Shown: piece by piece, positions 1 to 64,000 of the stretch
Layout of the letters: every line of letters begins with the position of its first letter
Position numbering within the stretch: position 1 is the first letter of the stretch
NCBI GenBank assembly: GCA_029776995.1
Contig: JAKOTZ010000197.1
Coordinates: 168-64,167 of the forward strand
DNA length: 64,000 nucleotides
Source: Candidatus Hydrogenedentota bacterium
GTDB lineage: Bacteria; Hydrogenedentota; Hydrogenedentia; Hydrogenedentales; CAITNO01
Direction of reading: 5' to 3'
The notes under the pieces: generated by a model
Told to the model about the DNA's origin: nothing
The model's input: the letters and a program-made list of their open reading frames with translations, nothing else
Database searches by the model: none
Made by a program: the position numbers and the translations under genes

Positions 1-420
1 CCGCCGAATAGCCGGCTGCTGGGTCAGCCATCCCGCGTAATCGCCCGGGTTGCCTCCGCCGGAGATCTTCCGGTAGGTCCGCGTGGAATCCAGCGCCATA
101 ATCCCCTCTGAGCCGTTCAGCACCAGGGTTAATCCCTCGCCGGGGACTTCATATCGCAGCCGCAGCCGGTTCGGGCGCTGTAAGACGGCCCGGCATATGG
201 CCTCGTCCTTTCGGGTTCCCGCGGTCACGGTCCGTTCAGACACGATCCGGGCTTCAAATGCCAGCGCGTTCAGTTGGCTCAGCCGGGCGCTTAGACTGCG
301 GAGGAGGCGGATGGCTTCCTCGTCCCTGCCGTGTTGCGGTAAGGGGGCATCCGCAAACGCTGCCCCTCCCAAAAGCAACGCTGCGCACATCGCCGAAAGG
401 AGGACGCCGAAATATCGCAC
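1..420 (-). CDS. Secreted hypothetical protein with an N-terminal signal peptide (MRYFGVLLSAMCAALLLGGAAFA). It is 3'-partial: the gene runs off the window start.
   Basis: My own minus-strand translation from GTG at 418-420 stays open to position 1 and gives a plausible signal peptide followed by a non-repetitive protein. The ORF track omits it because it has no stop in the window. I did not recognise a family. Confidence 0.45.
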   Translation of the reverse strand, partial: MRYFGVLLSAMCAALLLGGAAFADAPLPQHGRDEEAIRLLRSLSARLSQLNALAFEARIVSERTVTAGTRKDEAICRAVLQRPNRLRLRYEVPGEGLTLVLNGSEGIMALDSTRTYRKISGGGNPGDYAGWLTQQPAIRR

Positions 421-452
421 TCGGGTAAATGACTGGCAAATCGCTTTTCCAG

Positions 453-2408
453 TCATGGTGCGCCCTGAGGTTCTCCGGCATTTTCCCCGGAGATAATTTT
501 CCTGAGTTCATCGGCCGTTGGAAGCGTGATCGGGACCACGCAGCGGAATCCCAGGTCCGGCTGCCTGGCGTCCACGGGCACGGCAACAGCGCTGTTGAGG
601 GGACGGGGTCCGGACTGGTAACTGCCTCCGCAGACCATCGCCTGATCTCCGAAATCAGGGTACCGCTCTGAAATCGCGCGGTCATCCGGCAGCGTCCATT
701 CCATCGCGTTGCCAACCATGTCCAGGCACCCGACCACGGTTCGGTCTTTTTCCCGGGTGCCCACTTCAGCGGGACTGTCTCCGCTGCACACGCAGCCCTC
801 TGGGATCCAGTCGTTGCCCCAGGGGTAATTCCGGGGCGTATCATCCAGGCCGTATGCCGCCCGGGCCCACTGGGCCCGCGTGGGGAGCTGTTTTGCGTTG
901 GCCGCGGCGTACGCGATCGCGTCAAATAGTGTTATGCCGGTTACGGGGCTCCGGCCGCTGATGGCCCCCGTATTCTGGGCAAGGTGCGGGGGCACGCGCC
1001 ACTGTCCCGGCACATTCTGGGTAAACGCCAGGTATTCCTCCACCGTAACCTCCGTCCGGTCAATCAGGAAAGCCGGCAGGTTAACGGTTGTCCCTTCGAT
1101 GTTGACCGGTCCCGCGGGAACGAACACCATATTGGGGCGGCGGCTTAATTCCAGCACGCCCATGCACAGGGCGAGCGCCTGTTCCGCCAGCGACCGCCGG
1201 GTTTCCGGTCCGCCCGCGGCCGGGTCGTCCACCTGCTTGCGCAGGCTTACCGCTTTATCCAGCAGCTGCGCCAGTTCAGGGTTATTGGATGCGGCGTTCC
1301 GCGCGCGCGGCATCAGGGCATCCACGGCCCGGCCCATGATAGACAGGTCATCCATTCCCAGGCTGGATCCGGCCTGGCGGGCCGGCGTAACCGGTCCCGC
1401 GATTCCTCTGAACCAGTACACAGCCACCCCCGCGCAGGAGAGCGCGACCAGCGCCATCAGAACGCCCACCGCCAGCCAAAGCTGGTCAGGCCGAAGGGAT
1501 CTTTTCCCCGTGGCGGCCGCGGAGGATGCCACGCGGGTCGGCGCCCCGGATTTTCCCGCCCGTTTCGCCCGGAGTTCGGCGATGGCCTGGCGCAGCTCGC
1601 CCGCGGTCTGGTACCGGTTATTCGGATCCGGATCCACGCACTTGGCGATGATGCGGTCCAGCTCCGGCGGCACTTCCCGGATCATTTCCGAAGCGGGCTT
1701 GGGAACCCCTGTCGGCATGTTGCCGGTGACCAGTTCATACAGCATGACCCCCACGCTGTAGATATCAGACCGGGCATCCACGTCACGGCTGTTCCGCAGC
1801 TGTTCCGGCGACATGTAATACGGCGTGCCCATGACAATGGATGCCGAAGTCATCCGGGTATTGTCCATGAGCTTCGATATGCCGAAGTCCATCAGCTTTA
1901 CCCGGCCATCCCGGTCGATCATGACGTTTTCCGGTTTGATGTCCCGGTGTATGGTGAACTGGTGGGCGTACTCCAGCGCGGTACAGAGTTCTTCCACTAC
2001 CCGCAGCACCTCGTCAAGGGGAAGGCGTTTTCCCGGCGGCAGCTTCTCCAGCTTGTTCCGCAGGGATTCCCCCTGCACGTATTCCATCGATATGTATACC
2101 CCTTTTCCCGCGCTGCCGATGTCGTGCACCCTGACTATATTGGGATGTGCCAGTTTGCGGGCGATGCGCGCTTCGTTGAAAAAGCGTTCCACCACCATTT
2201 TTTCGCGCAGGAACTGGGGCAGCAGGGTCTTCAGCGCGACATCCTCGCCCAGGACATTATCGTGTACTTTATATATGCACCCCATGCCGCCGCGGCCGAT
2301 CAGATCCTGCACGGTATACCGGCCGTTGATGACTTCGCCCCGACGGAACTGCACGTCACTGCTGGCGTTGCTGATGCGCGTCGCGTCATCTGATCCTGGC
2401 GCGTTCAT
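453..2408 (-). CDS. Ser/Thr protein kinase fused to a C-terminal formylglycine-generating-enzyme (FGE/SUMF1) domain through a transmembrane segment
   Basis: The N-terminus has kinase motifs (GRGGMGCIYKV, HRDIKPEN, DFG, GTPYYMSPE), followed by one hydrophobic transmembrane segment. The C-terminus has FGE-family motifs (RSPVTGITLFDA, GNAMEWT, GGSYQS, GFRCV). The stop codon is TGA. Confidence 0.85.
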   Translation of the reverse strand: MNAPGSDDATRISNASSDVQFRRGEVINGRYTVQDLIGRGGMGCIYKVHDNVLGEDVALKTLLPQFLREKMVVERFFNEARIARKLAHPNIVRVHDIGSAGKGVYISMEYVQGESLRNKLEKLPPGKRLPLDEVLRVVEELCTALEYAHQFTIHRDIKPENVMIDRDGRVKLMDFGISKLMDNTRMTSASIVMGTPYYMSPEQLRNSRDVDARSDIYSVGVMLYELVTGNMPTGVPKPASEMIREVPPELDRIIAKCVDPDPNNRYQTAGELRQAIAELRAKRAGKSGAPTRVASSAAATGKRSLRPDQLWLAVGVLMALVALSCAGVAVYWFRGIAGPVTPARQAGSSLGMDDLSIMGRAVDALMPRARNAASNNPELAQLLDKAVSLRKQVDDPAAGGPETRRSLAEQALALCMGVLELSRRPNMVFVPAGPVNIEGTTVNLPAFLIDRTEVTVEEYLAFTQNVPGQWRVPPHLAQNTGAISGRSPVTGITLFDAIAYAAANAKQLPTRAQWARAAYGLDDTPRNYPWGNDWIPEGCVCSGDSPAEVGTREKDRTVVGCLDMVGNAMEWTLPDDRAISERYPDFGDQAMVCGGSYQSGPRPLNSAVAVPVDARQPDLGFRCVVPITLPTADELRKIISGENAGEPQGAP

Positions 2409-2588
2409 GTCCTCATCCGTATCACGTTGCGTCTACCCGCTTTTTCTGTATTAGCCTTATCCGTAACCATTGACAATATAACACATTTACCAGCCCGGGC
2501 TGGTGCCCTTTAGTTCTGTGCCTGCGTCGGCTGTCACGGGTTGGCAGGATTCCGCGTCTGAACAGTACAATATCCCCGAGGTACCATT

Positions 2589-3269
2589 ATGTCCCCATCA
2601 CTGACGTTCGGTTTTATTATTGTCAATTACCTGTTCCTGGTTTTTTCGCTGTGCGTGCACGAAGCGGCGCACGCCGGCATGGCCAACCGCCTGGGTGATC
2701 CTACCGCGCGGCTCATGGGCAGGCTTACCCTGAATCCGATCGCCCACGCCGACCTGCTGGGCACCGTGATTCTTCCGCTGTTTGCCATGTTTTCCGGCAT
2801 ATCTGTCCTGTTCGGATGGGCGAAACCGGTTCCCGTGAATCCTTCCAACCTGCGGGACAGGAAGCGAGGTCCCATGATGGTGGCCCTGGCGGGGCCGCTT
2901 TCCAATCTGGCCATCGCGATTTGCGTGGCGTTGCTGCTGCGGGCAATGGCCACGCTTTTCGGCGCCATGGAGCCGGATGTCCGCCTGCTGCTGGCCATCA
3001 AAATCATTGAAGGGCTCATGTTCATCAATCTGGTGCTGATGATTTTCAATCTGATTCCCCTGCCGCCCCTGGACGGCTACAGCGTGCTCGAATATTTTTT
3101 GCCGTATGAGTGGGCAAAAAAATTCGAACAGATCGGCCCTTACAGCACGCTGATTCTCCTGGTGCTTGTTTTTTATTTTCGGGTGCTGACGGTGCCCATG
3201 GCCCTGGCCGTTGGCGGCATGCGGTTTATTGCCTATTATGGAACCGTCCTGTGGCAGTTTCCCGGCTGA
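2589..3269 (+). CDS. Site-2 protease family (peptidase M50) membrane metalloprotease
   Basis: HEAAH zinc motif in the first transmembrane helix, a multi-pass hydrophobic profile, and an LNPIAHAD motif. Confidence 0.8.
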   Translation: MSPSLTFGFIIVNYLFLVFSLCVHEAAHAGMANRLGDPTARLMGRLTLNPIAHADLLGTVILPLFAMFSGISVLFGWAKPVPVNPSNLRDRKRGPMMVALAGPLSNLAIAICVALLLRAMATLFGAMEPDVRLLLAIKIIEGLMFINLVLMIFNLIPLPPLDGYSVLEYFLPYEWAKKFEQIGPYSTLILLVLVFYFRVLTVPMALAVGGMRFIAYYGTVLWQFPG

Positions 3270-3939
3270 CCGGTCCGCTACGGGCGGTTCGCCCGGCGTA
3301 TCCGGCATTATTTTCAGGCACCTGGGATCCGGCGTGCCTTACGGCCGCGCGCTTGAACTGCAGTACGGGCTGGTCGACGCGATTGCCGAGGACCGCTCAC
3401 CTGAAACGGTGCTTACCCTGGAGCACGCGCCGGTGATTACCCTGGGACGCCGGGCCAACCCGGATCATGTTCTGCTTCCTCCGGATCGGCTGAGGCAGCT
3501 GGGAATTGACGTCATTCCGGTGGACCGGGGGGGAGACGTTACCTATCACGGGCCCGGGCAGCTGGTGTCGTATCCGCTGCTGCGGCTCGACCGCCGCGGC
3601 CTTACGCCCCGGGGCTGCCTGCGTCTGCTGGAGGAGGCCGTTATACGGACGCTGGCCAGGCTGGATATACGGGCAGCCCGGCAGGAAGGATACACCGGAG
3701 TGTGGACCGCCACCGGAAAAATATGCGCCATCGGGATCGCCTCCCGCCGGTGGGTCAGTTTCCACGGCATCGCCCTCAACCTTGCTCCGGACTGGACCCA
3801 CTGGGGATACATTATCCCCTGCGGCATCCCCAACAGGCCGGTAACATCCGTGGAGCGGGAACTGGGCCGCCCGGTTACCCTGGAAGAACTGCTTCCCCTG
3901 TGGCGCGAGGCTTTTCTGGAAACCTTCGGCAGCGCCTGA
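3238..3939 (+). CDS. lipB: Lipoyl(octanoyl) transferase LipB
   Basis: LEHAPVITLGRRA, RGGDVTYHGPGQLVSYPLL and a C-terminal FHGIALN motif align to E. coli LipB. The start is uncertain: ATG 3238 is the best candidate, and the reading frame is open from 3211. Confidence 0.8.
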   Translation: MEPSCGSFPADRSATGGSPGVSGIIFRHLGSGVPYGRALELQYGLVDAIAEDRSPETVLTLEHAPVITLGRRANPDHVLLPPDRLRQLGIDVIPVDRGGDVTYHGPGQLVSYPLLRLDRRGLTPRGCLRLLEEAVIRTLARLDIRAARQEGYTGVWTATGKICAIGIASRRWVSFHGIALNLAPDWTHWGYIIPCGIPNRPVTSVERELGRPVTLEELLPLWREAFLETFGSA

Positions 3940-3942
3940 CGG

Positions 3943-5043
3943 CTACCCGGCCGACCTGCCGCCGCTGACCTGGGACAGGGCTTCCACGGTGCGCCGGGCG
4001 CACGATTCCCAGGTAAATCCTGCCGCGCGGTTCAACCCCGCCGCTCGCAGCCGTTCCTGAAGGGATGTTTCTGTAGCGACGGCCCGCATGGCCTCGGCGA
4101 GCGCCGTTTCCGATTCCGGATCCACCAGCAGGGCGGCGTCACCGCAAATTTCCGGCAGGCTGGACCGGTTCGACGTGATTACGGGAACGCCGCAGGCCAT
4201 CGCTTCCAGGGGAGGCAGCCCGAACCCTTCCATCAGGCTGGGCCATACCAGCGCCGTGGCCGCGCCTACCAGCCGGGGCAGGTCCTCATCCGCCACGTGG
4301 CCGGCAAGCATAGGCGCGTGGCGCAGCGACCGCAGCGTGTCATCCCATTCTCCGCACCGCCAGCCTCTCCTGCCGGCCACCACCAGCGGCAGCCGGATAT
4401 CTTCCGCGATCCGGTCCCAGGCGCGGGCCAGGCGCGCCAGGTTTTTCCGGGGTTCGATCGTGCCTACAAACAGCAGGTAGCCGTCCGGGCAGCCCAGCTG
4501 ATGCCGCATCCGGCCGGTTTCCTCCGGGCTGAGCGGCCGGAACCGTTCGGATACGCCCAGATAGACCACCTTAATACGTTCCGCCGGAATGCGGAGCAGT
4601 CGGCATAGGTCGTCTGCGGTGCTCTGGGAATCCGCCAGGATCAGGTCCGCCCGGCGCGCGGGCCGGTCAATGCTCATGCTGTACCATGCCCGCCGGGATG
4701 CCGGAAACCACTCGGGATGCGCCCGGTAGCACAGGTCATGGACCTGCATGACCATGGGACAAGGGCAGCCGCTGACCGCCGCGGAGGACGGAAAATACAC
4801 CAGGTCCGCTTTGCTGTCCCGGCACCAACTTCCAATCCGGGCCCAAATGGTCAGTCTTCTCCGAACCGGTCCTCCCGGCAGCGCGATCCGGTGAAATCGG
4901 TCTCCGGGATGGAATCCGGGCGGGCACAGCACGGTCCATGAGCCCGCGTCATCCATGCCGGTCAGCGCGCGGCAAAGTTCTGTCACGTGCCGGCCCGTGC
5001 CGCTGCGGTTACCGGCCTGGCTGGCATCCATCAGCGCCCGCAT
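3943..5043 (-). CDS. Glycosyltransferase family 4 (GT-B, group 1)
   Basis: C-terminal EGFGLPPLEAMACGVPVITSNRSSLPEI motif. The stop codon is TAG. Confidence 0.8.
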   Translation of the reverse strand: MRALMDASQAGNRSGTGRHVTELCRALTGMDDAGSWTVLCPPGFHPGDRFHRIALPGGPVRRRLTIWARIGSWCRDSKADLVYFPSSAAVSGCPCPMVMQVHDLCYRAHPEWFPASRRAWYSMSIDRPARRADLILADSQSTADDLCRLLRIPAERIKVVYLGVSERFRPLSPEETGRMRHQLGCPDGYLLFVGTIEPRKNLARLARAWDRIAEDIRLPLVVAGRRGWRCGEWDDTLRSLRHAPMLAGHVADEDLPRLVGAATALVWPSLMEGFGLPPLEAMACGVPVITSNRSSLPEICGDAALLVDPESETALAEAMRAVATETSLQERLRAAGLNRAAGFTWESCARRTVEALSQVSGGRSAG

Positions 5044-6161
5044 GCGGCGACCCTTTCATAGAGCTCGAGCAGCCGCTCGGCGCTGTCCTCCCATGAAAAA
5101 CGGCGGGACGCTTCCAGCGCGCGGTGTCCCCAGTACGAACGGGAATCCCGATCTTCCAGCCACTCCCGCATCACACCGCCCAAAGCTTCCGGATCGTCCG
5201 GCTCCACGTAACGGACGGCGTCACCGCCAACTTCCGGCAGGGAAGAGGTATTCGCGGCCACGCAGGCGCAGCCGCAGGCCATCGCTTCGAGCAGCGGCAG
5301 GCCAAACCCCTCATACCAGGAAGGCATAACAAAGCAGGCCGCGCCCCGGCAGGCATCCCGAACCGTTTCCCGGTCCGGAAGGTATCCTGTTATGATTACA
5401 CGGTCCGCTATACCCAGGCGGTTCAGGGTCTCTGCAAGCTGTTCCATCCCCCAGCCGATCCGGCCGGCCAGGACCAGGGACGCGTTTCCATGCCGCGCTA
5501 CCCGGGAAAAAGCCTCCAGCAGGGTGAAAATATTTTTGCGGCTTTCCAGCGTACCCACGTACAGCGCGTAGGGTGTCGTGATTCCGTAACGGCGCGCGAA
5601 AGCCATTCGTTCTTCGTCTGTTTCCGCCGGCGTGAAGAGGGGATCCGCCGCGCCGTAAATCACGTGGATCTTATGCTCCGGGATCCGGCACAGCCGCGCG
5701 ATATCCTTTTTGGAGTATTCGGAACAGGTGATGACGGCGTCCGCCCGTGCCGCGTCTTCCATGACGGTGCGCGAAAAATGCCGCCGGATTTTGGGGCTGG
5801 ACCATTCCGGGCGGATCATGAAAGCCAGGTCGTAAATATTCAGGATGCCCCGGGTGTGGCGCAGCGGCGGCAGCACGTAATTGGTTCCGTGCGCCACGTC
5901 CGCGCCGCCGAGCAGGGCTTCCGGGGAAAGAATTCCCAGCGTTCTCCATACTCCGTGCAGCAGGCGGGTTGGTACCGGCAGGTGGATGCTGCGCCGCAAG
6001 CCCAGGCGGATCGGTCTGTTCCGGCCCGAGGACCACCCCATCCAGACGTATTCTTTCCGCTGGCGCGCGCAGTGCCGGAGCAGCTGGTATACGTATTCGC
6101 CCACGCCCGTGCGTTGCGCCGTAACCGGGGTTATATCCAGGGCAATCCGCATCAGAATCAT
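5031..6161 (-). CDS. Glycosyltransferase family 4 (GT-B, group 1)
   Basis: EGFGLPLLEAMACGCACVAANTSSLPEV motif. It overlaps the downstream GT4 gene by 13 nt, which suggests they are co-transcribed. Confidence 0.8.
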   Translation of the reverse strand: MILMRIALDITPVTAQRTGVGEYVYQLLRHCARQRKEYVWMGWSSGRNRPIRLGLRRSIHLPVPTRLLHGVWRTLGILSPEALLGGADVAHGTNYVLPPLRHTRGILNIYDLAFMIRPEWSSPKIRRHFSRTVMEDAARADAVITCSEYSKKDIARLCRIPEHKIHVIYGAADPLFTPAETDEERMAFARRYGITTPYALYVGTLESRKNIFTLLEAFSRVARHGNASLVLAGRIGWGMEQLAETLNRLGIADRVIITGYLPDRETVRDACRGAACFVMPSWYEGFGLPLLEAMACGCACVAANTSSLPEVGGDAVRYVEPDDPEALGGVMREWLEDRDSRSYWGHRALEASRRFSWEDSAERLLELYERVAACGR

Positions 6162-6448
6162 CCAGGGCTGTTATATCATCGCCGGGCAATTACGGAACCG
6201 CTGCGGAAAGCGGCCCTGCCCATATATCCGCGTTTGTTCCTTGCCAAACATTACTTTATCACAGTGCTTAACCCTGTCGGGCACAGTCAGCGGAGGCTGT
6301 CGGCAGCGATCGCGGCGGACCCTGTTACCGACATGCCGGGGAAACTTGCGATAATATGCCGGGTACAATGCCGGACCATCATCGATGCCGGAGATCAGCG
6401 GGGCCGACTGGCGGAATGTAACGCGTCCCGGCAGGGGATGTCCTAATC

Positions 6449-7039
6449 GTGCAACTGCTTGAGATCACAGGACTGGCCGTCGGTCTCGCCATGGATGCCA
6501 CTGCCGTCGGAGCAGTGGTTGGCGCGGGCATCAAAAAACTTTCCGGCCACCACCTCTTCCGGCTCTCTTTTCATTTCGGGCTTTTTCAGGCCATGATGCC
6601 GGTCCTGGGGTGGCTGGCGGGAGCGGGAGCGGAAGAGTGGCTGGCCCCGTACGACCACTGGGTCGCCTTCATGCTGCTTGGGGCCATCGGCGGCAAGGGG
6701 TTGACCGGAGCGTGGAAGGAATGGCGCGCGGGCGGATCATCCGGTGAAAAAGATTCCCGCTGGCAGACCGATCCTACCCGCGGATGGTCCCTGGTTGCCC
6801 TGTCTCTGGCGACCAGCCTGGATGCCTTCGCCGTGGGGGTTACTTTTGGCATTATCGGCGTGAATGTGTTTTTTCCCGCCATCATCATCGGCGCGATCAC
6901 CGGAGCCATGACCTTCAGCAGCATGCTGTTCGGCCGGTGGCTGGGCAGGCGTTTCGGCCTGGCCACCCAGGTCGCGGGCGGCGTGATCCTCATCCTGATC
7001 GGCCTGAAAATCCTGCTCGAACACCTGATGGCCGGATAG
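6449..7039 (+). CDS. mntP: Manganese efflux pump MntP
   Basis: Duplicated DUF204 halves with AMDATAVG and SLDAFAVG motifs, and six transmembrane segments. Confidence 0.85.
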   Translation: MQLLEITGLAVGLAMDATAVGAVVGAGIKKLSGHHLFRLSFHFGLFQAMMPVLGWLAGAGAEEWLAPYDHWVAFMLLGAIGGKGLTGAWKEWRAGGSSGEKDSRWQTDPTRGWSLVALSLATSLDAFAVGVTFGIIGVNVFFPAIIIGAITGAMTFSSMLFGRWLGRRFGLATQVAGGVILILIGLKILLEHLMAG

Positions 7040-7044
7040 TGCCG

Positions 7045-8691
7045 TTATCCGGTGAAATACAGGTACGCGCCCAGGATCAGCGACAGCACCACCGCCGTGT
7101 GCAGCACATCCCAGCGGTTCCAGCTGGACCGGATTTCCTGGCGTCCCTCTCCGGTTACCGTGGCGTAGGTCAGGTTCTGGATCTGTTTCGGGTCGGGCGG
7201 CGGCGTCAGCAGGCTGACCACCGTAAGCACTGCCGCGCAGAATATGAACAGGAACACGCAGAATTTCAGGAAATTGATCGTACCGAACCACACCAGCGCG
7301 GAGGCCAGCCCCGAGGCCAGCTCCGGATCAGGCAGGAGTCCCGCGTATACCTGGCAGGCCAGTTTGGCCATGCCTACCACAAAGCCGAGGACCAGCGCCG
7401 CCACCGCGCCCGGACCGTTAAGCCGTTTCCAGAACACGCCCATGAAAAACACGGCAGTCATGGGCGGCGCCAGATAGGCCTGAACGCTCTGGAGGTATTC
7501 GTACAGCGCCCCGGAAACCAGCTTCATCGCCGGAATCCACAGCAGCCCCAGCAGGACCACCACGGCGGTGGCTGCCCGCCCCACCTGCACCAGTTCCCGC
7601 TCCGGCGCCTCCGGGCGGTATTTCTTATAAATATCCACCGTGAAAAGCGTGGAACACGAATTAAACAACCCGGAGAGGGAGCTCATCAGCGCGGCCAGCA
7701 GGCCGCCGACCACCAGGCCCCGGATTCCCGGCGGAAGCAGCTGGGATACCAGCTCCGGAAAGGCCTGGTCCGGCCTCGACAGCGTAATCATGCCTTTCTG
7801 GTTCAGCGCGTAGGCGATCATACCCGGAATGATGAACAGAAACACCGGGGTGAGTTTCAGGTAAGATCCGAAAATCGCGCCGCGGCGCGCGATGGTCAGG
7901 TTGCGGGCGGCCAGGGTCCGCTGGACGATATACTGGTCCGTGCACCAGTACCACAGCCCGACAATCGGCGCCGCGAACAGCATGCCGGGCCATGGAAATT
8001 CCGGATCGCTTGCGGGACGCCACAGGTTGAACATCTGGCTCCCGCAGGTGGCCCGGAGTTCCTGCCAGCCGCCCAGATTGGACAGCCCGATGACCGTCAG
8101 GCTGAGCGAACCCAGGATCAGCACCAGGGTCTGCAGCGCGTCCGTGTATACCACGGCCCGCAATCCCCCGACCATCGTGTATACGCCCGTGATCAGCACC
8201 ACCGCCACCGCCCCGGTCCAGAAGCTGTCCAGGCCGAACAGCCGCAGCTCCGGCATCAGCGTGGCGATGACCACCCCGCCGGCATACACGGTAACGCTGA
8301 CTTTGGTAAATACGTACGCCACCAGGCTTACCAGCGACAGGATCCATCGGGCTGTCGGGCTGAAGCGCCGCTCCAGGAATTCGGGCATGGTGAACACCCC
8401 GGACCGGTAATAGAACGGCACCAGTACCCAGGCCAGCACGAGCAGGCACCAGGCGTGCAGCTCCTAATGCGCCATGGCCACCCCGCTTTTGGCGCCGGAT
8501 CCGGCCAGCCCGACCAGATGTTCGGATCCGATATTGGAGGCGAACAGCGAAGCTCCCACGGCGAACCAACCAACGTTGCGGCCCGCCAGAAAGTATTTTT
8601 CGGCAGTGTCCTGGCGCCGCGACGCCCACCAGGCTACGCCAGCCACGCCCACGAAATACGCCAGAATTACCGCCCAGTCCAGTAATGACAT
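7045..8691 (-). pseudogene. Sodium:solute symporter (SSS/SGLT family) interrupted by a single in-frame TAG at 8464-8466. It is either a pseudogene or a site of UAG read-through.
   Basis: ORFs 8464..8691 and 7045..8439 are in the same frame. The joined translation (...[55 protein letters not shown]) follows the SGLT N-terminal consensus without a gap, and there are no frameshifts. Confidence 0.8.
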
Positions 8692-8708
8692 TGCTGGCCC
8701 TCCTTATT

Positions 8709-9950
8709 TCAGAATGCCGGCCCTAACCATTTTTTCCAGTCGTCGCGGAACAGAAACCATCCCACGCCATCCGCGCCGGCCTGTTCCACCGCGGCAACCG
8801 TATCGCCCATGGCGTCATCTTCGATGTTAATGATAGGCGCCAATTCCGCCGTTCCGGGGACCTTTCTGGCGCGTTCCGTTTCCAGGCCGACCAGCGATGA
8901 CGGCAGGGCCGCGCGCGCCCGCTCCAGGTCCCGTTCCGGTACGGTTTCGCTCCAGTTCAGCAGGTCCAGCGCCAGCTCCAGCCAGGCCTGGCGCGCGGAG
9001 GAATCGGATGGTCCGTCCCACGGCGAGGCCAGCGCCGCCAGTTCCCAGTTCAGGCAGGCGATACCGGGCGCTTCGGCGTAATTGCGGTAGAGCATGGGGC
9101 TTACGACGTCAGCCAGGGCCATCAGTTCGGCGTAGTCCTGGCCGACCAGCGGCGCGAGCGACGGCGCGAAAATATACACGCCCATTTTTAGCCCGGCTCC
9201 CTTAATTACTTCCGCCAGGGCCCGAAAATGCTCGTTGATGCAGACCCGGCGGAACCGTAACCAAAGCGCGACGCCGGGTAGGCGGGACAGGGTTTCAACC
9301 GCGTGGAGCGGGGATTTCAGGGACGCCGGGGGCTCGCCGGCGGATGCCGCGCGCAACAGATCCCGGAGCGTCCGCATGTCCCGGGTCATGACCTCCCAGT
9401 CCATGCCTATTGCTTCCGCTTTTTTTCGGCTATGCTCCGAGAAATCCGTCAGAAAGGCGTCCCATCCCGACGCGGGCGACGCAAACCGGCAGCCGTCCAC
9501 GAAGATGCCCGTGATCCCAGGCGTGCCGGCCATCCCTTCATAATTTTTAAGGCAGCGGTCCCGCAGGGTGAGGCTGTTCGGCGACCCGGAACCGAACCAG
9601 TAGCGGGGCGTGCCGTCCAGGTCCCGCGCCAGGTTGGCTTCGTCCGTCTCGGCCGTACCGAACGCCCCGCCGCACAGCCAGGCTTCCAGGCCCGCGGCGG
9701 TTACCTTGTCCACGGCATCCCGCGGCACCCCCACCACGGCATCGATGCCAAAATCGTTCATTTCCCGGGCGTTGCGTTCGGGATCCGATCCGCAGCCGTA
9801 CATCCAGCGTTTGGGCCGGCGTTTGGCCGGGTCCGGTGGTGGAAAGCCAACAGCGACTGGCGCGTTTTCTTCCGCGGCGGTCCCCCCATGGCCCGCGGCC
9901 CACACGGCAGCCAGAACCGACGACGCAGCCAGAAAATCACGGCGTTTCAT
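8709..9950 (-). CDS. TAT-secreted hypothetical protein, possibly a TIM-barrel glycosidase-like fold
   Basis: Twin-arginine signal MKRRDFLAASSVLAAVWAAG. I did not recognise a catalytic motif. Confidence 0.55.
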   Translation of the reverse strand: MKRRDFLAASSVLAAVWAAGHGGTAAEENAPVAVGFPPPDPAKRRPKRWMYGCGSDPERNAREMNDFGIDAVVGVPRDAVDKVTAAGLEAWLCGGAFGTAETDEANLARDLDGTPRYWFGSGSPNSLTLRDRCLKNYEGMAGTPGITGIFVDGCRFASPASGWDAFLTDFSEHSRKKAEAIGMDWEVMTRDMRTLRDLLRAASAGEPPASLKSPLHAVETLSRLPGVALWLRFRRVCINEHFRALAEVIKGAGLKMGVYIFAPSLAPLVGQDYAELMALADVVSPMLYRNYAEAPGIACLNWELAALASPWDGPSDSSARQAWLELALDLLNWSETVPERDLERARAALPSSLVGLETERARKVPGTAELAPIINIEDDAMGDTVAAVEQAGADGVGWFLFRDDWKKWLGPAF

Positions 9951-9966
9951 GGATGCTTCATCCTTT

Positions 9967-11361
9967 TCAGGGTTTCGGCAGCTGAACCCGCAGGTGCATG
10001 CTTTTCAGGCGGCTCAGCTGCAGCAGGCCGTACCGGGACAGGGTGGCGCCGCGCCCGGTATCTTTCACGCCGGTCCAGGGAAGCGCGGGATCCAGATAAT
10101 CACACCGGTTCATGTAGAAAGTGCCGGTTTCAATGCGTTCGCCGATGCGCCGGGCCCGGTCCGGGTCCATCGTCCAGATGGAGGCCGTCAGCCCGTACGG
10201 GCTGTCGTTCATCAGGCGAACGGCTTCCTCGTCGTCGCGGACCGGCAGAATACCGATTACGGGACCAAAACTTTCTTCCCGCATCAGGGAGCAGTCCTGG
10301 GGCGCGTCCGCCACCACGGCCGGGGCATAAAACCACCCCTGCCCGGGTATCTCGAACGACGCGGGATCGACCACCAGCCGGCCTCCGCTCGCCACGGCGT
10401 CGCGCACCTGTTCAGCCAGAAACGCGGGCTGCGACTTCGACGCCAGGGGACCAATGGTCGTTTCAGCGCTCCGGGGATCGCCCAGGCGATAGGTTCGGGT
10501 CAGTTCCGCGAAAGCCTCCACGAACCGCGGATAGATCGACTGTTCCACGTATATGCGTTCGATCGCGCAGCAGGACTGCCCGGCATTGTAGAACGAACCG
10601 TCCACGGTATTCTCCACGGTGAAGTCGAAGGGCGCGTCCGCGCACACGTATGCCGGATCTTTGCCGCCCAGTTCCAGCCCGGTGCCGATGAACCGGTCCG
10701 ACGCAGCCCGGACAATGTTGTGTCCCCCTTGCACGGATCCCGTGAAGGACACAAAATCCACCCGGGGATCGGCGATAATCCGCTCAGTCATTTCATGGTC
10801 CAGCACCAGGTCCTGGACCAGGCCTTCCGGCGCGCCTGCCCGCCGAAAAGCTTCCGTGAACGCCCGGCCGCAAAGAGGGGTTTTGCTCGAATGTTTAATC
10901 AGCACCGCGTTGCCTGCCAATACGGCCGGAACCACCACGTTCACCGCGATCAGCAGCGGATAATTCCACGCCGCGATGTCCAGCACCACGCCCAGCGGTT
11001 CATGCCGGATATACCGCACGAACCCGGGCGACTCCGGCAGGTATTCGTCCGCGAGGGTTTCCTCCGCGATTGAGACCATGTACCGCGCGCGGTCCAGCAT
11101 CGTGTTCACTTCGTTCCGCGCCTGGCGCAGCGGCTTGCCCATCTGGCCTGTGATATCTTCCGCCACCCCGTCGGCCATGGAGGAAAATTCCCGGATAAAC
11201 GCTTCGCACAGGGCTCGGCGCTCGGCGAAGGTTGACCAGCGCCAAGACTCATAAGCCCGCCTGGCCCGGTCGACTGCCTGGTCCGCCTCTTCCCAGGACA
11301 GGTAATTCATGGCCGTGTAAATGGTTTCGTCCCAGGGATTGATAACGCGCAGCTCCCGCAT
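9967..11361 (-). CDS. Aldehyde dehydrogenase family protein
   Basis: ELGGKDP and FYNAGQSCCAIERIYV catalytic-Cys motifs; 464 aa. Confidence 0.85.
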   Translation of the reverse strand: MRELRVINPWDETIYTAMNYLSWEEADQAVDRARRAYESWRWSTFAERRALCEAFIREFSSMADGVAEDITGQMGKPLRQARNEVNTMLDRARYMVSIAEETLADEYLPESPGFVRYIRHEPLGVVLDIAAWNYPLLIAVNVVVPAVLAGNAVLIKHSSKTPLCGRAFTEAFRRAGAPEGLVQDLVLDHEMTERIIADPRVDFVSFTGSVQGGHNIVRAASDRFIGTGLELGGKDPAYVCADAPFDFTVENTVDGSFYNAGQSCCAIERIYVEQSIYPRFVEAFAELTRTYRLGDPRSAETTIGPLASKSQPAFLAEQVRDAVASGGRLVVDPASFEIPGQGWFYAPAVVADAPQDCSLMREESFGPVIGILPVRDDEEAVRLMNDSPYGLTASIWTMDPDRARRIGERIETGTFYMNRCDYLDPALPWTGVKDTGRGATLSRYGLLQLSRLKSMHLRVQLPKP

Positions 11362-11461
11362 GACCTGTCACTCCTTTCGTGCGTACCAACCGCTCACGGC
11401 GGAAACGCCTGACTTCCACCGTGGTCGCGGCTCCAATGCATACTCCATTGTCAAAGGCTGA

Positions 11462-12181
11462 TCAACCGGAAGATACCCCCGGCAGATGCACCGTGAACCC
11501 TTTCCGGGGATCCAGCGTCAGCGTACCCCCAATACGTTCTGCCAGATCCCGCGCCAGAAACAGCCCTACTCCCAGCCCGGTGTTCCGGCTGGTGTTCAGG
11601 GGAAGGAATACGGTCTCAGGGTCCAGATCGGTTACCTGGGGATTCCATACTGAAATATCGAACCCGCCGCTGCCCGAGCTCAATTCCACCCGGATAATCC
11701 TGGCGCCAGCCTCGGCGTCCGCCACAGCGTCTTCCGCGTTCAGCAGCAGATAAAGGATAATCCACCGCAGTTTCGGCCCATCCACCAGGGCGGATGGGGT
11801 CGATTCCGGTAGAATCAACTCGTAAGAAATCCGGCCGTTCCGGAACGCGTAATCCCGCAGCAGGGACATTTCGCGCAGCAGCGCGCCCAGGTCCACCATG
11901 TCCTGGCTTTCCCGTTCCGGCCAGGCGATGGCGGTCAGCGCCGAAACCAGCGAGGCGCATTTTTCCGCGGCTTCCAGCACGTTGTCCAGCATCCGCTGGC
12001 CGTTTTCGGTCAGTCCCGGCTCGAGCTGGACCAACTCCGTATAGGCCAGAACGGCGCCCAGGAGATTGTTGATGTCATGGGCCACTCCGTTAACGCACCG
12101 TCCCACCTGAGCGTACCGGTACAGGGCTGCCAGCCGTCCCATACCGTCCGGAGTGTTCAGATCCACTTTTTGCTGCGTCAT
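11462..12181 (-). CDS. Cytoplasmic histidine kinase with HisKA and HATPase_c domains only and no sensor domain
   Basis: H-box (HDINNLLGAV) and G-box (GLGVGLFLARDLAERIGG); no transmembrane or PAS region. Confidence 0.75.
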   Translation of the reverse strand: MTQQKVDLNTPDGMGRLAALYRYAQVGRCVNGVAHDINNLLGAVLAYTELVQLEPGLTENGQRMLDNVLEAAEKCASLVSALTAIAWPERESQDMVDLGALLREMSLLRDYAFRNGRISYELILPESTPSALVDGPKLRWIILYLLLNAEDAVADAEAGARIIRVELSSGSGGFDISVWNPQVTDLDPETVFLPLNTSRNTGLGVGLFLARDLAERIGGTLTLDPRKGFTVHLPGVSSG

Positions 12182-12395
12182 AACCCCTGGTCTCCAGATG
12201 CGTCAGTCCGGCTATTATGCCATACCGTTACAAAATTTAAGTATTGTCATGGAAAAGAGAAATCGGCGGAAGCGCCCGGGTGGCGTCGCGTTTCTGGTGC
12301 GGAACGGGATGTATGCGGCCTTTGAAAGAAAGTGACCTGCCGGTCCGGAACCGGCAGGTCAGGGGAAAGAAAGAACACGCCTCACGTTCTACGGA

Positions 12396-13181
12396 TTAAT
12401 TACTTCCGTTTCCCTTGTTTTTAGGCGGTTTGTTCTGTTTTTTGGCGGCAGGTTTTCCGTCCGGTTTGGGCGGTTTTGGAAGTTCATCTTTGCTCAGATA
12501 TCCGTCCGCGTTCTTATCCAGCGCTTTGAAACGCTCATCCGGCATGTTGGGGAAAGCTTTTTTCGCTTCTTCCCGGGACAGCCGTTTGTCGCCGTCCTGA
12601 TCGGCCTGCCGGATACGATGGACCCACTGCTCGCGCGCGGGTTGGGCGGGTCCGGCATTTGGGGGTTGCGCGCCGCGCCACTGTGCCGCGAAGGCGGCGA
12701 ATTCATCGGGAGTAAGGGCTCCATCCGCGTTTTTATCCAGCGCCTTGAACCGTTCTTCCGTTACCCGCGGAAAAGCTTTCTTAACTTCCTCCAGTGTCAG
12801 TTTGCCGTCGTGGTCCGTGTCGGCCTGTTTCAGGCGTTGAATGGCCTGCCTTCTGATGCGTTCCCGGTCTGCGCCCGGCCGGCCGGCAGCCGGTTTGGGG
12901 CGCTCGTCCGGCGTGATGAACCCGTCGCCGTTTTTATCCAGCGCCTTGAACCGTTCTTCTGTCATATTCGGGAAAGCGGCTTTGGCCTCTTCCAGGGACA
13001 GTTTTCCGTCCTTATTGGTATCGGCCTGGGCGGCGCGTCCCTGGGGGGAGGGGGCGGGCGGTGTTGCGGGGGATGCCTGTTGCGCGGCGGCTACGCCGCA
13101 TGCGGCCAGCATCGTAATCAGAACCGCGATTCCTGTCAGGTGCTTCATCTTCATGGTCATCTCCTTTTTGGTTGTTTCCAA
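12396..13181 (-). CDS. Secreted calcium-binding protein made of three tandem EF-hand pair repeats
   Basis: Signal peptide, then three copies of roughly DTNKDGKLSLEEAKAAFPNMTEERFKALDKNGDGFITPDE, each with canonical DxDxDG EF loops. Confidence 0.8.
   Translation of the reverse strand: METTKKEMTMKMKHLTGIAVLITMLAACGVAAAQQASPATPPAPSPQGRAAQADTNKDGKLSLEEAKAAFPNMTEERFKALDKNGDGFITPDERPKPAAGRPGADRERIRRQAIQRLKQADTDHDGKLTLEEVKKAFPRVTEERFKALDKNADGALTPDEFAAFAAQWRGAQPPNAGPAQPAREQWVHRIRQADQDGDKRLSREEAKKAFPNMPDERFKALDKNADGYLSKDELPKPPKPDGKPAAKKQNKPPKNKGNGSN
12450..13040. repeat. Three tandem DNA repeats of about 210 bp that encode the EF-hand pair modules
   Basis: A near-identical stretch (gtttttatccagcgccttgaaccgttcttc) recurs around 12491, 12731 and 12941. 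Confidence 0.6.
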
Positions 13182-13256
13182 CGGGATTTCAACCTGTTAA
13201 ACACCCGGCCTGTACGGTGGTTCCCGGATGTTTTGCCCGTCCAGAATCATCCTGTT

Positions 13257-13661
13257 ATGCTTACCGGGATGGCAGTTGGAGAAGCGGACGTGGATAATCG
13301 CGTTGTTCTGGTAGGCACGGACGATGCCCAGCTGGCGGACCAGATAATGTCCGCGGCGGTGGCGGTTGGGCTCCCGGCGGAATGGGGCGCGGATGGCGTG
13401 GATGTGCTGGCCCTGGCGGAAAGCGCGGGTGAGCCTCTGGCGGTCTTTCTTGATAGCGCGTTGGGCGGCCTGAGCGCGCGGGAATGCTGCGAATCCCTCC
13501 GCAACACCGTGTCTTTCCCGAGGGACTGCCCGATTTATCTGCTCACGGACGAACCAATCCCCGCCCAGAAACTGGAAAAACTGCCTTTTACGGGTGTCTG
13601 GCCCAAAAAAACGGACAGCAACGCGCTGCGCGAACTCCTGGCGGGGCTGATGTGGAAATAA
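13257..13661 (+). CDS. Single-domain CheY-like response regulator (receiver only)
   Basis: By my alignment to CheY, the receiver landmarks are present: VLVGTDD, LAVFLDSALGG (phospho-Asp position), LLTDEP (Thr) and WPKK (Lys). Only the 3' part of ORF 12618..13661 is kept, because the rest overlaps the EF-hand gene. Confidence 0.55.
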   Translation: MLTGMAVGEADVDNRVVLVGTDDAQLADQIMSAAVAVGLPAEWGADGVDVLALAESAGEPLAVFLDSALGGLSARECCESLRNTVSFPRDCPIYLLTDEPIPAQKLEKLPFTGVWPKKTDSNALRELLAGLMWK

Positions 13662-13708
13662 AAAATGCCCGGCCGCCGAAACGGGGCCGGGCAGAAATGG
13701 CGTTCCAC

Positions 13709-14782
13709 TCAGCGGATAGGCACTTCCCGGTCTTTTGCGGATGACCGATAAATTGCGTCGATAATCTTCTGCACCATCAGCGATTCTTCGGGTTTCACCA
13801 GAACCGGCAGGTCCTGTTCCACGCAGGCGCAGAAATGGCGCACCTCCCGGCGGTGGCCGTCTTCTTTGGACAGCCAGTCCCAGGTGGTGCGGGTCAGCGA
13901 GTTATGGTCCGCGCCGAAGAGTCCGGGCGGGTTGGTGCTGATGCCGCCCTTATCCCCAAGGATAAAAACGGATTCCAGCTCTTTCTCGATATTGGCGGCC
14001 CAGGAAACGCAAAGGTTCAGGGTCAGACCGCCTTCGCAGCGGATCAGCGCCACGGCGTAGTCTTCCACGTCAAATTCCTGCGGTTTGTAGAGGATGGGCC
14101 AGTCCGCGTTGAACAGGTCTTTCCGGTCTCCGAACTTCCGGTATACCTTTCCGAAAGCCGCCACGGGTTTGGGGAAATTCATCAGCCACATGGCCAGGTC
14201 GATCACGTGCACGCCGATGTCAATCAGCGGTCCGCCAAGCGACTCGGCGGCAATGTGGAATTTACCCCATCCCGGGATGCCCCGGCGACGCATCCAACGG
14301 GCTTCGGCCGTGTAGATCTCTCCCAGCGCGCCGGACGCGGCCACTTCTTTCAGCTTTTCGGAGAGCGGATCGAATCGGAGGTACTGGGCGACCATCAGTT
14401 TCCGCCCGTTTTTCCGGGCGGCGGCGATCATGGCCTCGCATTCCCGGGCGTTCATGGCCATGGGCTTTTCCACCAGCACGTGCGCGCCGGCGCGCAGCGC
14501 GTCAATGGTTACCGGCGCGTGCAGGCGGTTCTGGGTACAGATGTCCACAATGTCAAAAGTCTTTTTTCGGAACATTTCCTTATAGTCAGAAAATACCTCT
14601 GCGGCCGGGCACGTGGCCGCTTCGGCTTCGCACCGGTCCACGAGAATATCGCACAGGCCGGTTACCTGGACCCGGCCTTCCGCTTCCAGTTCCCGCCAGT
14701 AGGGAAGATGCTGTTCCCGGGCGATGGCGCCCACGCCTACCACGCCTACCCGCAGGGGCGGTTTCTTTTTTCCTGTAGCCAT
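13709..14782 (-). CDS. Gfo/Idh/MocA family NAD(P)-dependent oxidoreductase
   Basis: N-terminal Rossmann motif VGVVGVGAIAR and an EKPMA motif. Confidence 0.8.
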   Translation of the reverse strand: MATGKKKPPLRVGVVGVGAIAREQHLPYWRELEAEGRVQVTGLCDILVDRCEAEAATCPAAEVFSDYKEMFRKKTFDIVDICTQNRLHAPVTIDALRAGAHVLVEKPMAMNARECEAMIAAARKNGRKLMVAQYLRFDPLSEKLKEVAASGALGEIYTAEARWMRRRGIPGWGKFHIAAESLGGPLIDIGVHVIDLAMWLMNFPKPVAAFGKVYRKFGDRKDLFNADWPILYKPQEFDVEDYAVALIRCEGGLTLNLCVSWAANIEKELESVFILGDKGGISTNPPGLFGADHNSLTRTTWDWLSKEDGHRREVRHFCACVEQDLPVLVKPEESLMVQKIIDAIYRSSAKDREVPIR

Positions 14783-14938
14783 ACCGATGAACCTCCGTAT
14801 TCGATTGGATTATCTCTTGACATCTGCATGGTATCACAACAGTTCCATGCGCCGGTAACCCAAAAAAGGAACCGGATGCCTGCCGGCACCCGGCCCCGAT
14901 TGCCATGCTGATCAGAAACCAGCTTCAGAACCGCTGTA

Positions 14939-15364
14939 TTATACGTCCGCGTCGCCACCGACCACGCGCCACACGCCGTCGGCCTCTTTCTTCAGAACGA
15001 ACTCAACGCTTACCGAGCCCGGCGCGCCCGACAGGTCCACCGGATAAACGGATGCCGTGCCGTCCGGGTTCATCGTGATTTCCATGGAATCCAGGTTGCA
15101 TTCGCCGTCATCGGCGTATCCGGCATCCACGGCCATCTGAAGCATTTCTTTCGCTTCGGCTTTGCCGCCCACTTCGGGGTGCTCGAACTGGTCCGACACC
15201 ACCGTCATCAGCAGGTCGATATTCTTCGACTCGAGCGCGGTCTTGATGGTCTGCATCGTTTCACGGATCAGTTCCTCGTCCGATTTCTTCTGCATGCCCG
15301 CGCAGCCGGCGACCAGGGTAAGTACCAGCGCGAAAGCCATACTCACATACATCATTTTACGCAT
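14939..15364 (-). CDS. Hypothetical lipoprotein
   Basis: Signal peptide with lipobox LVAGC; a GGAGGA Shine-Dalgarno sequence sits 7 nt upstream of ATG 15364. Confidence 0.55.
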   Translation of the reverse strand: MRKMMYVSMAFALVLTLVAGCAGMQKKSDEELIRETMQTIKTALESKNIDLLMTVVSDQFEHPEVGGKAEAKEMLQMAVDAGYADDGECNLDSMEITMNPDGTASVYPVDLSGAPGSVSVEFVLKKEADGVWRVVGGDADV

Positions 15365-15540
15365 CGTCTGTCCTCCTTTTGGGGTTTGGGTTTTTGTAGT
15401 CCTTGCCGCGCCCGGCGCAGGCAACAAGTTTATCCTGTTGACGCGATATAATGTCAAATGGTTTCAAAAATTTTTCTCCCTGGCAGAGATGCGCCGCCCG
15501 GCGCTGCGGAGGGATTCCCCATTTATTTTCGTGCTGCGGT

Positions 15541-15570
15541 TTGCATGGCCGGGGGATCTGCTGGTAGAGT
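15541..15570 (+). promoter_or_regulatory. Putative sigma70-type promoter: TTGCAT, 18-nt spacer, TAGAGT
   Basis: It lies upstream of the 15606 ORF, and a GAGGGAG Shine-Dalgarno sequence is at 15591-15597. Confidence 0.3.
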
Positions 15571-15605
15571 AATCGGCAATTACATACTGAGAGGGAGCGT
15601 GTCCC

Positions 15606-16175
15606 ATGGCACTGAGCAAAAAACAACAGCGCATTGTGGAAGAGCTGGAGCGGCGGATTGAGCTCTGCCGTGAGTTTATGAATGACTGGCTGCTGTTTAA
15701 CCAGATCATGACCTCTTACACTAGCCCAGAAGCCAACAAGGCCCAGCTCGAAAACCAGTTCCTGAAAATAAAAAGCAAACTGGCCCGGGAACACCGCGTA
15801 CTGCAGCAGGCGCTGTTGGATGATTTCCACATCGACGGTAATACCATGAATATCGTCAGCGGCGCCACCAGCCTGGAAGGCATTTATTCCCAGTCGGAGG
15901 TCGCGCTGAAAAAGCTCCAGACCGAATGGCACCGCGCCTTTATTTCGATTAATGAGACGCTGGGCATTCTTGAGGATAAAAAAGCCCGGGCGGAACGGGG
16001 CGAAAAGGTATTTCTGCCTACACAGGACATGATGGCGGGGGCTATGGGCGGCGGCGGCATGAACCAGAATACCAAGACCCTGCTGATTATAATTGCCGTC
16101 GCGGCCGCGCTGGCGTTTGCCTTCTTCTTTACTCCGCTGGGCACCATGTACAAACAGATGCTGGGCCTGCCCTGA
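15606..16175 (+). CDS. Hypothetical protein with a C-terminal transmembrane anchor
   Basis: A Met/Gly-rich linker and then a hydrophobic helix (LLIIIAVAAALAFAFFF). No family recognised. Confidence 0.5.
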   Translation: MALSKKQQRIVEELERRIELCREFMNDWLLFNQIMTSYTSPEANKAQLENQFLKIKSKLAREHRVLQQALLDDFHIDGNTMNIVSGATSLEGIYSQSEVALKKLQTEWHRAFISINETLGILEDKKARAERGEKVFLPTQDMMAGAMGGGGMNQNTKTLLIIIAVAAALAFAFFFTPLGTMYKQMLGLP

Positions 16176-16191
16176 GCGTCAGGAAACGCCT

Positions 16192-16488
16192 ATGGCGTCA
16201 CTTACCAAACGAGAACTGGTTACCGAAGTGTCGGAACGGCTCGGGTATACCCAGAGCGAAGTGTCGGACGTCCTGGATGCCATGCTGGATGGCATTATTG
16301 ACGTGCTGGCGCGGGGAGACCGGATCGAAATCCGAAATTTCGGCGTCTTTGAAACCAAATGGCATAACGCCCGGATGGGACGCAACCCCAGAACGGGGAA
16401 AAAGGTTCCCGTGGATCGAAAACGGGTGGTGCAGTTTAAACCGGGAAAAATCATCAAAGAACGGGTCAGTCGCGGTCTGGGCACGTAA
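16192..16488 (+). CDS. IHF/HU family DNA-binding protein
   Basis: LTKRELV, GDRIEIRNFGVFE and GRNPRTGKKV motifs. The start is the internal ATG at 16192 within the longer ORF. Confidence 0.85.
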   Translation: MASLTKRELVTEVSERLGYTQSEVSDVLDAMLDGIIDVLARGDRIEIRNFGVFETKWHNARMGRNPRTGKKVPVDRKRVVQFKPGKIIKERVSRGLGT

Positions 16489-16489
16489 T

Positions 16490-16511
16490 CAGTAAGGCCG
16501 GTTCAACGCCG
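16490..16511 (+). terminator. GC hairpin (ggccgg-ttcaacg-ccggcc) just after the IHF stop codon. It has no U-tract.
   Basis: A 6-bp perfect stem seen in the sequence. Confidence 0.25.
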
Positions 16512-16575
16512 GCCCGGGGGAAGTGATACTTGCCGTATCTGCCTGTCAGACCTGGTAGTTTTCGGAATCGCACGC

Positions 16576-17436
16576 ATGGTTGATTATGAAGCGCGAATGA
16601 CCTTTACCGAGCATCTGGCCGAACTGCGCATGCGCCTGATCCGTTCCCTGTTCGCGCTGGGCGTGGGCGTTATCCTGTGCTATGTGGTATCGGACCAACT
16701 GATTGTGCTGCTGGCCAGCCCGCTCGCTCCGCTCGGGGAAACAGGCATCATTTCCTCGGCCCCCTCTGAAACCCCTGCCGATGCGGCGAAACCGGAAGGC
16801 GCCTCCCCATCTCCGCCGGATACCGCGCCTGCCCAGTCAGCGCCGGTCCGCCAGGTCGAGTGGACGGTACTTAACCCGCTGGAATTCGTGATCGTCAAGT
16901 TCAAAGTGGCCGGCTACGGCGGTTTTCTCTTCGCGCTGCCGTTTGTCATTTGGCAGTTCTGCGCTTTCGTGTTTCCCGGGCTGCTGCCCCACGAAAAACG
17001 GGTAATGAAAATCCTGATTTTCGGGTGCAGTATCCTGGCGGTAGCAGGCGTATCCGTGGCTTATTTCGGCGTGTTTCCCCTGGTGCTACCCTATCTGCTG
17101 GAATGGACCCTCCCCTTCATCAAAACCCAGCTGCGGCTGAACGAAACGCTTGACATCATCATAAAGCTCATGGCCGCCTTTGCCGTGGCTTTCCAGTTTC
17201 CCATGGCCGTGCTGATTCTGGTTTACATGGACCTGCTTACCCCACAGAAACTGCGTGAATTCAGGAAATTCGCTATTGTTGGCATGGCAGTGGCTTCAGC
17301 GGCGCTGACGCCGCCGGATGTCTTTTCCATGGCCATCATGCTGACGCCATTGCTGCTGTTTTACGAAGCCAGTATAATCCTTTCATATCTCGTTGTGCGG
17401 CGGCGGAAACAGATGAATTCTTCAGGCGCCGGATAA
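16576..17436 (+). CDS. tatC: Twin-arginine translocase subunit TatC
   Basis: FTEHLAELRMRL signature and six transmembrane segments. There is a Pro/Ala-rich insertion of about 50 aa in the first periplasmic loop. Confidence 0.85.
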   Translation: MVDYEARMTFTEHLAELRMRLIRSLFALGVGVILCYVVSDQLIVLLASPLAPLGETGIISSAPSETPADAAKPEGASPSPPDTAPAQSAPVRQVEWTVLNPLEFVIVKFKVAGYGGFLFALPFVIWQFCAFVFPGLLPHEKRVMKILIFGCSILAVAGVSVAYFGVFPLVLPYLLEWTLPFIKTQLRLNETLDIIIKLMAAFAVAFQFPMAVLILVYMDLLTPQKLREFRKFAIVGMAVASAALTPPDVFSMAIMLTPLLLFYEASIILSYLVVRRRKQMNSSGAG

Positions 17437-17448
17437 GGAACCGCATCC

Positions 17449-17943
17449 GTGTTTGACATGGGTATCGGCATGGGCGAAATGCTCTTCGTGGCGGTGATCG
17501 CCCTGATTGTGCTGGGTCCGGAAAAATTTCCGGACTATGCCAAGCTTTTTATCCGGGCCAGCCGGGACCTGCGCGGATATTTCAATGAGATCAAAACGGA
17601 AATCGCCAAAGAAGTCAATCCCATCAAAAAAGAGATCGATACACTAAGCCGACAGGATCCGGAAAAGCTGATTGACGCCCTGGCGGGAACGTCCGCTTCG
17701 GATGAAGGCGAATATGGCAGGCCGCCCGCCGGTGATTCGTCCGGTTCTCCGAAGACAGACACGGATACGCAGGCGTCCGGCGTGCCCAACGGCGGCGTTA
17801 TGGAAGGGGCGGGGGCGGCCTATACCACCGAAAACCAGAATGCGCCGTCTGCGCCGCCATCCGATGCTGCGGCATCCGCCGGACAAGATGAGGACGATCC
17901 TTACGATTTTGAGAAAAATCCGCCGCCGGAACGGCTCGACTGA
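17449..17943 (+). CDS. tatA: TatA/TatB family Sec-independent translocase protein
   Basis: The N-terminus (GIGMGEMLFVAVIALIVLGPEKFP) is a transmembrane helix plus hinge typical of TatA/B. It has a long acidic tail. Confidence 0.8.
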   Translation: MFDMGIGMGEMLFVAVIALIVLGPEKFPDYAKLFIRASRDLRGYFNEIKTEIAKEVNPIKKEIDTLSRQDPEKLIDALAGTSASDEGEYGRPPAGDSSGSPKTDTDTQASGVPNGGVMEGAGAAYTTENQNAPSAPPSDAAASAGQDEDDPYDFEKNPPPERLD

Positions 17944-17954
17944 AGGATTTTCCC

Positions 17955-18959
17955 GTGGATACAACGCAATTGATGGAATACTCGGGCCTGGTCAATGGCA
18001 TTGCCAATGCTTACAGGCGTTCCCAGGTCCTGTTTGTTGCGCTGGAAGGCAACGTCTTCGGCCTGATCGCCGAAGGGCGCGATACGGCCGAGGCGGTGGC
18101 GGCGTGCGCCGGATGGTCGGTCCGGGGCGCGCGCATGCTGCTGGACGGACTCGTGGCCCTCGAACTGCTGGAGAAAGAAAACGGCAGATACCGAAACAGT
18201 CCCGCCGCTGAGGCCTGTCTGGTGCCGGGCGCTCCCGCGTGGCAGGGGGAGATTATCCGGCATACCCGCGCCAGCTGGAACGCCTGGTCCGAACTTGAAA
18301 CCTGTGTCCGCACCGGAACCTGCGCGGGCCATGGGGAAAACCGCAGGAAGGGGCAGGACCTCCGCCATTTTATCCTGGGAATGAAAAACATTGCGTCGCT
18401 CAGCGCGGCCCAGGTGCTGGATGCCGTTGACCTGAGCCGCTACCGCTGCATGCTGGACCTGGCCGGCGGTCCGGGCACCTACACCATCGCATTCCTGCAG
18501 CGTCACCCAGCCATGCGGGCCGCCCTCCTGGACCGCCCCGAAGTCATTGACATTGCCCGGGAGGAAGTCTCCGCCGCCGGCCTGGCCGACCGCATCGCCT
18601 TCATTCCCGGCGACTGTTTCACCGTGCCGTGGGAGGGACCTTACGACCTGGTATTCATGTCAAATATCATTCACAGCTTCAGCTTTGAACAGAACGCGGA
18701 ACTGGTCCGGACCGCTTTCCAGGCGCTGATGCCCGGCGGAACGCTGATCATCAAGGATTTTCTGCTCGAAAACGACCGTTCCGGTCCGCCTTACGGCCTG
18801 ATGTTCGCGCTCCAGATGCTCGTGCATACCCCTGCCGGAGATACGTATACCTTTGCGGATACCGCCGCCTGGACGGATGCGGCCGGGTTCAGGCCGGGAC
18901 GGGCCGTGCCGATTACCCCCCAGACCCGGCTCTGGATCGCGGACCGGCCGGCGGAGTAG
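17955..18959 (+). CDS. Class I SAM-dependent O-methyltransferase
   Basis: SAM motif LDLAGGPGTY and an N-terminal dimerisation/winged-helix region. Confidence 0.75.
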   Translation: MDTTQLMEYSGLVNGIANAYRRSQVLFVALEGNVFGLIAEGRDTAEAVAACAGWSVRGARMLLDGLVALELLEKENGRYRNSPAAEACLVPGAPAWQGEIIRHTRASWNAWSELETCVRTGTCAGHGENRRKGQDLRHFILGMKNIASLSAAQVLDAVDLSRYRCMLDLAGGPGTYTIAFLQRHPAMRAALLDRPEVIDIAREEVSAAGLADRIAFIPGDCFTVPWEGPYDLVFMSNIIHSFSFEQNAELVRTAFQALMPGGTLIIKDFLLENDRSGPPYGLMFALQMLVHTPAGDTYTFADTAAWTDAAGFRPGRAVPITPQTRLWIADRPAE

Positions 18960-18971
18960 GCCTGTCAGCCC

Positions 18972-19655
18972 ATGAGTTCCCGGCCGCCGGTTTTCCATGC
19001 CGTGACCGCCACGGCCCAGGAGTGGCGGCGCGTGCTGGAGCATCTGCCAATTGCCCTGCTCCCGCTCGGATCGACCTGCTTCCACGGATATCATCTCCCC
19101 TACGGCACCGATCCTTTAATAACCGCCGCCGCGGGCGAACACCTGCTGAAACGGTTCGGCGGCATGCTTTTTCCGGCGCTTCCCTTTCCGGAATCCGAAT
19201 CCGCCGCGGCCGTGGTAAACCATGCCGTCAGCGGGATGCTGGAATGCGGTTTCCGCCTGGTTATCGTTCTCGGCCCGCCCTGCCGGGACCTCGGCAGTTT
19301 CGCGTTATCCGGTATTCCGGACGGAATCCTGCCGGGAAACAGCGTCATATGCACTACGCTTTGGGAAATCCTGAAAGGCGGCGTCTGCGCGGAGCTGGGA
19401 AGCACGCTCGAGACTTCCCTGATGATGCGCCTGCATCCGTCGCTCGTAAGGCTGCCGGCGCTGGATGATCCGGCTTACGGTATCCAGGGGATTCAGGGCT
19501 CACCTCCTCAGCTGACCGCTTCTCCCCAGCAGGGAAGAATCTGGTTTGACGCCGCGCTGGATATCCTTACCGACATGGTTCATGACGCGCTCGATGGGGA
19601 ATCCGTCAAACCCGCATGGTATTATGCCCATAAACGCGGTGAAATGATTCCTTGA
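18972..19655 (+). CDS. Creatininase (creatinine amidohydrolase) family protein
   Basis: LPLGSTCFHGYHLPYGTD matches the creatininase-family metal-binding signature. Confidence 0.65.
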   Translation: MSSRPPVFHAVTATAQEWRRVLEHLPIALLPLGSTCFHGYHLPYGTDPLITAAAGEHLLKRFGGMLFPALPFPESESAAAVVNHAVSGMLECGFRLVIVLGPPCRDLGSFALSGIPDGILPGNSVICTTLWEILKGGVCAELGSTLETSLMMRLHPSLVRLPALDDPAYGIQGIQGSPPQLTASPQQGRIWFDAALDILTDMVHDALDGESVKPAWYYAHKRGEMIP

Positions 19656-21575
19656 ATGCGTCTTCTGATGGGCCGTGTGCGATATCGGATGCTGACTGTT
19701 GGCGGACCGAAATACAGGGCGTTTTGCCTCGCCTTGCTGTTGCTGGCAGGCTGGGGGTATGCCCGGGGATCCGATGAAGCCGCGGGGCCGGCCGTGTGGC
19801 AGGTGGCCGATTTTGGCGCGGTACCGGATGACGGACAGGACGACACGGTTGCGTTTCACCGCGCGGCGGAAGCGCTGATGAAATCCCCCGGCGCAATCCT
19901 GGAGCTGGACGCCGGAACCTACCGGTTGGGCGTGGAGAACAGCCCTCAGCCTGGCGCGGTGACTTTCCGGGATCTCGACAGGGTAACGATACGCGGCCGC
20001 GGCGCGAATGCCACACGCCTGCTGATTACCAGCCCCCGGCACGGCGGCCTGCATTTCATCAGCTGCAGGGATACCCGTGTTGAGCGCCTCTGCATCGACT
20101 ATGATCCGCTGCCCTTTACCCAGGGGCGCGCCCTGGTGGTGAATCGGGACGACGGGTGGTTCGATTTTGCCGTGGATCCGGGGTTTCCCGCGCTTTCGGA
20201 GCCCTGGTTTGCGGATGCGCCTAAACCCTACGGGCAGTGGGGCATGATTTTCGAACGCGACGCCCCGCTGCTGAAACGGGGCGCGCCGGATCATCTGATG
20301 CTTAAAACCTGGCGGCAGATCGCCCGTTCGGTCTGGCGGGTATGGGTGGAGCCCGAATACAAAACCGCGCTGAATGCCCTGAAGCCGGGCGATCGTTTTG
20401 TGCATCTGGCCCGTCATGGCCGGGGGGCGGCCGTCCTGTTCCAGCACTGCCGGGGAGGCGGCGCGTATAACGTAACCATCTGCGCCTCACCGTCCCTGGC
20501 CGTTTGCATGGTGGGGGGAGGGCCGGTTACCTGCGAGGGCGTTATCGTGACGGTGCCGGCCGATTCCGGAAGGCTGATTTCCACCGATGCCGACGGCGTG
20601 CACTGCCAGCAGATGGAAATCGGTCCCCGAATCCTCAACTGCGTATTCCGTTATATGGCGGATGACGCCGTAAACATCTATTACTACCCGGGCAGGGTGG
20701 TGGACCGGCTGAGCGACAGCGTGCTGGTGGCGGACGCCCGGAATGAAATCCGCGCGAATGACCGGCTGATTTTCTTCGACGAACAGGCGGGAGCCGTAAC
20801 CGGCGAGGCGGTTGTTTCCGCGGTGGAACAGGTTCCCGGTGGTGATGGCGCGCCGCGCCTGCGCGTGGTGCTGGACCGTCCCGTACCGGCGGTGCGTCCG
20901 CGGGGCCTTCCGGAGAAGGGCGACGCCGTCTATAATATGAGCCGGTGCGGAAGCGGATTCGAAATCCGGGGCAACCTGATGGCCGCCCATCGGCGGTACG
21001 GCCTGATGCTTAAGGCGCCCGACGGCCTGGTGGAAAACAACCTGCTTGATCAGCTTGGCGGATGCGGCATCGTAATCGGAAATGATCCCTTTTGGCCGGA
21101 AGGCGTTTTGCCGTCCCGGATCCGGATTGCCGGAAACATCCTCAGGGACTGCGGCCGCTCTGCGCATTACGGGGTCAGTCCATGGGGCGCGGCGATTCAG
21201 ATCGGCACATGGTCGCTGGCCGGGCCGGCGCGGGACAGGGCCTGCGGCGTATTCACGCTGAACAATAACCGGGTGCTCAATCCGATGGGTTCAGCCGTAT
21301 CCCTCACTTCGGTGGAGGATGTATCCATTGATACGCTGGGGATCATCCAGTCGCCTCAGGCTGTTCCGCCCAGGGAGGCGCCGCTGATTCGGATTGAAAA
21401 CGCGGATCTCATTGATATCCGCAATGTTACAGCTTCAGCGCCGCGGCCTGAAGTAACTGCCCTGGTCGAGACTTTCGATTCCTGCGGTCCGGATATAGCC
21501 GTAACGGACATGCGCGCCGCGCTGCCGCCGGGTGTTCCCCTGTGGCGCGATTCCCGTTCCGGCAGGAGGCCATAA
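19656..21575 (+). CDS. Secreted right-handed parallel beta-helix (pectin-lyase fold) protein
   Basis: Signal peptide; an N-terminal DFGAVPDDGQDDTVAF motif typical of pectate-lyase-superfamily proteins. Confidence 0.6.
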   Translation: MRLLMGRVRYRMLTVGGPKYRAFCLALLLLAGWGYARGSDEAAGPAVWQVADFGAVPDDGQDDTVAFHRAAEALMKSPGAILELDAGTYRLGVENSPQPGAVTFRDLDRVTIRGRGANATRLLITSPRHGGLHFISCRDTRVERLCIDYDPLPFTQGRALVVNRDDGWFDFAVDPGFPALSEPWFADAPKPYGQWGMIFERDAPLLKRGAPDHLMLKTWRQIARSVWRVWVEPEYKTALNALKPGDRFVHLARHGRGAAVLFQHCRGGGAYNVTICASPSLAVCMVGGGPVTCEGVIVTVPADSGRLISTDADGVHCQQMEIGPRILNCVFRYMADDAVNIYYYPGRVVDRLSDSVLVADARNEIRANDRLIFFDEQAGAVTGEAVVSAVEQVPGGDGAPRLRVVLDRPVPAVRPRGLPEKGDAVYNMSRCGSGFEIRGNLMAAHRRYGLMLKAPDGLVENNLLDQLGGCGIVIGNDPFWPEGVLPSRIRIAGNILRDCGRSAHYGVSPWGAAIQIGTWSLAGPARDRACGVFTLNNNRVLNPMGSAVSLTSVEDVSIDTLGIIQSPQAVPPREAPLIRIENADLIDIRNVTASAPRPEVTALVETFDSCGPDIAVTDMRAALPPGVPLWRDSRSGRRP

Positions 21576-21576
21576 C

Positions 21577-22038
21577 GTGTCGCTGCCACACCTCGACAAC
21601 GATCTGATTGAAGAAATCTTCCGGCGCCTGGACCGGATTCCGCCTGACGCCGCGCCCCGGTGGGGGAAGATGGACCGGGCCGCCATGGTGCGGCACCTGA
21701 TCTGGGCCGTGCGTTATTCCATGGGCCGGTCACCGGAACTGCCGCCCCTGCACAACTGGTTGACCCGGACCCTGGTCAAGCCGGTCCTGCTGGGAGGGTG
21801 GATCCGCATGCCGCGCAATGTTCAGCTTCCCAGTGCATACCGGCGCCGGGGAATCGTGCTGCAGGAGCCCGGCGACGATGAAACCCTGCGCGCCATCCTG
21901 GAGGATTACGTGAACCTCGTCCAGGCGGATGAATTTATCCCCCGCGACCACCCATTGTTCGGGCCCATGACCGTGGACGACTGGGACCGGATGCACGTGA
22001 TCCATTTCGACCACCACCTGCGCCAGTTCGGCGTTTGA
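21577..22038 (+). CDS. DUF1569-like hypothetical protein
   Basis: GTG start directly after the upstream stop codon. Confidence 0.4.
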   Translation: MSLPHLDNDLIEEIFRRLDRIPPDAAPRWGKMDRAAMVRHLIWAVRYSMGRSPELPPLHNWLTRTLVKPVLLGGWIRMPRNVQLPSAYRRRGIVLQEPGDDETLRAILEDYVNLVQADEFIPRDHPLFGPMTVDDWDRMHVIHFDHHLRQFGV

Positions 22039-22078
22039 TGCCCGCCAATAGGGTTTTTGCTCTCCGCGGCGCGGAACT

Positions 22079-23371
22079 TCAGATCAGCGGCATTTCCCCA
22101 GGCACGGCCACCGGCGGCACCGGGACATCTCCCATCTCGGGATGCTTCGGCGGCGTCAGGTCCAGTTTAGATTCCTTCAGGACAAAGTCCCAGGTGACCT
22201 CTTTCCCGGTGTAGGCTGACATCCGTCCCATGATGGCGGTCAGCGTGCTTTCCGTGACCTGTCGGGCCTCGTTCAGGGGCAGATCCTGGCGGATGGCCTC
22301 GATCAGGTGCGTGTGTTCGAGCACATAGGGATCCGCGTTTTCACCGGCATACTGGATAGTCCGCCCGTCGCGCAGGGTCAGCCCTTTACCGGGGTGGCCG
22401 GACCCCAGTGTTCCCGTGATGTATTCTTCCACCCGTTTATCCGTATCCTTCATCTGCCGGCACAGGCTCTGCACGCGGATGCCTCCGGGATATTCATATT
22501 CCACGGAAAAATGGTCGAAAATGTGCCCGTACACCGGATCGGTACGCTGCTGCCGTCCTCCCATGCCCAGGCACTTCACGGGATGGCTTTTCAGCGCCCA
22601 GTTCACCACGTCCAGATTGTGCACGTGCTGCTCCACGATATGGTCACCGGACAGCCAGGTGAAATAGTTCCAGTTCCGCAGCTGCCATTCCATGTCAGAC
22701 CACCCCGGTTCACGGGGCACGCCGGGATAATAGTCATAATCCCCCACCCAGTAGGCGGACGCGGCAACAATTTCGCCCAGCGCCCCCTGATGAATCTGCT
22801 CGATCAGGTACCGGTAAGGCGGCTGGTGGCGCCGCTGGGTGCCCGCGGCGACCTTCAGGCCTTTCTGTTCCGACAGTTCCGCGGCCTGGAGCATCCGGCG
22901 CGCTCCCGCGGGACAGACCGCCACCGGTTTCTCCATGAACACGTGCACCCCTTTGGCCACGGCCGCCTCGAAATGGTCCGGCCGGAATGCCGGCGGCGCG
23001 CACAGCAGCACAATGTCCACGCCGCTGTCCAGCACGCCATGGATGGCGTCAAACCCCGCAAAGCATCGGTCCGCCGTCACGTCGGCCTTGTCTCTCTAGG
23101 CGGCCATTTTTTGCATGGCTTCCCGGGCCCGTTCCGGAAACACATCGCCGACCGCTGTTATGCAGACATTGGCCGCCGCGTCCACGCAGTTCCGGGCCGC
23201 TCCCAGGCCGCGTTTCCCGCACCCCACCAGGCCTACCCGCAGTTTTGCCTCCGACTCGCCGCGCGCGGTCCGCAACACCGCGAACGTGGACACCGCCGCC
23301 GTAACCGTACCGCCAACCAGAAAATCCCGACGCGTCACGATGCTCATCTTTTTGCTCCTTGTTTCCGCCAT
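22079..23371 (-). pseudogene. TAT-signal Gfo/Idh/MocA oxidoreductase (GH109-like) interrupted by a single in-frame TAG at 23096-23098
   Basis: The N-terminal ORF carries an RRDFLVGG TAT signal and a Rossmann motif (LRVGLVGCGKRG). It is in the same frame as the 333-aa ORF, and the joined sequence reads ...EAMQKMAA*RDKADVTADRCFAGFDA..., continuing into the conserved core. Confidence 0.8.
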
Positions 23372-23493
23372 GCGGCGGGAGGGGACCCTTTTATCGAAAA
23401 CTATAATTCGGCGTACGGTAACGGTTCAAATGAAAACGCCGGCGGAAATGCTGAGTTCCGGATTACCCCTGCGTGAACGGGAAGGAAGGAAAA

Positions 23494-23569
<76 letters not shown>

Positions 23570-23943
23570 ACGTAAGGGATGATCTTCGTGTCGGGAACGA
23601 AGCGGCCTTATTATACACGTTTTGTTTTCCCGATGCAATTTTTCGGCATCCTTTGCTGGCCGGTGTCGCGTTGATGGAGGGAGCCTTGCGGGATGTAAAG
23701 CCGTCCGGGGAAAACACCGATGCTTCGCAGCGCCCGGTAACGGATATCACCTGCCTTAATTTTGGGATTGCAACCGCAAACTCGAATTCTGATCATTCTG
23801 CGATAGACTCAACAGCTTGCGTTAAGCTGCGCAAATCAGGCATGCTTATGGAACAGGGGAGATTTCTCCGGCGGCGGTCGGCTCCCGAGCGGAATCGGCC
23901 CGGACAGCGCGCATTGCGGACATTTAACTGCGACTAGAAAGGA

Positions 23944-25500
23944 ATGACAATGGCCCGGATTGTAACAGCGGATGAAGCGGTGGCGAAAATTCCGGACGGC
24001 GCGACAGTGCTGGTAGTGCCCATGCCGTCGGAGGAAATCTATCCGGCTTTTTACAGGGTATTCGAAAAAACCGGATCCCCGAAAGACCTTACGCTGGTCT
24101 GGGCTGCCGGCCTGGGCCCGTTCAGCCCTGAACGCAAGGGCATGAACCATTTCGATTATCCGGGTCTGATGAAACGCGTCATCGGCGCGCACTTCGGGCT
24201 GAACCACGAGGTGGTGAAACTGATCGCCACCAACCAGGTGGAAGCCTACAACCTTCCCCAGGGGGTCATGTGCCAGCTGTACCGGGAAATCGCGGCCGGC
24301 CGCCCGGGACTCTTTACCAAAGTCGGCCTGCACACCTTCGTGGATCCCCGCGTTGAAGGCGGCAAGATGAACGAACGAACCCGCCAGTGTGAAGATATCG
24401 TTGAGGTGGTCTCCATCGACAACGAGGAGATGCTCTTTTACAAGGGGTTCAAACCGGATGTCGGCATCGTCCGCGGCACCACGGCCGATCCCATGGGCAA
24501 CATTACCTTTGAGGACGAGGCCATCTGCATGGAAAATCTGGAAGGCGCCATGGCGGTAAAAAATTCCGGGGGATTCGTGATCGCCCAGGTCGCGCGGGTC
24601 TCCGACACCCCCGCGTCGCCCCACGCGGTGAAGATTCCCTGGCTTTTCGTGGACTACATTGTGGTGGCGTCTTCCCCGGAAGCGCATCCCCACACGCTTT
24701 TTGTCCAGCGCGATCCCAGCTATACCGGCGAAGCGCGCGTGGACCTCGACAAAGAAATTGAGCCCATGCCGATGAACTGGGAAAAGGTCATCTGCCGCCG
24801 GGCCGCGCTGGAATTGAAGCCGGGCATGGTGGTCAATCTTGGTGTCGGCGTGCCGACCGGCGTCGCCCAGGTGGCCTTCGAGGAAGGCTGGCTGGAGTCC
24901 ATCATTCTCAACACCGAGGTAGGCGTGCTGGGCGGGCTGCCCCAGGGCGGGAAAAACTTCGGGCCCGCCAAAAATCCGGTGGCCTTTATGTCCCAGGCGG
25001 CCATGTTCGATTTTTACGATGGCGGCGGGCTGGACGCCACCTGTGTCGGCATGGCCCAGGTCGACGTCGAAGGCAACGTCAATGTCAGCAAACTGGGGCC
25101 GGTGGCCATCGGGTGCGGCGGCTTCATCAACATCACGCAGAACACGAAAAAAGTTATCTTTTGCGGCGAGTTCCGCGCCAAGGGCGCCAAAGTCGCGATC
25201 ACCGATGATGGCCTGTGCGTGGAACAGGAAGGCGCCATGGCCAAATTTGTTGAAAAAGTGGACCAGATCACCTTCAGCGGAAAACAGGCCGCCAAAACCG
25301 GCAACAAAGTGCTGTACGTTACGGAACGCTGCGTCTTCCAGCTTACCCCGGATGGCCTGGTGCTCACGGAGATCGCCCCCGGCATCGATCTGGAACGGGA
25401 TATTCTGGCCCAGATGGCATTCCGACCCAAAATCGCCGAAGACCTCAAACCCATGGACATCCGTATTTTCCAGGATCGGCCGATGGGCATTTCGGACTGA
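23944..25500 (+). CDS. Fused-subunit acyl-CoA:acetate/3-ketoacid CoA-transferase (propionate CoA-transferase-like)
   Basis: About 518 aa, with alpha-like and beta-like halves joined in one polypeptide. Confidence 0.75.
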   Translation: MTMARIVTADEAVAKIPDGATVLVVPMPSEEIYPAFYRVFEKTGSPKDLTLVWAAGLGPFSPERKGMNHFDYPGLMKRVIGAHFGLNHEVVKLIATNQVEAYNLPQGVMCQLYREIAAGRPGLFTKVGLHTFVDPRVEGGKMNERTRQCEDIVEVVSIDNEEMLFYKGFKPDVGIVRGTTADPMGNITFEDEAICMENLEGAMAVKNSGGFVIAQVARVSDTPASPHAVKIPWLFVDYIVVASSPEAHPHTLFVQRDPSYTGEARVDLDKEIEPMPMNWEKVICRRAALELKPGMVVNLGVGVPTGVAQVAFEEGWLESIILNTEVGVLGGLPQGGKNFGPAKNPVAFMSQAAMFDFYDGGGLDATCVGMAQVDVEGNVNVSKLGPVAIGCGGFINITQNTKKVIFCGEFRAKGAKVAITDDGLCVEQEGAMAKFVEKVDQITFSGKQAAKTGNKVLYVTERCVFQLTPDGLVLTEIAPGIDLERDILAQMAFRPKIAEDLKPMDIRIFQDRPMGISD

Positions 25501-25686
25501 CGCCGGCGGACTGAATTTCGGCGCGCGATCCACTGGCTCTGCGGCAGGCGCGCTGGGGTGGGGACTGCGCCGCGTGTTTTCGGGTACTGGAAATTCCCGA
25601 CGCTGCCGTAGGGCGCGCCTGGCGCTGAAACGGTATAATGCGCGCCATATGGTTGTCCTGTTTTATCGTTCCGGGACGCTTTCATC

Positions 25687-26787
25687 ATGGCGGATAATAC
25701 AACCCTGAATGTCGCGGCGCTGGCCGGGCCGGTCCGTGGCCGCCGAAAAGGAACCCTTCTGGTGCCCCCGGTTGAGGCGCGCTACCTGGCCGCGCTGTTG
25801 CGGGAGGCTGCCGCCCAGGATCCCTCCATTACGTTTCGCGTACTGGCCGATGCGGATGGCGCGGCATTGTTTCAGGGTCTTGAAGTAATCCAGCTTCCCG
25901 GGCCGGGAATATGGCCCGCGGGGTGGGGGTTCATCTGTTCCCGGGCGCTGCGGCGCCTGGAGCCGGACCTGGTTATCGCCCCGTTTCGCTTGGCGCCGTA
26001 TCTTCCCTGGAATGTCCGGGCGGTCCTGTTCGGGGCCGATATGCTGGACTGGCCCTTGCCCCTGCAGGCGGCGCCTCCGCCCAAAGGTCCCCAACCTTCG
26101 CTCAAACGGGCGGTGGTCCGCAATGCCATAGACTATTTTGGCCCCTCACGGGCCTTTCAGAAACGGTTCGCCGAACTGTTTGACGTGGGGTTCGACCGGA
26201 TTGCCGTCATTCCGCCCGGTTTGCCTGAACCGGCCGCCGTGCCCGCCTCCGGGCCCGTGGTTGCTCCGCCGTATGTCGTGTATCTCCTGAACCGCCATAC
26301 CCGAGAATTCTGGCCGGCGTTCCTCCGGTTCCGGAAGAAGCATGCCGATCTTCTGCCCGGTTCCCTGGTGGTGGTGGGGGATCGCCCATTCCCGGAGGAC
26401 GGCGGGGATCCGGAAGACCTGGGGCCGATGCTGTGGCTGGAACAGTGTCCCCAGGCGTATCTTGAACGGATTTTCGCGGATGCCGCGGTGGTATGCTGGC
26501 CGGCGCGTGAGGATTATGCCGGCCTGGATCTCCTGTGCGCGTTGCGGGCCGGCGCCCGTATCCTGGCGGTCCGGTCGGGAGCCGCCGTGGAATGGGACGC
26601 GGATGCCCTGGCCTTTTGTGATCCCGCCCATGAGCCCTCCCTGGCCCGGGCCGTGCGGATGCTGCTGGATGAATCCCCCGATATGGCGGCACGCCGGGCC
26701 GCGCGGGAACGCCGCGCCGTGGAGTCCCTGCGGTGGGCCGATGCGGCGTGGAAGCTGATCACGTTGCTTCGCCGCCATGCCGCGTGA
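25687..26787 (+). CDS. Hypothetical protein, possibly a degenerate glycosyltransferase-like GT-B fold
   Basis: Weak resemblance only. Confidence 0.4.
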   Translation: MADNTTLNVAALAGPVRGRRKGTLLVPPVEARYLAALLREAAAQDPSITFRVLADADGAALFQGLEVIQLPGPGIWPAGWGFICSRALRRLEPDLVIAPFRLAPYLPWNVRAVLFGADMLDWPLPLQAAPPPKGPQPSLKRAVVRNAIDYFGPSRAFQKRFAELFDVGFDRIAVIPPGLPEPAAVPASGPVVAPPYVVYLLNRHTREFWPAFLRFRKKHADLLPGSLVVVGDRPFPEDGGDPEDLGPMLWLEQCPQAYLERIFADAAVVCWPAREDYAGLDLLCALRAGARILAVRSGAAVEWDADALAFCDPAHEPSLARAVRMLLDESPDMAARRAARERRAVESLRWADAAWKLITLLRRHAA

Positions 26788-26833
26788 AACAATAACCGCC
26801 AGCGGCCGCGGAATGTGGACGAAGGGGTTTATT

Positions 26834-27445
26834 ATGGTGCACAGCGCGCGCGGGTGGGCTGGTTTTCGAAGGCCCATTCATAAACAATGGGGGGCGGGGT
26901 TGCGCTCTGGCGCATGGTGGCTGTTGCTGGGGGGGATTATGCTTTGTATGGGGGGATGTTCCTTGTTTCCGCCGGACTGGACCCTTTACGTGGGCCAGTG
27001 GCGCAATGATTTCGGAAGCGTGGACTTCAAATACAGGCGTTTCACGCTGGACCGGCGGTTTTCCTTCGGATCTCTCGAGGTGGAAGGCAGATATGAGGCG
27101 GATCCGGTTGCCTATCCCAAGCGGGTGGATCTTGTGCCAACCTGGGTGCGGGTAAAATTTACGGATGGCAGCGGGGAGCAGAAATGGGTATTCCGCTGCA
27201 GCCTGTCGTCCGGGATCCCGGATGAGCTCTACCGGCGGGGGTTGGCGCTGAGCCAGGACAGCGAAGACGTCCGGTCCATGCGGCTGTTGCGGGTGCTGCT
27301 GCTGGCCATGGCCGACGGCAAGCCCCTGGAAGGCATATACGGCATAGTCATTGACTATGGCACCTATCTGCGGCTGGATTTTTCCCTCCCGCCGGAGCCC
27401 CGCCCCTGGGATTTTGGCGCGGGCTGGGTTTCCCTGGAATTCTGA
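26834..27445 (+). CDS. Hypothetical lipoprotein
   Basis: Signal peptide with lipobox LCMGGCS. The start is set at ATG 26834 to avoid overlap with the upstream gene. Confidence 0.5.
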   Translation: MVHSARGWAGFRRPIHKQWGAGLRSGAWWLLLGGIMLCMGGCSLFPPDWTLYVGQWRNDFGSVDFKYRRFTLDRRFSFGSLEVEGRYEADPVAYPKRVDLVPTWVRVKFTDGSGEQKWVFRCSLSSGIPDELYRRGLALSQDSEDVRSMRLLRVLLLAMADGKPLEGIYGIVIDYGTYLRLDFSLPPEPRPWDFGAGWVSLEF

Positions 27446-27449
27446 CCGG

Positions 27450-27899
27450 TCAGCCGGCGGAGTCCTGCTGTTCCGGGCCGGGATGTTCCGGCAGGGCTGG
27501 CGGCCGTTCCCGCCGGCGCTGGTAACGGAGCCGGGTCAGGACCCTGCGAAGTTCGCGGTCCAGAATTACCCCGGCCAGGGCATAGGCCTGGTCAGCGGGG
27601 GTGCTGCCTCCGGCCATTGCCTCCCGGAAGGCGTGTTCCGATATGTCCAGCACGTACAGTGCGGTCATCAGACGGTTGGGGCGGTTCAGCATCATCTCCA
27701 GCACCCGCCGGGCCAGCGCGCGCCGTACCGCTTCTTCAAACGAAGCCTGCTCATCCTGGCCGGGCAGGGAATGATCCAGGGCCACCTGCCATTTCCGGCC
27801 CAGCTCCCGGATCAGGGCCTGGCGGGCCTCCGCTTCGGGATCCGGCGGTTCTTCCGGCAAAAGAGGGTTTTCCGGGGAGGGCTCCTCAGGGCCAGTCAC
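27450..27899 (-). CDS. Hypothetical protein
   Basis: ORF only; 149 aa. Confidence 0.35.
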   Translation of the reverse strand: MTGPEEPSPENPLLPEEPPDPEAEARQALIRELGRKWQVALDHSLPGQDEQASFEEAVRRALARRVLEMMLNRPNRLMTALYVLDISEHAFREAMAGGSTPADQAYALAGVILDRELRRVLTRLRYQRRRERPPALPEHPGPEQQDSAG

Positions 27900-28926
27900 A
27901 GCGGATTTCCTCGCGCCGGCCGCTGGCCGCGCTGTCGTACATGGCCTGGATTACCGCCATGTACCGGATGCCGTCCTCGAAATCGGGATGGTAGGGGGTT
28001 CCCTCGCGGACCGCGGCGATGAAATCCGCTTCCACCCGCCAGTTCTGGACGTCATACGCCTCTTCCGGAAGCGGCGTGATCACCTGGTCCCGGCGGGTTC
28101 CGGAGACGGTCAGCCGGTCTGCCAGGGCGTCATACCGCATGACCCCCCGGTCGCCAAACAGCATGAGCGTCTCTTCCGTCCGGTCGCATACCCCGGAGAT
28201 GAAATACCCCGCGGTGACTTCATGGTCGAAGCCGGCTAGGGCCGTGATCTGGTCCGGGATCCGGATTTCCAGTTCCCCCCCCTGGCCGTCCGGGCGCCGG
28301 GGCGTGAAGATCCGGGTTTCCGCGCTGACCCACCGCGTCATGCCCAGCCACCGGTGCAGGACCTCAATCCACATGCCCAGGGTCTGCATGTTCAGGCCCG
28401 ACAGGCGGTGGTCTTTGCGCCAGGTTACGGGGGCCGACGGGTCCCGCCAGGTGGACTGTGTGCTGTGGACGCATACGTGCCGCGGGTTGCCGATGGCGCC
28501 TTCCTGGAGCAGCCGGAACACGGTCCTGTCCACGCTCAGGCCGAACGGCACCGGGCACAGGCCGGCCACTTTTCCGGACTGCCGGGCTGCCGCCAGCATG
28601 GCCCGGGCGTCTTCCAGATCCATGGCCATCCGCGCCTGGCAGAACACGTGTTTTCCCGACTGGAGCGCCGCCACCGACACCTCGCGGTGCAGGTAGGGCC
28701 AGGTCCCTACAAACACAATATCTATATCATCCCGCGCCACCAGTTCCTGCCATGAGTCGCACACCACCGGAATGCCGAATTCCCGCGCCGCTTTCTCAGA
28801 CGATTCCCGGGTCCGGTTCGCCACCGCCCGCAGCTCGATCCCCGGCAGCTTTTTCAGTCCCGGCACATGCCGCTGGCGGCAGATGCCGCCCAGGCCCACA
28901 AAACCGATCCGAAGTGTATTCATCAA
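27886..28926 (-). CDS. Gfo/Idh/MocA family oxidoreductase
   Basis: IGFVGLGGICRQRH Rossmann motif. Confidence 0.8.
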   Translation of the reverse strand: MMNTLRIGFVGLGGICRQRHVPGLKKLPGIELRAVANRTRESSEKAAREFGIPVVCDSWQELVARDDIDIVFVGTWPYLHREVSVAALQSGKHVFCQARMAMDLEDARAMLAAARQSGKVAGLCPVPFGLSVDRTVFRLLQEGAIGNPRHVCVHSTQSTWRDPSAPVTWRKDHRLSGLNMQTLGMWIEVLHRWLGMTRWVSAETRIFTPRRPDGQGGELEIRIPDQITALAGFDHEVTAGYFISGVCDRTEETLMLFGDRGVMRYDALADRLTVSGTRRDQVITPLPEEAYDVQNWRVEADFIAAVREGTPYHPDFEDGIRYMAVIQAMYDSAASGRREEIRCDWP

Positions 28927-29099
28927 TATTTCTCCCCAGAATCAGCGGTCATATTCTACCATTATGATTCAAAACTCCGGAAATATTATCTACTTCCATA
29001 ACGCATATGGTAAACGATGTTTTCAAGGTTGAAAAATTGCGTATTGTGCTATAATAACTTCGGAAGGATGGCGCGAGGCATTACAGGAGCGAATGCCCG

Positions 29100-29978
29100 A
29101 TGCCGATCACAACGTTCTTTTCCAGGCGGGATGATGAGCGGCAGGAAAATACCGAACGCCGGCTCCGCCAGCGCCTGGTGGTCCACGCCAGGAACGGCAG
29201 AATCCTCTACGGGTTCTCCCTCAGCCTGAATAAAAACGCCGATTCCTTTGTCCTGGACCTGGTGGACCGGAATAACGTCTCCCTCGGCAAATCCATTAAA
29301 GTGCCCTTCGCCGAGCTCAAGGGCGTCTTTTACGTTAAAAGCTTTGACGGCCGTTTCGATCCGGCCATGTTTCCCCACGTGATCCCGGAGGGATCGCTGC
29401 CCGTGGTCCTCGAATTCGTCGATGGCGAAATCATTTCGGCCTATGCTTCTTCCGCGCGGTCTCTGGAAGAGCCCCGGTTTTACGTGGTTCCCCAGGATGA
29501 GCGCGGCAACAACCTCGGCATTCTTGTCGAACGGGACGCGCTCACGGGCCTCTACCGCGCCGAGGAATACCGGCAGCGGCTCAAAACAGAATTCGAAGCC
29601 TACGCGCGCCTGAAAGCCGACAGCGGCCTGCCCAAACAGGAAGTGCTCGGCGATTTCTATTTCGAGCGGCACAATTATATCCGCGCGCTGCAGTATTACC
29701 TGGAAGTGGCCAAAGAGGAAAAAGGGGGAGACGAGCGGCGGCTGATGAAAAAAATCTGCGCCGCCCGCTACAACATCGGCATCTGCCACATGCGGCAGCG
29801 GGACTATGCCAGAGCGCTGCAGTATATGGAACAGGTGCTCAAGATCAATCCGAACTATGAACCGGCGCTTAAGCAGGCCGGTCGCCTGCGGGAAAAACTG
29901 GCCGCCCGGATGGCCAGGACCCAGGATGCGTCATCCAAGTCCGACCCATCCGGCGAGGAAAGCGATTTTCCGGTTTGA
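29100..29978 (+). CDS. Hypothetical protein with C-terminal TPR repeats
   Basis: TPR-like helices (YIRALQYYLEVAKE ... YARALQYMEQVLKINPNYEPALKQAG). Confidence 0.5.
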   Translation: MPITTFFSRRDDERQENTERRLRQRLVVHARNGRILYGFSLSLNKNADSFVLDLVDRNNVSLGKSIKVPFAELKGVFYVKSFDGRFDPAMFPHVIPEGSLPVVLEFVDGEIISAYASSARSLEEPRFYVVPQDERGNNLGILVERDALTGLYRAEEYRQRLKTEFEAYARLKADSGLPKQEVLGDFYFERHNYIRALQYYLEVAKEEKGGDERRLMKKICAARYNIGICHMRQRDYARALQYMEQVLKINPNYEPALKQAGRLREKLAARMARTQDASSKSDPSGEESDFPV

Positions 29979-29985
29979 CGCGTGA

Positions 29986-31119
29986 TTACCGCGCGCTGCC
30001 GATTACGCCCGGAACCGGCGGTTCCGCGTTAGGCACGCCCTGGCGGTAATCCAGGCCCAGGAACGCGGCAACCGTGGCCGCCATCTGGGCTTCCTTGATG
30101 GTGCCCGTGTTTTCCCGCACCCCAAGTGCCGGCGTGTCCGGGCCCATGAACCCCATCCAGATTTTGGCCGAATTGGGGTGGTCTTTCCCGTGGCCGGTCC
30201 AGGCCGGTCCCAGGCCCCGGCCGTGGTCCGTCGAAATGATCAGCGTGGTCCGCCCCCGGTACTGGCGCATGGACTGGGCGGTTTCCCAGAGTTCGCGGAT
30301 GCACTTATCCGCCAGCTGAATGGACTGCAGGTAAAGGTCGTACCGGTTGCCGTGGGCCCATTCGTCCTGCTCGCCCAGGGACACGAACAGCACCCGCGGT
30401 TTGGCCGTTTTGAAATATTCATACGCCGTTTCGTACGTGAACACGTCAAAGGGTTCTCCGCCCCAGTAGCGGATTGTATTCTCCTTGCACCGGTTCAGCA
30501 CGGCCATGGCCGGGGTAATTTTCCCCTGGGTGAACGGCTCATAGCCCGCGTTGACCAGCAGGCCCGACCGGTCCCGGTTCAGGATAAACGGAAACAGGTC
30601 CCACGCCCCGAAGGCCGCCACCTTGCCCCGGTATTTCTTCTGGCTGTTGATCCATTCCAGGACGTTAACGTTGGGGTTGGGGATTTTTTTGTTGCTGTCT
30701 ACCCGCGGATCCGCCACGCCGCACAGGGTCTCGCTGTAGCCGGGATACGAAAAATTCAGCCCGTTGGTGACCATCACGCCTGCGTTTTTAGACTCGTCGC
30801 CCAGAATCTGGCCTTCTTTCGCCATCACCTTCCAGATAAAGGGCATCAGGGTTTCCCGGCGGGCTTCCGGCGTTTCCCGCCAGTACCGCATCCGGACCAG
30901 CTCCGCCGCGCCGCCTTCTTTCGGCAGCAGTTCCTCGTCCGCGCCCCCGAACATCTCCTGGACCCGGACGCCGTCCATCATGACATAAATGATATTTTCC
31001 GTCCGGAGTTTTTCGGCTGCGGCCTGTGTGCCCGGAACCGTTCCCAGGAACAGAACCAGGCCGATAAGAAACAACATGGAACATCCGGCATAAAATCGCT
31101 GTGCTGACATTACCTCCAC
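29986..31119 (-). CDS. Secreted alkaline-phosphatase-superfamily protein (type I phosphodiesterase/nucleotide pyrophosphatase-like)
   Basis: Signal peptide and an ISTDHGRG metal-site motif. Confidence 0.55.
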   Translation of the reverse strand: MEVMSAQRFYAGCSMLFLIGLVLFLGTVPGTQAAAEKLRTENIIYVMMDGVRVQEMFGGADEELLPKEGGAAELVRMRYWRETPEARRETLMPFIWKVMAKEGQILGDESKNAGVMVTNGLNFSYPGYSETLCGVADPRVDSNKKIPNPNVNVLEWINSQKKYRGKVAAFGAWDLFPFILNRDRSGLLVNAGYEPFTQGKITPAMAVLNRCKENTIRYWGGEPFDVFTYETAYEYFKTAKPRVLFVSLGEQDEWAHGNRYDLYLQSIQLADKCIRELWETAQSMRQYRGRTTLIISTDHGRGLGPAWTGHGKDHPNSAKIWMGFMGPDTPALGVRENTGTIKEAQMAATVAAFLGLDYRQGVPNAEPPVPGVIGSAR

Positions 31120-31339
31120 TCCTTATATGGTTGATGGTGAGAACCTTATTCTATAACCGGGCCTCCGGCCGCGGCAACTGTTTCGGCCGGTTTGGGCCGC
31201 GTTTCCTCGGCCGCGCCGGGCGGGCTCCGGGGGATCGACCCGGGTGGAATATTGGCGGAAAAGCCGGGATTCTGATACCATTGTAGCAGCGGGGCGGCCT
31301 TGAATTTTCTGTGTCAATCCAGTCCGGCGGAATACAAAC

Positions 31340-32620
31340 ATGAGCGCGAAAATCCTGTTTGATACCTTGAACTGGCGCGGGTTCGTGAACCAGTACACCG
31401 ATCCCGCGCTGCCCGAACTGCTGGAACGGGAAAAGCCTTTTACCCTGTACTGCGGCTTTGACCCCACCGCGGACAGCCTGCACATCGGCAGCCTGCTGCC
31501 GATCCTGGGGCTCGCCCATTTCCAGCGGGCCGGCCACCGGCCCATCGCCCTGGTGGGCGGAGGGACGGGGCTGATCGGAGACCCCAGTTTCAAGGCCCAG
31601 GAACGGGCCATGCTCAGCAGGGAGCAGGTCGAGCTGAACGCCCAGGGGATCCGCCGCCAGCTCGAACGCTTCCTCGATTTTGAAGGCGCCCATGCCGCGC
31701 TGCTGCTCAATAATGCCGACTGGCTCTGCGCCCTGCCACTGATTGATTTCCTGCGGGATGTGGGCAAGTGCTTTACGGTCAATGTCATGCTTTCCCGGGA
31801 GAGCGTCCGCCAGCGGATTGAAGATCGCGAGCACGGCATGTCGTTCACCGAATTTTCCTACAGCCTCCTGCAGGCCTACGACTTCTTCCACCTGCACGGG
31901 CATTACGGGTGCCGCCTGCAGATCGGCGGCAGCGACCAGTGGGGCAACATCGTGTCCGGCATCGACCTGATCCGGCGCAAAACAGGCGCGGAAACCTACG
32001 GCCTGACCTTTCCCCTGGTCACCAAGGCGGACGGCTCCAAGTTCGGCAAAACCGAGAGCGGAAACGTCTGGCTCGATCCCGCCAAAACATCCCCTTACCG
32101 TTTCTACCAGTTCTGGATCAACCAGGCGGATGCCGATGTCGGCCGGTACCTGCGCTATTTCACGTTCCTGGAACAGGAGGAAATCGAAGCCCTCGAACAG
32201 GCCCATGCCGAAGCGCCGCACCTGCGCCAGGCCCAGAAAAAACTCGCCGAAGAAGTAACCCGCATGGTCCACGGCCCGGACGCCCTCCAGGGCGCGCTCA
32301 GGGCCACCGCGGCCCTGTTTGGCGGCGACCTGCGCGGCCTCGATGAGCCCACGCTGCTCGAGGTGTTCGAGGAGGCGCCCAGTTCCACGATCCCCCGGGA
32401 GCGGTTCGGAGCGGGCGCCCTGGTGGACGTGTTGGCCGAGGCCGGCGTGTTCAGCAGCAAGGGTGAGGCCCGCAGGCTTATCCGGAATGGCGGGCTTTAC
32501 CTCAACGGGGAAAGAATAGACCGCGAGGATTTCCCCTGGAACGCGGAATGCCTGCTCACCGCTTCGCTGGCCGTGCTCCGGACGGGAAAGAAAAATTATC
32601 ACCTGCTCAAAGTCCAGTGA
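31340..32620 (+). CDS. tyrS: Tyrosine--tRNA ligase
   Basis: HIGSLLP (HIGH) motif, KFGKT (KMSKS) motif, and a C-terminal S4 domain. Confidence 0.9.
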
Positions 32621-32654
32621 TCCCCCGGGAAACGCGGAGAAACCATCCGGGGGC
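32621..32654 (+). terminator. GC hairpin (cccccgg ... ccggggg) immediately after the tyrS stop codon
   Basis: A 7-bp stem with a 17-nt loop. No U-tract. Confidence 0.25.
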
Positions 32655-32713
32655 CGGCGGAATTAATCCGGTAACCGGATGCGGGAGGGTGATCTGCGGA
32701 AAGTGGTCGCGCC

Positions 32714-33766
32714 ATGAGTATATATTCTGACACCGACATTGTGGACCTGCGGAGCGATACGGTTACCCGGCCTTCTCCGGGCATGCGCTGTGCCATGGCC
32801 GATGCCGAAGTGGGGGATGACGTCTTCGGCGAGGACCCCACGGTGAACCGGCTGCAGGCGGTTGCGGCCGAAATGCTGGGCAAGGAAGCCGCCCTGTTCG
32901 TGCCCACGGGCACCATGGCCAACCTGCTCGGCTTCCTGTCCCAGACCCGGCCGGGAGATGCCGTGCTCCTCAGCGAGGACGCCCACCCGTTCCGTTACGA
33001 ACGCGCGAACCTGGCCATGGTGGGCGGGCTCCTGCCGATCACCCTTCCGGGGCAGTGGGGGAAAATCACTCCGGAAACGCTGCGCGGCCGTATCGTGGTC
33101 AGCGATGACCCCCATCTGGCCAACACTACCCTGGCTTCCCTGGAGAATACCGTGAACCGCGGCGGCGGCGCCTGCTACACCGTTGAGGAAACCGAGGCGT
33201 TTTGCGCGGTGGCCCATGAGCACGGCTTGCGCGTGCACTGCGACGGCGCGCGCATATTCAATGCGGCGGTCGCGCTCGGCGTGGAAGCGGCCCGGCTGGC
33301 CCGCCCGTGCGATACGGTGTCCTTCTGCCTGTCCAAGGGGTTGGGGGCGCCGGCCGGTTCCCTGCTGGCCGGTCCCCGGGAAACCGTCGCCCGGGCCCTG
33401 GCTTTCCGCAAGATGCTGGGCGGGGGGATGCGGCAGGCGGGCGTGCTGGCCGCGGCCGGCCTGTACGCGCTGGAGCATCACCTTCGGGACCTCGGCGAAG
33501 ACCACCGGCGCGCCCGGGAATTCCGAGAAGCCCTGGAGCGGGAGGGCGCGGTTTTCCCCATGCCTTCGCCGACCAATATGGTGTATCTCCAGGTGCGGGA
33601 CGCGCGGGCCGTGGTGGATCGGCTGCGGCAGCGCGGCGTGTTGGTCCTGGCCGTCGCGGCGGACAGGATCCGGGTGGTTTTCCACCGGGACATTGATGAT
33701 GCCGGCCTCCGCCGGGCGGTCGAAGCCTTCCGCGCGGTGCTGGCGGAGTCCCAAACCCCATGTTAA
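32714..33766 (+). CDS. ltaE: Low-specificity L-threonine aldolase
   Basis: The N-terminus (DLRSDTVTRPS ... DDVFGEDPTVNRLQ) and a PLP-fold core. Confidence 0.85.
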   Translation: MSIYSDTDIVDLRSDTVTRPSPGMRCAMADAEVGDDVFGEDPTVNRLQAVAAEMLGKEAALFVPTGTMANLLGFLSQTRPGDAVLLSEDAHPFRYERANLAMVGGLLPITLPGQWGKITPETLRGRIVVSDDPHLANTTLASLENTVNRGGGACYTVEETEAFCAVAHEHGLRVHCDGARIFNAAVALGVEAARLARPCDTVSFCLSKGLGAPAGSLLAGPRETVARALAFRKMLGGGMRQAGVLAAAGLYALEHHLRDLGEDHRRAREFREALEREGAVFPMPSPTNMVYLQVRDARAVVDRLRQRGVLVLAVAADRIRVVFHRDIDDAGLRRAVEAFRAVLAESQTPC

Positions 33767-33772
33767 GGACTG

Positions 33773-34561
33773 TTGTGTATGCAGAACCGAAATGTTGCCA
33801 ATGAGCCCAAAAATTACCTTATAGATATGGACGGCGTCCTGGTCCGGGGACGGACCGCGATTCCCGGCGCCCAGGAATTTGTGGACCGCCTCCGAAAACG
33901 GAACGCCAAATTCCTGATCGTTACAAATAATCCCATGTTCACTCCGGGAGATCTGGCCCATCGCCTGAAAGCGGTGGGGCTGGATATCCCCGCTGACCGC
34001 ATTTTCACCTCTGCCATGGCTACCGCCCAGTTTTTGCGTTCCCAGGCGCCGGGCGGCACAGCCTATGTGATCGGCGACAGCGGCCTGACCAGCGCCCTGC
34101 ACGAGGCCGGGTACATCATCACCGACCACGAACCGGATTACGTGGTCCTCGGGGAGACCATGTCGCTTAACCTGGAGATGGTTACCCGGGCCATTCAGCT
34201 GGTGGCGGCGGGCGCCCGGTTCATTGCCACCAATCCCGACCCTTCAGGGCCTACCGAAAGCGGCATCGCCCCCGCCTGCGGCGCGGTCGCGGCCATGATC
34301 GAAAAGGCCACGGGCCGCGCGCCGCTCTTCATCGGAAAGCCCGCGCCCCTGATGATGCGGGCCGCCATGAACTACCTGAACGTCCATTCCCAGAACACCG
34401 TCATGGTCGGCGACCGCATGGATACCGATATTATCGCGGGCATTCAGGCCGGCATGGAGACCATTCTGGTGCTCACCGGCGTCACCGCGAAAAACCAGAT
34501 CGGCAGGTATCCCTATCGGCCCACCCGGGTGGTGGAATCCGTGGCTGAAATTGAAGTATGA
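33773..34561 (+). CDS. HAD-IIA family hydrolase (NagD-like sugar phosphatase)
   Basis: DMDGVL motif I, VTNN motif II, and a C-terminal GDRMDTD motif. Confidence 0.8.
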
Positions 34562-35922
34562 CCGACGGGGACGCACAACAGCGCCGCGGCCTGTCCGGAC
34601 GTTTGCCGCTGGTGGGCGACCTGCGCCGGCTGGAGTACGCCCCGCGGCTGTTCCTGGTGTTCGTGGCCATTAATGTTGTCTCGTGGCAGAACATCATCGG
34701 GCCCGTTATGGTCCTGCTCGCGCGGCATATCCGCATGCCGGAGTTCTTTGTCGGCATGCTGCTATCCTTTCTGCCGTTTACCTCGCTGCTGATCCTGGTG
34801 ACAGTCCATCTGATCCGCCGCATGGGGCCCAAACGGGTCATGCTGATGGCCTGGTTCTGGCGGAACGTGATCTGTTGCGGCATTTTCCTGCTCCCCCTTG
34901 CGATGCGGTACGAGGGCCCTCCTGTTGCCTGGGCGCTCATGCTGGCCGCCATTTTCGGTTTTTCCCTGATGCGCGCCCTGGGCGCCGGCGGGTGGCTGCC
35001 CTGGCTTCATGAAATTGTTCCCTCCGACAGCCGGGCCACCTATTTCAGCGCCGAAACCGCCCTTACCCAGCTGATCAACGTGGGCATCATGCTGGCCCAG
35101 GCAGCTCTGCTGTACCGGTTTGGGCCCGGCATCCTGCAGTTCCTCTTCATTTACGCCGTGGGCATCAGCATGGGATTCTTCAGCCTTCTTATGCTGCGGC
35201 GCATTCCCGGCGGGGCGGCCTATCCTGCCGTTTCGGACCAGCCGCACAGCCATTCCTACGCGGCGGCTTTCCGGGACCGGCTCTTCCGCGGGTACATGCT
35301 GGCGGCCGCCCTGGGGATTTCCGCCACGGTCTGGTTCAGTTCCACCGCCGTAATGTTCCTGCGGGACGCGGTGGGCGCCCATGACAGTATCACCATGGCG
35401 GTCAGCGCGGCCAGCGCGGCCGCGATCCTGCTGACCATCGGCCGCTGGGGAAAGGTGGCGGACAGGGTGGGCAGCGGACGCGCCATGGCCCGCACGCTGG
35501 CGGCCCACAGCATGCTGGCCGTGGTCATTCCCCTGGAAATGGGGTTCGGCATGAGCGGACTGGCCTCCGCGGCTGTGGTGGTTGTGGCGGCTTCTGTTTT
35601 CAATGCCGCTTTCAATGTCGCGGCCAACCGGGGCATGCTGAACCGGGTGCCTGATGAAAACCGGGTTGGCTATACCGCGGCCTGGACAGTCGCGACTTCT
35701 CTGGCTTTGGGCGTTACGCCCCTGTTAAGCGGCGGTTTGATCAATCTGCTCGGCCGGCCCGGTTATGCCGTATGTTTTGTCCTGTCCGCCCTTTTTGGCG
35801 TGGCCGCGGTGATGCTCTGCAGGCCGTTTATTACGCCGGACCGGCGGGAAACCCCGCGGGACGCGGATGATGCGCTGGAAGTGCCTCCCCTGCCCCAGCC
35901 TACGGCAGAGGGAAGCGCCTAA
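34558..35922 (+). CDS. MFS transporter
   Basis: Twelve hydrophobic helices with the duplicated MFS profile. Confidence 0.7.
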
Positions 35923-37706
35923 GACTGTTGTTCTTCCGGTTCCGGGGACTGTACGGTACGCTGCAGGTCTTCCAGAACCCGGGTGACCGTGGCGGCGGCC
36001 GGGGCTTCCGTCCAGCGGTAGCGGGTGATCCGGCAGGGAGGCTGGCGCACGATACTCTCCCGGCCCCGCAGCCGGTTCCATCCCAGCCGCGCCCACTCCG
36101 CCAGGCCGGTAAACACCAGCGCGATCCCTTTCAGATGGTCGCCCAGCGACGCCCGGCCCAGCGCTTTACGGTATAGCCGCATGGTTTCCGCCGCTTTGCG
36201 ACGTGCGGCCCGGTTGGGCGCGAACACCCACGCGGGAAGCAGCGCCGGACGCAGTCGGGCCGCCATCCGCGCGGACATCAGCAGCCGCATCCGCATGAAC
36301 CGGTCCGGCGCCGGGGATTGCCCGGGCTCCGCCGGTACATACTGAAGCTGTTCCGCGTTCCAGCACAGGTTTGCCCGGCGGCGGGATTCATAATCCTGCC
36401 GGTTGCGGATCAGGCCCCGGACCAGGGTATGGGCCATGTTGACGATTCCGGGGCCGCCGCGCAGGTATTTCCGGCGGAACGCCTCCCGCAGGATGCGGAC
36501 GTGGTCCCGGGGATCGGGAAACGCCGGATGGTCAAAAATCAGTTCGCCCTGGCCGTGCTGATGGCGGTAGTGCACCGGTTTTAGCCGTCCTTCTTCCGCT
36601 TTGGCGCGGTACAGCGCCGTTCCGGGGTAGGGCGTGTAGTTCATAAACTGGGTCAGGCTTGATTCCAGCGAAATAACCCAGTCGATATCTTCCCAGATGT
36701 TCTCGGGGGTGTGGTGGTCCTGGAACAGGATCATGGAAGCCTGCACGATGATTCCGTGTTCCTGCAGGTCCCGAATCAGAGCTTTCAGGTCGATGCCGCG
36801 CGTTTTGGGATGCGTCGCGAAACGGGACTCCACCCCGATCCACACCATGCGCACCCCGAGGCGAACCAGAAAGTCCACGCCCAGCGCCTGTATGGTCTCC
36901 GCCGATGAAAACAGGTCAAACACATACGGTTTCCCGTGTGTTTCCATTTCCGCCAGCAGTTCCCGGGCCCGTTGCGGCTGCTTCAGGAAATTTTCATCCA
37001 TCACGCTGAAGCCGGTCAGCCGTTTTTCCCGGTCGGCATGGAGGCAGGCCTCAAAAACATCCCGTCCAGTCCGAAGCAGCGGCACGTAACATTTGTTGAA
37101 TTTGTGCGATGTGACGCAAAACGCGCATCCGTTTTCGCAGCCCAGCCCCGGCATCAGGATCCCTCCGCTGGGCTTCAGTTTCTTGCCGTACAGGTACTCC
37201 GACGCGGGTCCCACCAGGGCGGGATGCCGCAGCGGCGCGCATTCGTCCTCGCCGAAGTAGCGTCGCAGCCAGGAAACCCCTTCCCCGGTGCAGGCAGCAT
37301 CATGGGGCACGATTTCTGCCAAATCGGGAATGATGGTCCCGTAGCCGCCCAGCAGAATCCGGATTTCCGGATGTTTTTCACGCAGATACAGCGCCATTCG
37401 CCGCGCTTTCAGCACGTTGGGGACGATGAAACTGATGCCGACGTGCGTGTATCCGCCGGTTTCCACCTCCCGAGTGAAATCCTCCCACCGCGGAAAATCC
37501 AGCACCGTCGTCGGAACCGAAACATTCTCAGCCATCAGGTACAGGGCAAAGCTCCAGTAGGACTGCCGGGGCGAGTGGATGCCCTGGCACCGGGTGATCT
37601 GGTTGTTCAGCAGTTCCATCTGGCAGCCCAGGTCTTCTCCCCATTCATCTTTGACCCCGTAGGGCCCGAATACCGAGGTAAGCAGCAGCCGTGTGTTCTG
37701 TCCCAT
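35919..37706 (-). CDS. B12-binding domain radical SAM protein
   Basis: CENGCAFC (CxxxCxxC) motif and an N-terminal B12-binding-like region. The start is set at MGQNTRLLL, because the longer ORF would overlap the TetR gene. Confidence 0.7.
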   Translation of the reverse strand: MGQNTRLLLTSVFGPYGVKDEWGEDLGCQMELLNNQITRCQGIHSPRQSYWSFALYLMAENVSVPTTVLDFPRWEDFTREVETGGYTHVGISFIVPNVLKARRMALYLREKHPEIRILLGGYGTIIPDLAEIVPHDAACTGEGVSWLRRYFGEDECAPLRHPALVGPASEYLYGKKLKPSGGILMPGLGCENGCAFCVTSHKFNKCYVPLLRTGRDVFEACLHADREKRLTGFSVMDENFLKQPQRARELLAEMETHGKPYVFDLFSSAETIQALGVDFLVRLGVRMVWIGVESRFATHPKTRGIDLKALIRDLQEHGIIVQASMILFQDHHTPENIWEDIDWVISLESSLTQFMNYTPYPGTALYRAKAEEGRLKPVHYRHQHGQGELIFDHPAFPDPRDHVRILREAFRRKYLRGGPGIVNMAHTLVRGLIRNRQDYESRRRANLCWNAEQLQYVPAEPGQSPAPDRFMRMRLLMSARMAARLRPALLPAWVFAPNRAARRKAAETMRLYRKALGRASLGDHLKGIALVFTGLAEWARLGWNRLRGRESIVRQPPCRITRYRWTEAPAAATVTRVLEDLQRTVQSPEPEEQQS

Positions 37707-37735
37707 GGGATTGCCTTTCGGAGCGCGGTCCTGGT

Positions 37736-38803
37736 TCAGGCGCCGCCGCCCGGTATGAAATGTTTGCGCCCGGGGCCTTCCTGAACGATTCCATTGAACA
37801 GGGTTTCCAGGATGATGGGCAGTTCGTCCCGCAGGGAGTAGGACATGCCTGACCGGTACCATTTCCGGGCGACACCGTCCATGAAACCCAGAATCCCGAA
37901 GGCCAGTGTGTGAAAATTCATCGTTTTAAGGGCGCCGGACCGGTTCAGCGCCGCCAGCCGTTCCTTCGCCATCGGAAAAGCTTCAATCAGTTCTTCATAA
38001 AAAACGGCACCCCCTTCGCCGCCCAGATAGGCGCCTTCCGTCTGCAGAATCCGGTAGAGCGTGGGGTTCCGTTCAATAAACTGCAGCCAGGCGGTGATAA
38101 ACGTCTCCACCATTTCCGGCAGGTTCCCATCTCCGCCGAAGGATGTCCGGAACTGTTCCGCCAGTTCCCGCGCGGCTTCGCGGAACAGTTCCCGCAGCAG
38201 CTCCTCTTTACTGGAAAAATACCGGTATACGGTGCCTTTGGCCACTCCGGCACGTTCCGCCACCTGGTCCATGGTGGCGTTGTGGAATCCCTGCTCGCTG
38301 AAAATTTCCAGCGCCGCCGCGAAAATTCGGTTTCGTTTCTCATCCGGTTCCCGCCGCCGTGTTCCCCCTGTGCCGGTACTGGTGGATCCGGCCGCCAACA
38401 CCCGGCGCAGCAGGGAAGAGGGCAGATTCAGCTGATCCAGTTTCAGGCGCTCGGCCACATCCACTGCCGTGTGCAGCAGGCGTACCGTCTGCGCGCCAAG
38501 GTTCCTTTCGTCCAGGTAGTCCACGATTTCGGCCAGGTGCTCAGAAAGCCATGCAGCGGTGCGCTGCGCGCCTTCCCGTTCCAGCTGTCCCCGAAGCTGG
38601 GCTTCAAACTGTTTGCGGAAACGGTCCTCGATGAACAGGCCGTCCGGGGTGAAGTACTGTCCAAGCTCTTCATACAGGGCCATGCGGCCGCCCCCCGAGC
38701 GGATCCATCGGACAGGCTGCTGTTTTTTAGGCGTTTTTTTCATGGCGCTTTCCTTACTGACTGACCGGTTAGTCATTATACCACCCCGGCTGTCATTTTG
38801 CAA
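37736..38803 (-). CDS. TetR/AcrR family transcriptional regulator with an N-terminal extension
   Basis: HTH region (IFAAALEIFSEQGFHNATMDQVAERAGVAKGTVYRYF). Confidence 0.65.
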   Translation of the reverse strand: MQNDSRGGIMTNRSVSKESAMKKTPKKQQPVRWIRSGGGRMALYEELGQYFTPDGLFIEDRFRKQFEAQLRGQLEREGAQRTAAWLSEHLAEIVDYLDERNLGAQTVRLLHTAVDVAERLKLDQLNLPSSLLRRVLAAGSTSTGTGGTRRREPDEKRNRIFAAALEIFSEQGFHNATMDQVAERAGVAKGTVYRYFSSKEELLRELFREAARELAEQFRTSFGGDGNLPEMVETFITAWLQFIERNPTLYRILQTEGAYLGGEGGAVFYEELIEAFPMAKERLAALNRSGALKTMNFHTLAFGILGFMDGVARKWYRSGMSYSLRDELPIILETLFNGIVQEGPGRKHFIPGGGA

Positions 38804-38953
38804 TCCGGATTTTTGGAAGTACGCTTACATCCATAAAAACACAATAAGTTGTGGTTGGTGTGAATTTTTTCTTGACCTCACCTTATATATTGTATAAACT
38901 GATAGGCGGTCCAGGGGACGGTTGGACGAGAGCCCCGGAACAAAGGAGAAATC

Positions 38954-41104
38954 ATGCCGACAGATCAACCATCCAGTCCGGCGCGGAATATGTCCCGATA
39001 CAGGCACCGGGAAGTTCCGTTCTGGATCCGGGTACGGGGGACCTCAGTCAGCCTGATCCTGATCGCCGGCGTCATGGGGCTGTTATACGGGTGCGCCTCC
39101 ACCGGCCGGAGGGTCGAGCGATTTAAACCCGCTCCCCGGGACGGGATTGCCCACGAACGGGAGTTACCTCCGCATCCGCAGGTCGGAAAGCCCCGCAGAG
39201 CCTATTCCCCGCTGGTGGTGCCTGATCCGTATCCTCCGGAAGTGGTGGCTGAAATTAATGAATTGAAGGGCAAATATCCCGAGGTGTTCCAGCGGGGACT
39301 GAACAGGGCCGTTTATTATGAAACGGAGATCCGGCGGATGCTCCGGGAAGAGGGCATGCCCGAGGATCTGGTTTGGCTCGCCATGGTCGAGAGCATGTTC
39401 CAGCTTACGGCCCAGTCGCCGGCCGGCGCGCGCGGCATGTGGCAGTTTATTCCGGGCACTGCCAGAAACTACGGCCTGCGGGTGGACCGTTACGTGGATG
39501 AGCGGAACGACTGGCGAAAATCTACCCGGGCGGCCATCGCGTACCTGAGGGACCTTCATGATGGATTTGATGGCGACTGGGCGCTTGCGGTCAGCGCCTA
39601 CAACATGGGTGAGAACGGGTTGAAACGGCTGATCGGGCGAGCCGGCGGGCAGCGGGATTTCTGGAAACTCATTTACACGCCGCCGGTGTGCGACCAGATG
39701 CGGATGGAAACCAAAAAATATTACCCCCGGCTGCTCGCGTACATTATCGTGAACCGGAATCCCGGTGAACATGGGTTCACGAAAGGGGCGCCGGCTCCGC
39801 TGCCGCCAACGGAGGAAGTGCCGGTGCCGGGAGGATACGCCCTGCGGGATCTGGCGGTTGCCATGAACCTGTCTCCCGATGCGCTGGAGGCGCACAATCC
39901 CGAGCTCATCCGAAAGGTAACCCCTCCGGGAGAATCCTGGAACCTGCGGGTGCCGCGGGGGATGCGCGAGACGCTGCTGGTCGCGCTCCGGCAGGTCCGG
40001 CCGGGAAAAGATGTCAGCGCGTATGATGTGGCCGATGCCTCTTCGAGCGGGTACTACACGGTACGAAAAGGGGATACCCTCCACAAAATCGCCACCAGGT
40101 TTAACACCTCGGCGGACGCGGTGGCCAAAGCCAATAAAATCTCCAAAAATACGATACTCCGGGTGGGACAGCGCCTGCGGATCCCGGGACAGGTCGGCGG
40201 CGGTACTTCACGCGTGACGGAAATGGTTGAGGCCGTCCGTACCGCGCAGGCGGCCCGGGAAGCCGCGGCTGAAATACAGGCCGCGCCGGCGCCGTCTCGG
40301 CCGGTTACCCATACGGTTGCCAAAGGGGAAACCCTGTCTGGCATTGCCAGGCGCTACGGAACCAGCGTGAACCGACTGATCGCCTGGAACGGTCTGAACG
40401 CCAAAAGCACGATTTATCCCGGCCAGAAGCTGAAGGTCGGGGAAGAACAGCAAAAAACCGACCGCGCCGCGGCTGGGACCGATTCCGGGACTGGATCACA
40501 GATCCATGTGGTCCAGGCCGGTGAAACGGCTTCCGCCATCGCGAAACAATACGGCGTTTCCCTGGACCGCCTGCTGGAGGCAAACCGACTGAAGCGCGAC
40601 TCGGTGCTGCGCGTGGGGGACCGGCTGGCCATACCGGGTTTCGCGAAGGCGCAGGTGGCCCGGAACGTGAATCCTGAGGCGGAGCCCCAGCCCCGGCCAT
40701 CAGCCCGAAATCAGCAGGCGGCCGCGGCGGATTCAGGAAAAAGCGCGGCGCTGTACAGCGTTAAACGGGGCGACACCCTCTCCTCGATCGCTGCCGCCCA
40801 TGGCACTACCGTGGCCGCCCTGTGCGCGCTGAACGGGATTGATGCCCGGGGGACGATTCGGGAGGGGCAGAAACTCAAGGTACCCGCCTCGGGGAGCCCC
40901 TCTGAAAAATCCGCTGCTGGCGGCAGCGCGGCCGCTTCCACCTCCGGTAAAAAGATTCAGCACAAGGTGGAACCGGGACAGAACCCTACCCTGATCGCCA
41001 GAAAATACAATGTGACCCTTAAAGAGCTCTTCGCGTGGAATGGATGGGACAGCCCTCCCGTGCTGAAAGTGGGGGATGCCGTTACCGTTTATGTCTGCGA
41101 GTGA
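38954..41104 (+). CDS. mltD: Membrane-bound lytic murein transglycosylase D-like (SLT domain plus five LysM domains)
   Basis: Lipoprotein signal LLYGCAS, an SLT catalytic motif (MVESMFQ ... GARGMWQFIP), and five LysM repeats (YTVRKGDTL..., HTVAKGETL..., HVVQAGETA..., YSVKRGDTL..., HKVEPGQNP...). Confidence 0.85.
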   Translation: MPTDQPSSPARNMSRYRHREVPFWIRVRGTSVSLILIAGVMGLLYGCASTGRRVERFKPAPRDGIAHERELPPHPQVGKPRRAYSPLVVPDPYPPEVVAEINELKGKYPEVFQRGLNRAVYYETEIRRMLREEGMPEDLVWLAMVESMFQLTAQSPAGARGMWQFIPGTARNYGLRVDRYVDERNDWRKSTRAAIAYLRDLHDGFDGDWALAVSAYNMGENGLKRLIGRAGGQRDFWKLIYTPPVCDQMRMETKKYYPRLLAYIIVNRNPGEHGFTKGAPAPLPPTEEVPVPGGYALRDLAVAMNLSPDALEAHNPELIRKVTPPGESWNLRVPRGMRETLLVALRQVRPGKDVSAYDVADASSSGYYTVRKGDTLHKIATRFNTSADAVAKANKISKNTILRVGQRLRIPGQVGGGTSRVTEMVEAVRTAQAAREAAAEIQAAPAPSRPVTHTVAKGETLSGIARRYGTSVNRLIAWNGLNAKSTIYPGQKLKVGEEQQKTDRAAAGTDSGTGSQIHVVQAGETASAIAKQYGVSLDRLLEANRLKRDSVLRVGDRLAIPGFAKAQVARNVNPEAEPQPRPSARNQQAAAADSGKSAALYSVKRGDTLSSIAAAHGTTVAALCALNGIDARGTIREGQKLKVPASGSPSEKSAAGGSAAASTSGKKIQHKVEPGQNPTLIARKYNVTLKELFAWNGWDSPPVLKVGDAVTVYVCE

Positions 41105-41126
41105 CCTGAATCCGGCGCGCCTATGT

Positions 41127-42539
41127 TCATTCGCCCTCGGCGTTTTCGCTGTCCTCGCCGCTTCCCAGCATGCCGTATTTCTGCAGGCGGTACCGCAGGG
41201 ATCTGGGGGTCAGACCCAGCAGTTCAGCGGCCCGCTGCTGAGAGTTTCGGCCGCGCTCTAGGGCCTGCCGGAGATACATTTTTTCTACCTCAGCAACGAC
41301 ACCTTCCAGATCCACGCCCTGAGGAGGAAGGTCCGGCAGCATCGGGGCGGAGGGGGCCGCGGCATTCGACAGCATCAGGTCGCCCGTGTCGATTTCCGGT
41401 CCCCGGGCCAGGGCGAGGGCGCGTTCGACCACGTTGGCCAGTTCCCGGACGTTACCCGGCCAGTCATATTCCTGGAGCATCCGGTAGGCCGCGGGGGTCA
41501 GCTGTTTCGGCGCGCATCCCAGCCGGGCGGCCCGCCGGCGCATGAAATGTTCCACCAGCGGAATGATATCTTCCCGCCGTTCCCGCAGCGGCGGCACGTG
41601 GATCGGGATCACGTTCAGCCGGTAGTACAGGTCTTTCCGGAAGGTGCCCTGTTCGACCATTTCGGCCAGGTCCCGGTTTGTGGCTGAAATGAGCCGCACG
41701 TCTACCTTGATCGGCGTGGTCCCTCCGATCGGCGTCACCATTCCGCTGTCCAGCACCCGCAGCAGCTTGACCTGCAGCATGAGCGGCATCTCGCCGATTT
41801 CGTCCAGGAACACGGTACCGCCGTTGGCTACGACGAACAGCCCTTCTTTATCATCAACCGCTCCGGTGAATGCCCCCTTTCGGTAGCCGAAAAGCTCGCT
41901 TTCCAGCAGGGTCTCCGGAATGCCGCCGCAGTTGATGGCCACGAACGGCTTTTTCGCCCGGGGGCTATGTTCATGCAGGGCGCGGGCCACCAGTTCTTTG
42001 CCGACGCCGCTTTCACCGTAGATCGCCACGGTGCTGGGCAGGCTGGCCACCCGCTGGATCATGTCCTGCACTTCGAGGAATTTAGGGCTGGACCCGACCA
42101 TCTCGTCCTGGGTGGACCGCTGCCGCAGGGCCCAGCGGAGCGCCGCGACCTCCCGGTTCAGGCTCAGTTCCTTCAGGGCGCGGCGGAGGCGGATGCGGAC
42201 TTCATCATTGCTGGGAAACGGCTTGAGGATGAAATCCACGGCGCCTTCCCGCATCGCTTCGATGGCGGTCTCCACCGTGCCGTGCGCCGTGATCATGATG
42301 ACCGGAACCCATGGACAGTGTTCTTTTACCCACGACAGCACCCGAAAACCCGCCCGGCGGTCGTTCTGCATGTACAGGTCGGTCAATACCAGGTTGGGCG
42401 CTTCCGACTGGATTTTCTGGATCGCGTCGTCCGGGTTATCCGCGAAGAGCAGGCGGTAGTCCTCCGAGCTCAGTACGATTTCGAGCAGCTCCCGGACGCC
42501 TGCCTCGTCATCCACAATCAGCAGTGTTTCACCAGCCAT
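41127..42539 (-). CDS. Sigma-54-dependent response regulator (NtrC/PilR family)
   Basis: Receiver domain, an AAA+ sigma-54 activator domain with GAFTGA, and a C-terminal Fis-type HTH. Confidence 0.85.
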   Translation of the reverse strand: MAGETLLIVDDEAGVRELLEIVLSSEDYRLLFADNPDDAIQKIQSEAPNLVLTDLYMQNDRRAGFRVLSWVKEHCPWVPVIMITAHGTVETAIEAMREGAVDFILKPFPSNDEVRIRLRRALKELSLNREVAALRWALRQRSTQDEMVGSSPKFLEVQDMIQRVASLPSTVAIYGESGVGKELVARALHEHSPRAKKPFVAINCGGIPETLLESELFGYRKGAFTGAVDDKEGLFVVANGGTVFLDEIGEMPLMLQVKLLRVLDSGMVTPIGGTTPIKVDVRLISATNRDLAEMVEQGTFRKDLYYRLNVIPIHVPPLRERREDIIPLVEHFMRRRAARLGCAPKQLTPAAYRMLQEYDWPGNVRELANVVERALALARGPEIDTGDLMLSNAAAPSAPMLPDLPPQGVDLEGVVAEVEKMYLRQALERGRNSQQRAAELLGLTPRSLRYRLQKYGMLGSGEDSENAEGE

Positions 42540-42596
42540 GGCCTGATCCTGTCCGTTATCGAATGCGCCTGCCTTTGTTATGCCATAACACGCCCG

Positions 42597-44237
42597 TCAG
42601 AACGAACTGATCAGTCCGTCTGACGCCTCATAAGACGGGAACCGGACAATTACCGCCGCGCCGCCTTCCGCCCGGTTGCCCAGTTGGATGGTGCCGTTCA
42701 TCGCTTCCACGACGCGCTGGCAGATGGAAAGCCCCATGCCGGTGCCCCGCGGCTTTTCCGAATAGAAAGGCTCAAACAGTTTATTGATCTTATCGGGCGG
42801 AAAGCCCGGTCCCTGGTCTTCCACCCGTATTTCCAGCGCGTTTCCCGAGCGGCTGATTCTGACAATGGCTTCGCCGCGGCCGTCCATTGCTTCCATCGCG
42901 TTGTTCAGCAGGTTCATCAGCACCTGTTTCAGCCGCTGGGGGTCTCCCGCCACGCGGCATTCTGTTCCTTCCGGGATGATTTCCACCCGGATAGTCCCTT
43001 CGGGAAAGCGGTACCGGCACGCCTCGGCCGTTTCCATGGCCAGCGCGCACACGTCCACGGGATCCCATACCGTGATCTGGCCCGATCGGCTGAATTCAAG
43101 GAATCCCCCTACCACGCTGTTCAGATGTTCCGATTCCCGGTGGATCATATGGGCCAGGCGCCGGGTCAGTTCTCCTGTTTCCGGAATTCGGGCGAGTTCT
43201 TCCGCGGCGCCCCGGATCGTCGTTACAGGGTTCCGGATTTCGTGGGCCAGTTCCGCGGACAGTTCGCCGAGTACCGCCAGGTGGGCGTGGCGCTGCACCT
43301 CCTCCCGCATCCGCGCCATTTCGGTCAGGTCCGAGAAGGAGACGATGAGCAGGTGTTCCTTCCGGTGGTCTGACGGGGAGATCCGGTTTGTGGTCAGACC
43401 GATAACCCGCGTTCCCGACGGCGTTACCGCCCTGAACTCGTGGCTGATGTAGTCAATCTGTTTTTTCAGCGCCGTCAGCACGGGGCATTCCATGCCGGCT
43501 TCCGGCACTAAAACCGTTTCCACGGGTTTCCCCATGCATTTATCCGCGCTGCAGCCCAGGATTCGTTCCGCCGCCTGGTTCATGCCCAGAAGGCGTCCGT
43601 TGGGGTCCACCACCAGGAACCCGTTGTTCATGCGGTCCAGCACGTCGCGCTGGAACTGGGCCATCCGGTTGAGCCAGAAATTCCACAAACCGCTGATGAA
43701 GGCAATCGCGATCAGGCACAGAAAGATCAGCGTCTGGTCGTAGACGTGGAACAGGCGGTCGAGGTCGCCAGCGGGCCACGGGTAGGACGCGCCCCAAAGG
43801 AACAGGGATGAAAGAATCGTGAAAAATACCGCGGGAACCACACCCAGGAACAGCCCCGCCTCAAAGACCACCAGCAGCAGCAGGTACGTGGAGGCTCCTT
43901 TGATGTTGCCCGTAAAGCCGATTACCAGGCACACCAGCGCAAGGTCCAGGAAGATCTGCGCCCAGACCGCCAGGACCGGAAGACGGCTGCGCCGACCCTG
44001 CAGGAAAAGCAGATACGAAGCCCACCCCAGGCAGATAAACCCCGTGCCGAAAATGAATATCTGGAGAAATGGATGGCGCGGCAAAATGGCCGTGAAGGAA
44101 TTGGTCATGGCCATCAGGATGATGAGAATCCGGATCACGGCGGCCGCCGTCAACCAGCGGTGCGGCGCGAAAGGCGAAAGATACAGGTGAGCCGACCGGA
44201 CTCCCGATCCCTGTGATTCCGCCGGCGCGGGTGGCAT
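42597..44237 (-). CDS. Membrane sensor histidine kinase (PilS-like) partnered with the sigma-54 regulator
   Basis: Multi-pass transmembrane N-terminus, a PAS-like region, a HisKA H-box (LSAELAHEIRNP) and an HATPase_c domain. Confidence 0.8.
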   Translation of the reverse strand: MPPAPAESQGSGVRSAHLYLSPFAPHRWLTAAAVIRILIILMAMTNSFTAILPRHPFLQIFIFGTGFICLGWASYLLFLQGRRSRLPVLAVWAQIFLDLALVCLVIGFTGNIKGASTYLLLLVVFEAGLFLGVVPAVFFTILSSLFLWGASYPWPAGDLDRLFHVYDQTLIFLCLIAIAFISGLWNFWLNRMAQFQRDVLDRMNNGFLVVDPNGRLLGMNQAAERILGCSADKCMGKPVETVLVPEAGMECPVLTALKKQIDYISHEFRAVTPSGTRVIGLTTNRISPSDHRKEHLLIVSFSDLTEMARMREEVQRHAHLAVLGELSAELAHEIRNPVTTIRGAAEELARIPETGELTRRLAHMIHRESEHLNSVVGGFLEFSRSGQITVWDPVDVCALAMETAEACRYRFPEGTIRVEIIPEGTECRVAGDPQRLKQVLMNLLNNAMEAMDGRGEAIVRISRSGNALEIRVEDQGPGFPPDKINKLFEPFYSEKPRGTGMGLSICQRVVEAMNGTIQLGNRAEGGAAVIVRFPSYEASDGLISSF

Positions 44238-45322
44238 TACTCCCGCATTCCCTTTTCAACGAGGCTCTGCAACCCCTCCGGATCCATGCTGCGCTTAAAG
44301 GCCATTTCGGCGGTGATTACGCCCCGGCGCATCAGCCGGTAAAGCGACTGGTTCATCGTCATCATGCCCTCGCCTTTGCCGATTTCGATCATCGAGGGGA
44401 TCTGTTCCAGTTTTTCCTGCCGGATCAGCGACCGGATGGCCGTGTTGGGGATCATGATTTCCATCGCCAGTACCCGCCCCAGACCGTCCGCCCGGGGGAT
44501 CAGCTGCTGGACGACCACCCCCTCCAGCACGAAGGACAGCTGGGTGCGCACCTGCGCCTGCTGCGACGACGGAAACACGTCCACGATGCGGTTGATGGTC
44601 TGCAGCGCATCGTTGGTGTGCAGCGTGGCAAAGCACAGGTGGCCCGTTTCCGCCACGGTCAGCGCGGCCTGGATCGTTTCCGGGTCCCGCATTTCGCCGA
44701 TCAGAATCACGTCGGGATCCTGCCGGAGCACGTGTTTAAGCGCCGCGTTGAAACTCTTGGTGTCGGCGCCGACCTCCCGCTGGTTGATCACCGACAGCTT
44801 ATGCGTATGCAGGTATTCAATCGGGTCCTCAATCGTGATGATGTGGCATTTGCGTTCCCGGTTGATCTTGTCCAGAATAGCCGCCAGCGTCGTGGATTTG
44901 CCGCTGCCGGTGGGGCCGCACACCAGCACCAGGCCCAGGGGACGGTAGGCGAAATCGGCTATTACCCGGGGAAGCCCCAGCTGTTCGAAGGAAAGAATTT
45001 CATAGGGAATCGCGCGGAACGCGGCAACCACTGATCCCCGGTCCCGGTACACGTTCAGACGGAAGCGGCTCAGCCCCGCAATCCCGAAGGACAGGTCGCA
45101 CTCCTTTTCATCTTCGAAGTGCGCGATCTGGTCTTCATTCATTACGCTGTAAATCAGGTCGCGCGTCTGGTCAGCGGTGAGAGGCGGGTAATTCTCAATA
45201 GGCTCCAGCGAACCGTGGATCCGGAGCATGGGGGGCGCGCCTACCACAATGTGCAGGTCGCTCGCGCCGTCCTGGATCATCCGGGTCAGCATTTCTTTAA
45301 TACTCAGCACCGGCTGCACCAT
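44237..45322 (-). CDS. pilT: Type IV pilus retraction ATPase PilT
   Basis: Walker A (GPTGSGKSTT), the IITIEDPIE motif and a His box. Confidence 0.9.
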   Translation of the reverse strand: MVQPVLSIKEMLTRMIQDGASDLHIVVGAPPMLRIHGSLEPIENYPPLTADQTRDLIYSVMNEDQIAHFEDEKECDLSFGIAGLSRFRLNVYRDRGSVVAAFRAIPYEILSFEQLGLPRVIADFAYRPLGLVLVCGPTGSGKSTTLAAILDKINRERKCHIITIEDPIEYLHTHKLSVINQREVGADTKSFNAALKHVLRQDPDVILIGEMRDPETIQAALTVAETGHLCFATLHTNDALQTINRIVDVFPSSQQAQVRTQLSFVLEGVVVQQLIPRADGLGRVLAMEIMIPNTAIRSLIRQEKLEQIPSMIEIGKGEGMMTMNQSLYRLMRRGVITAEMAFKRSMDPEGLQSLVEKGMRE

Positions 45323-45422
45323 ACCGTCTTACCTCCGCGATAAAATCTTTGCCACGATGACAATAGTCTACCTGTTTCGCCGGATGGCGCGAAACCTGCC
45401 TTGCCCTGAACCTCACGGCATA

Positions 45423-47144
45423 TCAATCCGCGATGGTATGTTCGAGCACCTGCTCGATCGAAGTCACCCCTCTGGCCGCCTTGGCCAGGCCCGCCTGGCG
45501 CAGGGTCTGCATGCCGCATTTCACGGCGGCTTCCTTGATCTGCTGGCCCGACGCGCGCTTAAGCACCAGCGGCTGGATTTCAGGCCAGTTCAGCATCACC
45601 TCGATGATGGCCGTCCGGCCCTTATAGCCGGTCTCTTTACACTTTGCACAGCCCCGGCCGTGGACAAACTGCGGTTCGGGAATGTAATCGAATCCGTGGT
45701 ACTGGATCCGCTCCAGCACGTCCTCCGGCATGTCAATGGGCTCTTTGCATTCTGAGCAGACCCGTTTCAGCAGGCGTTGCGCCGCCGCCAGCGCGACCGA
45801 CGACTGCACCAGGAACGGTTCCACGCCCATATCAATCAGACGCGGGAAGACGCCCGCCGCGTCATTCGTGTGCAGCGTGCTCAGCACCAGGTGGCCGGTA
45901 AGCGCCGCCTTGACGGCCACGTCTGCGGTTTCGCTGTCGCGGATCTCGCCCACCATCACCACGTCGGGGTCCTGGCGCAGGATCTGCCGCAGCGCCTCCG
46001 CGAAAGTGAACCCGATCTGATGCTTCACCTGTACCTGGTTGACTCCATACAGCTCGTATTCGATCGGGTCTTCTACCGTCACGATGTTCATGTCCGGCGT
46101 GTTAAGCTTATGCAGCGCGCTGTACAGGGTGGTCGTTTTACCGCTGCCCGTCGGACCGGTGAGCAGGATCATCCCGTGGGGCATGTTCAGCGCTTCCTGG
46201 AAGGCGGCCATCGCCTGCGGCTCGAAATCCAGCTTTTCTAGGTCCAGGGTCAGCTGGCTTTGGTCCAGCACGCGGAGCACCACCTTCTCCCCGTATTTGC
46301 AGGGCAGGAACGCCACGCGGAAATCCACGTCCCGGCCTTTGAACCGCATCCGGCAGCGGCCGTCCTGCGGCAGGCGGTGCTCGTCAATCCGGCATCCCGA
46401 CAGGATTTTCAGGCGGGCCACAATATTGGGAAACACGCTTTTCGGCGGCGCTTTGGCCTCTTCCAGTGTCCCGTCCACGCGGTAGCGGATGCGCATGTTC
46501 TTTTCGAACGGCTCGATATGGATATCGCTTGCGCCCCGTTCCAGCGCGTTGAATACGATAAGCCGTGTCAGCTGCTTGATCGGTTCGTCTTCCGCTGATG
46601 ATGCCGTCAGCGAGACGTCTTCAACTTCTTCTTCCGGGGCGTTGACCTCTTCCACTTCAGCCTGGCGGTCCAGCCCCTCGTTGATGGTCTTGAGGATATC
46701 GTCCGCTTTACCGCCGCCGTAATTCTGGTCGATAGCCTGGGTCAGCTCGGACATCACGGCGACCATCGGCTCGATTTCGTGCCCCGTGACAATCCGCAGA
46801 TCATCAATCGCCATAATGTTCAGCGGGTCCACCATGGCCAGGGTGAGCACATCGCCCGTCAGGGACAGCGGCAACACATGGTACTGGCGCGCCAGCGCTT
46901 CCGGAACCGTTTCCAGCACTTCCTTGGGGACCCGGTAATTCAGTACGCGGATGTGCGGAATGCCCAGGTGCTCGCTCAGCGTCACCACCAGGTCTTCTTC
47001 GCTCAGGTATTCTTTTTCGACCAGCAGTTGCGGCAGGCTTTTGCCCGTCCGGCGGTGCAGCGCCAGACATTCTTTGATCTGTTCCGCCGATACCAGCTGT
47101 TCTTCCAGCAGCATGTCTTCCAGTTTTTTGCGCTGTACTTTCAT
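45423..47144 (-). CDS. pilB: Type IV pilus assembly ATPase PilB (GspE family)
   Basis: N-terminal T2SSE_N domain, Walker A (GPTGSGKTTT), and a tetracysteine motif (CxxC ... CxxC). Confidence 0.85.
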   Translation of the reverse strand: MKVQRKKLEDMLLEEQLVSAEQIKECLALHRRTGKSLPQLLVEKEYLSEEDLVVTLSEHLGIPHIRVLNYRVPKEVLETVPEALARQYHVLPLSLTGDVLTLAMVDPLNIMAIDDLRIVTGHEIEPMVAVMSELTQAIDQNYGGGKADDILKTINEGLDRQAEVEEVNAPEEEVEDVSLTASSAEDEPIKQLTRLIVFNALERGASDIHIEPFEKNMRIRYRVDGTLEEAKAPPKSVFPNIVARLKILSGCRIDEHRLPQDGRCRMRFKGRDVDFRVAFLPCKYGEKVVLRVLDQSQLTLDLEKLDFEPQAMAAFQEALNMPHGMILLTGPTGSGKTTTLYSALHKLNTPDMNIVTVEDPIEYELYGVNQVQVKHQIGFTFAEALRQILRQDPDVVMVGEIRDSETADVAVKAALTGHLVLSTLHTNDAAGVFPRLIDMGVEPFLVQSSVALAAAQRLLKRVCSECKEPIDMPEDVLERIQYHGFDYIPEPQFVHGRGCAKCKETGYKGRTAIIEVMLNWPEIQPLVLKRASGQQIKEAAVKCGMQTLRQAGLAKAARGVTSIEQVLEHTIAD

Positions 47145-47234
47145 TTCAGCAACCTTTCCCCGTTTCCGCAGCCACCTCGCCCTTAAAAAGAACTTTTCTC
47201 AAAATTCCATATACTATTTTACCATTTTTTTACC

Positions 47235-50126
47235 TCACGCCGCAGCTTCCGCACCTAAATGGTTCAACATTTCCTGCGCCATCTCCACGGTCAGGTCCTG
47301 TCCGATCAGTTTCGCGAAGGCCGCAATCTTTTTCAGCGCGCCGGTCATCTTCCGCACGTCGCCCGGAACCCGCATCGCGATGACCCCCAGCACCTCTTCC
47401 GGAACGGCCACGCCCAATTCCGAGGTCCGGTGCCGCAGGATCTTCATGCGCGTTTCCCATTCCGGCGCTTTCAGTTCCGCGACGATCCCGCTGGCAAACC
47501 GTGAAACCAGCCGCTGTTCCAGCAGGCCCAGACGGTCCGGCGCCTTGTCCACCACTATAATAATCTGTCTTTGCTCCTGGTGTAAAGCATTGAAAATATG
47601 GAAAAATTCCTCCTGCGCTTCAACCCTTCCCCCCAGGAACTGGATATCGTCCAGGATCAGCACATCCCAGTGGCAGTAATTCTCCCGGAACGCGTCCAGG
47701 GCGTTTTCGGCGGCGGCTTCCGCCAGGCGGCGGGCAAAGCGGCTTGCTGAAACGTAGCCCACCCGGGGCGGACTTCCTTTTTTTCCCTTTTGCCGCAGGA
47801 TGGCATTGCCGATCGCGCACACCAGATGGGTTTTGCCTGTTCCCACGCTTCCGTAAAGAAACAGCGGATTGTATTCACCCCCCGGGGATTCCGCCACGGC
47901 CTGGGCGATCTTGAAGGTGAACGCGTTGGCCGCCCCGGGGAAAAAGGTTTCAAAGGTCAGCGTCGCCAGCGGCTGTTCCGATTCCAGGGCCGCCAGCATT
48001 TTTTCATCGGCTTCGGCCCAGGCCTGGTCCGCTTCGGCAGACGGGCCGGGAGGGCCGCCAAACGGCGCGACCGACGCCAGCCGTTCTTTTTTCCGGCGGA
48101 CCTGGTCCTGCCGGTTGGCTTCCTCCATCAGGTGGCGTTCCAGCAGTTCAGCCACCTGCCGGGCAGACTGCCCGGCTGCTTCCGCCAGTTGCGCGAGGCG
48201 TTCCTGGCGCTCAGTCTGGTCTGATTTCACGTCGGTCAGGGAGGCCAGGGTTGCTTCAGCGAGCTGGGCCAGGCGGTTTTCCTGCGCTTCCCGGGATGCG
48301 CGCGTTTCCCGGACCACGGTTTCCAGGGCTTCCCGCATGGCTTCCGCCAGCGCGGATTCCCGGGTTTCCGACCGCTCCGCGATGGACGCCACCGCTTCCC
48401 GGACGGCATGCTGCAGCCGTTCCGCCAGCGCGCTCAGGGCTTCCTGTTCCGCCTCGGCGGATTTATCGCGCTGGGTCAGGGCCGCTTTCATCTGGACCAG
48501 CATGGCCGACATGGCCTCTTCGACGGCCGTGCCGACCCCTTCCTGCAGGCTGTGGGCCAGCCTGTCCCAGTCCGGCGGAGCCAGTTCCTGCCGCATGCCC
48601 GACAGCGCTTCCGATGTTTTTTGCAGCGTTTCTCCGACCGGTTCCATCGCGTCCCGAACCGCCGCCTTCACGGCCTCCCGCGTGGCCTGCGCCCAGGATT
48701 CCACATCGATCTGCGGCGGCTGGGGCCGTTCGGCTTCCTGGGCCATCAGTTGCCGGATCGGATCGCTCAGCGCGTTTACCGCGCTGGAGATGGTTCCCGC
48801 CACGGAGTTTTCCAGGTCTTCCGTGAGCTGTTTCAGCGCCTGTTGCAGCGTCGCGCCCTGGTCCGCCGGATCGTTAGCGGCCGGCGGACGGAGGGTTTCG
48901 CTCAGCGGCGCCAAACCGTCCCGCACCGCCTGGGCGACGGCGGTCCGCAAAGCATCCAGGTCCAGCGCGGAGGGGACAGCCGGAGCGTTTTGTTCGCGGG
49001 GCTCCGGGGGTGGCGCCGCGTTCTCCCTAACCCGGACGGCTTCAGCGACCGCTTCCCGGATTTCTGAAGCCAGCGATGAAAACGACGCGCTGATCTGTTC
49101 CTGAAACGCATCAAACGCGGGCCTGAGCAGTGCCGCGGGATCCGCCGGCGCGGCCGGAGCCGCAGGTTCCGCGGGAGCAGGCTGCAGGGCGGATTTCAGT
49201 TCGATGAGGCTTTCCCGGAATGCCGCCTGCATGGCCGTCGCCAGGCTTCTGGCCAGTGCGTCCGGGTCCATCGGCGGCGCCATGGCCGCCGCATCGTGGG
49301 CCGGTTGCGGCGGGGCGATCCGGATAGGTTTTTCGGCGTGTTCCTCCCGGGGGATCTCCGCTGGAGGCGTTTCGGTATACGTTTCCAGTTCCGCGGACGC
49401 GGCGCGCTCTGATTCCCGGATCGTGATTTTTTCCGGAGGGGCCGCGGGCGCTGCCGCGGGCGGGGTTTCCGCCTTCGGCGGAGGGGCGGCCGTTCCTCCG
49501 GCCGCGTGGGGTATGCCAAACGAGGCCGCATCTTTTTTGGGTTTCTTCCCGAACTGCCGTTCCACCACCGTGGCGAAGTGGTCCCAGTCGCACAGGATCG
49601 GTTTAATCCGCAGGTTGGGGCACAATCCCCGCACTTCATCCAGGGCAGCCTCGTCGAGGGGATCGATCATGGCCACGGTCAGGATACGCCCCAACTTGTC
49701 TATGGGCAGCAGTTTCAGCCGCAGGCAGACTTCTTCCGGCACCAGTTCCAGCGCCTGCTTATTGATGCTGTAGTCCAGCAGGTTCAGGTGGGGAATATTG
49801 AACTGTTTGACCACGAACTGCCGAATTGTGTCGTGGGTAACGTACCCCAGGGCCACAAGGCTCTGGCCCAGAAATCCCCCGTGTTCCTGCTGGTGCCTGA
49901 GTCCCTCAGCCAGCTGCTGGGCGGTTATGATGCCTTCTTCCACCAGCATCTCACCCAGCTTTTTCCGTTCCGGCGCCTGGCCGGATGGGTGCGGGACCGC
50001 GCGGCTCATTACCATTACCGGGCTCTCCGATGGCACGTATTCCAGTACGCGTATTGTAGCACGGCTGATCCTCTCGCGGGGAAGGTTTATGGTCGTGGTT
50101 CGGTCGGTATCCCGGCGGATTTCCAA
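47235..50126 (-). CDS. Large fusion protein: N-terminal GspE-N/MshEN-like domain, a long Ala/Pro/Glu-rich coiled-coil linker, and a C-terminal DnaA domain-III-like AAA+ ATPase (Hda-like, lacking DnaA domain IV)
   Basis: N-terminal motif KKLGEMLVEEGIITAQQLAEGLRHQ. The C-terminus reads TFETFFPGAANAFTFKIAQAVAESPGGEYNPLFLYGSVGTGKTHL ... ILDDIQFL, matching DnaA domain III, but there is no HTH after it. The true start may be about 50009 (MSRAV...). Confidence 0.7.
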   Translation of the reverse strand: MEIRRDTDRTTTINLPRERISRATIRVLEYVPSESPVMVMSRAVPHPSGQAPERKKLGEMLVEEGIITAQQLAEGLRHQQEHGGFLGQSLVALGYVTHDTIRQFVVKQFNIPHLNLLDYSINKQALELVPEEVCLRLKLLPIDKLGRILTVAMIDPLDEAALDEVRGLCPNLRIKPILCDWDHFATVVERQFGKKPKKDAASFGIPHAAGGTAAPPPKAETPPAAAPAAPPEKITIRESERAASAELETYTETPPAEIPREEHAEKPIRIAPPQPAHDAAAMAPPMDPDALARSLATAMQAAFRESLIELKSALQPAPAEPAAPAAPADPAALLRPAFDAFQEQISASFSSLASEIREAVAEAVRVRENAAPPPEPREQNAPAVPSALDLDALRTAVAQAVRDGLAPLSETLRPPAANDPADQGATLQQALKQLTEDLENSVAGTISSAVNALSDPIRQLMAQEAERPQPPQIDVESWAQATREAVKAAVRDAMEPVGETLQKTSEALSGMRQELAPPDWDRLAHSLQEGVGTAVEEAMSAMLVQMKAALTQRDKSAEAEQEALSALAERLQHAVREAVASIAERSETRESALAEAMREALETVVRETRASREAQENRLAQLAEATLASLTDVKSDQTERQERLAQLAEAAGQSARQVAELLERHLMEEANRQDQVRRKKERLASVAPFGGPPGPSAEADQAWAEADEKMLAALESEQPLATLTFETFFPGAANAFTFKIAQAVAESPGGEYNPLFLYGSVGTGKTHLVCAIGNAILRQKGKKGSPPRVGYVSASRFARRLAEAAAENALDAFRENYCHWDVLILDDIQFLGGRVEAQEEFFHIFNALHQEQRQIIIVVDKAPDRLGLLEQRLVSRFASGIVAELKAPEWETRMKILRHRTSELGVAVPEEVLGVIAMRVPGDVRKMTGALKKIAAFAKLIGQDLTVEMAQEMLNHLGAEAAA

Positions 50127-50184
50127 AAAAGATTTGACTTTATTATGGGCATATGCTTATAATTGGATGGAAAGGACACAGCTT

Positions 50185-50718
50185 ATGCCCAGGCCCTGCC
50201 GCTGCAGAAAAATAGCCCATCTGGTTTCGTGGAACCGCTTCATCCCCCAAATCGGCGCGGAGAATATTTCGGAAGCCGGCGAAGTGGTCCTGACCCATGA
50301 TGAGCTGGAAGCCATTCGCCTGGCGGATCTCAGCGGGCTGTACCAGGAGGACGCGGCGAAGCTCATGAACGTTTCCCGCCAGACCTTCGCGCGGATCGTC
50401 GAGGCGGCCAGGCGTAAAGTGGCTGAGGCACTGTGCGAGGGAAAAGCAATACGCGTCGAAGGCGGCGCGGTGGAGGTTTGCCCTATGCGTAAATTCTGTT
50501 GCGCCAAGTGTGGTCACGGTTGGGAAGTTCCCCATGGGTCCGGACGTCCTGCCGGCTGTCCCGCCTGCGGGAGCGCGGCGTTTCACAGGAGCCCCGAGGA
50601 CCGGGGGTACGCCCGGAACGGTCCGCGTTGCCGCCGGGGTAATCGGGAAGGATGCGGCAGGACCGGCGGGGGACGGGGAAGGGCTGGTTTTTCCGCCGGG
50701 GATCCGGCTGAGCGATAA
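50185..50718 (+). CDS. DUF134/UPF0251 family putative DNA-binding protein with a C-terminal Cys-rich zinc-ribbon-like tail
   Basis: N-terminus MPRPCRCRKIAHLP..., HTH-like region (QEDAAKLMNVSRQTFARIV), and a C-terminal CxxC...CxxC motif. Confidence 0.65.
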   Translation: MPRPCRCRKIAHLVSWNRFIPQIGAENISEAGEVVLTHDELEAIRLADLSGLYQEDAAKLMNVSRQTFARIVEAARRKVAEALCEGKAIRVEGGAVEVCPMRKFCCAKCGHGWEVPHGSGRPAGCPACGSAAFHRSPEDRGYARNGPRCRRGNREGCGRTGGGRGRAGFSAGDPAER

Positions 50719-50770
50719 CGGGAACTGAAATGTACAGGTCAGTCCACACGTATAGCAAAGGAGCCTTTTT

Positions 50771-51214
50771 ATGAAAATCGCAGTTGCGTCCCGTGACGGC
50801 AAATATCTGTCAGAGCATTTCGGACAAAGCGCGTGTTTTGTGCTATTCACCGTGGCGGACGGTCGAATCACGGGGGAAGAGACCCGGATGAATGACCGCG
50901 GACACCACGGATCCGGGGGGGAGCACGGCGGGTGCCACGACCACGACCGCGGCGACTGCCATGGCCACGGCGGGGAAGAACACCACAGCCGGCACGCCCG
51001 GCACGGCCATGCCGGACTGCTGGCCCTGCTGCATGACTGCGAAGCGGTCATCTGCGGCGGAATGGGTCCCAGGGCTGTCCATGACCTGAAAAAACACGGA
51101 ATCCGTCCTGTGATTGCGGCCCGAAAGGATCTGTCTGTCCGGGACGTCGTCGAGGCGTATCTTGCCGGCGCGCTGGACGTTTCCGGAGCCACCTGTTCCC
51201 ATCACCGCCACTGA
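50771..51214 (+). CDS. NifB/NifX-like dinitrogenase FeMo-cofactor-binding-family protein carrying a His/Cys-rich insert
   Basis: MKIAVASRDG ... SEHFGQSACFVLF and LLHDCEAVICGGMGPRAV match the family. The insert is HHGSGGEHGGCHDHDRGDCHGHGGEEHH. Confidence 0.7.
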   Translation: MKIAVASRDGKYLSEHFGQSACFVLFTVADGRITGEETRMNDRGHHGSGGEHGGCHDHDRGDCHGHGGEEHHSRHARHGHAGLLALLHDCEAVICGGMGPRAVHDLKKHGIRPVIAARKDLSVRDVVEAYLAGALDVSGATCSHHRH

Positions 51215-51393
51215 ACTTCCCCGGGGGATTTCCCGTTCAAATTGCGCACGGACAGGCCGGTTCGGGTACAATACGCTTCTACTGGTTCGCCACTTCTTTT
51301 CCGGGCGGAACAGACAGCCTGTGTCATGTGTTGCCTCATCCGGGGAAGGGCCCCGGATGGTAGGACATGGTCTCAACCGGCAGGTAGGTTACC

Positions 51394-52416
51394 GTGAGCA
51401 AAAAAAGCAGCCCTTCTACCGCGGCGCGTCGCAAGGATCCCGATGTGCCCGCCATTCGGACGTTCAGCCTGACCAAGGTTTACGAAGGCGCCCGGGCCGC
51501 TCAGGATGTCCACGCCCTGACGGATCTCAACCTTGAAGTGCGTCCCGGCGAAATCTACGGGTATCTTGGGCCGAACGGATCGGGTAAAACCACCACCATC
51601 AAGCTGATCCTTGGGCTGATCTTTCCCACTTCCGGCCATGTGGAAGTCTTCGGAAGCCGGGATATCGGGTCAGTCGAGGTCAAACAGCGGGTGGGCTACC
51701 TTCCGGAAGGCGCCTATTATCCCGACTTTCTGCGGGGCGAAGAGATCCTCAGGTACTACGGGCGGCTGTACGGCCTCGGCGGCAGGGAACTGGACCGCAG
51801 GGTCGGCGCCGTGATGGAGCAGGTAGGCATTGCCCATGCCCGCAAGCGGCTCCTGCGCAGTTATTCCAAGGGCATGCGGCAGCGTATCGGCCTGGCCCAG
51901 GCGCTGATCAGCGACCCCGATATCCTGATCCTGGATGAGCCGACCACCGGCCTTGATCCCATCGCGCGCAAAGAGATCCGGGACATCCTCGCGGCGCTGC
52001 GCGATGCCGGAAAAACCCTCCTGGTTTCCAGCCACGAGCTTCTGGAAGTGGAACTGATCTGTGACCGGGTGGGGATCCTGTTCGAAGGCGTGCTCCAGAA
52101 ACAGGGCACGCTGGCGGAACTGCTTGAAGCCCGGGATCTCCAGGTGGAAGTGGATGGGTGGAAACCGGAACTGGCGGAACAGCTGTCCGGCAAAGGGGTG
52201 GTTCTGGATGACGCGGTCGGCGCGCGCGCGAAGCTGCGCATGCCCCCCGGGTCCGCTGTGGACGCCGCGGTCGCGGTCTGCAGGGATCTCAAACTTAACA
52301 TTATTGGCATCACGCCCCGCCGGGAGACCCTGGAAGAGCTGTTTGTGCGGGTGGTGAAATCCGCCCGGCAGCAGAACCCGGCTGTTGCGGCCGCTTCGGG
52401 AGATGGCGCGAAATGA
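51394..52416 (+). CDS. ABC transporter ATP-binding protein (ABC-2 type)
   Basis: Walker A (GPNGSGKTT), ABC signature (YSKGMRQR) and Walker B (ILILDEPT). Confidence 0.8.
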   Translation: MSKKSSPSTAARRKDPDVPAIRTFSLTKVYEGARAAQDVHALTDLNLEVRPGEIYGYLGPNGSGKTTTIKLILGLIFPTSGHVEVFGSRDIGSVEVKQRVGYLPEGAYYPDFLRGEEILRYYGRLYGLGGRELDRRVGAVMEQVGIAHARKRLLRSYSKGMRQRIGLAQALISDPDILILDEPTTGLDPIARKEIRDILAALRDAGKTLLVSSHELLEVELICDRVGILFEGVLQKQGTLAELLEARDLQVEVDGWKPELAEQLSGKGVVLDDAVGARAKLRMPPGSAVDAAVAVCRDLKLNIIGITPRRETLEELFVRVVKSARQQNPAVAAASGDGAK

Positions 52417-53243
52417 AACAGATCATTGGATGGGTCCGCGGTCCCTGGGCCATTGCGGTCTACACCTATCGCGAAGGCATACGAAAGAGAACGCTGATCG
52501 GCTTCCTGATTCTAAGCCTGCTGGTCATTTTCGGGTCCAGTTTCATATCGGCCTTTCTCGATCCCACGTCCCGGACCGATATCGAACTGAAGCTCATCAA
52601 AGACATCTGTGTCGCCACCATTTCCATTTTCGGCGCGCTGATCACCGTATTCACTTCCGCCTCTGTTGTCCCGAACGAAATTGAAAACAAGGTTATTTAC
52701 TCCATCCTGACCAAACCCATCCGCAGGTGGCAGTATCTCCTTGGGAAGTTCCTGGGCGCCCAGCTGATCATCATCGTCAACCTCGCCCTGATGGGCATCC
52801 TGTTCTTTGCGGCCCTGTATATCCGCCAGGGAATTCTGCCCACCCTGCTGCTCTGGGCCCTCCTGCTGACCTATTTCGAGTTCCTCATCCTTTCCGCCTT
52901 TACCTTTGCCATTTCCACGGCGGCCACCTCGCCCGTCCTCCCGACCATCGGCGGACTGTTCGTGTACATTACCGGGAACCTGACCGAATACCTCAAAGAC
53001 GTGCAGAACCGGGCGGGGCAGACCGGCAAGTGGCTCGATGACATGCTGGGGCGGATTGCGGGCATCCTTTACGACGTCCTGCCCAACCTCCAGAATTTCA
53101 GCCTCCGCAATCAGATCGTCAACGGCATGCCGAACGATCCTCCAACCGATGTCATGATCCCCAACCTGATGGCGTACGGGCTCATCTGGGCTGTCGGCGG
53201 ATTCCTGCTCGCCTGGTTGATCTTCTGGCGCAAGGAGCTCTGA
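52413..53243 (+). CDS. ABC-2 family transporter permease
   Basis: Six hydrophobic helices. There is a 4-nt overlap with the upstream ATPase gene. Confidence 0.7.
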   Translation: MKQIIGWVRGPWAIAVYTYREGIRKRTLIGFLILSLLVIFGSSFISAFLDPTSRTDIELKLIKDICVATISIFGALITVFTSASVVPNEIENKVIYSILTKPIRRWQYLLGKFLGAQLIIIVNLALMGILFFAALYIRQGILPTLLLWALLLTYFEFLILSAFTFAISTAATSPVLPTIGGLFVYITGNLTEYLKDVQNRAGQTGKWLDDMLGRIAGILYDVLPNLQNFSLRNQIVNGMPNDPPTDVMIPNLMAYGLIWAVGGFLLAWLIFWRKEL

Positions 53244-53246
53244 CAC

Positions 53247-54650
53247 ATGAGGTCCCGTTACGGCAGGCTGGTGCTGGCGGTTGCCTTTGTGCTCGTGGCC
53301 GCGCTCGGCGCGTGGCAGGGACGCCGCGTTACCCGGCTGCGCGAAGCCGAAGCGTTTTACCGCTGGATGCTGGCCGCCGCCGTGGATGAGCGCCTGTTCC
53401 AGGACACCAGTTCAGAGTACCTGGATCGTGAGCTGCTGGAGACCTGCAACCGGCTGGCCGCCGCCGCGCCTGAAACCGCCCAGCTGGAGGCGGATCAGGC
53501 TGCAATGCCCATCACGGCCCTGGCCAAGAACCTCAAAAACGATGAGGCCATATGGAGTCTTGTCAGGGGAGCGGCGCTGGCCCCTGCCCGCGGACAGTTC
53601 CTGGATGCCGCGCGCCGGGGGAAACTCCAGTTTGCCCGCAGCATCGGTTACCTCGAGGCGCAGGAAGGAAACGTCGGCATTTTCAGCCTCTTTTTCGGTT
53701 TCCGCAAGGTCGCGGCGAATTGGCTGTGGATTCAGGTGGACCGTTACTGGCACCGCGGCGATCTCTTCCGGATGGTCGCCCTCATGAAAACCTGCGTCCT
53801 GCTCGATCCCAATTTTATCGAGGCCTATCAGATCGGCGCGTGGCACATGGCCTACAACGCCACCGCGAAAATGGCCGATACGCCCTGGGCCCTGCGCGAA
53901 TGGGATGAGCGGTACCAGGCCTGCGTGGGCGAAAAAGAACGGTACTATTATTTCGCCATCGACTTTCTCAAGGATGGCATCCGAAAAAATCCCCGCAACT
54001 ACAAGCTTTATTTCGACCTGGGATTTGCCATCTACAAGCAGAAGATGAACGATTACGCCAACGCCGTGAAATACCTCTCGGAAGCGGTCCGCCTGCCCCA
54101 TGACCGCTGGGTGCCGCGCCAGCTCTATATCTGCATGGAACTCAACGGCCAGTATGAAGAGGCCATCCGCGGGTGGGAGGAATATCAGAAGCGCTTCCCC
54201 GAAAGCGAACTGACCAAGGAGGTGGCGCCGCGCTTCATCCGCAGCAACCAGGGCAAACTGCTCGAGAAACAGTGGGAGGACGCGCTCAAAAAGGCTGAAG
54301 CCGCCCGCGATACCGCGGAATATCCCGCCCTGAAAGCCGAGGCCGACAGGCTCTTCCAGCAGGCGCTGGACCACTGGAAAGCGATGGGCGAAGACGGCGA
54401 TGTCCGCCGCATGCGGCTCGAAGCCCTTAAGCTGCGCGGGGAAAAGCGCTGGTTTGAAGCCGTTGCCCTCCTTGACAAAGCCCGCTGGGACGCGCCGGAC
54501 CAGTGGGAGGACTTCTCCGACCTTATCATTCAGATCAAACAGGAAGGCGGGATTCCGTTGTCCCTGTCCGAGCGTAAAGCCGTGGAGCGCAAAAAGGACG
54601 AGGGGCGCTGCAAAGGCATGCCGGAAGACGCATCGACCCGAACCTCCTGA
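53247..54650 (+). CDS. Hypothetical membrane-anchored, Trp-rich protein with TPR-like helices, co-located with the ABC-2 system
   Basis: N-terminal signal anchor. No family recognised. Confidence 0.45.
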   Translation: MRSRYGRLVLAVAFVLVAALGAWQGRRVTRLREAEAFYRWMLAAAVDERLFQDTSSEYLDRELLETCNRLAAAAPETAQLEADQAAMPITALAKNLKNDEAIWSLVRGAALAPARGQFLDAARRGKLQFARSIGYLEAQEGNVGIFSLFFGFRKVAANWLWIQVDRYWHRGDLFRMVALMKTCVLLDPNFIEAYQIGAWHMAYNATAKMADTPWALREWDERYQACVGEKERYYYFAIDFLKDGIRKNPRNYKLYFDLGFAIYKQKMNDYANAVKYLSEAVRLPHDRWVPRQLYICMELNGQYEEAIRGWEEYQKRFPESELTKEVAPRFIRSNQGKLLEKQWEDALKKAEAARDTAEYPALKAEADRLFQQALDHWKAMGEDGDVRRMRLEALKLRGEKRWFEAVALLDKARWDAPDQWEDFSDLIIQIKQEGGIPLSLSERKAVERKKDEGRCKGMPEDASTRTS

Positions 54651-54707
54651 GTATCGGGATGAAGCGCTGGCGCGCGCCCGCGCGGATCGGAAGCGGAGGG
54701 CAGTTGC

Positions 54708-55541
54708 ATGTCGCGTCTCGTTGTGCTCGTGGAAAATACCGCGTCCGGACGGGGGATACTGGCGGAGCACGGCCTGTCCTTCTGGATAGAGCACGGTGCG
54801 CGGCGGGTGCTTTTTGACGCGGGCCAGGGGTATGCCCTGCGGCACAATACCCAACAATTGGGCATCCCCCTGGAAACGGCTGATGCCCTGGTCTTGAGCC
54901 ACGGGCATTATGACCACACGGGGGGACTGGGGGAGGTCCTGGACGAAATCCCGGCCGCCAGGATATTCTGCCATCCCTTCGCCCTCTCATCGAGGTATGT
55001 CCGTGCCGCGGATGGTTCAGTCCGGGAGATTGGCATGCCCCGCGGGGTGGCGGAGAAAATCCGGGTGCTGGAAAATACCGTCTGGACGCAGGCTCCGACG
55101 GAGATCTTTCCCGGGCTCAGTGTGACAGGTCCCATCCCCAGGGCGAACGGCTTCGAGGATTCCGGCGGGGCGTTTTATTAGGATGAGGCCTGTCGGCGCC
55201 CCGACGCGTTCCCGGACGACCAGGCCCTTTTTCTGGAGGCCAAACAGGGCACATGGGTACTGCTGGGATGCGCCCACGCGGGAGTAATCAACACCCTGAA
55301 TTATGTCCGTGAACTTACCGGAAACCGTCCCCTCTGTGGAGTTATCGGGGGCATGCATCTGGTCTCCGCGGATCAGGAACGGTTGGGCCGTACGGTGGAG
55401 GAGCTGTGCCGCATGGGGGTGCGCTGTCTGATGCCGGCTCACTGTACGGGGTTCCACGCCATGGCGCGGTTATGGCAGGAGTTCCCGGAGGAGTATATTC
55501 CCTGTCCGGCCGGCGCCGCGGTTGATTTGGATGCTTTATAA
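54708..55541 (+). pseudogene. MBL-fold metallo-hydrolase interrupted by a single in-frame TAG at 55179-55181
   Basis: SHGHYDHTGG motif upstream of the stop. After the TAG the same frame continues without a stop (DEACRRPDAFPDDQALFLEAKQGTWVLLGCAHAGVINT ... MPAHCTGF), matching the conserved C-terminal half of this family. Confidence 0.8.
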
Positions 55542-55555
55542 GGGAATCCCTGCGA

Positions 55556-56227
55556 TCAGCGTTGTCCTGCTGCGATATAGCAGATCAGGGCGACGGGAAT
55601 CGCTTTTTCGCTGACATATCCCGGGCTCCACGGGTCCCGTTCATCCGTCCCAGGCCGGGTCGGATAAATCTTGAGTTTTCCGCTCCCGGGATCCTGTTCC
55701 ACCCGGATGGCCGGCCGGTCTTGGTCCCGCGTGTTCGTGCCGGGATGGGTCGGCGCGATGACAAAGCCGTTCCCGACATTCCGTTTTACGATATACCCCG
55801 GTTTATCAAAGTCCCGGATGTCCCAGCCGGCCTTGGTGGGATAGATAATGGTTTGTCCGTTCCGGTCCGTCTCGCTGGCCAGCGCGGGCTTGCTGTAGTC
55901 CCGCATGTTGGTGTCTTTCAGGAGCGGGTAGACCAGTTCGCCGCCCCCGGCCCTGCGTTCCACGGCGATGCCCGGTTTGGACAGGTCCCGGATGTTGCCT
56001 TCCGGATGGGTGGGCTGGACCAGCAGCTTGCCGCCTTTGTCCGGCTGGACCAGCAGCGCCGGCTTGTGGTAGTCACGGGTATCCCACCCCGCCAGCGTGG
56101 GGTAAATCACGAATTCCTGCTGGGCGAATGCCCATTCGGCGGACAACACCAGCGCCCAGAAAACCAGCGCATGCCTTTTCATAAAGTATATCCTCCCGGG
56201 ATTCAGGTTTACGTCCCATGATGACAT
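55556..56227 (-). CDS. Secreted repeat protein with about six tandem 28-aa repeats (IYPT-x-AGWD-x-RD-x-KP...)
   Basis: Signal peptide, then repeats such as VIYPTLAGWDTRDYHKPALLV, IIYPTKAGWDIRDFDKPGYIV and KIYPTRPGTDERDPWSPGYV. Confidence 0.5.
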   Translation of the reverse strand: MSSWDVNLNPGRIYFMKRHALVFWALVLSAEWAFAQQEFVIYPTLAGWDTRDYHKPALLVQPDKGGKLLVQPTHPEGNIRDLSKPGIAVERRAGGGELVYPLLKDTNMRDYSKPALASETDRNGQTIIYPTKAGWDIRDFDKPGYIVKRNVGNGFVIAPTHPGTNTRDQDRPAIRVEQDPGSGKLKIYPTRPGTDERDPWSPGYVSEKAIPVALICYIAAGQR

Positions 56228-56287
56228 TATACGGCAGGCCGCTCCTGTGTCGCGGGGATTCGTCGGGATACGGGACGGAGATCCCGC

Positions 56288-57124
56288 ATGCCGGTCCGCC
56301 CAATCCGGTACCGCGTCCCGGGCCGCCGCTTAAAGGTCCGCCGGAACGCGCGGTTTGGCCGGAATTGCCCGGTTTTTGCCCATTTTTGCCGGGTTTCCCC
56401 CCGGTCCGGGCGCAACAGAATGCCTTTATATATAGAGGCATGTTGCGTGTCCCGTCGCGGCAGCATGCCCGAACGCCCCACCAATCCGGAGACAGGAGGA
56501 ACTTCCATGCGTGAAAAATCGGCATTGCCTGAAATTCTGCGGCAGCTGATGCCCGGCCTTGCTGGTGCCGCGGCGGATGCCTGGACGGAAACCGCTTGCG
56601 GCATTATGTCCGCCTGCGGAGGCCCTGAAACTTTTGAAAAGAATCCCATCCGCGCGATGCGTTTGGCGCACGCGGCGTTTCTGCTGCTGATGGTCCGGAA
56701 AATGGAATCCCGCCTGCTCGAAAACCTGGAGCAGGAGGACGCCGAACTTCCCCCGGCGGCGCTGCTGCGGCAGGTTATGGCGATGTACCGGGAAGCGAAC
56801 GGCCTTTTGGAGAAGCTCGCTGAAGTTCAGGGGCCTGAACCGCAGGGCGCAAAAAAAGACGGTGTCGCATCCGCGGAGGACGGGCAGGCCGTTTCGGAAG
56901 TTTCCCGGTGCGCGGCCGGGACGCCGCCGGCTGAAAAGGCTTCGGAGTCCCATCATTCCGGTCCCCTTGCGGCGCCACGGAGCAGTGCCGATAAAACGCG
57001 CGGCGATACGCGTCCGCCCGCCCGGGCCGTCTCCGCGGGGCTGACCCGGGAGGCCATGCTCGCCGCCGCCCGGCAGCACTGTCTGAACCGGACCGTTGTG
57101 CCGCGGTCCGCGCCGAACGGTTGA
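56288..57124 (+). CDS. Hypothetical protein; the likely start is an internal ATG near 56506
   Basis: ORF only. Confidence 0.3.
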   Translation: MPVRPIRYRVPGRRLKVRRNARFGRNCPVFAHFCRVSPRSGRNRMPLYIEACCVSRRGSMPERPTNPETGGTSMREKSALPEILRQLMPGLAGAAADAWTETACGIMSACGGPETFEKNPIRAMRLAHAAFLLLMVRKMESRLLENLEQEDAELPPAALLRQVMAMYREANGLLEKLAEVQGPEPQGAKKDGVASAEDGQAVSEVSRCAAGTPPAEKASESHHSGPLAAPRSSADKTRGDTRPPARAVSAGLTREAMLAAARQHCLNRTVVPRSAPNG

Positions 57125-57197
57125 ACTGAAAAATGCGGCGGACGGACAACCGGCTGTCCGCCCGCCTTACCTGCCTGCCGGTTCAGGTATTTACCGC

Positions 57198-58226
57198 TTA
57201 AAATGCCGCCGCGATCAGGCCGTACGTGTTGGCCCAGGGGCCGCACGCCGGGAATTTTCCCCGGTCGCTGTACCGCTGGAACTCCACGTGGCCGTCCATG
57301 TACAGCACGTTCGCGCCGCCGGGAACGTGGTTGAACGCCGCGGCCGCGCCGGGCGTCGCGCTCACGCTGTCCCAGTAGATCGGCACCATCGACTGGGCGA
57401 TATTCGAGGACGCCGCGTTGTTGATGTCCGTGATCAGGAAGCGTTCAATTCCTTCGCGCAGCCGGTAGATTGTTGTTCCGCCGGCGTTGCCCAGGGTCTG
57501 TATGCCCGGAATCAGGTTCGACAGCGGGGAGGCGGTAACGTCAATGTCTGTGTCCAGCAGCGAGCGGATCTGGGCGCCGTTCGGCGTAGGACTGGTGCCA
57601 AACGCTCCCCCCTGGAACAGGGGCAGGGCCATCGCGAGCACCTGGGCGCATCCCTGGACGCCTGACGGAAGGCTCAGGCTCAGCAGGCCCGATATCATGG
57701 ACAGGTCCATGGTCGGATCGTCGCCGTCCGCCTGGTCAATGACCCAGCCGAAGTACTGGTAGCAGTCGCTGGGATTGTCCGCGATGCCTTTGTACGGGCT
57801 GGCGCAGGCCTGCCCCGGCTGATCGGAGATGATCGCCAGCGTATCCTCGGCGGGGCCGGCGTCCGGCACCGACGGGCAGACCAGCACGTTCCAGTCGCTC
57901 AGGTATTCCGGGAACAGCGCGCTCGTCAGCGGCGCCAGTTCCGGCTCATCCTGGCCGGTGCAGCTCGACGGCAGCCCGCCCGATCCGTCCGTGTAATACA
58001 GGGAAATCCCCTGCATCGGCGGGAACGCCCCTTTCGCCTCGTTCGCGTACATCTTCAGGATGACACCCATCTGTTTCAGGTTGTTCTGGCAGGACGAACG
58101 GCGGGCCGCTTCCCGCGCCCGGGCCAGCGCCGGCAGCAGAATCGCCGCCAGAATGCCGATGATGGCGATCACCACCAGCAGCTCGATCAGGGTAAATCCG
58201 TGTCGCGTGGAGTGTTTGTGGATCAT
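57198..58226 (-). CDS. Prepilin-type N-terminal cleavage/methylation domain protein with a DUF1559-like C-terminus (type II secretion/type IV pseudopilin-like)
   Basis: [25 protein letters not shown] and a C-terminal [17 protein letters not shown] motif. The start is set at the internal Met ([17 protein letters not shown]); my manual coordinate for it may be off by one. Confidence 0.8.
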
Positions 58227-58384
58227 GGCTCTTCCTTTCTGCTTTGAAATGCCTGTGTACTGCCGTTGACTCCGGATACACGTTACCCCCAAATTGCAAG
58301 CGGAAAATGATGGAACCGTAAAAGTTCTGTTAAGGCAAACGGATGCCGCAGAGCGCTGGAGGGAACAGCGGCAGGAAGGGGCGC

Positions 58385-59668
58385 CTATTCGTGGCGAAGC
58401 GCTTCGACCGGATCCATGTAGGCGGCCCGAAGCGCCGGATACAGCCCGAAAACCACCCCGATCAGGCCTGATATCGAAAAAGCGATCAGCGGCCCCCACG
58501 GCGTGACAATCGTCATCATCCCGCTGAAGTACGTGATCAGCCGCGGTATCAGTAATCCAAGCCCCACCCCGATAATCCCCCCCGTGCCGGACAGAATCAC
58601 GGTTTCCACAAGAAACTGAAGCACGATATCCCGCCGCCGGGCGCCCAGCGCCCGCCGGATCCCGATCTCCCGGGTCCGTTCCGTCACGCTGGCCAGCATG
58701 ATGTTCATGATCCCGATACCCCCCACCAGCAGGGATATCGCCGCGATCGCCCCCAGCACCGTGTTGAAGATCTGTTTGGTCCGTTCCGCCTGACGCAGCA
58801 GTTCCAGCGGAACCACAATCTCAAAATCACGCTTCTTCCGGTTCCGTTCCAGCACGGCTTCCGCCAGCCGCGCCACCGATTCCACCCGGTCCTGGTCGTC
58901 TACGTGAATGGTGACCTCGTGCAGCTGAACCTTTTCCGCCTGAAAACTGCCCGACGCGCGCCGCACCAGGATTTCCCCGAAGCGGTTTTTCGCCGTGGTA
59001 AGGGGAATATACAGCTGCCCGCCAAGCCTGGGCGTGTTCTCTGTTCCGCCGGTGTTGGGACCAGCGCCGCCGCTGTCCGCGATCCCGATAACCCGGTAAT
59101 AATCGGCGCCGATCCGTACCAGCTGGCCCAGCGGCGGGGATAGCGGAAACAGCGCCTGGCCCAGGGTCCGGTTCAGCACGCATACGTTGATCGACATCTC
59201 CGTTTCCAGATGCGTGAAAAAGCGCCCTTCCGTAACCCGCAGGTTCCGGATCTCCGGATACCACGGCACCACCCCCAGAATCTCTGCTTCCAGGCTCCGC
59301 GTCGCGTTGAATACCCGTTCCCGGATAATCCGCGCGGGCGCGTAGACCGTAATGCCGGGAATCGTGTCCCGAAGCCGCGAAAGGTCCAGGTACGTCAGGC
59401 CGTAATCGCTCACGAAACTCCGCTGCACGTTCAGTTTCTGTTCCTCCGACGGCTTGACGCTGCGGATGATGATGTTGTTGCTGCCCAGCTGGCGGATCTG
59501 TTCCTGCGCTTCAAAGCTGGCGCCCTCGCCCACGGCCAGCATCACGATCACCGAGCATACCCCGAAGATGATGCCCAGCGCCGTCAGCAGCGAACGCAGC
59601 CGGTGCAGCCACAGGCTCTTAAACCCCACCTTAATGGTCCGCCAGGTCAGCCGCGCCCAGTGGATCAT
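58385..59668 (-). CDS. ABC transporter permease (MacB/FtsX family)
   Basis: N-terminal transmembrane helix, a MacB periplasmic domain and a C-terminal FtsX-type bundle. Confidence 0.8.
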
Positions 59669-60384
59669 GGCCGCGCCTCCGCGGGCCGCGGGACGTTCCG
59701 CTGGTCCGATTCGATCTGCCCGTCCTTCAGCCGCACCACCCGTTCCGCCCGCCGGCCGATTTCGGGATCATGGGTAACCATGATGATCGTTTTCCCCTGC
59801 CGGTGCAGCTCGTCAAACAGCTCCAGAATTTCGGCGCCGGACCGGCTGTCCAGGTTGCCCGTGGGTTCGTCGGCCAGCAGCACCAGGGGATCGTTCACCA
59901 GGGCGCGCGCGATCCCCACCCGCTGCTGCTGTCCCCCCGAAAGTTCCATCGGCTTGTGGTGCAGACGTTCCGAAAGCCCTACCCGTTCCGCCAGTTCCAG
60001 CGCCCGCCGCCTTCCGTCCGGACGGGGTCGCAGCTGATAATAAAGAGGAAGCTCGATGTTCTCCAGCACGTCCAGCTGCTGGATCAGATTGTACGACTGG
60101 AAAATAAAACCCAACCGCGTGCCCCGGATCTCCGAAAGCGCGTCGTCGTCCAGCCTGGACACGTCCAGCCCCCCCAGCAGATACCGCCCTTCCGTCGGGC
60201 GGTCCAGGCATCCCAGCATGTTCAGCAGAGTCGATTTGCCGCACCCCGACGGCCCCATTACCGCCACGTATTCCCCAGGGTATATCGAAAGGTCGATTCC
60301 CCGAAGCGCTTCCACCGTTACCGTCCCCATCTGGTAACGTTTGATCACCCCCTGCAGCTGGACAATGGGTTCTTCCCCGTTCAC
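59665..60384 (-). CDS. ABC transporter ATP-binding protein (MacB/LolD type)
   Basis: Walker A (GPSGCGKST), signature (LSGGQQQR) and Walker B (LLADEPT). The GTG start overlaps the upstream TGA stop as GTGA; the ORF's long N-terminal extension is rejected. Confidence 0.8.
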
Positions 60385-62315
60385 GGCTGCTTTTCCCCTC
60401 CGGCGTTGCGTCGGCGCGGGGATTTCGGAGCTCCCCCATTTTCGCCGTTGGACGGTTGCCCTTCCTGCTGCGCGCCGGAATCCGGGCGTTCCAGCAGTAC
60501 GGTTTCGCCGGGCGTCAGCCCTTCCGTGATTTCGACCAGCGACGCGCTGAACGCGCCGGTCTTCACCGGCCGTTTCTCGGCGCCGGTCAGCGTTTTGACG
60601 TAACACACGGTCTGGCCGTCTTCCAGCGATACCGCCTGGAGCGGAACCTGTATCACGTCCTCCAGCCGACGCGTCACGATCTCCGCGCTGGCGGTCATGC
60701 CGGGCCGGAGCCACGGGTGGCTCCCCTCGATTTCGATTACCGTCGTGTAGACCTTCAGGTCCGGATTCATCCACCGGTTCTGCGGGTCGGGAAGCACGGA
60801 TATGCTGCTGACCCGCCCTTTCAGCATCTCGGTCGGCCGCGCGTCCACCCGGATCCGCGCCTCCTGGCCCGGCTGGATCTGCTCCACGAAGGCCTCGTGG
60901 ATCCGCACCTTCACCGTCATCACCGTCGTGTCCGGTATCGTGATCAGCACCTGCCGCTCCCGGACGCTCGCCCCCTCTTCGATTACGTCTCCGCCCATCG
61001 TGCGCTCCCCCGTACCATACAGCACCATCCCGGGACGCGTCGCCCGGATGACGCACTTGTCGATCTGGTCCAGCGTCTCTTCCAGTTTCTTCTTCTGCAG
61101 CATGTGCCGTATCCGCGCCGAATTCAGTTTCGACTCTGCCTGGGCCAGTTCGGATACCGCCCGTTTTTTCGCGCGGTCCAGATTCCGCAGCGCCTGCTCG
61201 TAGTCGCTGACCAGTTTCTCCACCTGTTTGGGAAGCTCATACTTCAGAAACAGCGCCTTGCTGGTCTCCGCCGCCTGCGACGCCACCAGTTTCCGGTTGT
61301 ACGCCAGCTCGTCGTTGTCCAGCTGGTTTTTGGTGACGAAATCCTTCGCGAACAGCCGACGGGTTCCCTCCAGTTTGGTCTCCGCGAGCCCCAGCTCCTG
61401 CCGGGCCAGCGCGACGTCGTTCTCCAGCTGGCGCATCTTCTGCATCGCGTCCCCGTCTCCGTAACGGGATGGGTCCAGAAACGCGCTCAGGTCAATCGAC
61501 GCGGTGAAGGATTCTTCCGCCGACGCTGCCTCGGGTTTCTCTTCAGGGGATCCGGTGTCGGCGGGTTCCGGTTCGGAATCGGAAGGCTGGGCGGATGGGG
61601 TTTCCCGGGGAGGCGCGTCCGCTTCCTTTATTTCCCCGTTTCCTGCGGCATCTCCCGGCTGGGCGTGTTCCGTGGATTTGCCTTCAGGCGGTTGCGGAGC
61701 AGGGGAAGAAGCAGAAGCCTCTTTTTCCTGGTTATTTCGTTTCGTGCGCCGTTTTTCTTCCCGCTGGTTCCGCTCGGCGATCCGGTCCTGCAGCTGTTTG
61801 GCAATTTCCGCCGCCAGGTTTTCCCCTATATATTTCGCCAGGTCCATCTGGGCGAATTTCACGGCCAGCTCCGCGGATTTGATGGCCGATTCATTATCGA
61901 TCAGCTGGATTTCGTAGCGCTCCTGAGCGTCAGTCAGGGCGGACAGCGTGTTCTGAAATTCGAGTTCCTGCGATACCCGCTGATCTTCCAGGTCTTTGGA
62001 GTCAAGGGTCATCAGGGGTTTGCGGTTCTTTACGTCTTCCTCGGTGATTAAGTACCCTTCTTCGACCAGCGTCAGAATCCTTGTACCTCCTTTCACTTCG
62101 CATTTGATCTGCTGGGATTCTTTGGCCTCGACCGTGCCGCCCTCTGCCACGGTGATTTCCAGGGGGCCCCGCGTCACGGGCGCGGTCAGGACTGTGCCGG
62201 CGGACCGGTTGCGGCCCTGCCACCACCGCCAGCCGCCGTAACCGGCGAGGATCAGCGCGCCGAGCAGGAGCAGCAGCCCCCAGCGTATTTTCCCTTCCCG
62301 TTTACTTCGTCGCAT
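60381..62315 (-). CDS. Efflux periplasmic adaptor subunit (HlyD/MacA family) with a Glu/Pro/Ser-rich low-complexity insert of about 130 aa
   Basis: N-terminal membrane anchor, coiled-coil region, and beta-barrel/MP domains at the C-terminus. Confidence 0.75.
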   Translation of the reverse strand: MRRSKREGKIRWGLLLLLGALILAGYGGWRWWQGRNRSAGTVLTAPVTRGPLEITVAEGGTVEAKESQQIKCEVKGGTRILTLVEEGYLITEEDVKNRKPLMTLDSKDLEDQRVSQELEFQNTLSALTDAQERYEIQLIDNESAIKSAELAVKFAQMDLAKYIGENLAAEIAKQLQDRIAERNQREEKRRTKRNNQEKEASASSPAPQPPEGKSTEHAQPGDAAGNGEIKEADAPPRETPSAQPSDSEPEPADTGSPEEKPEAASAEESFTASIDLSAFLDPSRYGDGDAMQKMRQLENDVALARQELGLAETKLEGTRRLFAKDFVTKNQLDNDELAYNRKLVASQAAETSKALFLKYELPKQVEKLVSDYEQALRNLDRAKKRAVSELAQAESKLNSARIRHMLQKKKLEETLDQIDKCVIRATRPGMVLYGTGERTMGGDVIEEGASVRERQVLITIPDTTVMTVKVRIHEAFVEQIQPGQEARIRVDARPTEMLKGRVSSISVLPDPQNRWMNPDLKVYTTVIEIEGSHPWLRPGMTASAEIVTRRLEDVIQVPLQAVSLEDGQTVCYVKTLTGAEKRPVKTGAFSASLVEITEGLTPGETVLLERPDSGAQQEGQPSNGENGGAPKSPRRRNAGGEKQP

Positions 62316-64000
62316 CTCCGGAACCTTCCGTAATCGTTGCGGCCGGCGCCGCGGAATCAGGCAGCATCTGTTCCGCTTCTTCCCACAGCCCGTTCGGTTT
62401 GATATACAGCAGCCCCAGGCTTTTCCAGAAAGACAGGCGGGCCACCGTATGGCTGATCAGCGCCGTCGTCAGCGCGTTCTGGGACTGGATCAGGTCGTTC
62501 TGGGCGTCCACCTGGTCCTGGGCCGTAGCCTGGCCCAGCTCCGCCAGCAGGTTCTGCTCCTCCACGCGCCGTTCGGCCAGCTGGACGCTTTGCAGCGCCG
62601 TCTCGTAGTTCATCCGCGCCTGTTCCAGGGTCCGCCACGCCTCCCGGACCTCCAGTTTTACCTGGTCCCGCGCCAGGTCCGCCTCGCGTTTCGCCGCTTC
62701 GTGCTGGATCAGGGCCGACCGGTAGGCGTTGCGCACCGCCTTGCGGTCGAACAGCGGATCCACATCCAGCCCCACGTTCCAGGCCATCCGCTGAAAATCG
62801 AATTTGGTGAACGCGTTGCTGTCCGGCGTGCTGTTTACCCGCGCCCCCGCCACCAGGTCCACCCGCGGCAGCAGCGCGTTTTCAGCGACCCGCACCCGCC
62901 GGGCGGCATCTTCCACCGCGTCCAGTTTGTTCAGCAGGTCCAGCCGGGCGGCCAGCGCCACTTCCGCGCCCTCTTCCGGCTTGATGGCCGGATGGGTCAG
63001 GCCCTCCTCCCGCAGTCGGGCCAGTTCCCCGTCATCGAGCACCACCCGGGCGTCCGTGGACAGCCCCAGCTTGATTTTGAACGAATCCAGGTCTTCCAGG
63101 TACTGCCGCACCGCGTTGGTGTAGCGGGATTCGTTGTCCAGCTGGGCCTGGCGGATCCGGCCCAGTTCCGCCTGCGTCCGTAGCCCTTCCTGCGCGAACG
63201 CCTGTTCCCGTTCCACGCTTTTCCGGAAGTTTTGCAGGCCCCGCCACGTGTTTCGGACGATATCCCGCTGCCGGAGCACCCCATAATAATTCGAGCAGAT
63301 TTCCACGGCGAATTCTTTCCGGAACTGGGTGTAGTCCCGCAGGGCATACAGCACGTTGCGTTCCGACTGGGTCAGCTGTTCCCGGGCGGCTTCCCCTGAG
63401 CCCTCCAGCAGCGGCTGGACCAGCGAGAAACTCAGCGCGCTGGAGGCTTCTTCCCGGGGATCGCCCGTCAGGAAGCGCAGGAAGTTGCTCGTGATTGTGG
63501 CGGCGATCCTGCCCCCGCCCCGGGTCAGCAGCGACACCCCCGCGCTGGCCTTTCCCGTGGCCTGGCGTTCATCGACGATCACGGTCCGCGTTCCCGTGAC
63601 GCCGGCGATATCTCCAGCCGACTCCACCACGTCCGCGTAAGCCCGGAGCAGCGCCGCCGGCGTGCCGGTCAGCCGCTCAAGCTGCGGAACCGCCGAACGC
63701 CACGCCTCCAGGACCCGGGAATAGTCCGTGGGTACCGTCACGTCCCGCGTGCTCCGGTTGTAGTTGCCGGTCGCCTCTCCGGAAAAGATCGGCGCGTACC
63801 GGTGGCGGTCCAGCGTCAGGTTCAGCGCCTTGAGAAATACCGACTCCCGGGCCGACTGGTACGAACGGTTCCCCCGGGTGGCCAGGATGACCGCGTTTTC
63901 GAGCGACAGCACCGCGCAGCCCCGCTCGTCCGGCATGCCGTCTCCCAGGTCCGGGTCCTGGTCAGTCACCCGGGGACACTGGTCCAGAAAAGCCGCGATA
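62302..64000 (-). CDS. TolC-family outer-membrane efflux protein, 5'-partial; the frame is open to the window end
   Basis: Duplicated TolC coiled-coil and beta repeats. There is no stop codon upstream of the GTG at 63969 before the window edge. Confidence 0.75.
   Translation of the reverse strand, partial: IAAFLDQCPRVTDQDPDLGDGMPDERGCAVLSLENAVILATRGNRSYQSARESVFLKALNLTLDRHRYAPIFSGEATGNYNRSTRDVTVPTDYSRVLEAWRSAVPQLERLTGTPAALLRAYADVVESAGDIAGVTGTRTVIVDERQATGKASAGVSLLTRGGGRIAATITSNFLRFLTGDPREEASSALSFSLVQPLLEGSGEAAREQLTQSERNVLYALRDYTQFRKEFAVEICSNYYGVLRQRDIVRNTWRGLQNFRKSVEREQAFAQEGLRTQAELGRIRQAQLDNESRYTNAVRQYLEDLDSFKIKLGLSTDARVVLDDGELARLREEGLTHPAIKPEEGAEVALAARLDLLNKLDAVEDAARRVRVAENALLPRVDLVAGARVNSTPDSNAFTKFDFQRMAWNVGLDVDPLFDRKAVRNAYRSALIQHEAAKREADLARDQVKLEVREAWRTLEQARMNYETALQSVQLAERRVEEQNLLAELGQATAQDQVDAQNDLIQSQNALTTALISHTVARLSFWKSLGLLYIKPNGLWEEAEQMLPDSAAPAATITEGSGDATK

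Follow-up and report, generated by a model that had tools for sequence, protein, structure and literature searches.

An in-frame amber codon in a predicted Tat-exported Gfo/Idh/MocA oxidoreductase gene of a Hydrogenedentota strain, probably a very recent nonsense mutation

Layout and family of the interrupted gene

The minus strand of the window (the whole 64-kb stretch of DNA that was analyzed, from an uncultured Candidatus Hydrogenedentota bacterium) carries a Gfo/Idh/MocA oxidoreductase gene with a twin-arginine (Tat) signal at 22079..23347. The gene comprises 422 codons followed by a TGA and is interrupted at codon 84 by an in-frame amber TAG (23096..23098, minus strand). Translation of 22079..23371 on the minus strand gives one frame in which this TAG is the sole internal stop (...EAMQKMAA, the stop, then RDKADVTADRCFAGFD...), which confirms the original prediction that the codon splits a single oxidoreductase frame. 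When the two fragments are joined, they equal the 422-aa protein of a sibling strain (P0242) with the stop as the only difference, and the claim that the gene carries no lesion besides the amber codon is thereby borne out as well.

The probable true start is the ATG at 23345..23347 (minus strand). The start region reads aAGGAGcaaaaagATG, with an AGGAG at about 23355-23359, approximately 8 nt 5' of the ATG at 23347 (MSIVTRRDF...). Because of this upstream AGGAG, the ATG at 23347 is preferred over the one at 23371, which shortens the N-terminal fragment from 91 to 83 aa. The same two fragments are annotated in the public record, namely P0244 (83 aa), which begins at ATG 23347, and P0245 (333 aa), which begins at the GTG at 23078..23080 (minus strand). 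Of the two ORF lengths given earlier, the 333 aa thus stand, while the 91 aa are replaced by the 83 aa that follow the AGGAG-preceded ATG. The GTG, displayed as M in P0245, lies inside the intact gene and encodes an internal Val there, as seen in P0242; it had already been regarded, correctly, as an artefact of ORF calling.

Both sequence motifs that had been assigned to the upstream ORF could be located there. The twin-arginine motif T-R-R-D-F-L-V (T5-R6-R7-D8-F9-L10-V11) lies at 23315..23335 (minus strand), and 18 homologues all retain its residues R6, R7 and F9. The glycine-rich NAD(P)-binding loop GLVGCGKRG (G39-x-x-G42-x-G44-x-x-G47) occupies 23207..23233 (minus strand), 5' of the TAG, and G39, G42, G44 and G47 are invariant as well. 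As expected of a Tat signal, the N-terminus TRRDFLVGGTVTAAVSTFAVL shows a motif of the S/T-R-R-x-F-L-K type followed by a hydrophobic stretch, and the TAT_signal family (PF10518) is precomputed for several homologues. P0242, which equals the window gene save for the stop, matches the GFO_IDH_MocA Rossmann domain (PF01408) with 51.5 bits against a cut-off of 24 bits, and GFO_IDH_MocA_C3 (PF22725) at residues 178-316 with 32 bits against 27. The protein therefore combines the Rossmann domain, the glycine-rich loop and the C-terminal domain of the Gfo/Idh/MocA family, and the enzyme is predicted from these features to be a Tat-exported periplasmic oxidoreductase of this family. The NCBIfam equivalogs gave no assignment to one particular enzyme (inositol 2-dehydrogenase, glycoside 3-dehydrogenase or others): all matches fell far below their cut-offs, the best being TIGR04380 with 65.6 bits against 355.

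The precursor of the glucose-fructose oxidoreductase of Zymomonas mobilis (PDB 1h6a) shows the same architecture of twin-arginine signal, Rossmann NAD(P) domain and Gfo/Idh/MocA C-terminal domain. The similarity to 1h6a is weak but significant (E = 4.5e-4); in contrast to the Zymomonas gene, to which it is only distantly similar, the window gene is interrupted. Genes for a predicted exporter, TatC (16576..17436, plus strand) and a TatA/B-like protein (17449..17943, plus strand), are found about 5 kb from the interrupted gene. Two further Gfo/Idh/MocA paralogues occur in the same 64 kb, at 13709..14782 and 27886..28923 (both minus strand), and represent a redundancy that could make the loss of one copy tolerable.

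The position of codon 84 bears directly on whether the two ORFs belong to one gene. The PF01408 domain covers residues 36-159 of P0242 and hence includes the codon, and alignments to solved inositol dehydrogenases continue across it. The best 120 homologues listed are all single proteins of 373-451 aa, none of which is interrupted; their residues in the codon-84 column are W, M, L, I or E. Together with the unbroken 422-aa sibling protein, these results agree with the earlier proposal that the upstream and downstream ORFs form one gene, and the homologues encoded as two separate genes that would have spoken against it were not found among those listed. The upstream fragment (83 aa, or 91 aa as first called) makes no biological sense by itself, as had also been argued. 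Both ORFs should accordingly be merged in the annotation and flagged as a single disrupted gene.

Origin of the amber codon and other nonsense alleles

Three sibling contigs, L007 (JGI 3300010327), L008 (SRR20247609) and L009 (SRR20247626), share 99.87-99.90% nucleotide identity with the window across the gene and carry TGG (Trp) at codon 84, corresponding to a C at 23097 on the plus strand. The protein records P0242, P0243 and P0241 (the last a partial NCBI entry) read MAAWRDKADVTADR at this place and are otherwise identical residue for residue. A more distant relative (L001, 95.4% nucleotide identity) likewise has TGG. Where it departs from the window inside the gene, the differences are mostly spaced by three bases and share a codon phase, a pattern which indicates long-term purifying selection until very recently. 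Since the siblings carry TGG, the TAG arose very recently through one G>A transition at 23097, which, among the assemblies compared, occurs in that of the window alone. Compared with L001, a double change from TGGGGA to TAGAGA seems to have occurred; in fact only one change belongs to the window, as the AGA (Arg) is common to all of the 99.9% siblings. The locus thus shows what is expected of a pseudogene created by a nonsense mutation: an intact orthologue exists in very close relatives, its sense codon is one substitution from a stop, and codon 84 lies inside the Rossmann domain.

The whole window was scanned symmetrically for any stop codon with 50 stop-free codons of coding-like usage on each side. 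Five sites were obtained, comprising three in-gene TAGs, one TAA and one TGA. The TAA at 33764 is a true gene end, where a lyase gene stands next to that of a HAD hydrolase, and the TGA at 42597 is the true end between a histidine kinase and a sigma-54 regulator. Besides the TAG at 23096-23098 (site 2), there remain a TAG at 8464..8466 (site 1, minus strand) in a sodium:solute symporter gene (7045..8691) and a TAG at 55179..55181 (site 3, plus strand) in an MBL-fold hydrolase gene (54708..55541). Site 1 derives from TAC, which is retained in L002 and L003 and encodes a Tyr that is invariant in the family; L004, L005 and L006, each an independent assembly, share its TAG. Site 3 derives from CAG (Gln), as found in L037-L041, and lies in a variable column; its TAG is present in the window and in L010-L013 (four assemblies). 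Because each recurs in four to five independent assemblies, the TAGs at sites 1 and 3 are considered real segregating polymorphisms.

Each of the three TAGs thus has its own substitution (C>G, G>A and C>T, respectively) and its own ancestral residue: Tyr (TAC) at site 1, Trp (TGG) at site 2 and Gln (CAG) at site 3. Their contexts, catTAGgag, gccTAGaga and tatTAGgat, have no motif in common, and a basecalling error tied to a shared context, such as a methylation motif, was rejected on these grounds. The alleles are also unlinked: JGI 3300010327 combines the TAG of site 1 with sense codons at the two other sites (TGG and CAG for sites 2 and 3, respectively). A fourth nonsense allele affects a different stop codon. 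At 48567..48569 (minus strand), within the gene 47235..50015, the window has TGG, as does L038, while the siblings L010 (GCA_035401585.1) and L011 have TGA. This gene (minus strand) is a single long ORF in L038 and in each of the 21 further Hydrogenedentota loci examined, and the opal allele implies that nonsense alleles in the population are not specific to amber. Its product of 926 aa has an MshEN N-terminus, a long middle part rich in Ala, Pro and Glu, and a DnaA-like AAA ATPase C-terminus; the gene adjoins two T2SSE/pilus ATPase genes (44237..47144).

A mutation model based on the codon usage of the window puts the nonsense share of random coding substitutions at 2.8-3.5% and the TAG share of the nonsense outcomes at 45-56%. 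The probability that three of three nonsense changes are TAG is therefore approximately 0.09-0.18. As the genome has 62% G+C, TAG is the most accessible stop, and the observation that only amber codons occur carries little weight. Over about 45 kb, the differences between the window and its siblings comprise 25 synonymous and 26 missense changes, four nonsense changes and three intergenic ones. The many synonymous differences (random errors would give a ratio of about 1:3) show that the strains really differ and that this is not noise. Missense changes stand at roughly one third of what neutrality would predict; nonsense changes number four among 55 coding SNPs (7%), compared with about three expected without selection and about one if they were purged like missense changes. 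Strains of about 99.9% identity thus segregate for no fewer than four nonsense alleles, three of them amber and one opal, and in this Hydrogenedentota species such alleles seem to reach the frequency of unselected mutations, small as these numbers are. This apparent lack of purging suggests dispensable accessory genes or relaxed selection; stops that are tolerated are a less likely cause.

TAG as a terminator in the window

TAG remains an ordinary terminator. The 54 gene models of the window end in TGA (35), TAA (14) or TAG (5), which does not fit a reassignment that leaves TAG unused as a terminator. In three of the TAG-terminated genes, encoding MntP, an O-methyltransferase and an FtsX-type permease, the Pfam profiles finish just 5' of the TAG. 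Reading through the terminal TAGs would append 33-231 residues, and in the case of the O-methyltransferase it would cause an in-frame fusion with the next gene, a member of the creatininase family. This pair superficially resembles a fourth in-frame TAG, since the O-methyltransferase gene (17955..18959, plus strand) is followed after its TAG by 12 nt and then, in the same frame, by the creatininase-family gene (18972..19655, plus strand); the ends of the Pfam domains identify them as separate genes.

No tRNA with a CUA anticodon is encoded in the 64 kb. The sole tRNA of the window is a tRNA-Ala (GGC) at 23494..23569 (minus strand), which is not a suppressor, and an Rfam scan of the whole window yielded nothing besides it. 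The TAG at 23096-23098 with its surroundings and 3' flank (141 nt) folds no better than shuffled sequences (z = -0.95). Pyl families are absent from the Pfam scans of the window ORFs, with no pylT, pylS or pylBCD within the 64 kb, and a literature search returned no link of Hydrogenedentota or Hydrogenedentes to pyrrolysine or stop-codon recoding. The window also contains a tyrosyl-tRNA synthetase gene (31340..32620, plus strand) with one private missense difference from the sibling L007 (I5/T5), for which no connection to the amber codons was found.

Interpretation of the in-frame stop

We favor, with a probability of roughly 0.8, the view that a nonsense mutation of very recent date, private to the strain, created the TAG at 23096-23098 and with it a loss-of-function allele, and that the codon is not recoded. 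The TAG codon is most likely left untranslated and the product inactive. A ribosome stopping at codon 84 would release 83 residues, corresponding to the signal peptide and the opening beta-alpha-beta unit of the Rossmann fold. Were translation to resume at the GTG five codons 3', the product would instead be a cytoplasmic fragment that lacks both the export signal and the GxGxxG dinucleotide-binding loop. Because the truncated and the re-initiated product would each miss essential parts, the enzyme would be lost with either outcome, and the gene would represent a nascent pseudogene, as yet without secondary decay. Two observations sit less easily with this explanation, namely that the four nonsense alleles are as many as expected under no selection at all, and that two of the ambers persist in four to five independent assemblies; either the genes concerned are dispensable or the stops are somehow tolerated. 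The most serious competitor, though an unlikely one, is an error of sequencing or consensus calling, or the assembler's choice of a minor variant, in which case the organism would really have TGG at this codon and an intact gene. It would account for the TAG being found here only in the window's own record, with Trp in the three sibling contigs and the three further protein records, and it gains from the thin coverage of sibling contigs (2.5-3 according to the names of L005, L011 and L039) and from the nature of the change, as G:C>A:T is the class produced by cytosine deamination damage. The other private differences of the window, however, comprise 9 synonymous and 6 missense changes (counted where at least two siblings agree), which fits real divergence, and the two other in-frame TAGs of the contig are each reproduced in three to four other assemblies. 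Two truly separate genes, an exported peptide of 83 or 91 aa and a 333-aa enzyme, have next to no probability: the idea comes from the ORF calls, and it is refuted by the homologues, all single proteins among the best 120 listed, as well as by the single Pfam Rossmann domain and the alignments to solved structures, which bridge the junction, and by the identical, unbroken protein of the siblings.

The remaining alternatives would both have the TAG translated. Programmed recoding, either as pyrrolysine or through a genome-wide sense reassignment, draws on the three in-frame TAGs in 64 kb, and it was hinted at in the original prediction, where the remark that the stop was again amber implied something genome-wide such as decoding of TAG. 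The hint is not supported, as TAG terminates five of the 54 gene models and the in-frame TAGs replace Tyr, Trp and Gln instead of one consistent amino acid; the opal allele of the siblings and the large share of TAG among random nonsense outcomes weaken it further. Sense codons at the TAG positions in 99.9%-identical strains, and thus a UAG that is not conserved among orthologues, the lack of any Pyl family in the Pfam scans of the window ORFs and of a structured element 3' of the TAG, and the silence of the literature searched on Hydrogenedentota leave recoding extremely improbable. Amber suppressor tRNAs of the E. coli supE/supF type allow in-frame TAGs to be tolerated while TAG continues to end most genes. 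A lineage tolerant of amber codons through such a tRNA (for example Tyr-inserting, with a CUA anticodon, and chromosomal or prophage-borne) or through a weak RF1, with partial read-through, would explain why all three in-gene stops are TAG, with no in-gene TGA or TAA in the window, why two of the amber alleles persist across several samples and why nonsense alleles appear unpurged. A Tyr-inserting suppressor would even fit all three sites, since site 1 replaces an invariant Tyr and sites 2 and 3 lie in variable columns. Against this stand the absence of a CUA-anticodon tRNA from the 64-kb window and the long or fusing extensions that read-through of the TAG-terminated genes would give; an opal allele segregates too, so that tolerance of nonsense is not amber-specific, and mutation alone would be expected to give three of three TAGs 9-18% of the time. 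Moreover, the amber alleles do not share one haplotype, as JGI 3300010327 illustrates, and the TAG-bearing symporter haplotypes show two missense changes against one synonymous, which hints at relaxed constraint. Amber suppression is therefore very unlikely and unsupported as an explanation; if it were true, the TAGs accumulating in functional genes would show how the capture of a stop codon begins naturally in a bacterium that lives freely.

Read as a nonsense mutation, the lesion belongs to a well-known class of loss-of-function alleles and is nothing new in kind. The window gene resembles other bacterial nonsense-mutation pseudogenes in its one-base change from sense to stop by a G:C>A:T transition, in being otherwise intact and conserved, in the intact alleles of near-identical strains and in the occurrence of several such alleles per species. 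It differs from what is typical of free-living bacteria in the high density of four nonsense alleles in about 45 kb at 0.1% divergence, and from typical nonsense pseudogenes in that assemblies from several samples share two of the alleles. With pyrrolysine decoding, as known from methylamine methyltransferase genes, the gene shares an in-frame UAG in an otherwise intact reading frame. Unlike in those systems, the UAG is not conserved (the siblings have TGG), the gene does not encode a methyltransferase, no pylT or pylS is present in the window, no 3' structure is found and three UAGs replace three different residues. The systems of the supE/supF type differ from the present case in possessing a suppressor tRNA, which the 64-kb window lacks, and the opal allele that also segregates here sets it further apart. 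Several in-frame ambers within one window can mimic recoding, and it is the comparison of strains that reveals them as independent single-base nonsense alleles.

Across L010-L012 and L037-L040, all four allele combinations of the sites 55179 and 56152 are present. This violation of the four-gamete rule indicates recombination between strains or mosaic consensus sequences assembled from metagenomes.

Follow-up and report, generated by a model that had tools for sequence, protein, structure and literature searches.

In-frame stop codons that interrupt conserved bacterial genes can be viewed against several described systems. Pyrrolysine systems (pylTSBCD) have an in-frame UAG inside a conserved open reading frame, at a position that is itself conserved. 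Amber suppression is known from supE/supF-type tRNAs and from RF1-deficient strains, and the tRNAs for Gln, Tyr and Trp are known to misread UAG. Bacterial nonsense pseudogenes and null alleles differ by one base from the intact gene, lose catalytic motifs and carry no recoding signal. Hydrogenedentota are reported to have tRNA-Trp(CCA) solely in the form with a 4-bp anticodon stem, which, when tested in E. coli, favours read-through of UGA as Trp (PMC13092985, 2026); the finding bears on UGA and not on UAG.

The window analysed here, a 64-kb stretch of DNA from a metagenome-assembled bacterium of this phylum, has an MBL-fold gene with a premature in-frame TAG. Read through, its product can be aligned over the whole length to COG1237-type MBL proteins (2P4Z, 3H3E) and has all of their invariant motifs, but unlike these proteins the window gene is cut at codon 158. 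With bacterial null alleles it shares the one-base difference, the loss of catalytic motifs, the absence of a recoding signal and the company of another type of disruptive allele (TGA), and the frequency likewise fits a recent mutation that has not been purged. Nothing essential sets it apart from the usual null alleles; what stands out is that a single 64-kb window has three, and that several independent assemblies have two of these as consensus. The likeness to amber suppression lies in the Gln, Tyr and Trp sites and in alleles that are seemingly well tolerated. Unlike amber suppression, no suppressor tRNA is seen, TAG terminates, the premature TAGs lack conservation, and the mutation spectrum accounts for how many there are and of which type. 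The likeness to pyrrolysine systems is the in-frame UAG inside a conserved open reading frame, whereas the gene families are the wrong ones, the UAG position is not conserved, sense-codon alleles exist and pyl genes are absent from the window.

The features discussed below are as follows.

54708-55541, + strand: MBL-fold gene, complete frame including the stop, with a 277-codon read-through product
54708-55178, + strand: N-terminal part of the MBL gene, 157 codons, with the HxHxDH motif (H65, H67, D69, H70); four other assemblies have gene calls for the same 157-aa product
55179-55181, + strand: premature TAG that arose from the Gln158 codon CAG through C>T transition of base 55179; C at 55179 in L001-L004 and L179-L183, Q in protein P0370
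55182-55541, + strand: C-terminal 119 codons of the MBL gene and TAA, presumably untranslated; DDQA, GCAH, H217 and HCTG invariant (alignment, 2P4Z match)
23096-23098, − strand: second in-frame TAG, in a TAT-signal Gfo/Idh/MocA oxidoreductase gene (22079-23347); intact allele TGG (Trp)
8464-8466, − strand: third in-frame TAG, in an Na+/solute (SSS) symporter gene (7045-8691); intact allele TAC (Tyr)
48567-48569, − strand: TGG codon of a 926-aa MshEN + DnaA/Hda-like gene (47235-50015); TGA in L005 and L006, intact in the window
58385-58387, − strand: TAG terminator of a MacB-like permease gene (58385-59668), a control; the protein ends with the solved MacB chains

The interrupted MBL-fold gene and its intact alleles

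The open reading frame at 54708-55181 (+) terminates in ...SGGAFY, followed by the TAG at 55179-55181. Past this codon there are 119 more sense codons in frame, then a TAA at 55539-55541; the stretch reads DEACRRPDAFPDDQALF...GCAHAGVINT...MPAHCTGF...DLDAL. With X placed at the stop, the read-through product matches Pfam Lactamase_B (PF00753; 2.1e-12), and a database protein search finds 5437 homologues at E≤0.001. The best 120 of these 5437 each consist of one polypeptide, about 271-312 aa long, and cover 96-100% of the query. In a 24-sequence alignment, the invariant columns past the stop include D170 D171 Q172 A173 and G187 C188 A189 H190, as well as H217 and H245 C246 T247 G248. The closest solved structure is 2P4Z (E = 1.9e-36), matched as one domain over residues 5-251. 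The HxHxDH motif, the downstream His/Cys/Asp motifs and the full-length alignment, in which homologues span 99% of it, place the product in the PF00753 superfamily as a COG1237-like protein.

Pfam, the homologues and 2P4Z thus bear out the proposal, made in a preliminary description of this DNA, that an MBL-fold gene is split by an in-frame TAG. The same description gave 120 conserved codons after the stop; the conserved C-terminal half stands, and the count becomes 119 sense codons and a TAA. Judged from these alignments, the stretch past the TAG is real, conserved coding sequence. Homologues vary in the column of the TAG itself (K, L, T, R, V, A, E, S and further residues), and thus there is nothing special about the site. 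Scans of genome and metagenome contigs with the MBL protein, which matched through the generic HGHYDHTG pattern, gave among the matches listed relatives of at most 60% identity and not the species itself. For the downstream half dN/dS is uninformative, with just one synonymous change over its 360 bp. The family name used by JGI, 'dihydropterin...aminobenzene phosphate synthase', seems to have been transferred automatically.

Genes of the DUF134 and Nitro_FeMo-Co (NifX/NifB-like) families precede the MBL gene on the same strand, in the 50185-51214 region. Also upstream are an ABC-2 transporter pair and a gene for a 467-aa protein whose sole Pfam match, to TPR_17, is below threshold.

Another four independent assemblies encode the same 157-aa product, namely NCBI GCA_035401585.1, ENA ERZ746980, ENA ERZ27257421 and JGI 3300025609, and are 99.8-99.9% identical to the window in DNA sequence over 1-15 kb. 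With the window this makes five independent assemblies that have the TAG, which is thus a real allele and not a sequencing error. Other assemblies, also 99.8-99.9% identical to the window, have CAG at codon 158 (L179-L183: JGI 3300010327, JGI 3300009761, ENA ERZ795381, ENA ERZ27257418 and Logan SRR18360461), and the sole difference in this codon is C/T at 55179. The protein P0370 (NCBI entry HOQ89719.1, also in JGI, ENA and Logan) is the read-through product with Gln at 158 and is otherwise identical. A more distant strain (L001-L004; 98.5-99.4% identity) likewise has CAG, and the nearest other relatives (≤67% identity) have a sense codon at the position. Since CAG occurs both in near-identical assemblies and in the more distant strain, the TAG is the derived state. 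It is also linked to a haplotype: those TAG carriers that cover both 53529 and 53563 (L005-L007) have the window bases at these sites, and the CAG carriers with the same coverage (L179-L181) have the alternatives.

The preliminary description held that a sense codon in the raw reads would speak against its reading. In substance such a codon is present, in the form of the CAG of other assemblies of the same species. The host species is nearly clonal and widely sampled.

TAG as terminator and the other premature stops

A gene call based on codon usage gives 56 genes in the window, with TGA as the stop in 34, TAA in 13 and TAG in nine. One TAG-ending call, at 50843-51211 (−), was judged false, and the gene calls in fetched loci disagree with it. 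Exactly three TAGs in the window precede a strong in-frame coding signal, namely those at 55179-55181, 23096-23098 and 8464-8466. Five other predicted genes stop at TAG, where read-through would add 33-231 codons. Coding scores of these extensions are negative or negligible, except for one extension that enters the next, separately called gene, and the lengths of the TAG-ending genes agree with those given by independent gene callers in other assemblies. The MacB-like permease is a good example: residues 13 to 426-427 of its 427 align to solved MacB chains and reach positions 663/664, 670/671 and 419/419 of these. From such gene ends, TAG is seen to function as a terminator in the window. In-frame TGA, in-frame TAA and frameshifts were not seen in the window's own 56 genes.

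The oxidoreductase TAG is 32.1 kb and the symporter TAG 46.7 kb from that of the MBL gene. The preliminary description is right that the three are independent loci and that the MBL gene is on the + strand, but its distance of 32 kb from both others holds for the oxidoreductase only. An intact oxidoreductase allele, with TGG and otherwise identical, is found in P0363, P0364 and L178. The TAG allele is private to the window's own contig according to the cluster listing; a look-up of the 83-aa N-terminal fragment gave no exact match, and the cluster listing for this fragment gives the window's contig only. The window has at least three Gfo/Idh/MocA paralogues, and three are present within 15 kb, all on the − strand (13709-14782, the TAG-interrupted 22079-23347, and 27886-28899), and this redundancy probably makes the loss of the oxidoreductase tolerable.

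For the symporter, an intact allele with TAC and otherwise identical is found in P0121, L013 and L014. Its Tyr at the TAG site is invariant in 120/120 homologues, and the TAG allele is found in four other assemblies. Besides the window, four independent assemblies have the TAG as consensus in the MBL gene and four in the symporter gene, and these two alleles are therefore not strongly deleterious.

In the intact alleles the three sites are Gln (MBL), Trp (oxidoreductase) and Tyr (symporter), each one base from TAG. It had been suggested that a single residue favoured at all three sites would hint at the identity of a suppressor; the homologues and alleles give three. Three different ancestral residues, all one base from TAG, point to independent point mutations and not to a defined codon meaning. 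The alleles also occur in differing combinations among samples, as expected for independent mutations. The symporter TAG is found together with an intact MBL gene in JGI 3300010327, JGI 3300009761, ERZ795381 and ERZ27257418 (L009-L012/L179-L183), both genes are intact in SRR18360461, and both have TAG in the window. These mixed combinations could stem from recombination, from recurrent mutation or from a MAG contig that is a mosaic.

Premature stops in the population are not confined to TAG. In the siblings L005 and L006 the TGG at 48567-48569 is TGA, and in the TGA assemblies the 926-aa gene is called in pieces (P0507, P0510 and P0512). The preliminary description had looked to many TGA- or TAA-interrupted genes elsewhere as evidence against itself; there is one of this kind, in the siblings. 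The TGA might be partly read through as Trp, and would then be less harmful than it looks. Near this codon the window differs from L005/L006 by two synonymous third-position G>A changes, at 48360 and 48369. The 926-aa protein is an unusual fusion, with an N-terminal part of the MshEN type (c-di-GMP-binding) and a C-terminal DnaA/Hda-like AAA+ part (partial match to TIGR00362, 6e-85), and its gene adjoins those of PilB-like (45423-47144) and PilT (44237-45322) ATPases.

Mutation spectrum, recoding signals and alternative explanations

The window was compared with 18 assemblies that are at least 99.8% identical to it, over 56.4 kb covered. This census gives 62 variable sites, of which 29 are synonymous, 27 non-synonymous, four nonsense and two intergenic; 56 are transitions and six transversions. 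Among the differences private to the window (relative to L005-L014 and L176-L183), 27/30 are G:C>A:T, and 26 of these 27 are transitions. The skew could represent a universal mutation bias before selection, a repair defect of the sub-lineage, or cytosine-deamination noise at low coverage.

Codon usage in the window includes 620 CAG, 289 TGG, 60 CGA and 42 CAA. When the spectrum is applied to this codon usage, the ratio of non-synonymous to synonymous changes expected under neutrality is 1.27 versus 0.93 observed, which indicates weak purifying selection. The same calculation predicts that 70% of new stops are TAG, 27% TGA and 3% TAA. All three stops in the window are TAG (P = 0.34), as are three of four in the population, and thus the TAG share is what mutation alone predicts. 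New stops are mostly TAG because the spectrum is G:C>A:T and because CAG and TGG are the commonest one-step stop precursors in the genome. Nonsense sites number four, versus 2.5 expected under neutrality per 29 synonymous sites (P of four or more = 0.24). If nonsense changes were purged like missense changes, about 1.0 would be expected versus four (P = 0.02 under a kappa-10 model), a comparison based on small numbers and on a window that was flagged for these very events.

Cluster listings for a further 20 window genes show mostly contig-end fragments, with a few frameshift-like or chimeric tails such as that of P0519, and no clean nonsense alleles beyond those known were seen there. P0519 (ENA) is an 828-aa variant of a 644-aa HlyD-like adaptor (60381-62315, −), and its tail is seemingly frameshifted into the downstream ABC ATPase gene; it may represent an indel allele or a misassembly.

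Signals for recoding were sought at several levels. RNA folding of 131-nt stretches beginning 9 nt upstream of the three TAGs is no stronger than that of shuffled sequences, with z-scores of 0.35, 0.12 and -1.02, and a context alignment revealed no sequence motif shared by the three sites. The window has one tRNA, Ala-GGC, and no tRNA(CUA) is present in the window and a few kb of its flanks, nor did ARAGORN find one in the fetched loci, which are mostly from other phyla. Annotated genes of the 64-kb window and the fetched loci include no pyl genes, no pylT and no release-factor genes. A literature search on Hydrogenedentes and pyrrolysine gave nothing relevant, and one on Hydrogenedentes/Hydrogenedentota and stop codons gave only the paper on the 4-bp-stem tRNA-Trp, which concerns UGA (PMC13092985). 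As candidates, UAG reassignment and pyrrolysine are both very improbable. For the former, TAG terminates genes, no single residue is found at the sites, and the in-frame UAGs are not a shared feature of related genomes, since assemblies 99.8-99.9% identical have CAG, TGG or TAC instead. For the latter, there is no conserved UAG position, and the MBL, Gfo/Idh/MocA and SSS genes have intact orthologues that all carry sense codons.

How should the three TAGs then be explained? That UAG is specifically recoded, as pyrrolysine or a different amino acid in a changed or expanded code, is favoured only by the presence of three in-frame TAGs in conserved genes. The sites differ in residue, and identical proteins with sense codons occur in the same species; the interrupted genes do not encode methylamine methyltransferases, neither pyl genes nor pylT occur in the window, TAG terminates genes normally and there is no structure downstream. 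The probability left to this explanation is minute, and it is already effectively refuted. A wrong consensus base or a chimeric contig, i.e. an artefact of sequencing, assembly or binning, is just as hard to credit. Some assemblies have a coverage of about 2.5-3x according to contig names, the private G:C>A:T skew can also be produced by DNA damage, and the oxidoreductase TAG is in the window's contig only. Against this, the window has T at 55179, as do four independent assemblies (NCBI, two ENA projects and JGI), and this T is linked to the consistent haplotype at 53529 and 53563. Positively selected loss of the MBL, symporter and oxidoreductase genes in the sampled habitats would account for null alleles that are the consensus in several independent assemblies, as two of them are, and for different sub-lineages inactivating different accessory genes. 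It is quite improbable, as each gene has one null allele and no recurrent independent hits, the counts fit neutrality and no functional link among the three genes is evident.

Nonsense suppression, or leaky UAG termination, throughout the lineage is somewhat less improbable, but still unlikely. Premature TAGs would then be near neutral and would accumulate, and full-length MBL protein would go on being produced, with read-through at a useful rate brought about by a suppressor tRNA, by a weak or absent RF1, or by near-cognate decoding by tRNA-Gln, tRNA-Tyr or tRNA-Trp. There are three in-frame TAGs in 56 genes while TGA, TAA and frameshift disruptions are absent from the window; nonsense alleles are near neutral frequency and form the consensus in several independent assemblies; and the ancestral residues Gln, Tyr and Trp match the tRNAs that misread UAG. 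The 4-bp-stem tRNA-Trp(CCA) makes unusual decoding conceivable in the phylum, for UGA but not for UAG (PMC13092985). Yet a TAG share of about 70% and the number of events observed already follow from the mutation spectrum together with codon usage. TAG ends ordinary genes at normal frequency, where read-through would add the 33-231 codons given above, tRNA(CUA) is missing from the window and the fetched loci, a TGA allele exists as well, and no TAG is conserved beyond strains that are about 99.9% identical. A broader form, which is somewhat more doubtful, would have termination leaky in general, with UGA read by the 4-bp-stem tRNA-Trp(CCA) and UAG by a suppressor or by near-cognate tRNA-Gln/Tyr/Trp, so that premature stops would be nearly neutral and the interrupted genes, that of the MBL protein included, would give some full-length protein. 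Suppression is not needed to explain the data. Nor is the suppressor or recoded TAG implied in the preliminary description supported, in view of the three residues, the CAG alleles, the TGA allele of the siblings and the TAGs that terminate ordinary genes.

A probable young null allele and its meaning

The MBL TAG is a recent nonsense mutation and probably a segregating null allele or pseudogene in the making. A single C-to-T transition turned codon 158 from CAG (Gln) into TAG in one sub-lineage, and translation would stop at this codon. The predicted 157-residue fragment keeps HxHxDH but not the motifs of the second half (DDQA, H190, H217 and H245/C246), and without these conserved His/Cys motifs it is likely to be inactive. 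The allele may persist because the gene is dispensable and because purifying selection has not yet acted on recent variation; in this nearly clonal population its persistence is probably a matter of drift or hitch-hiking. The two other TAGs of the window and the TGA of the siblings are independent events of the same kind. The affected genes are of accessory or redundant families.

The gene has the marks of a pseudogene, in that the stop is one base from the sense codon of an otherwise identical allele and residues required by the family are lost. Some observations do not sit easily with a null allele: nonsense changes are not rarer than expected under neutrality, which is a mild tension; two of the TAG alleles are the consensus in other assemblies; the symporter TAG is widespread yet replaces an invariant Tyr; and the window's own genes have no in-frame TGA or TAA and no frameshift. 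The MBL TAG nevertheless belongs to a kind of thing that is already known, the ordinary young pseudogene.

As it stands, the finding is of little consequence, as it concerns a fresh pseudogene allele in an uncultured, metagenome-assembled bacterium. It does offer a caution, in that where CAG and TGG codons abound in a GC-rich MAG, a G:C>A:T spectrum can give rise to clusters of in-frame TAGs that resemble recoding, with the code unchanged. Should it be true that read-through makes nonsense alleles tolerated, this would bear on how stop-codon reassignments begin, and with a generally leaky termination the species would represent a natural bacterial population at the tolerant first step of such a reassignment.
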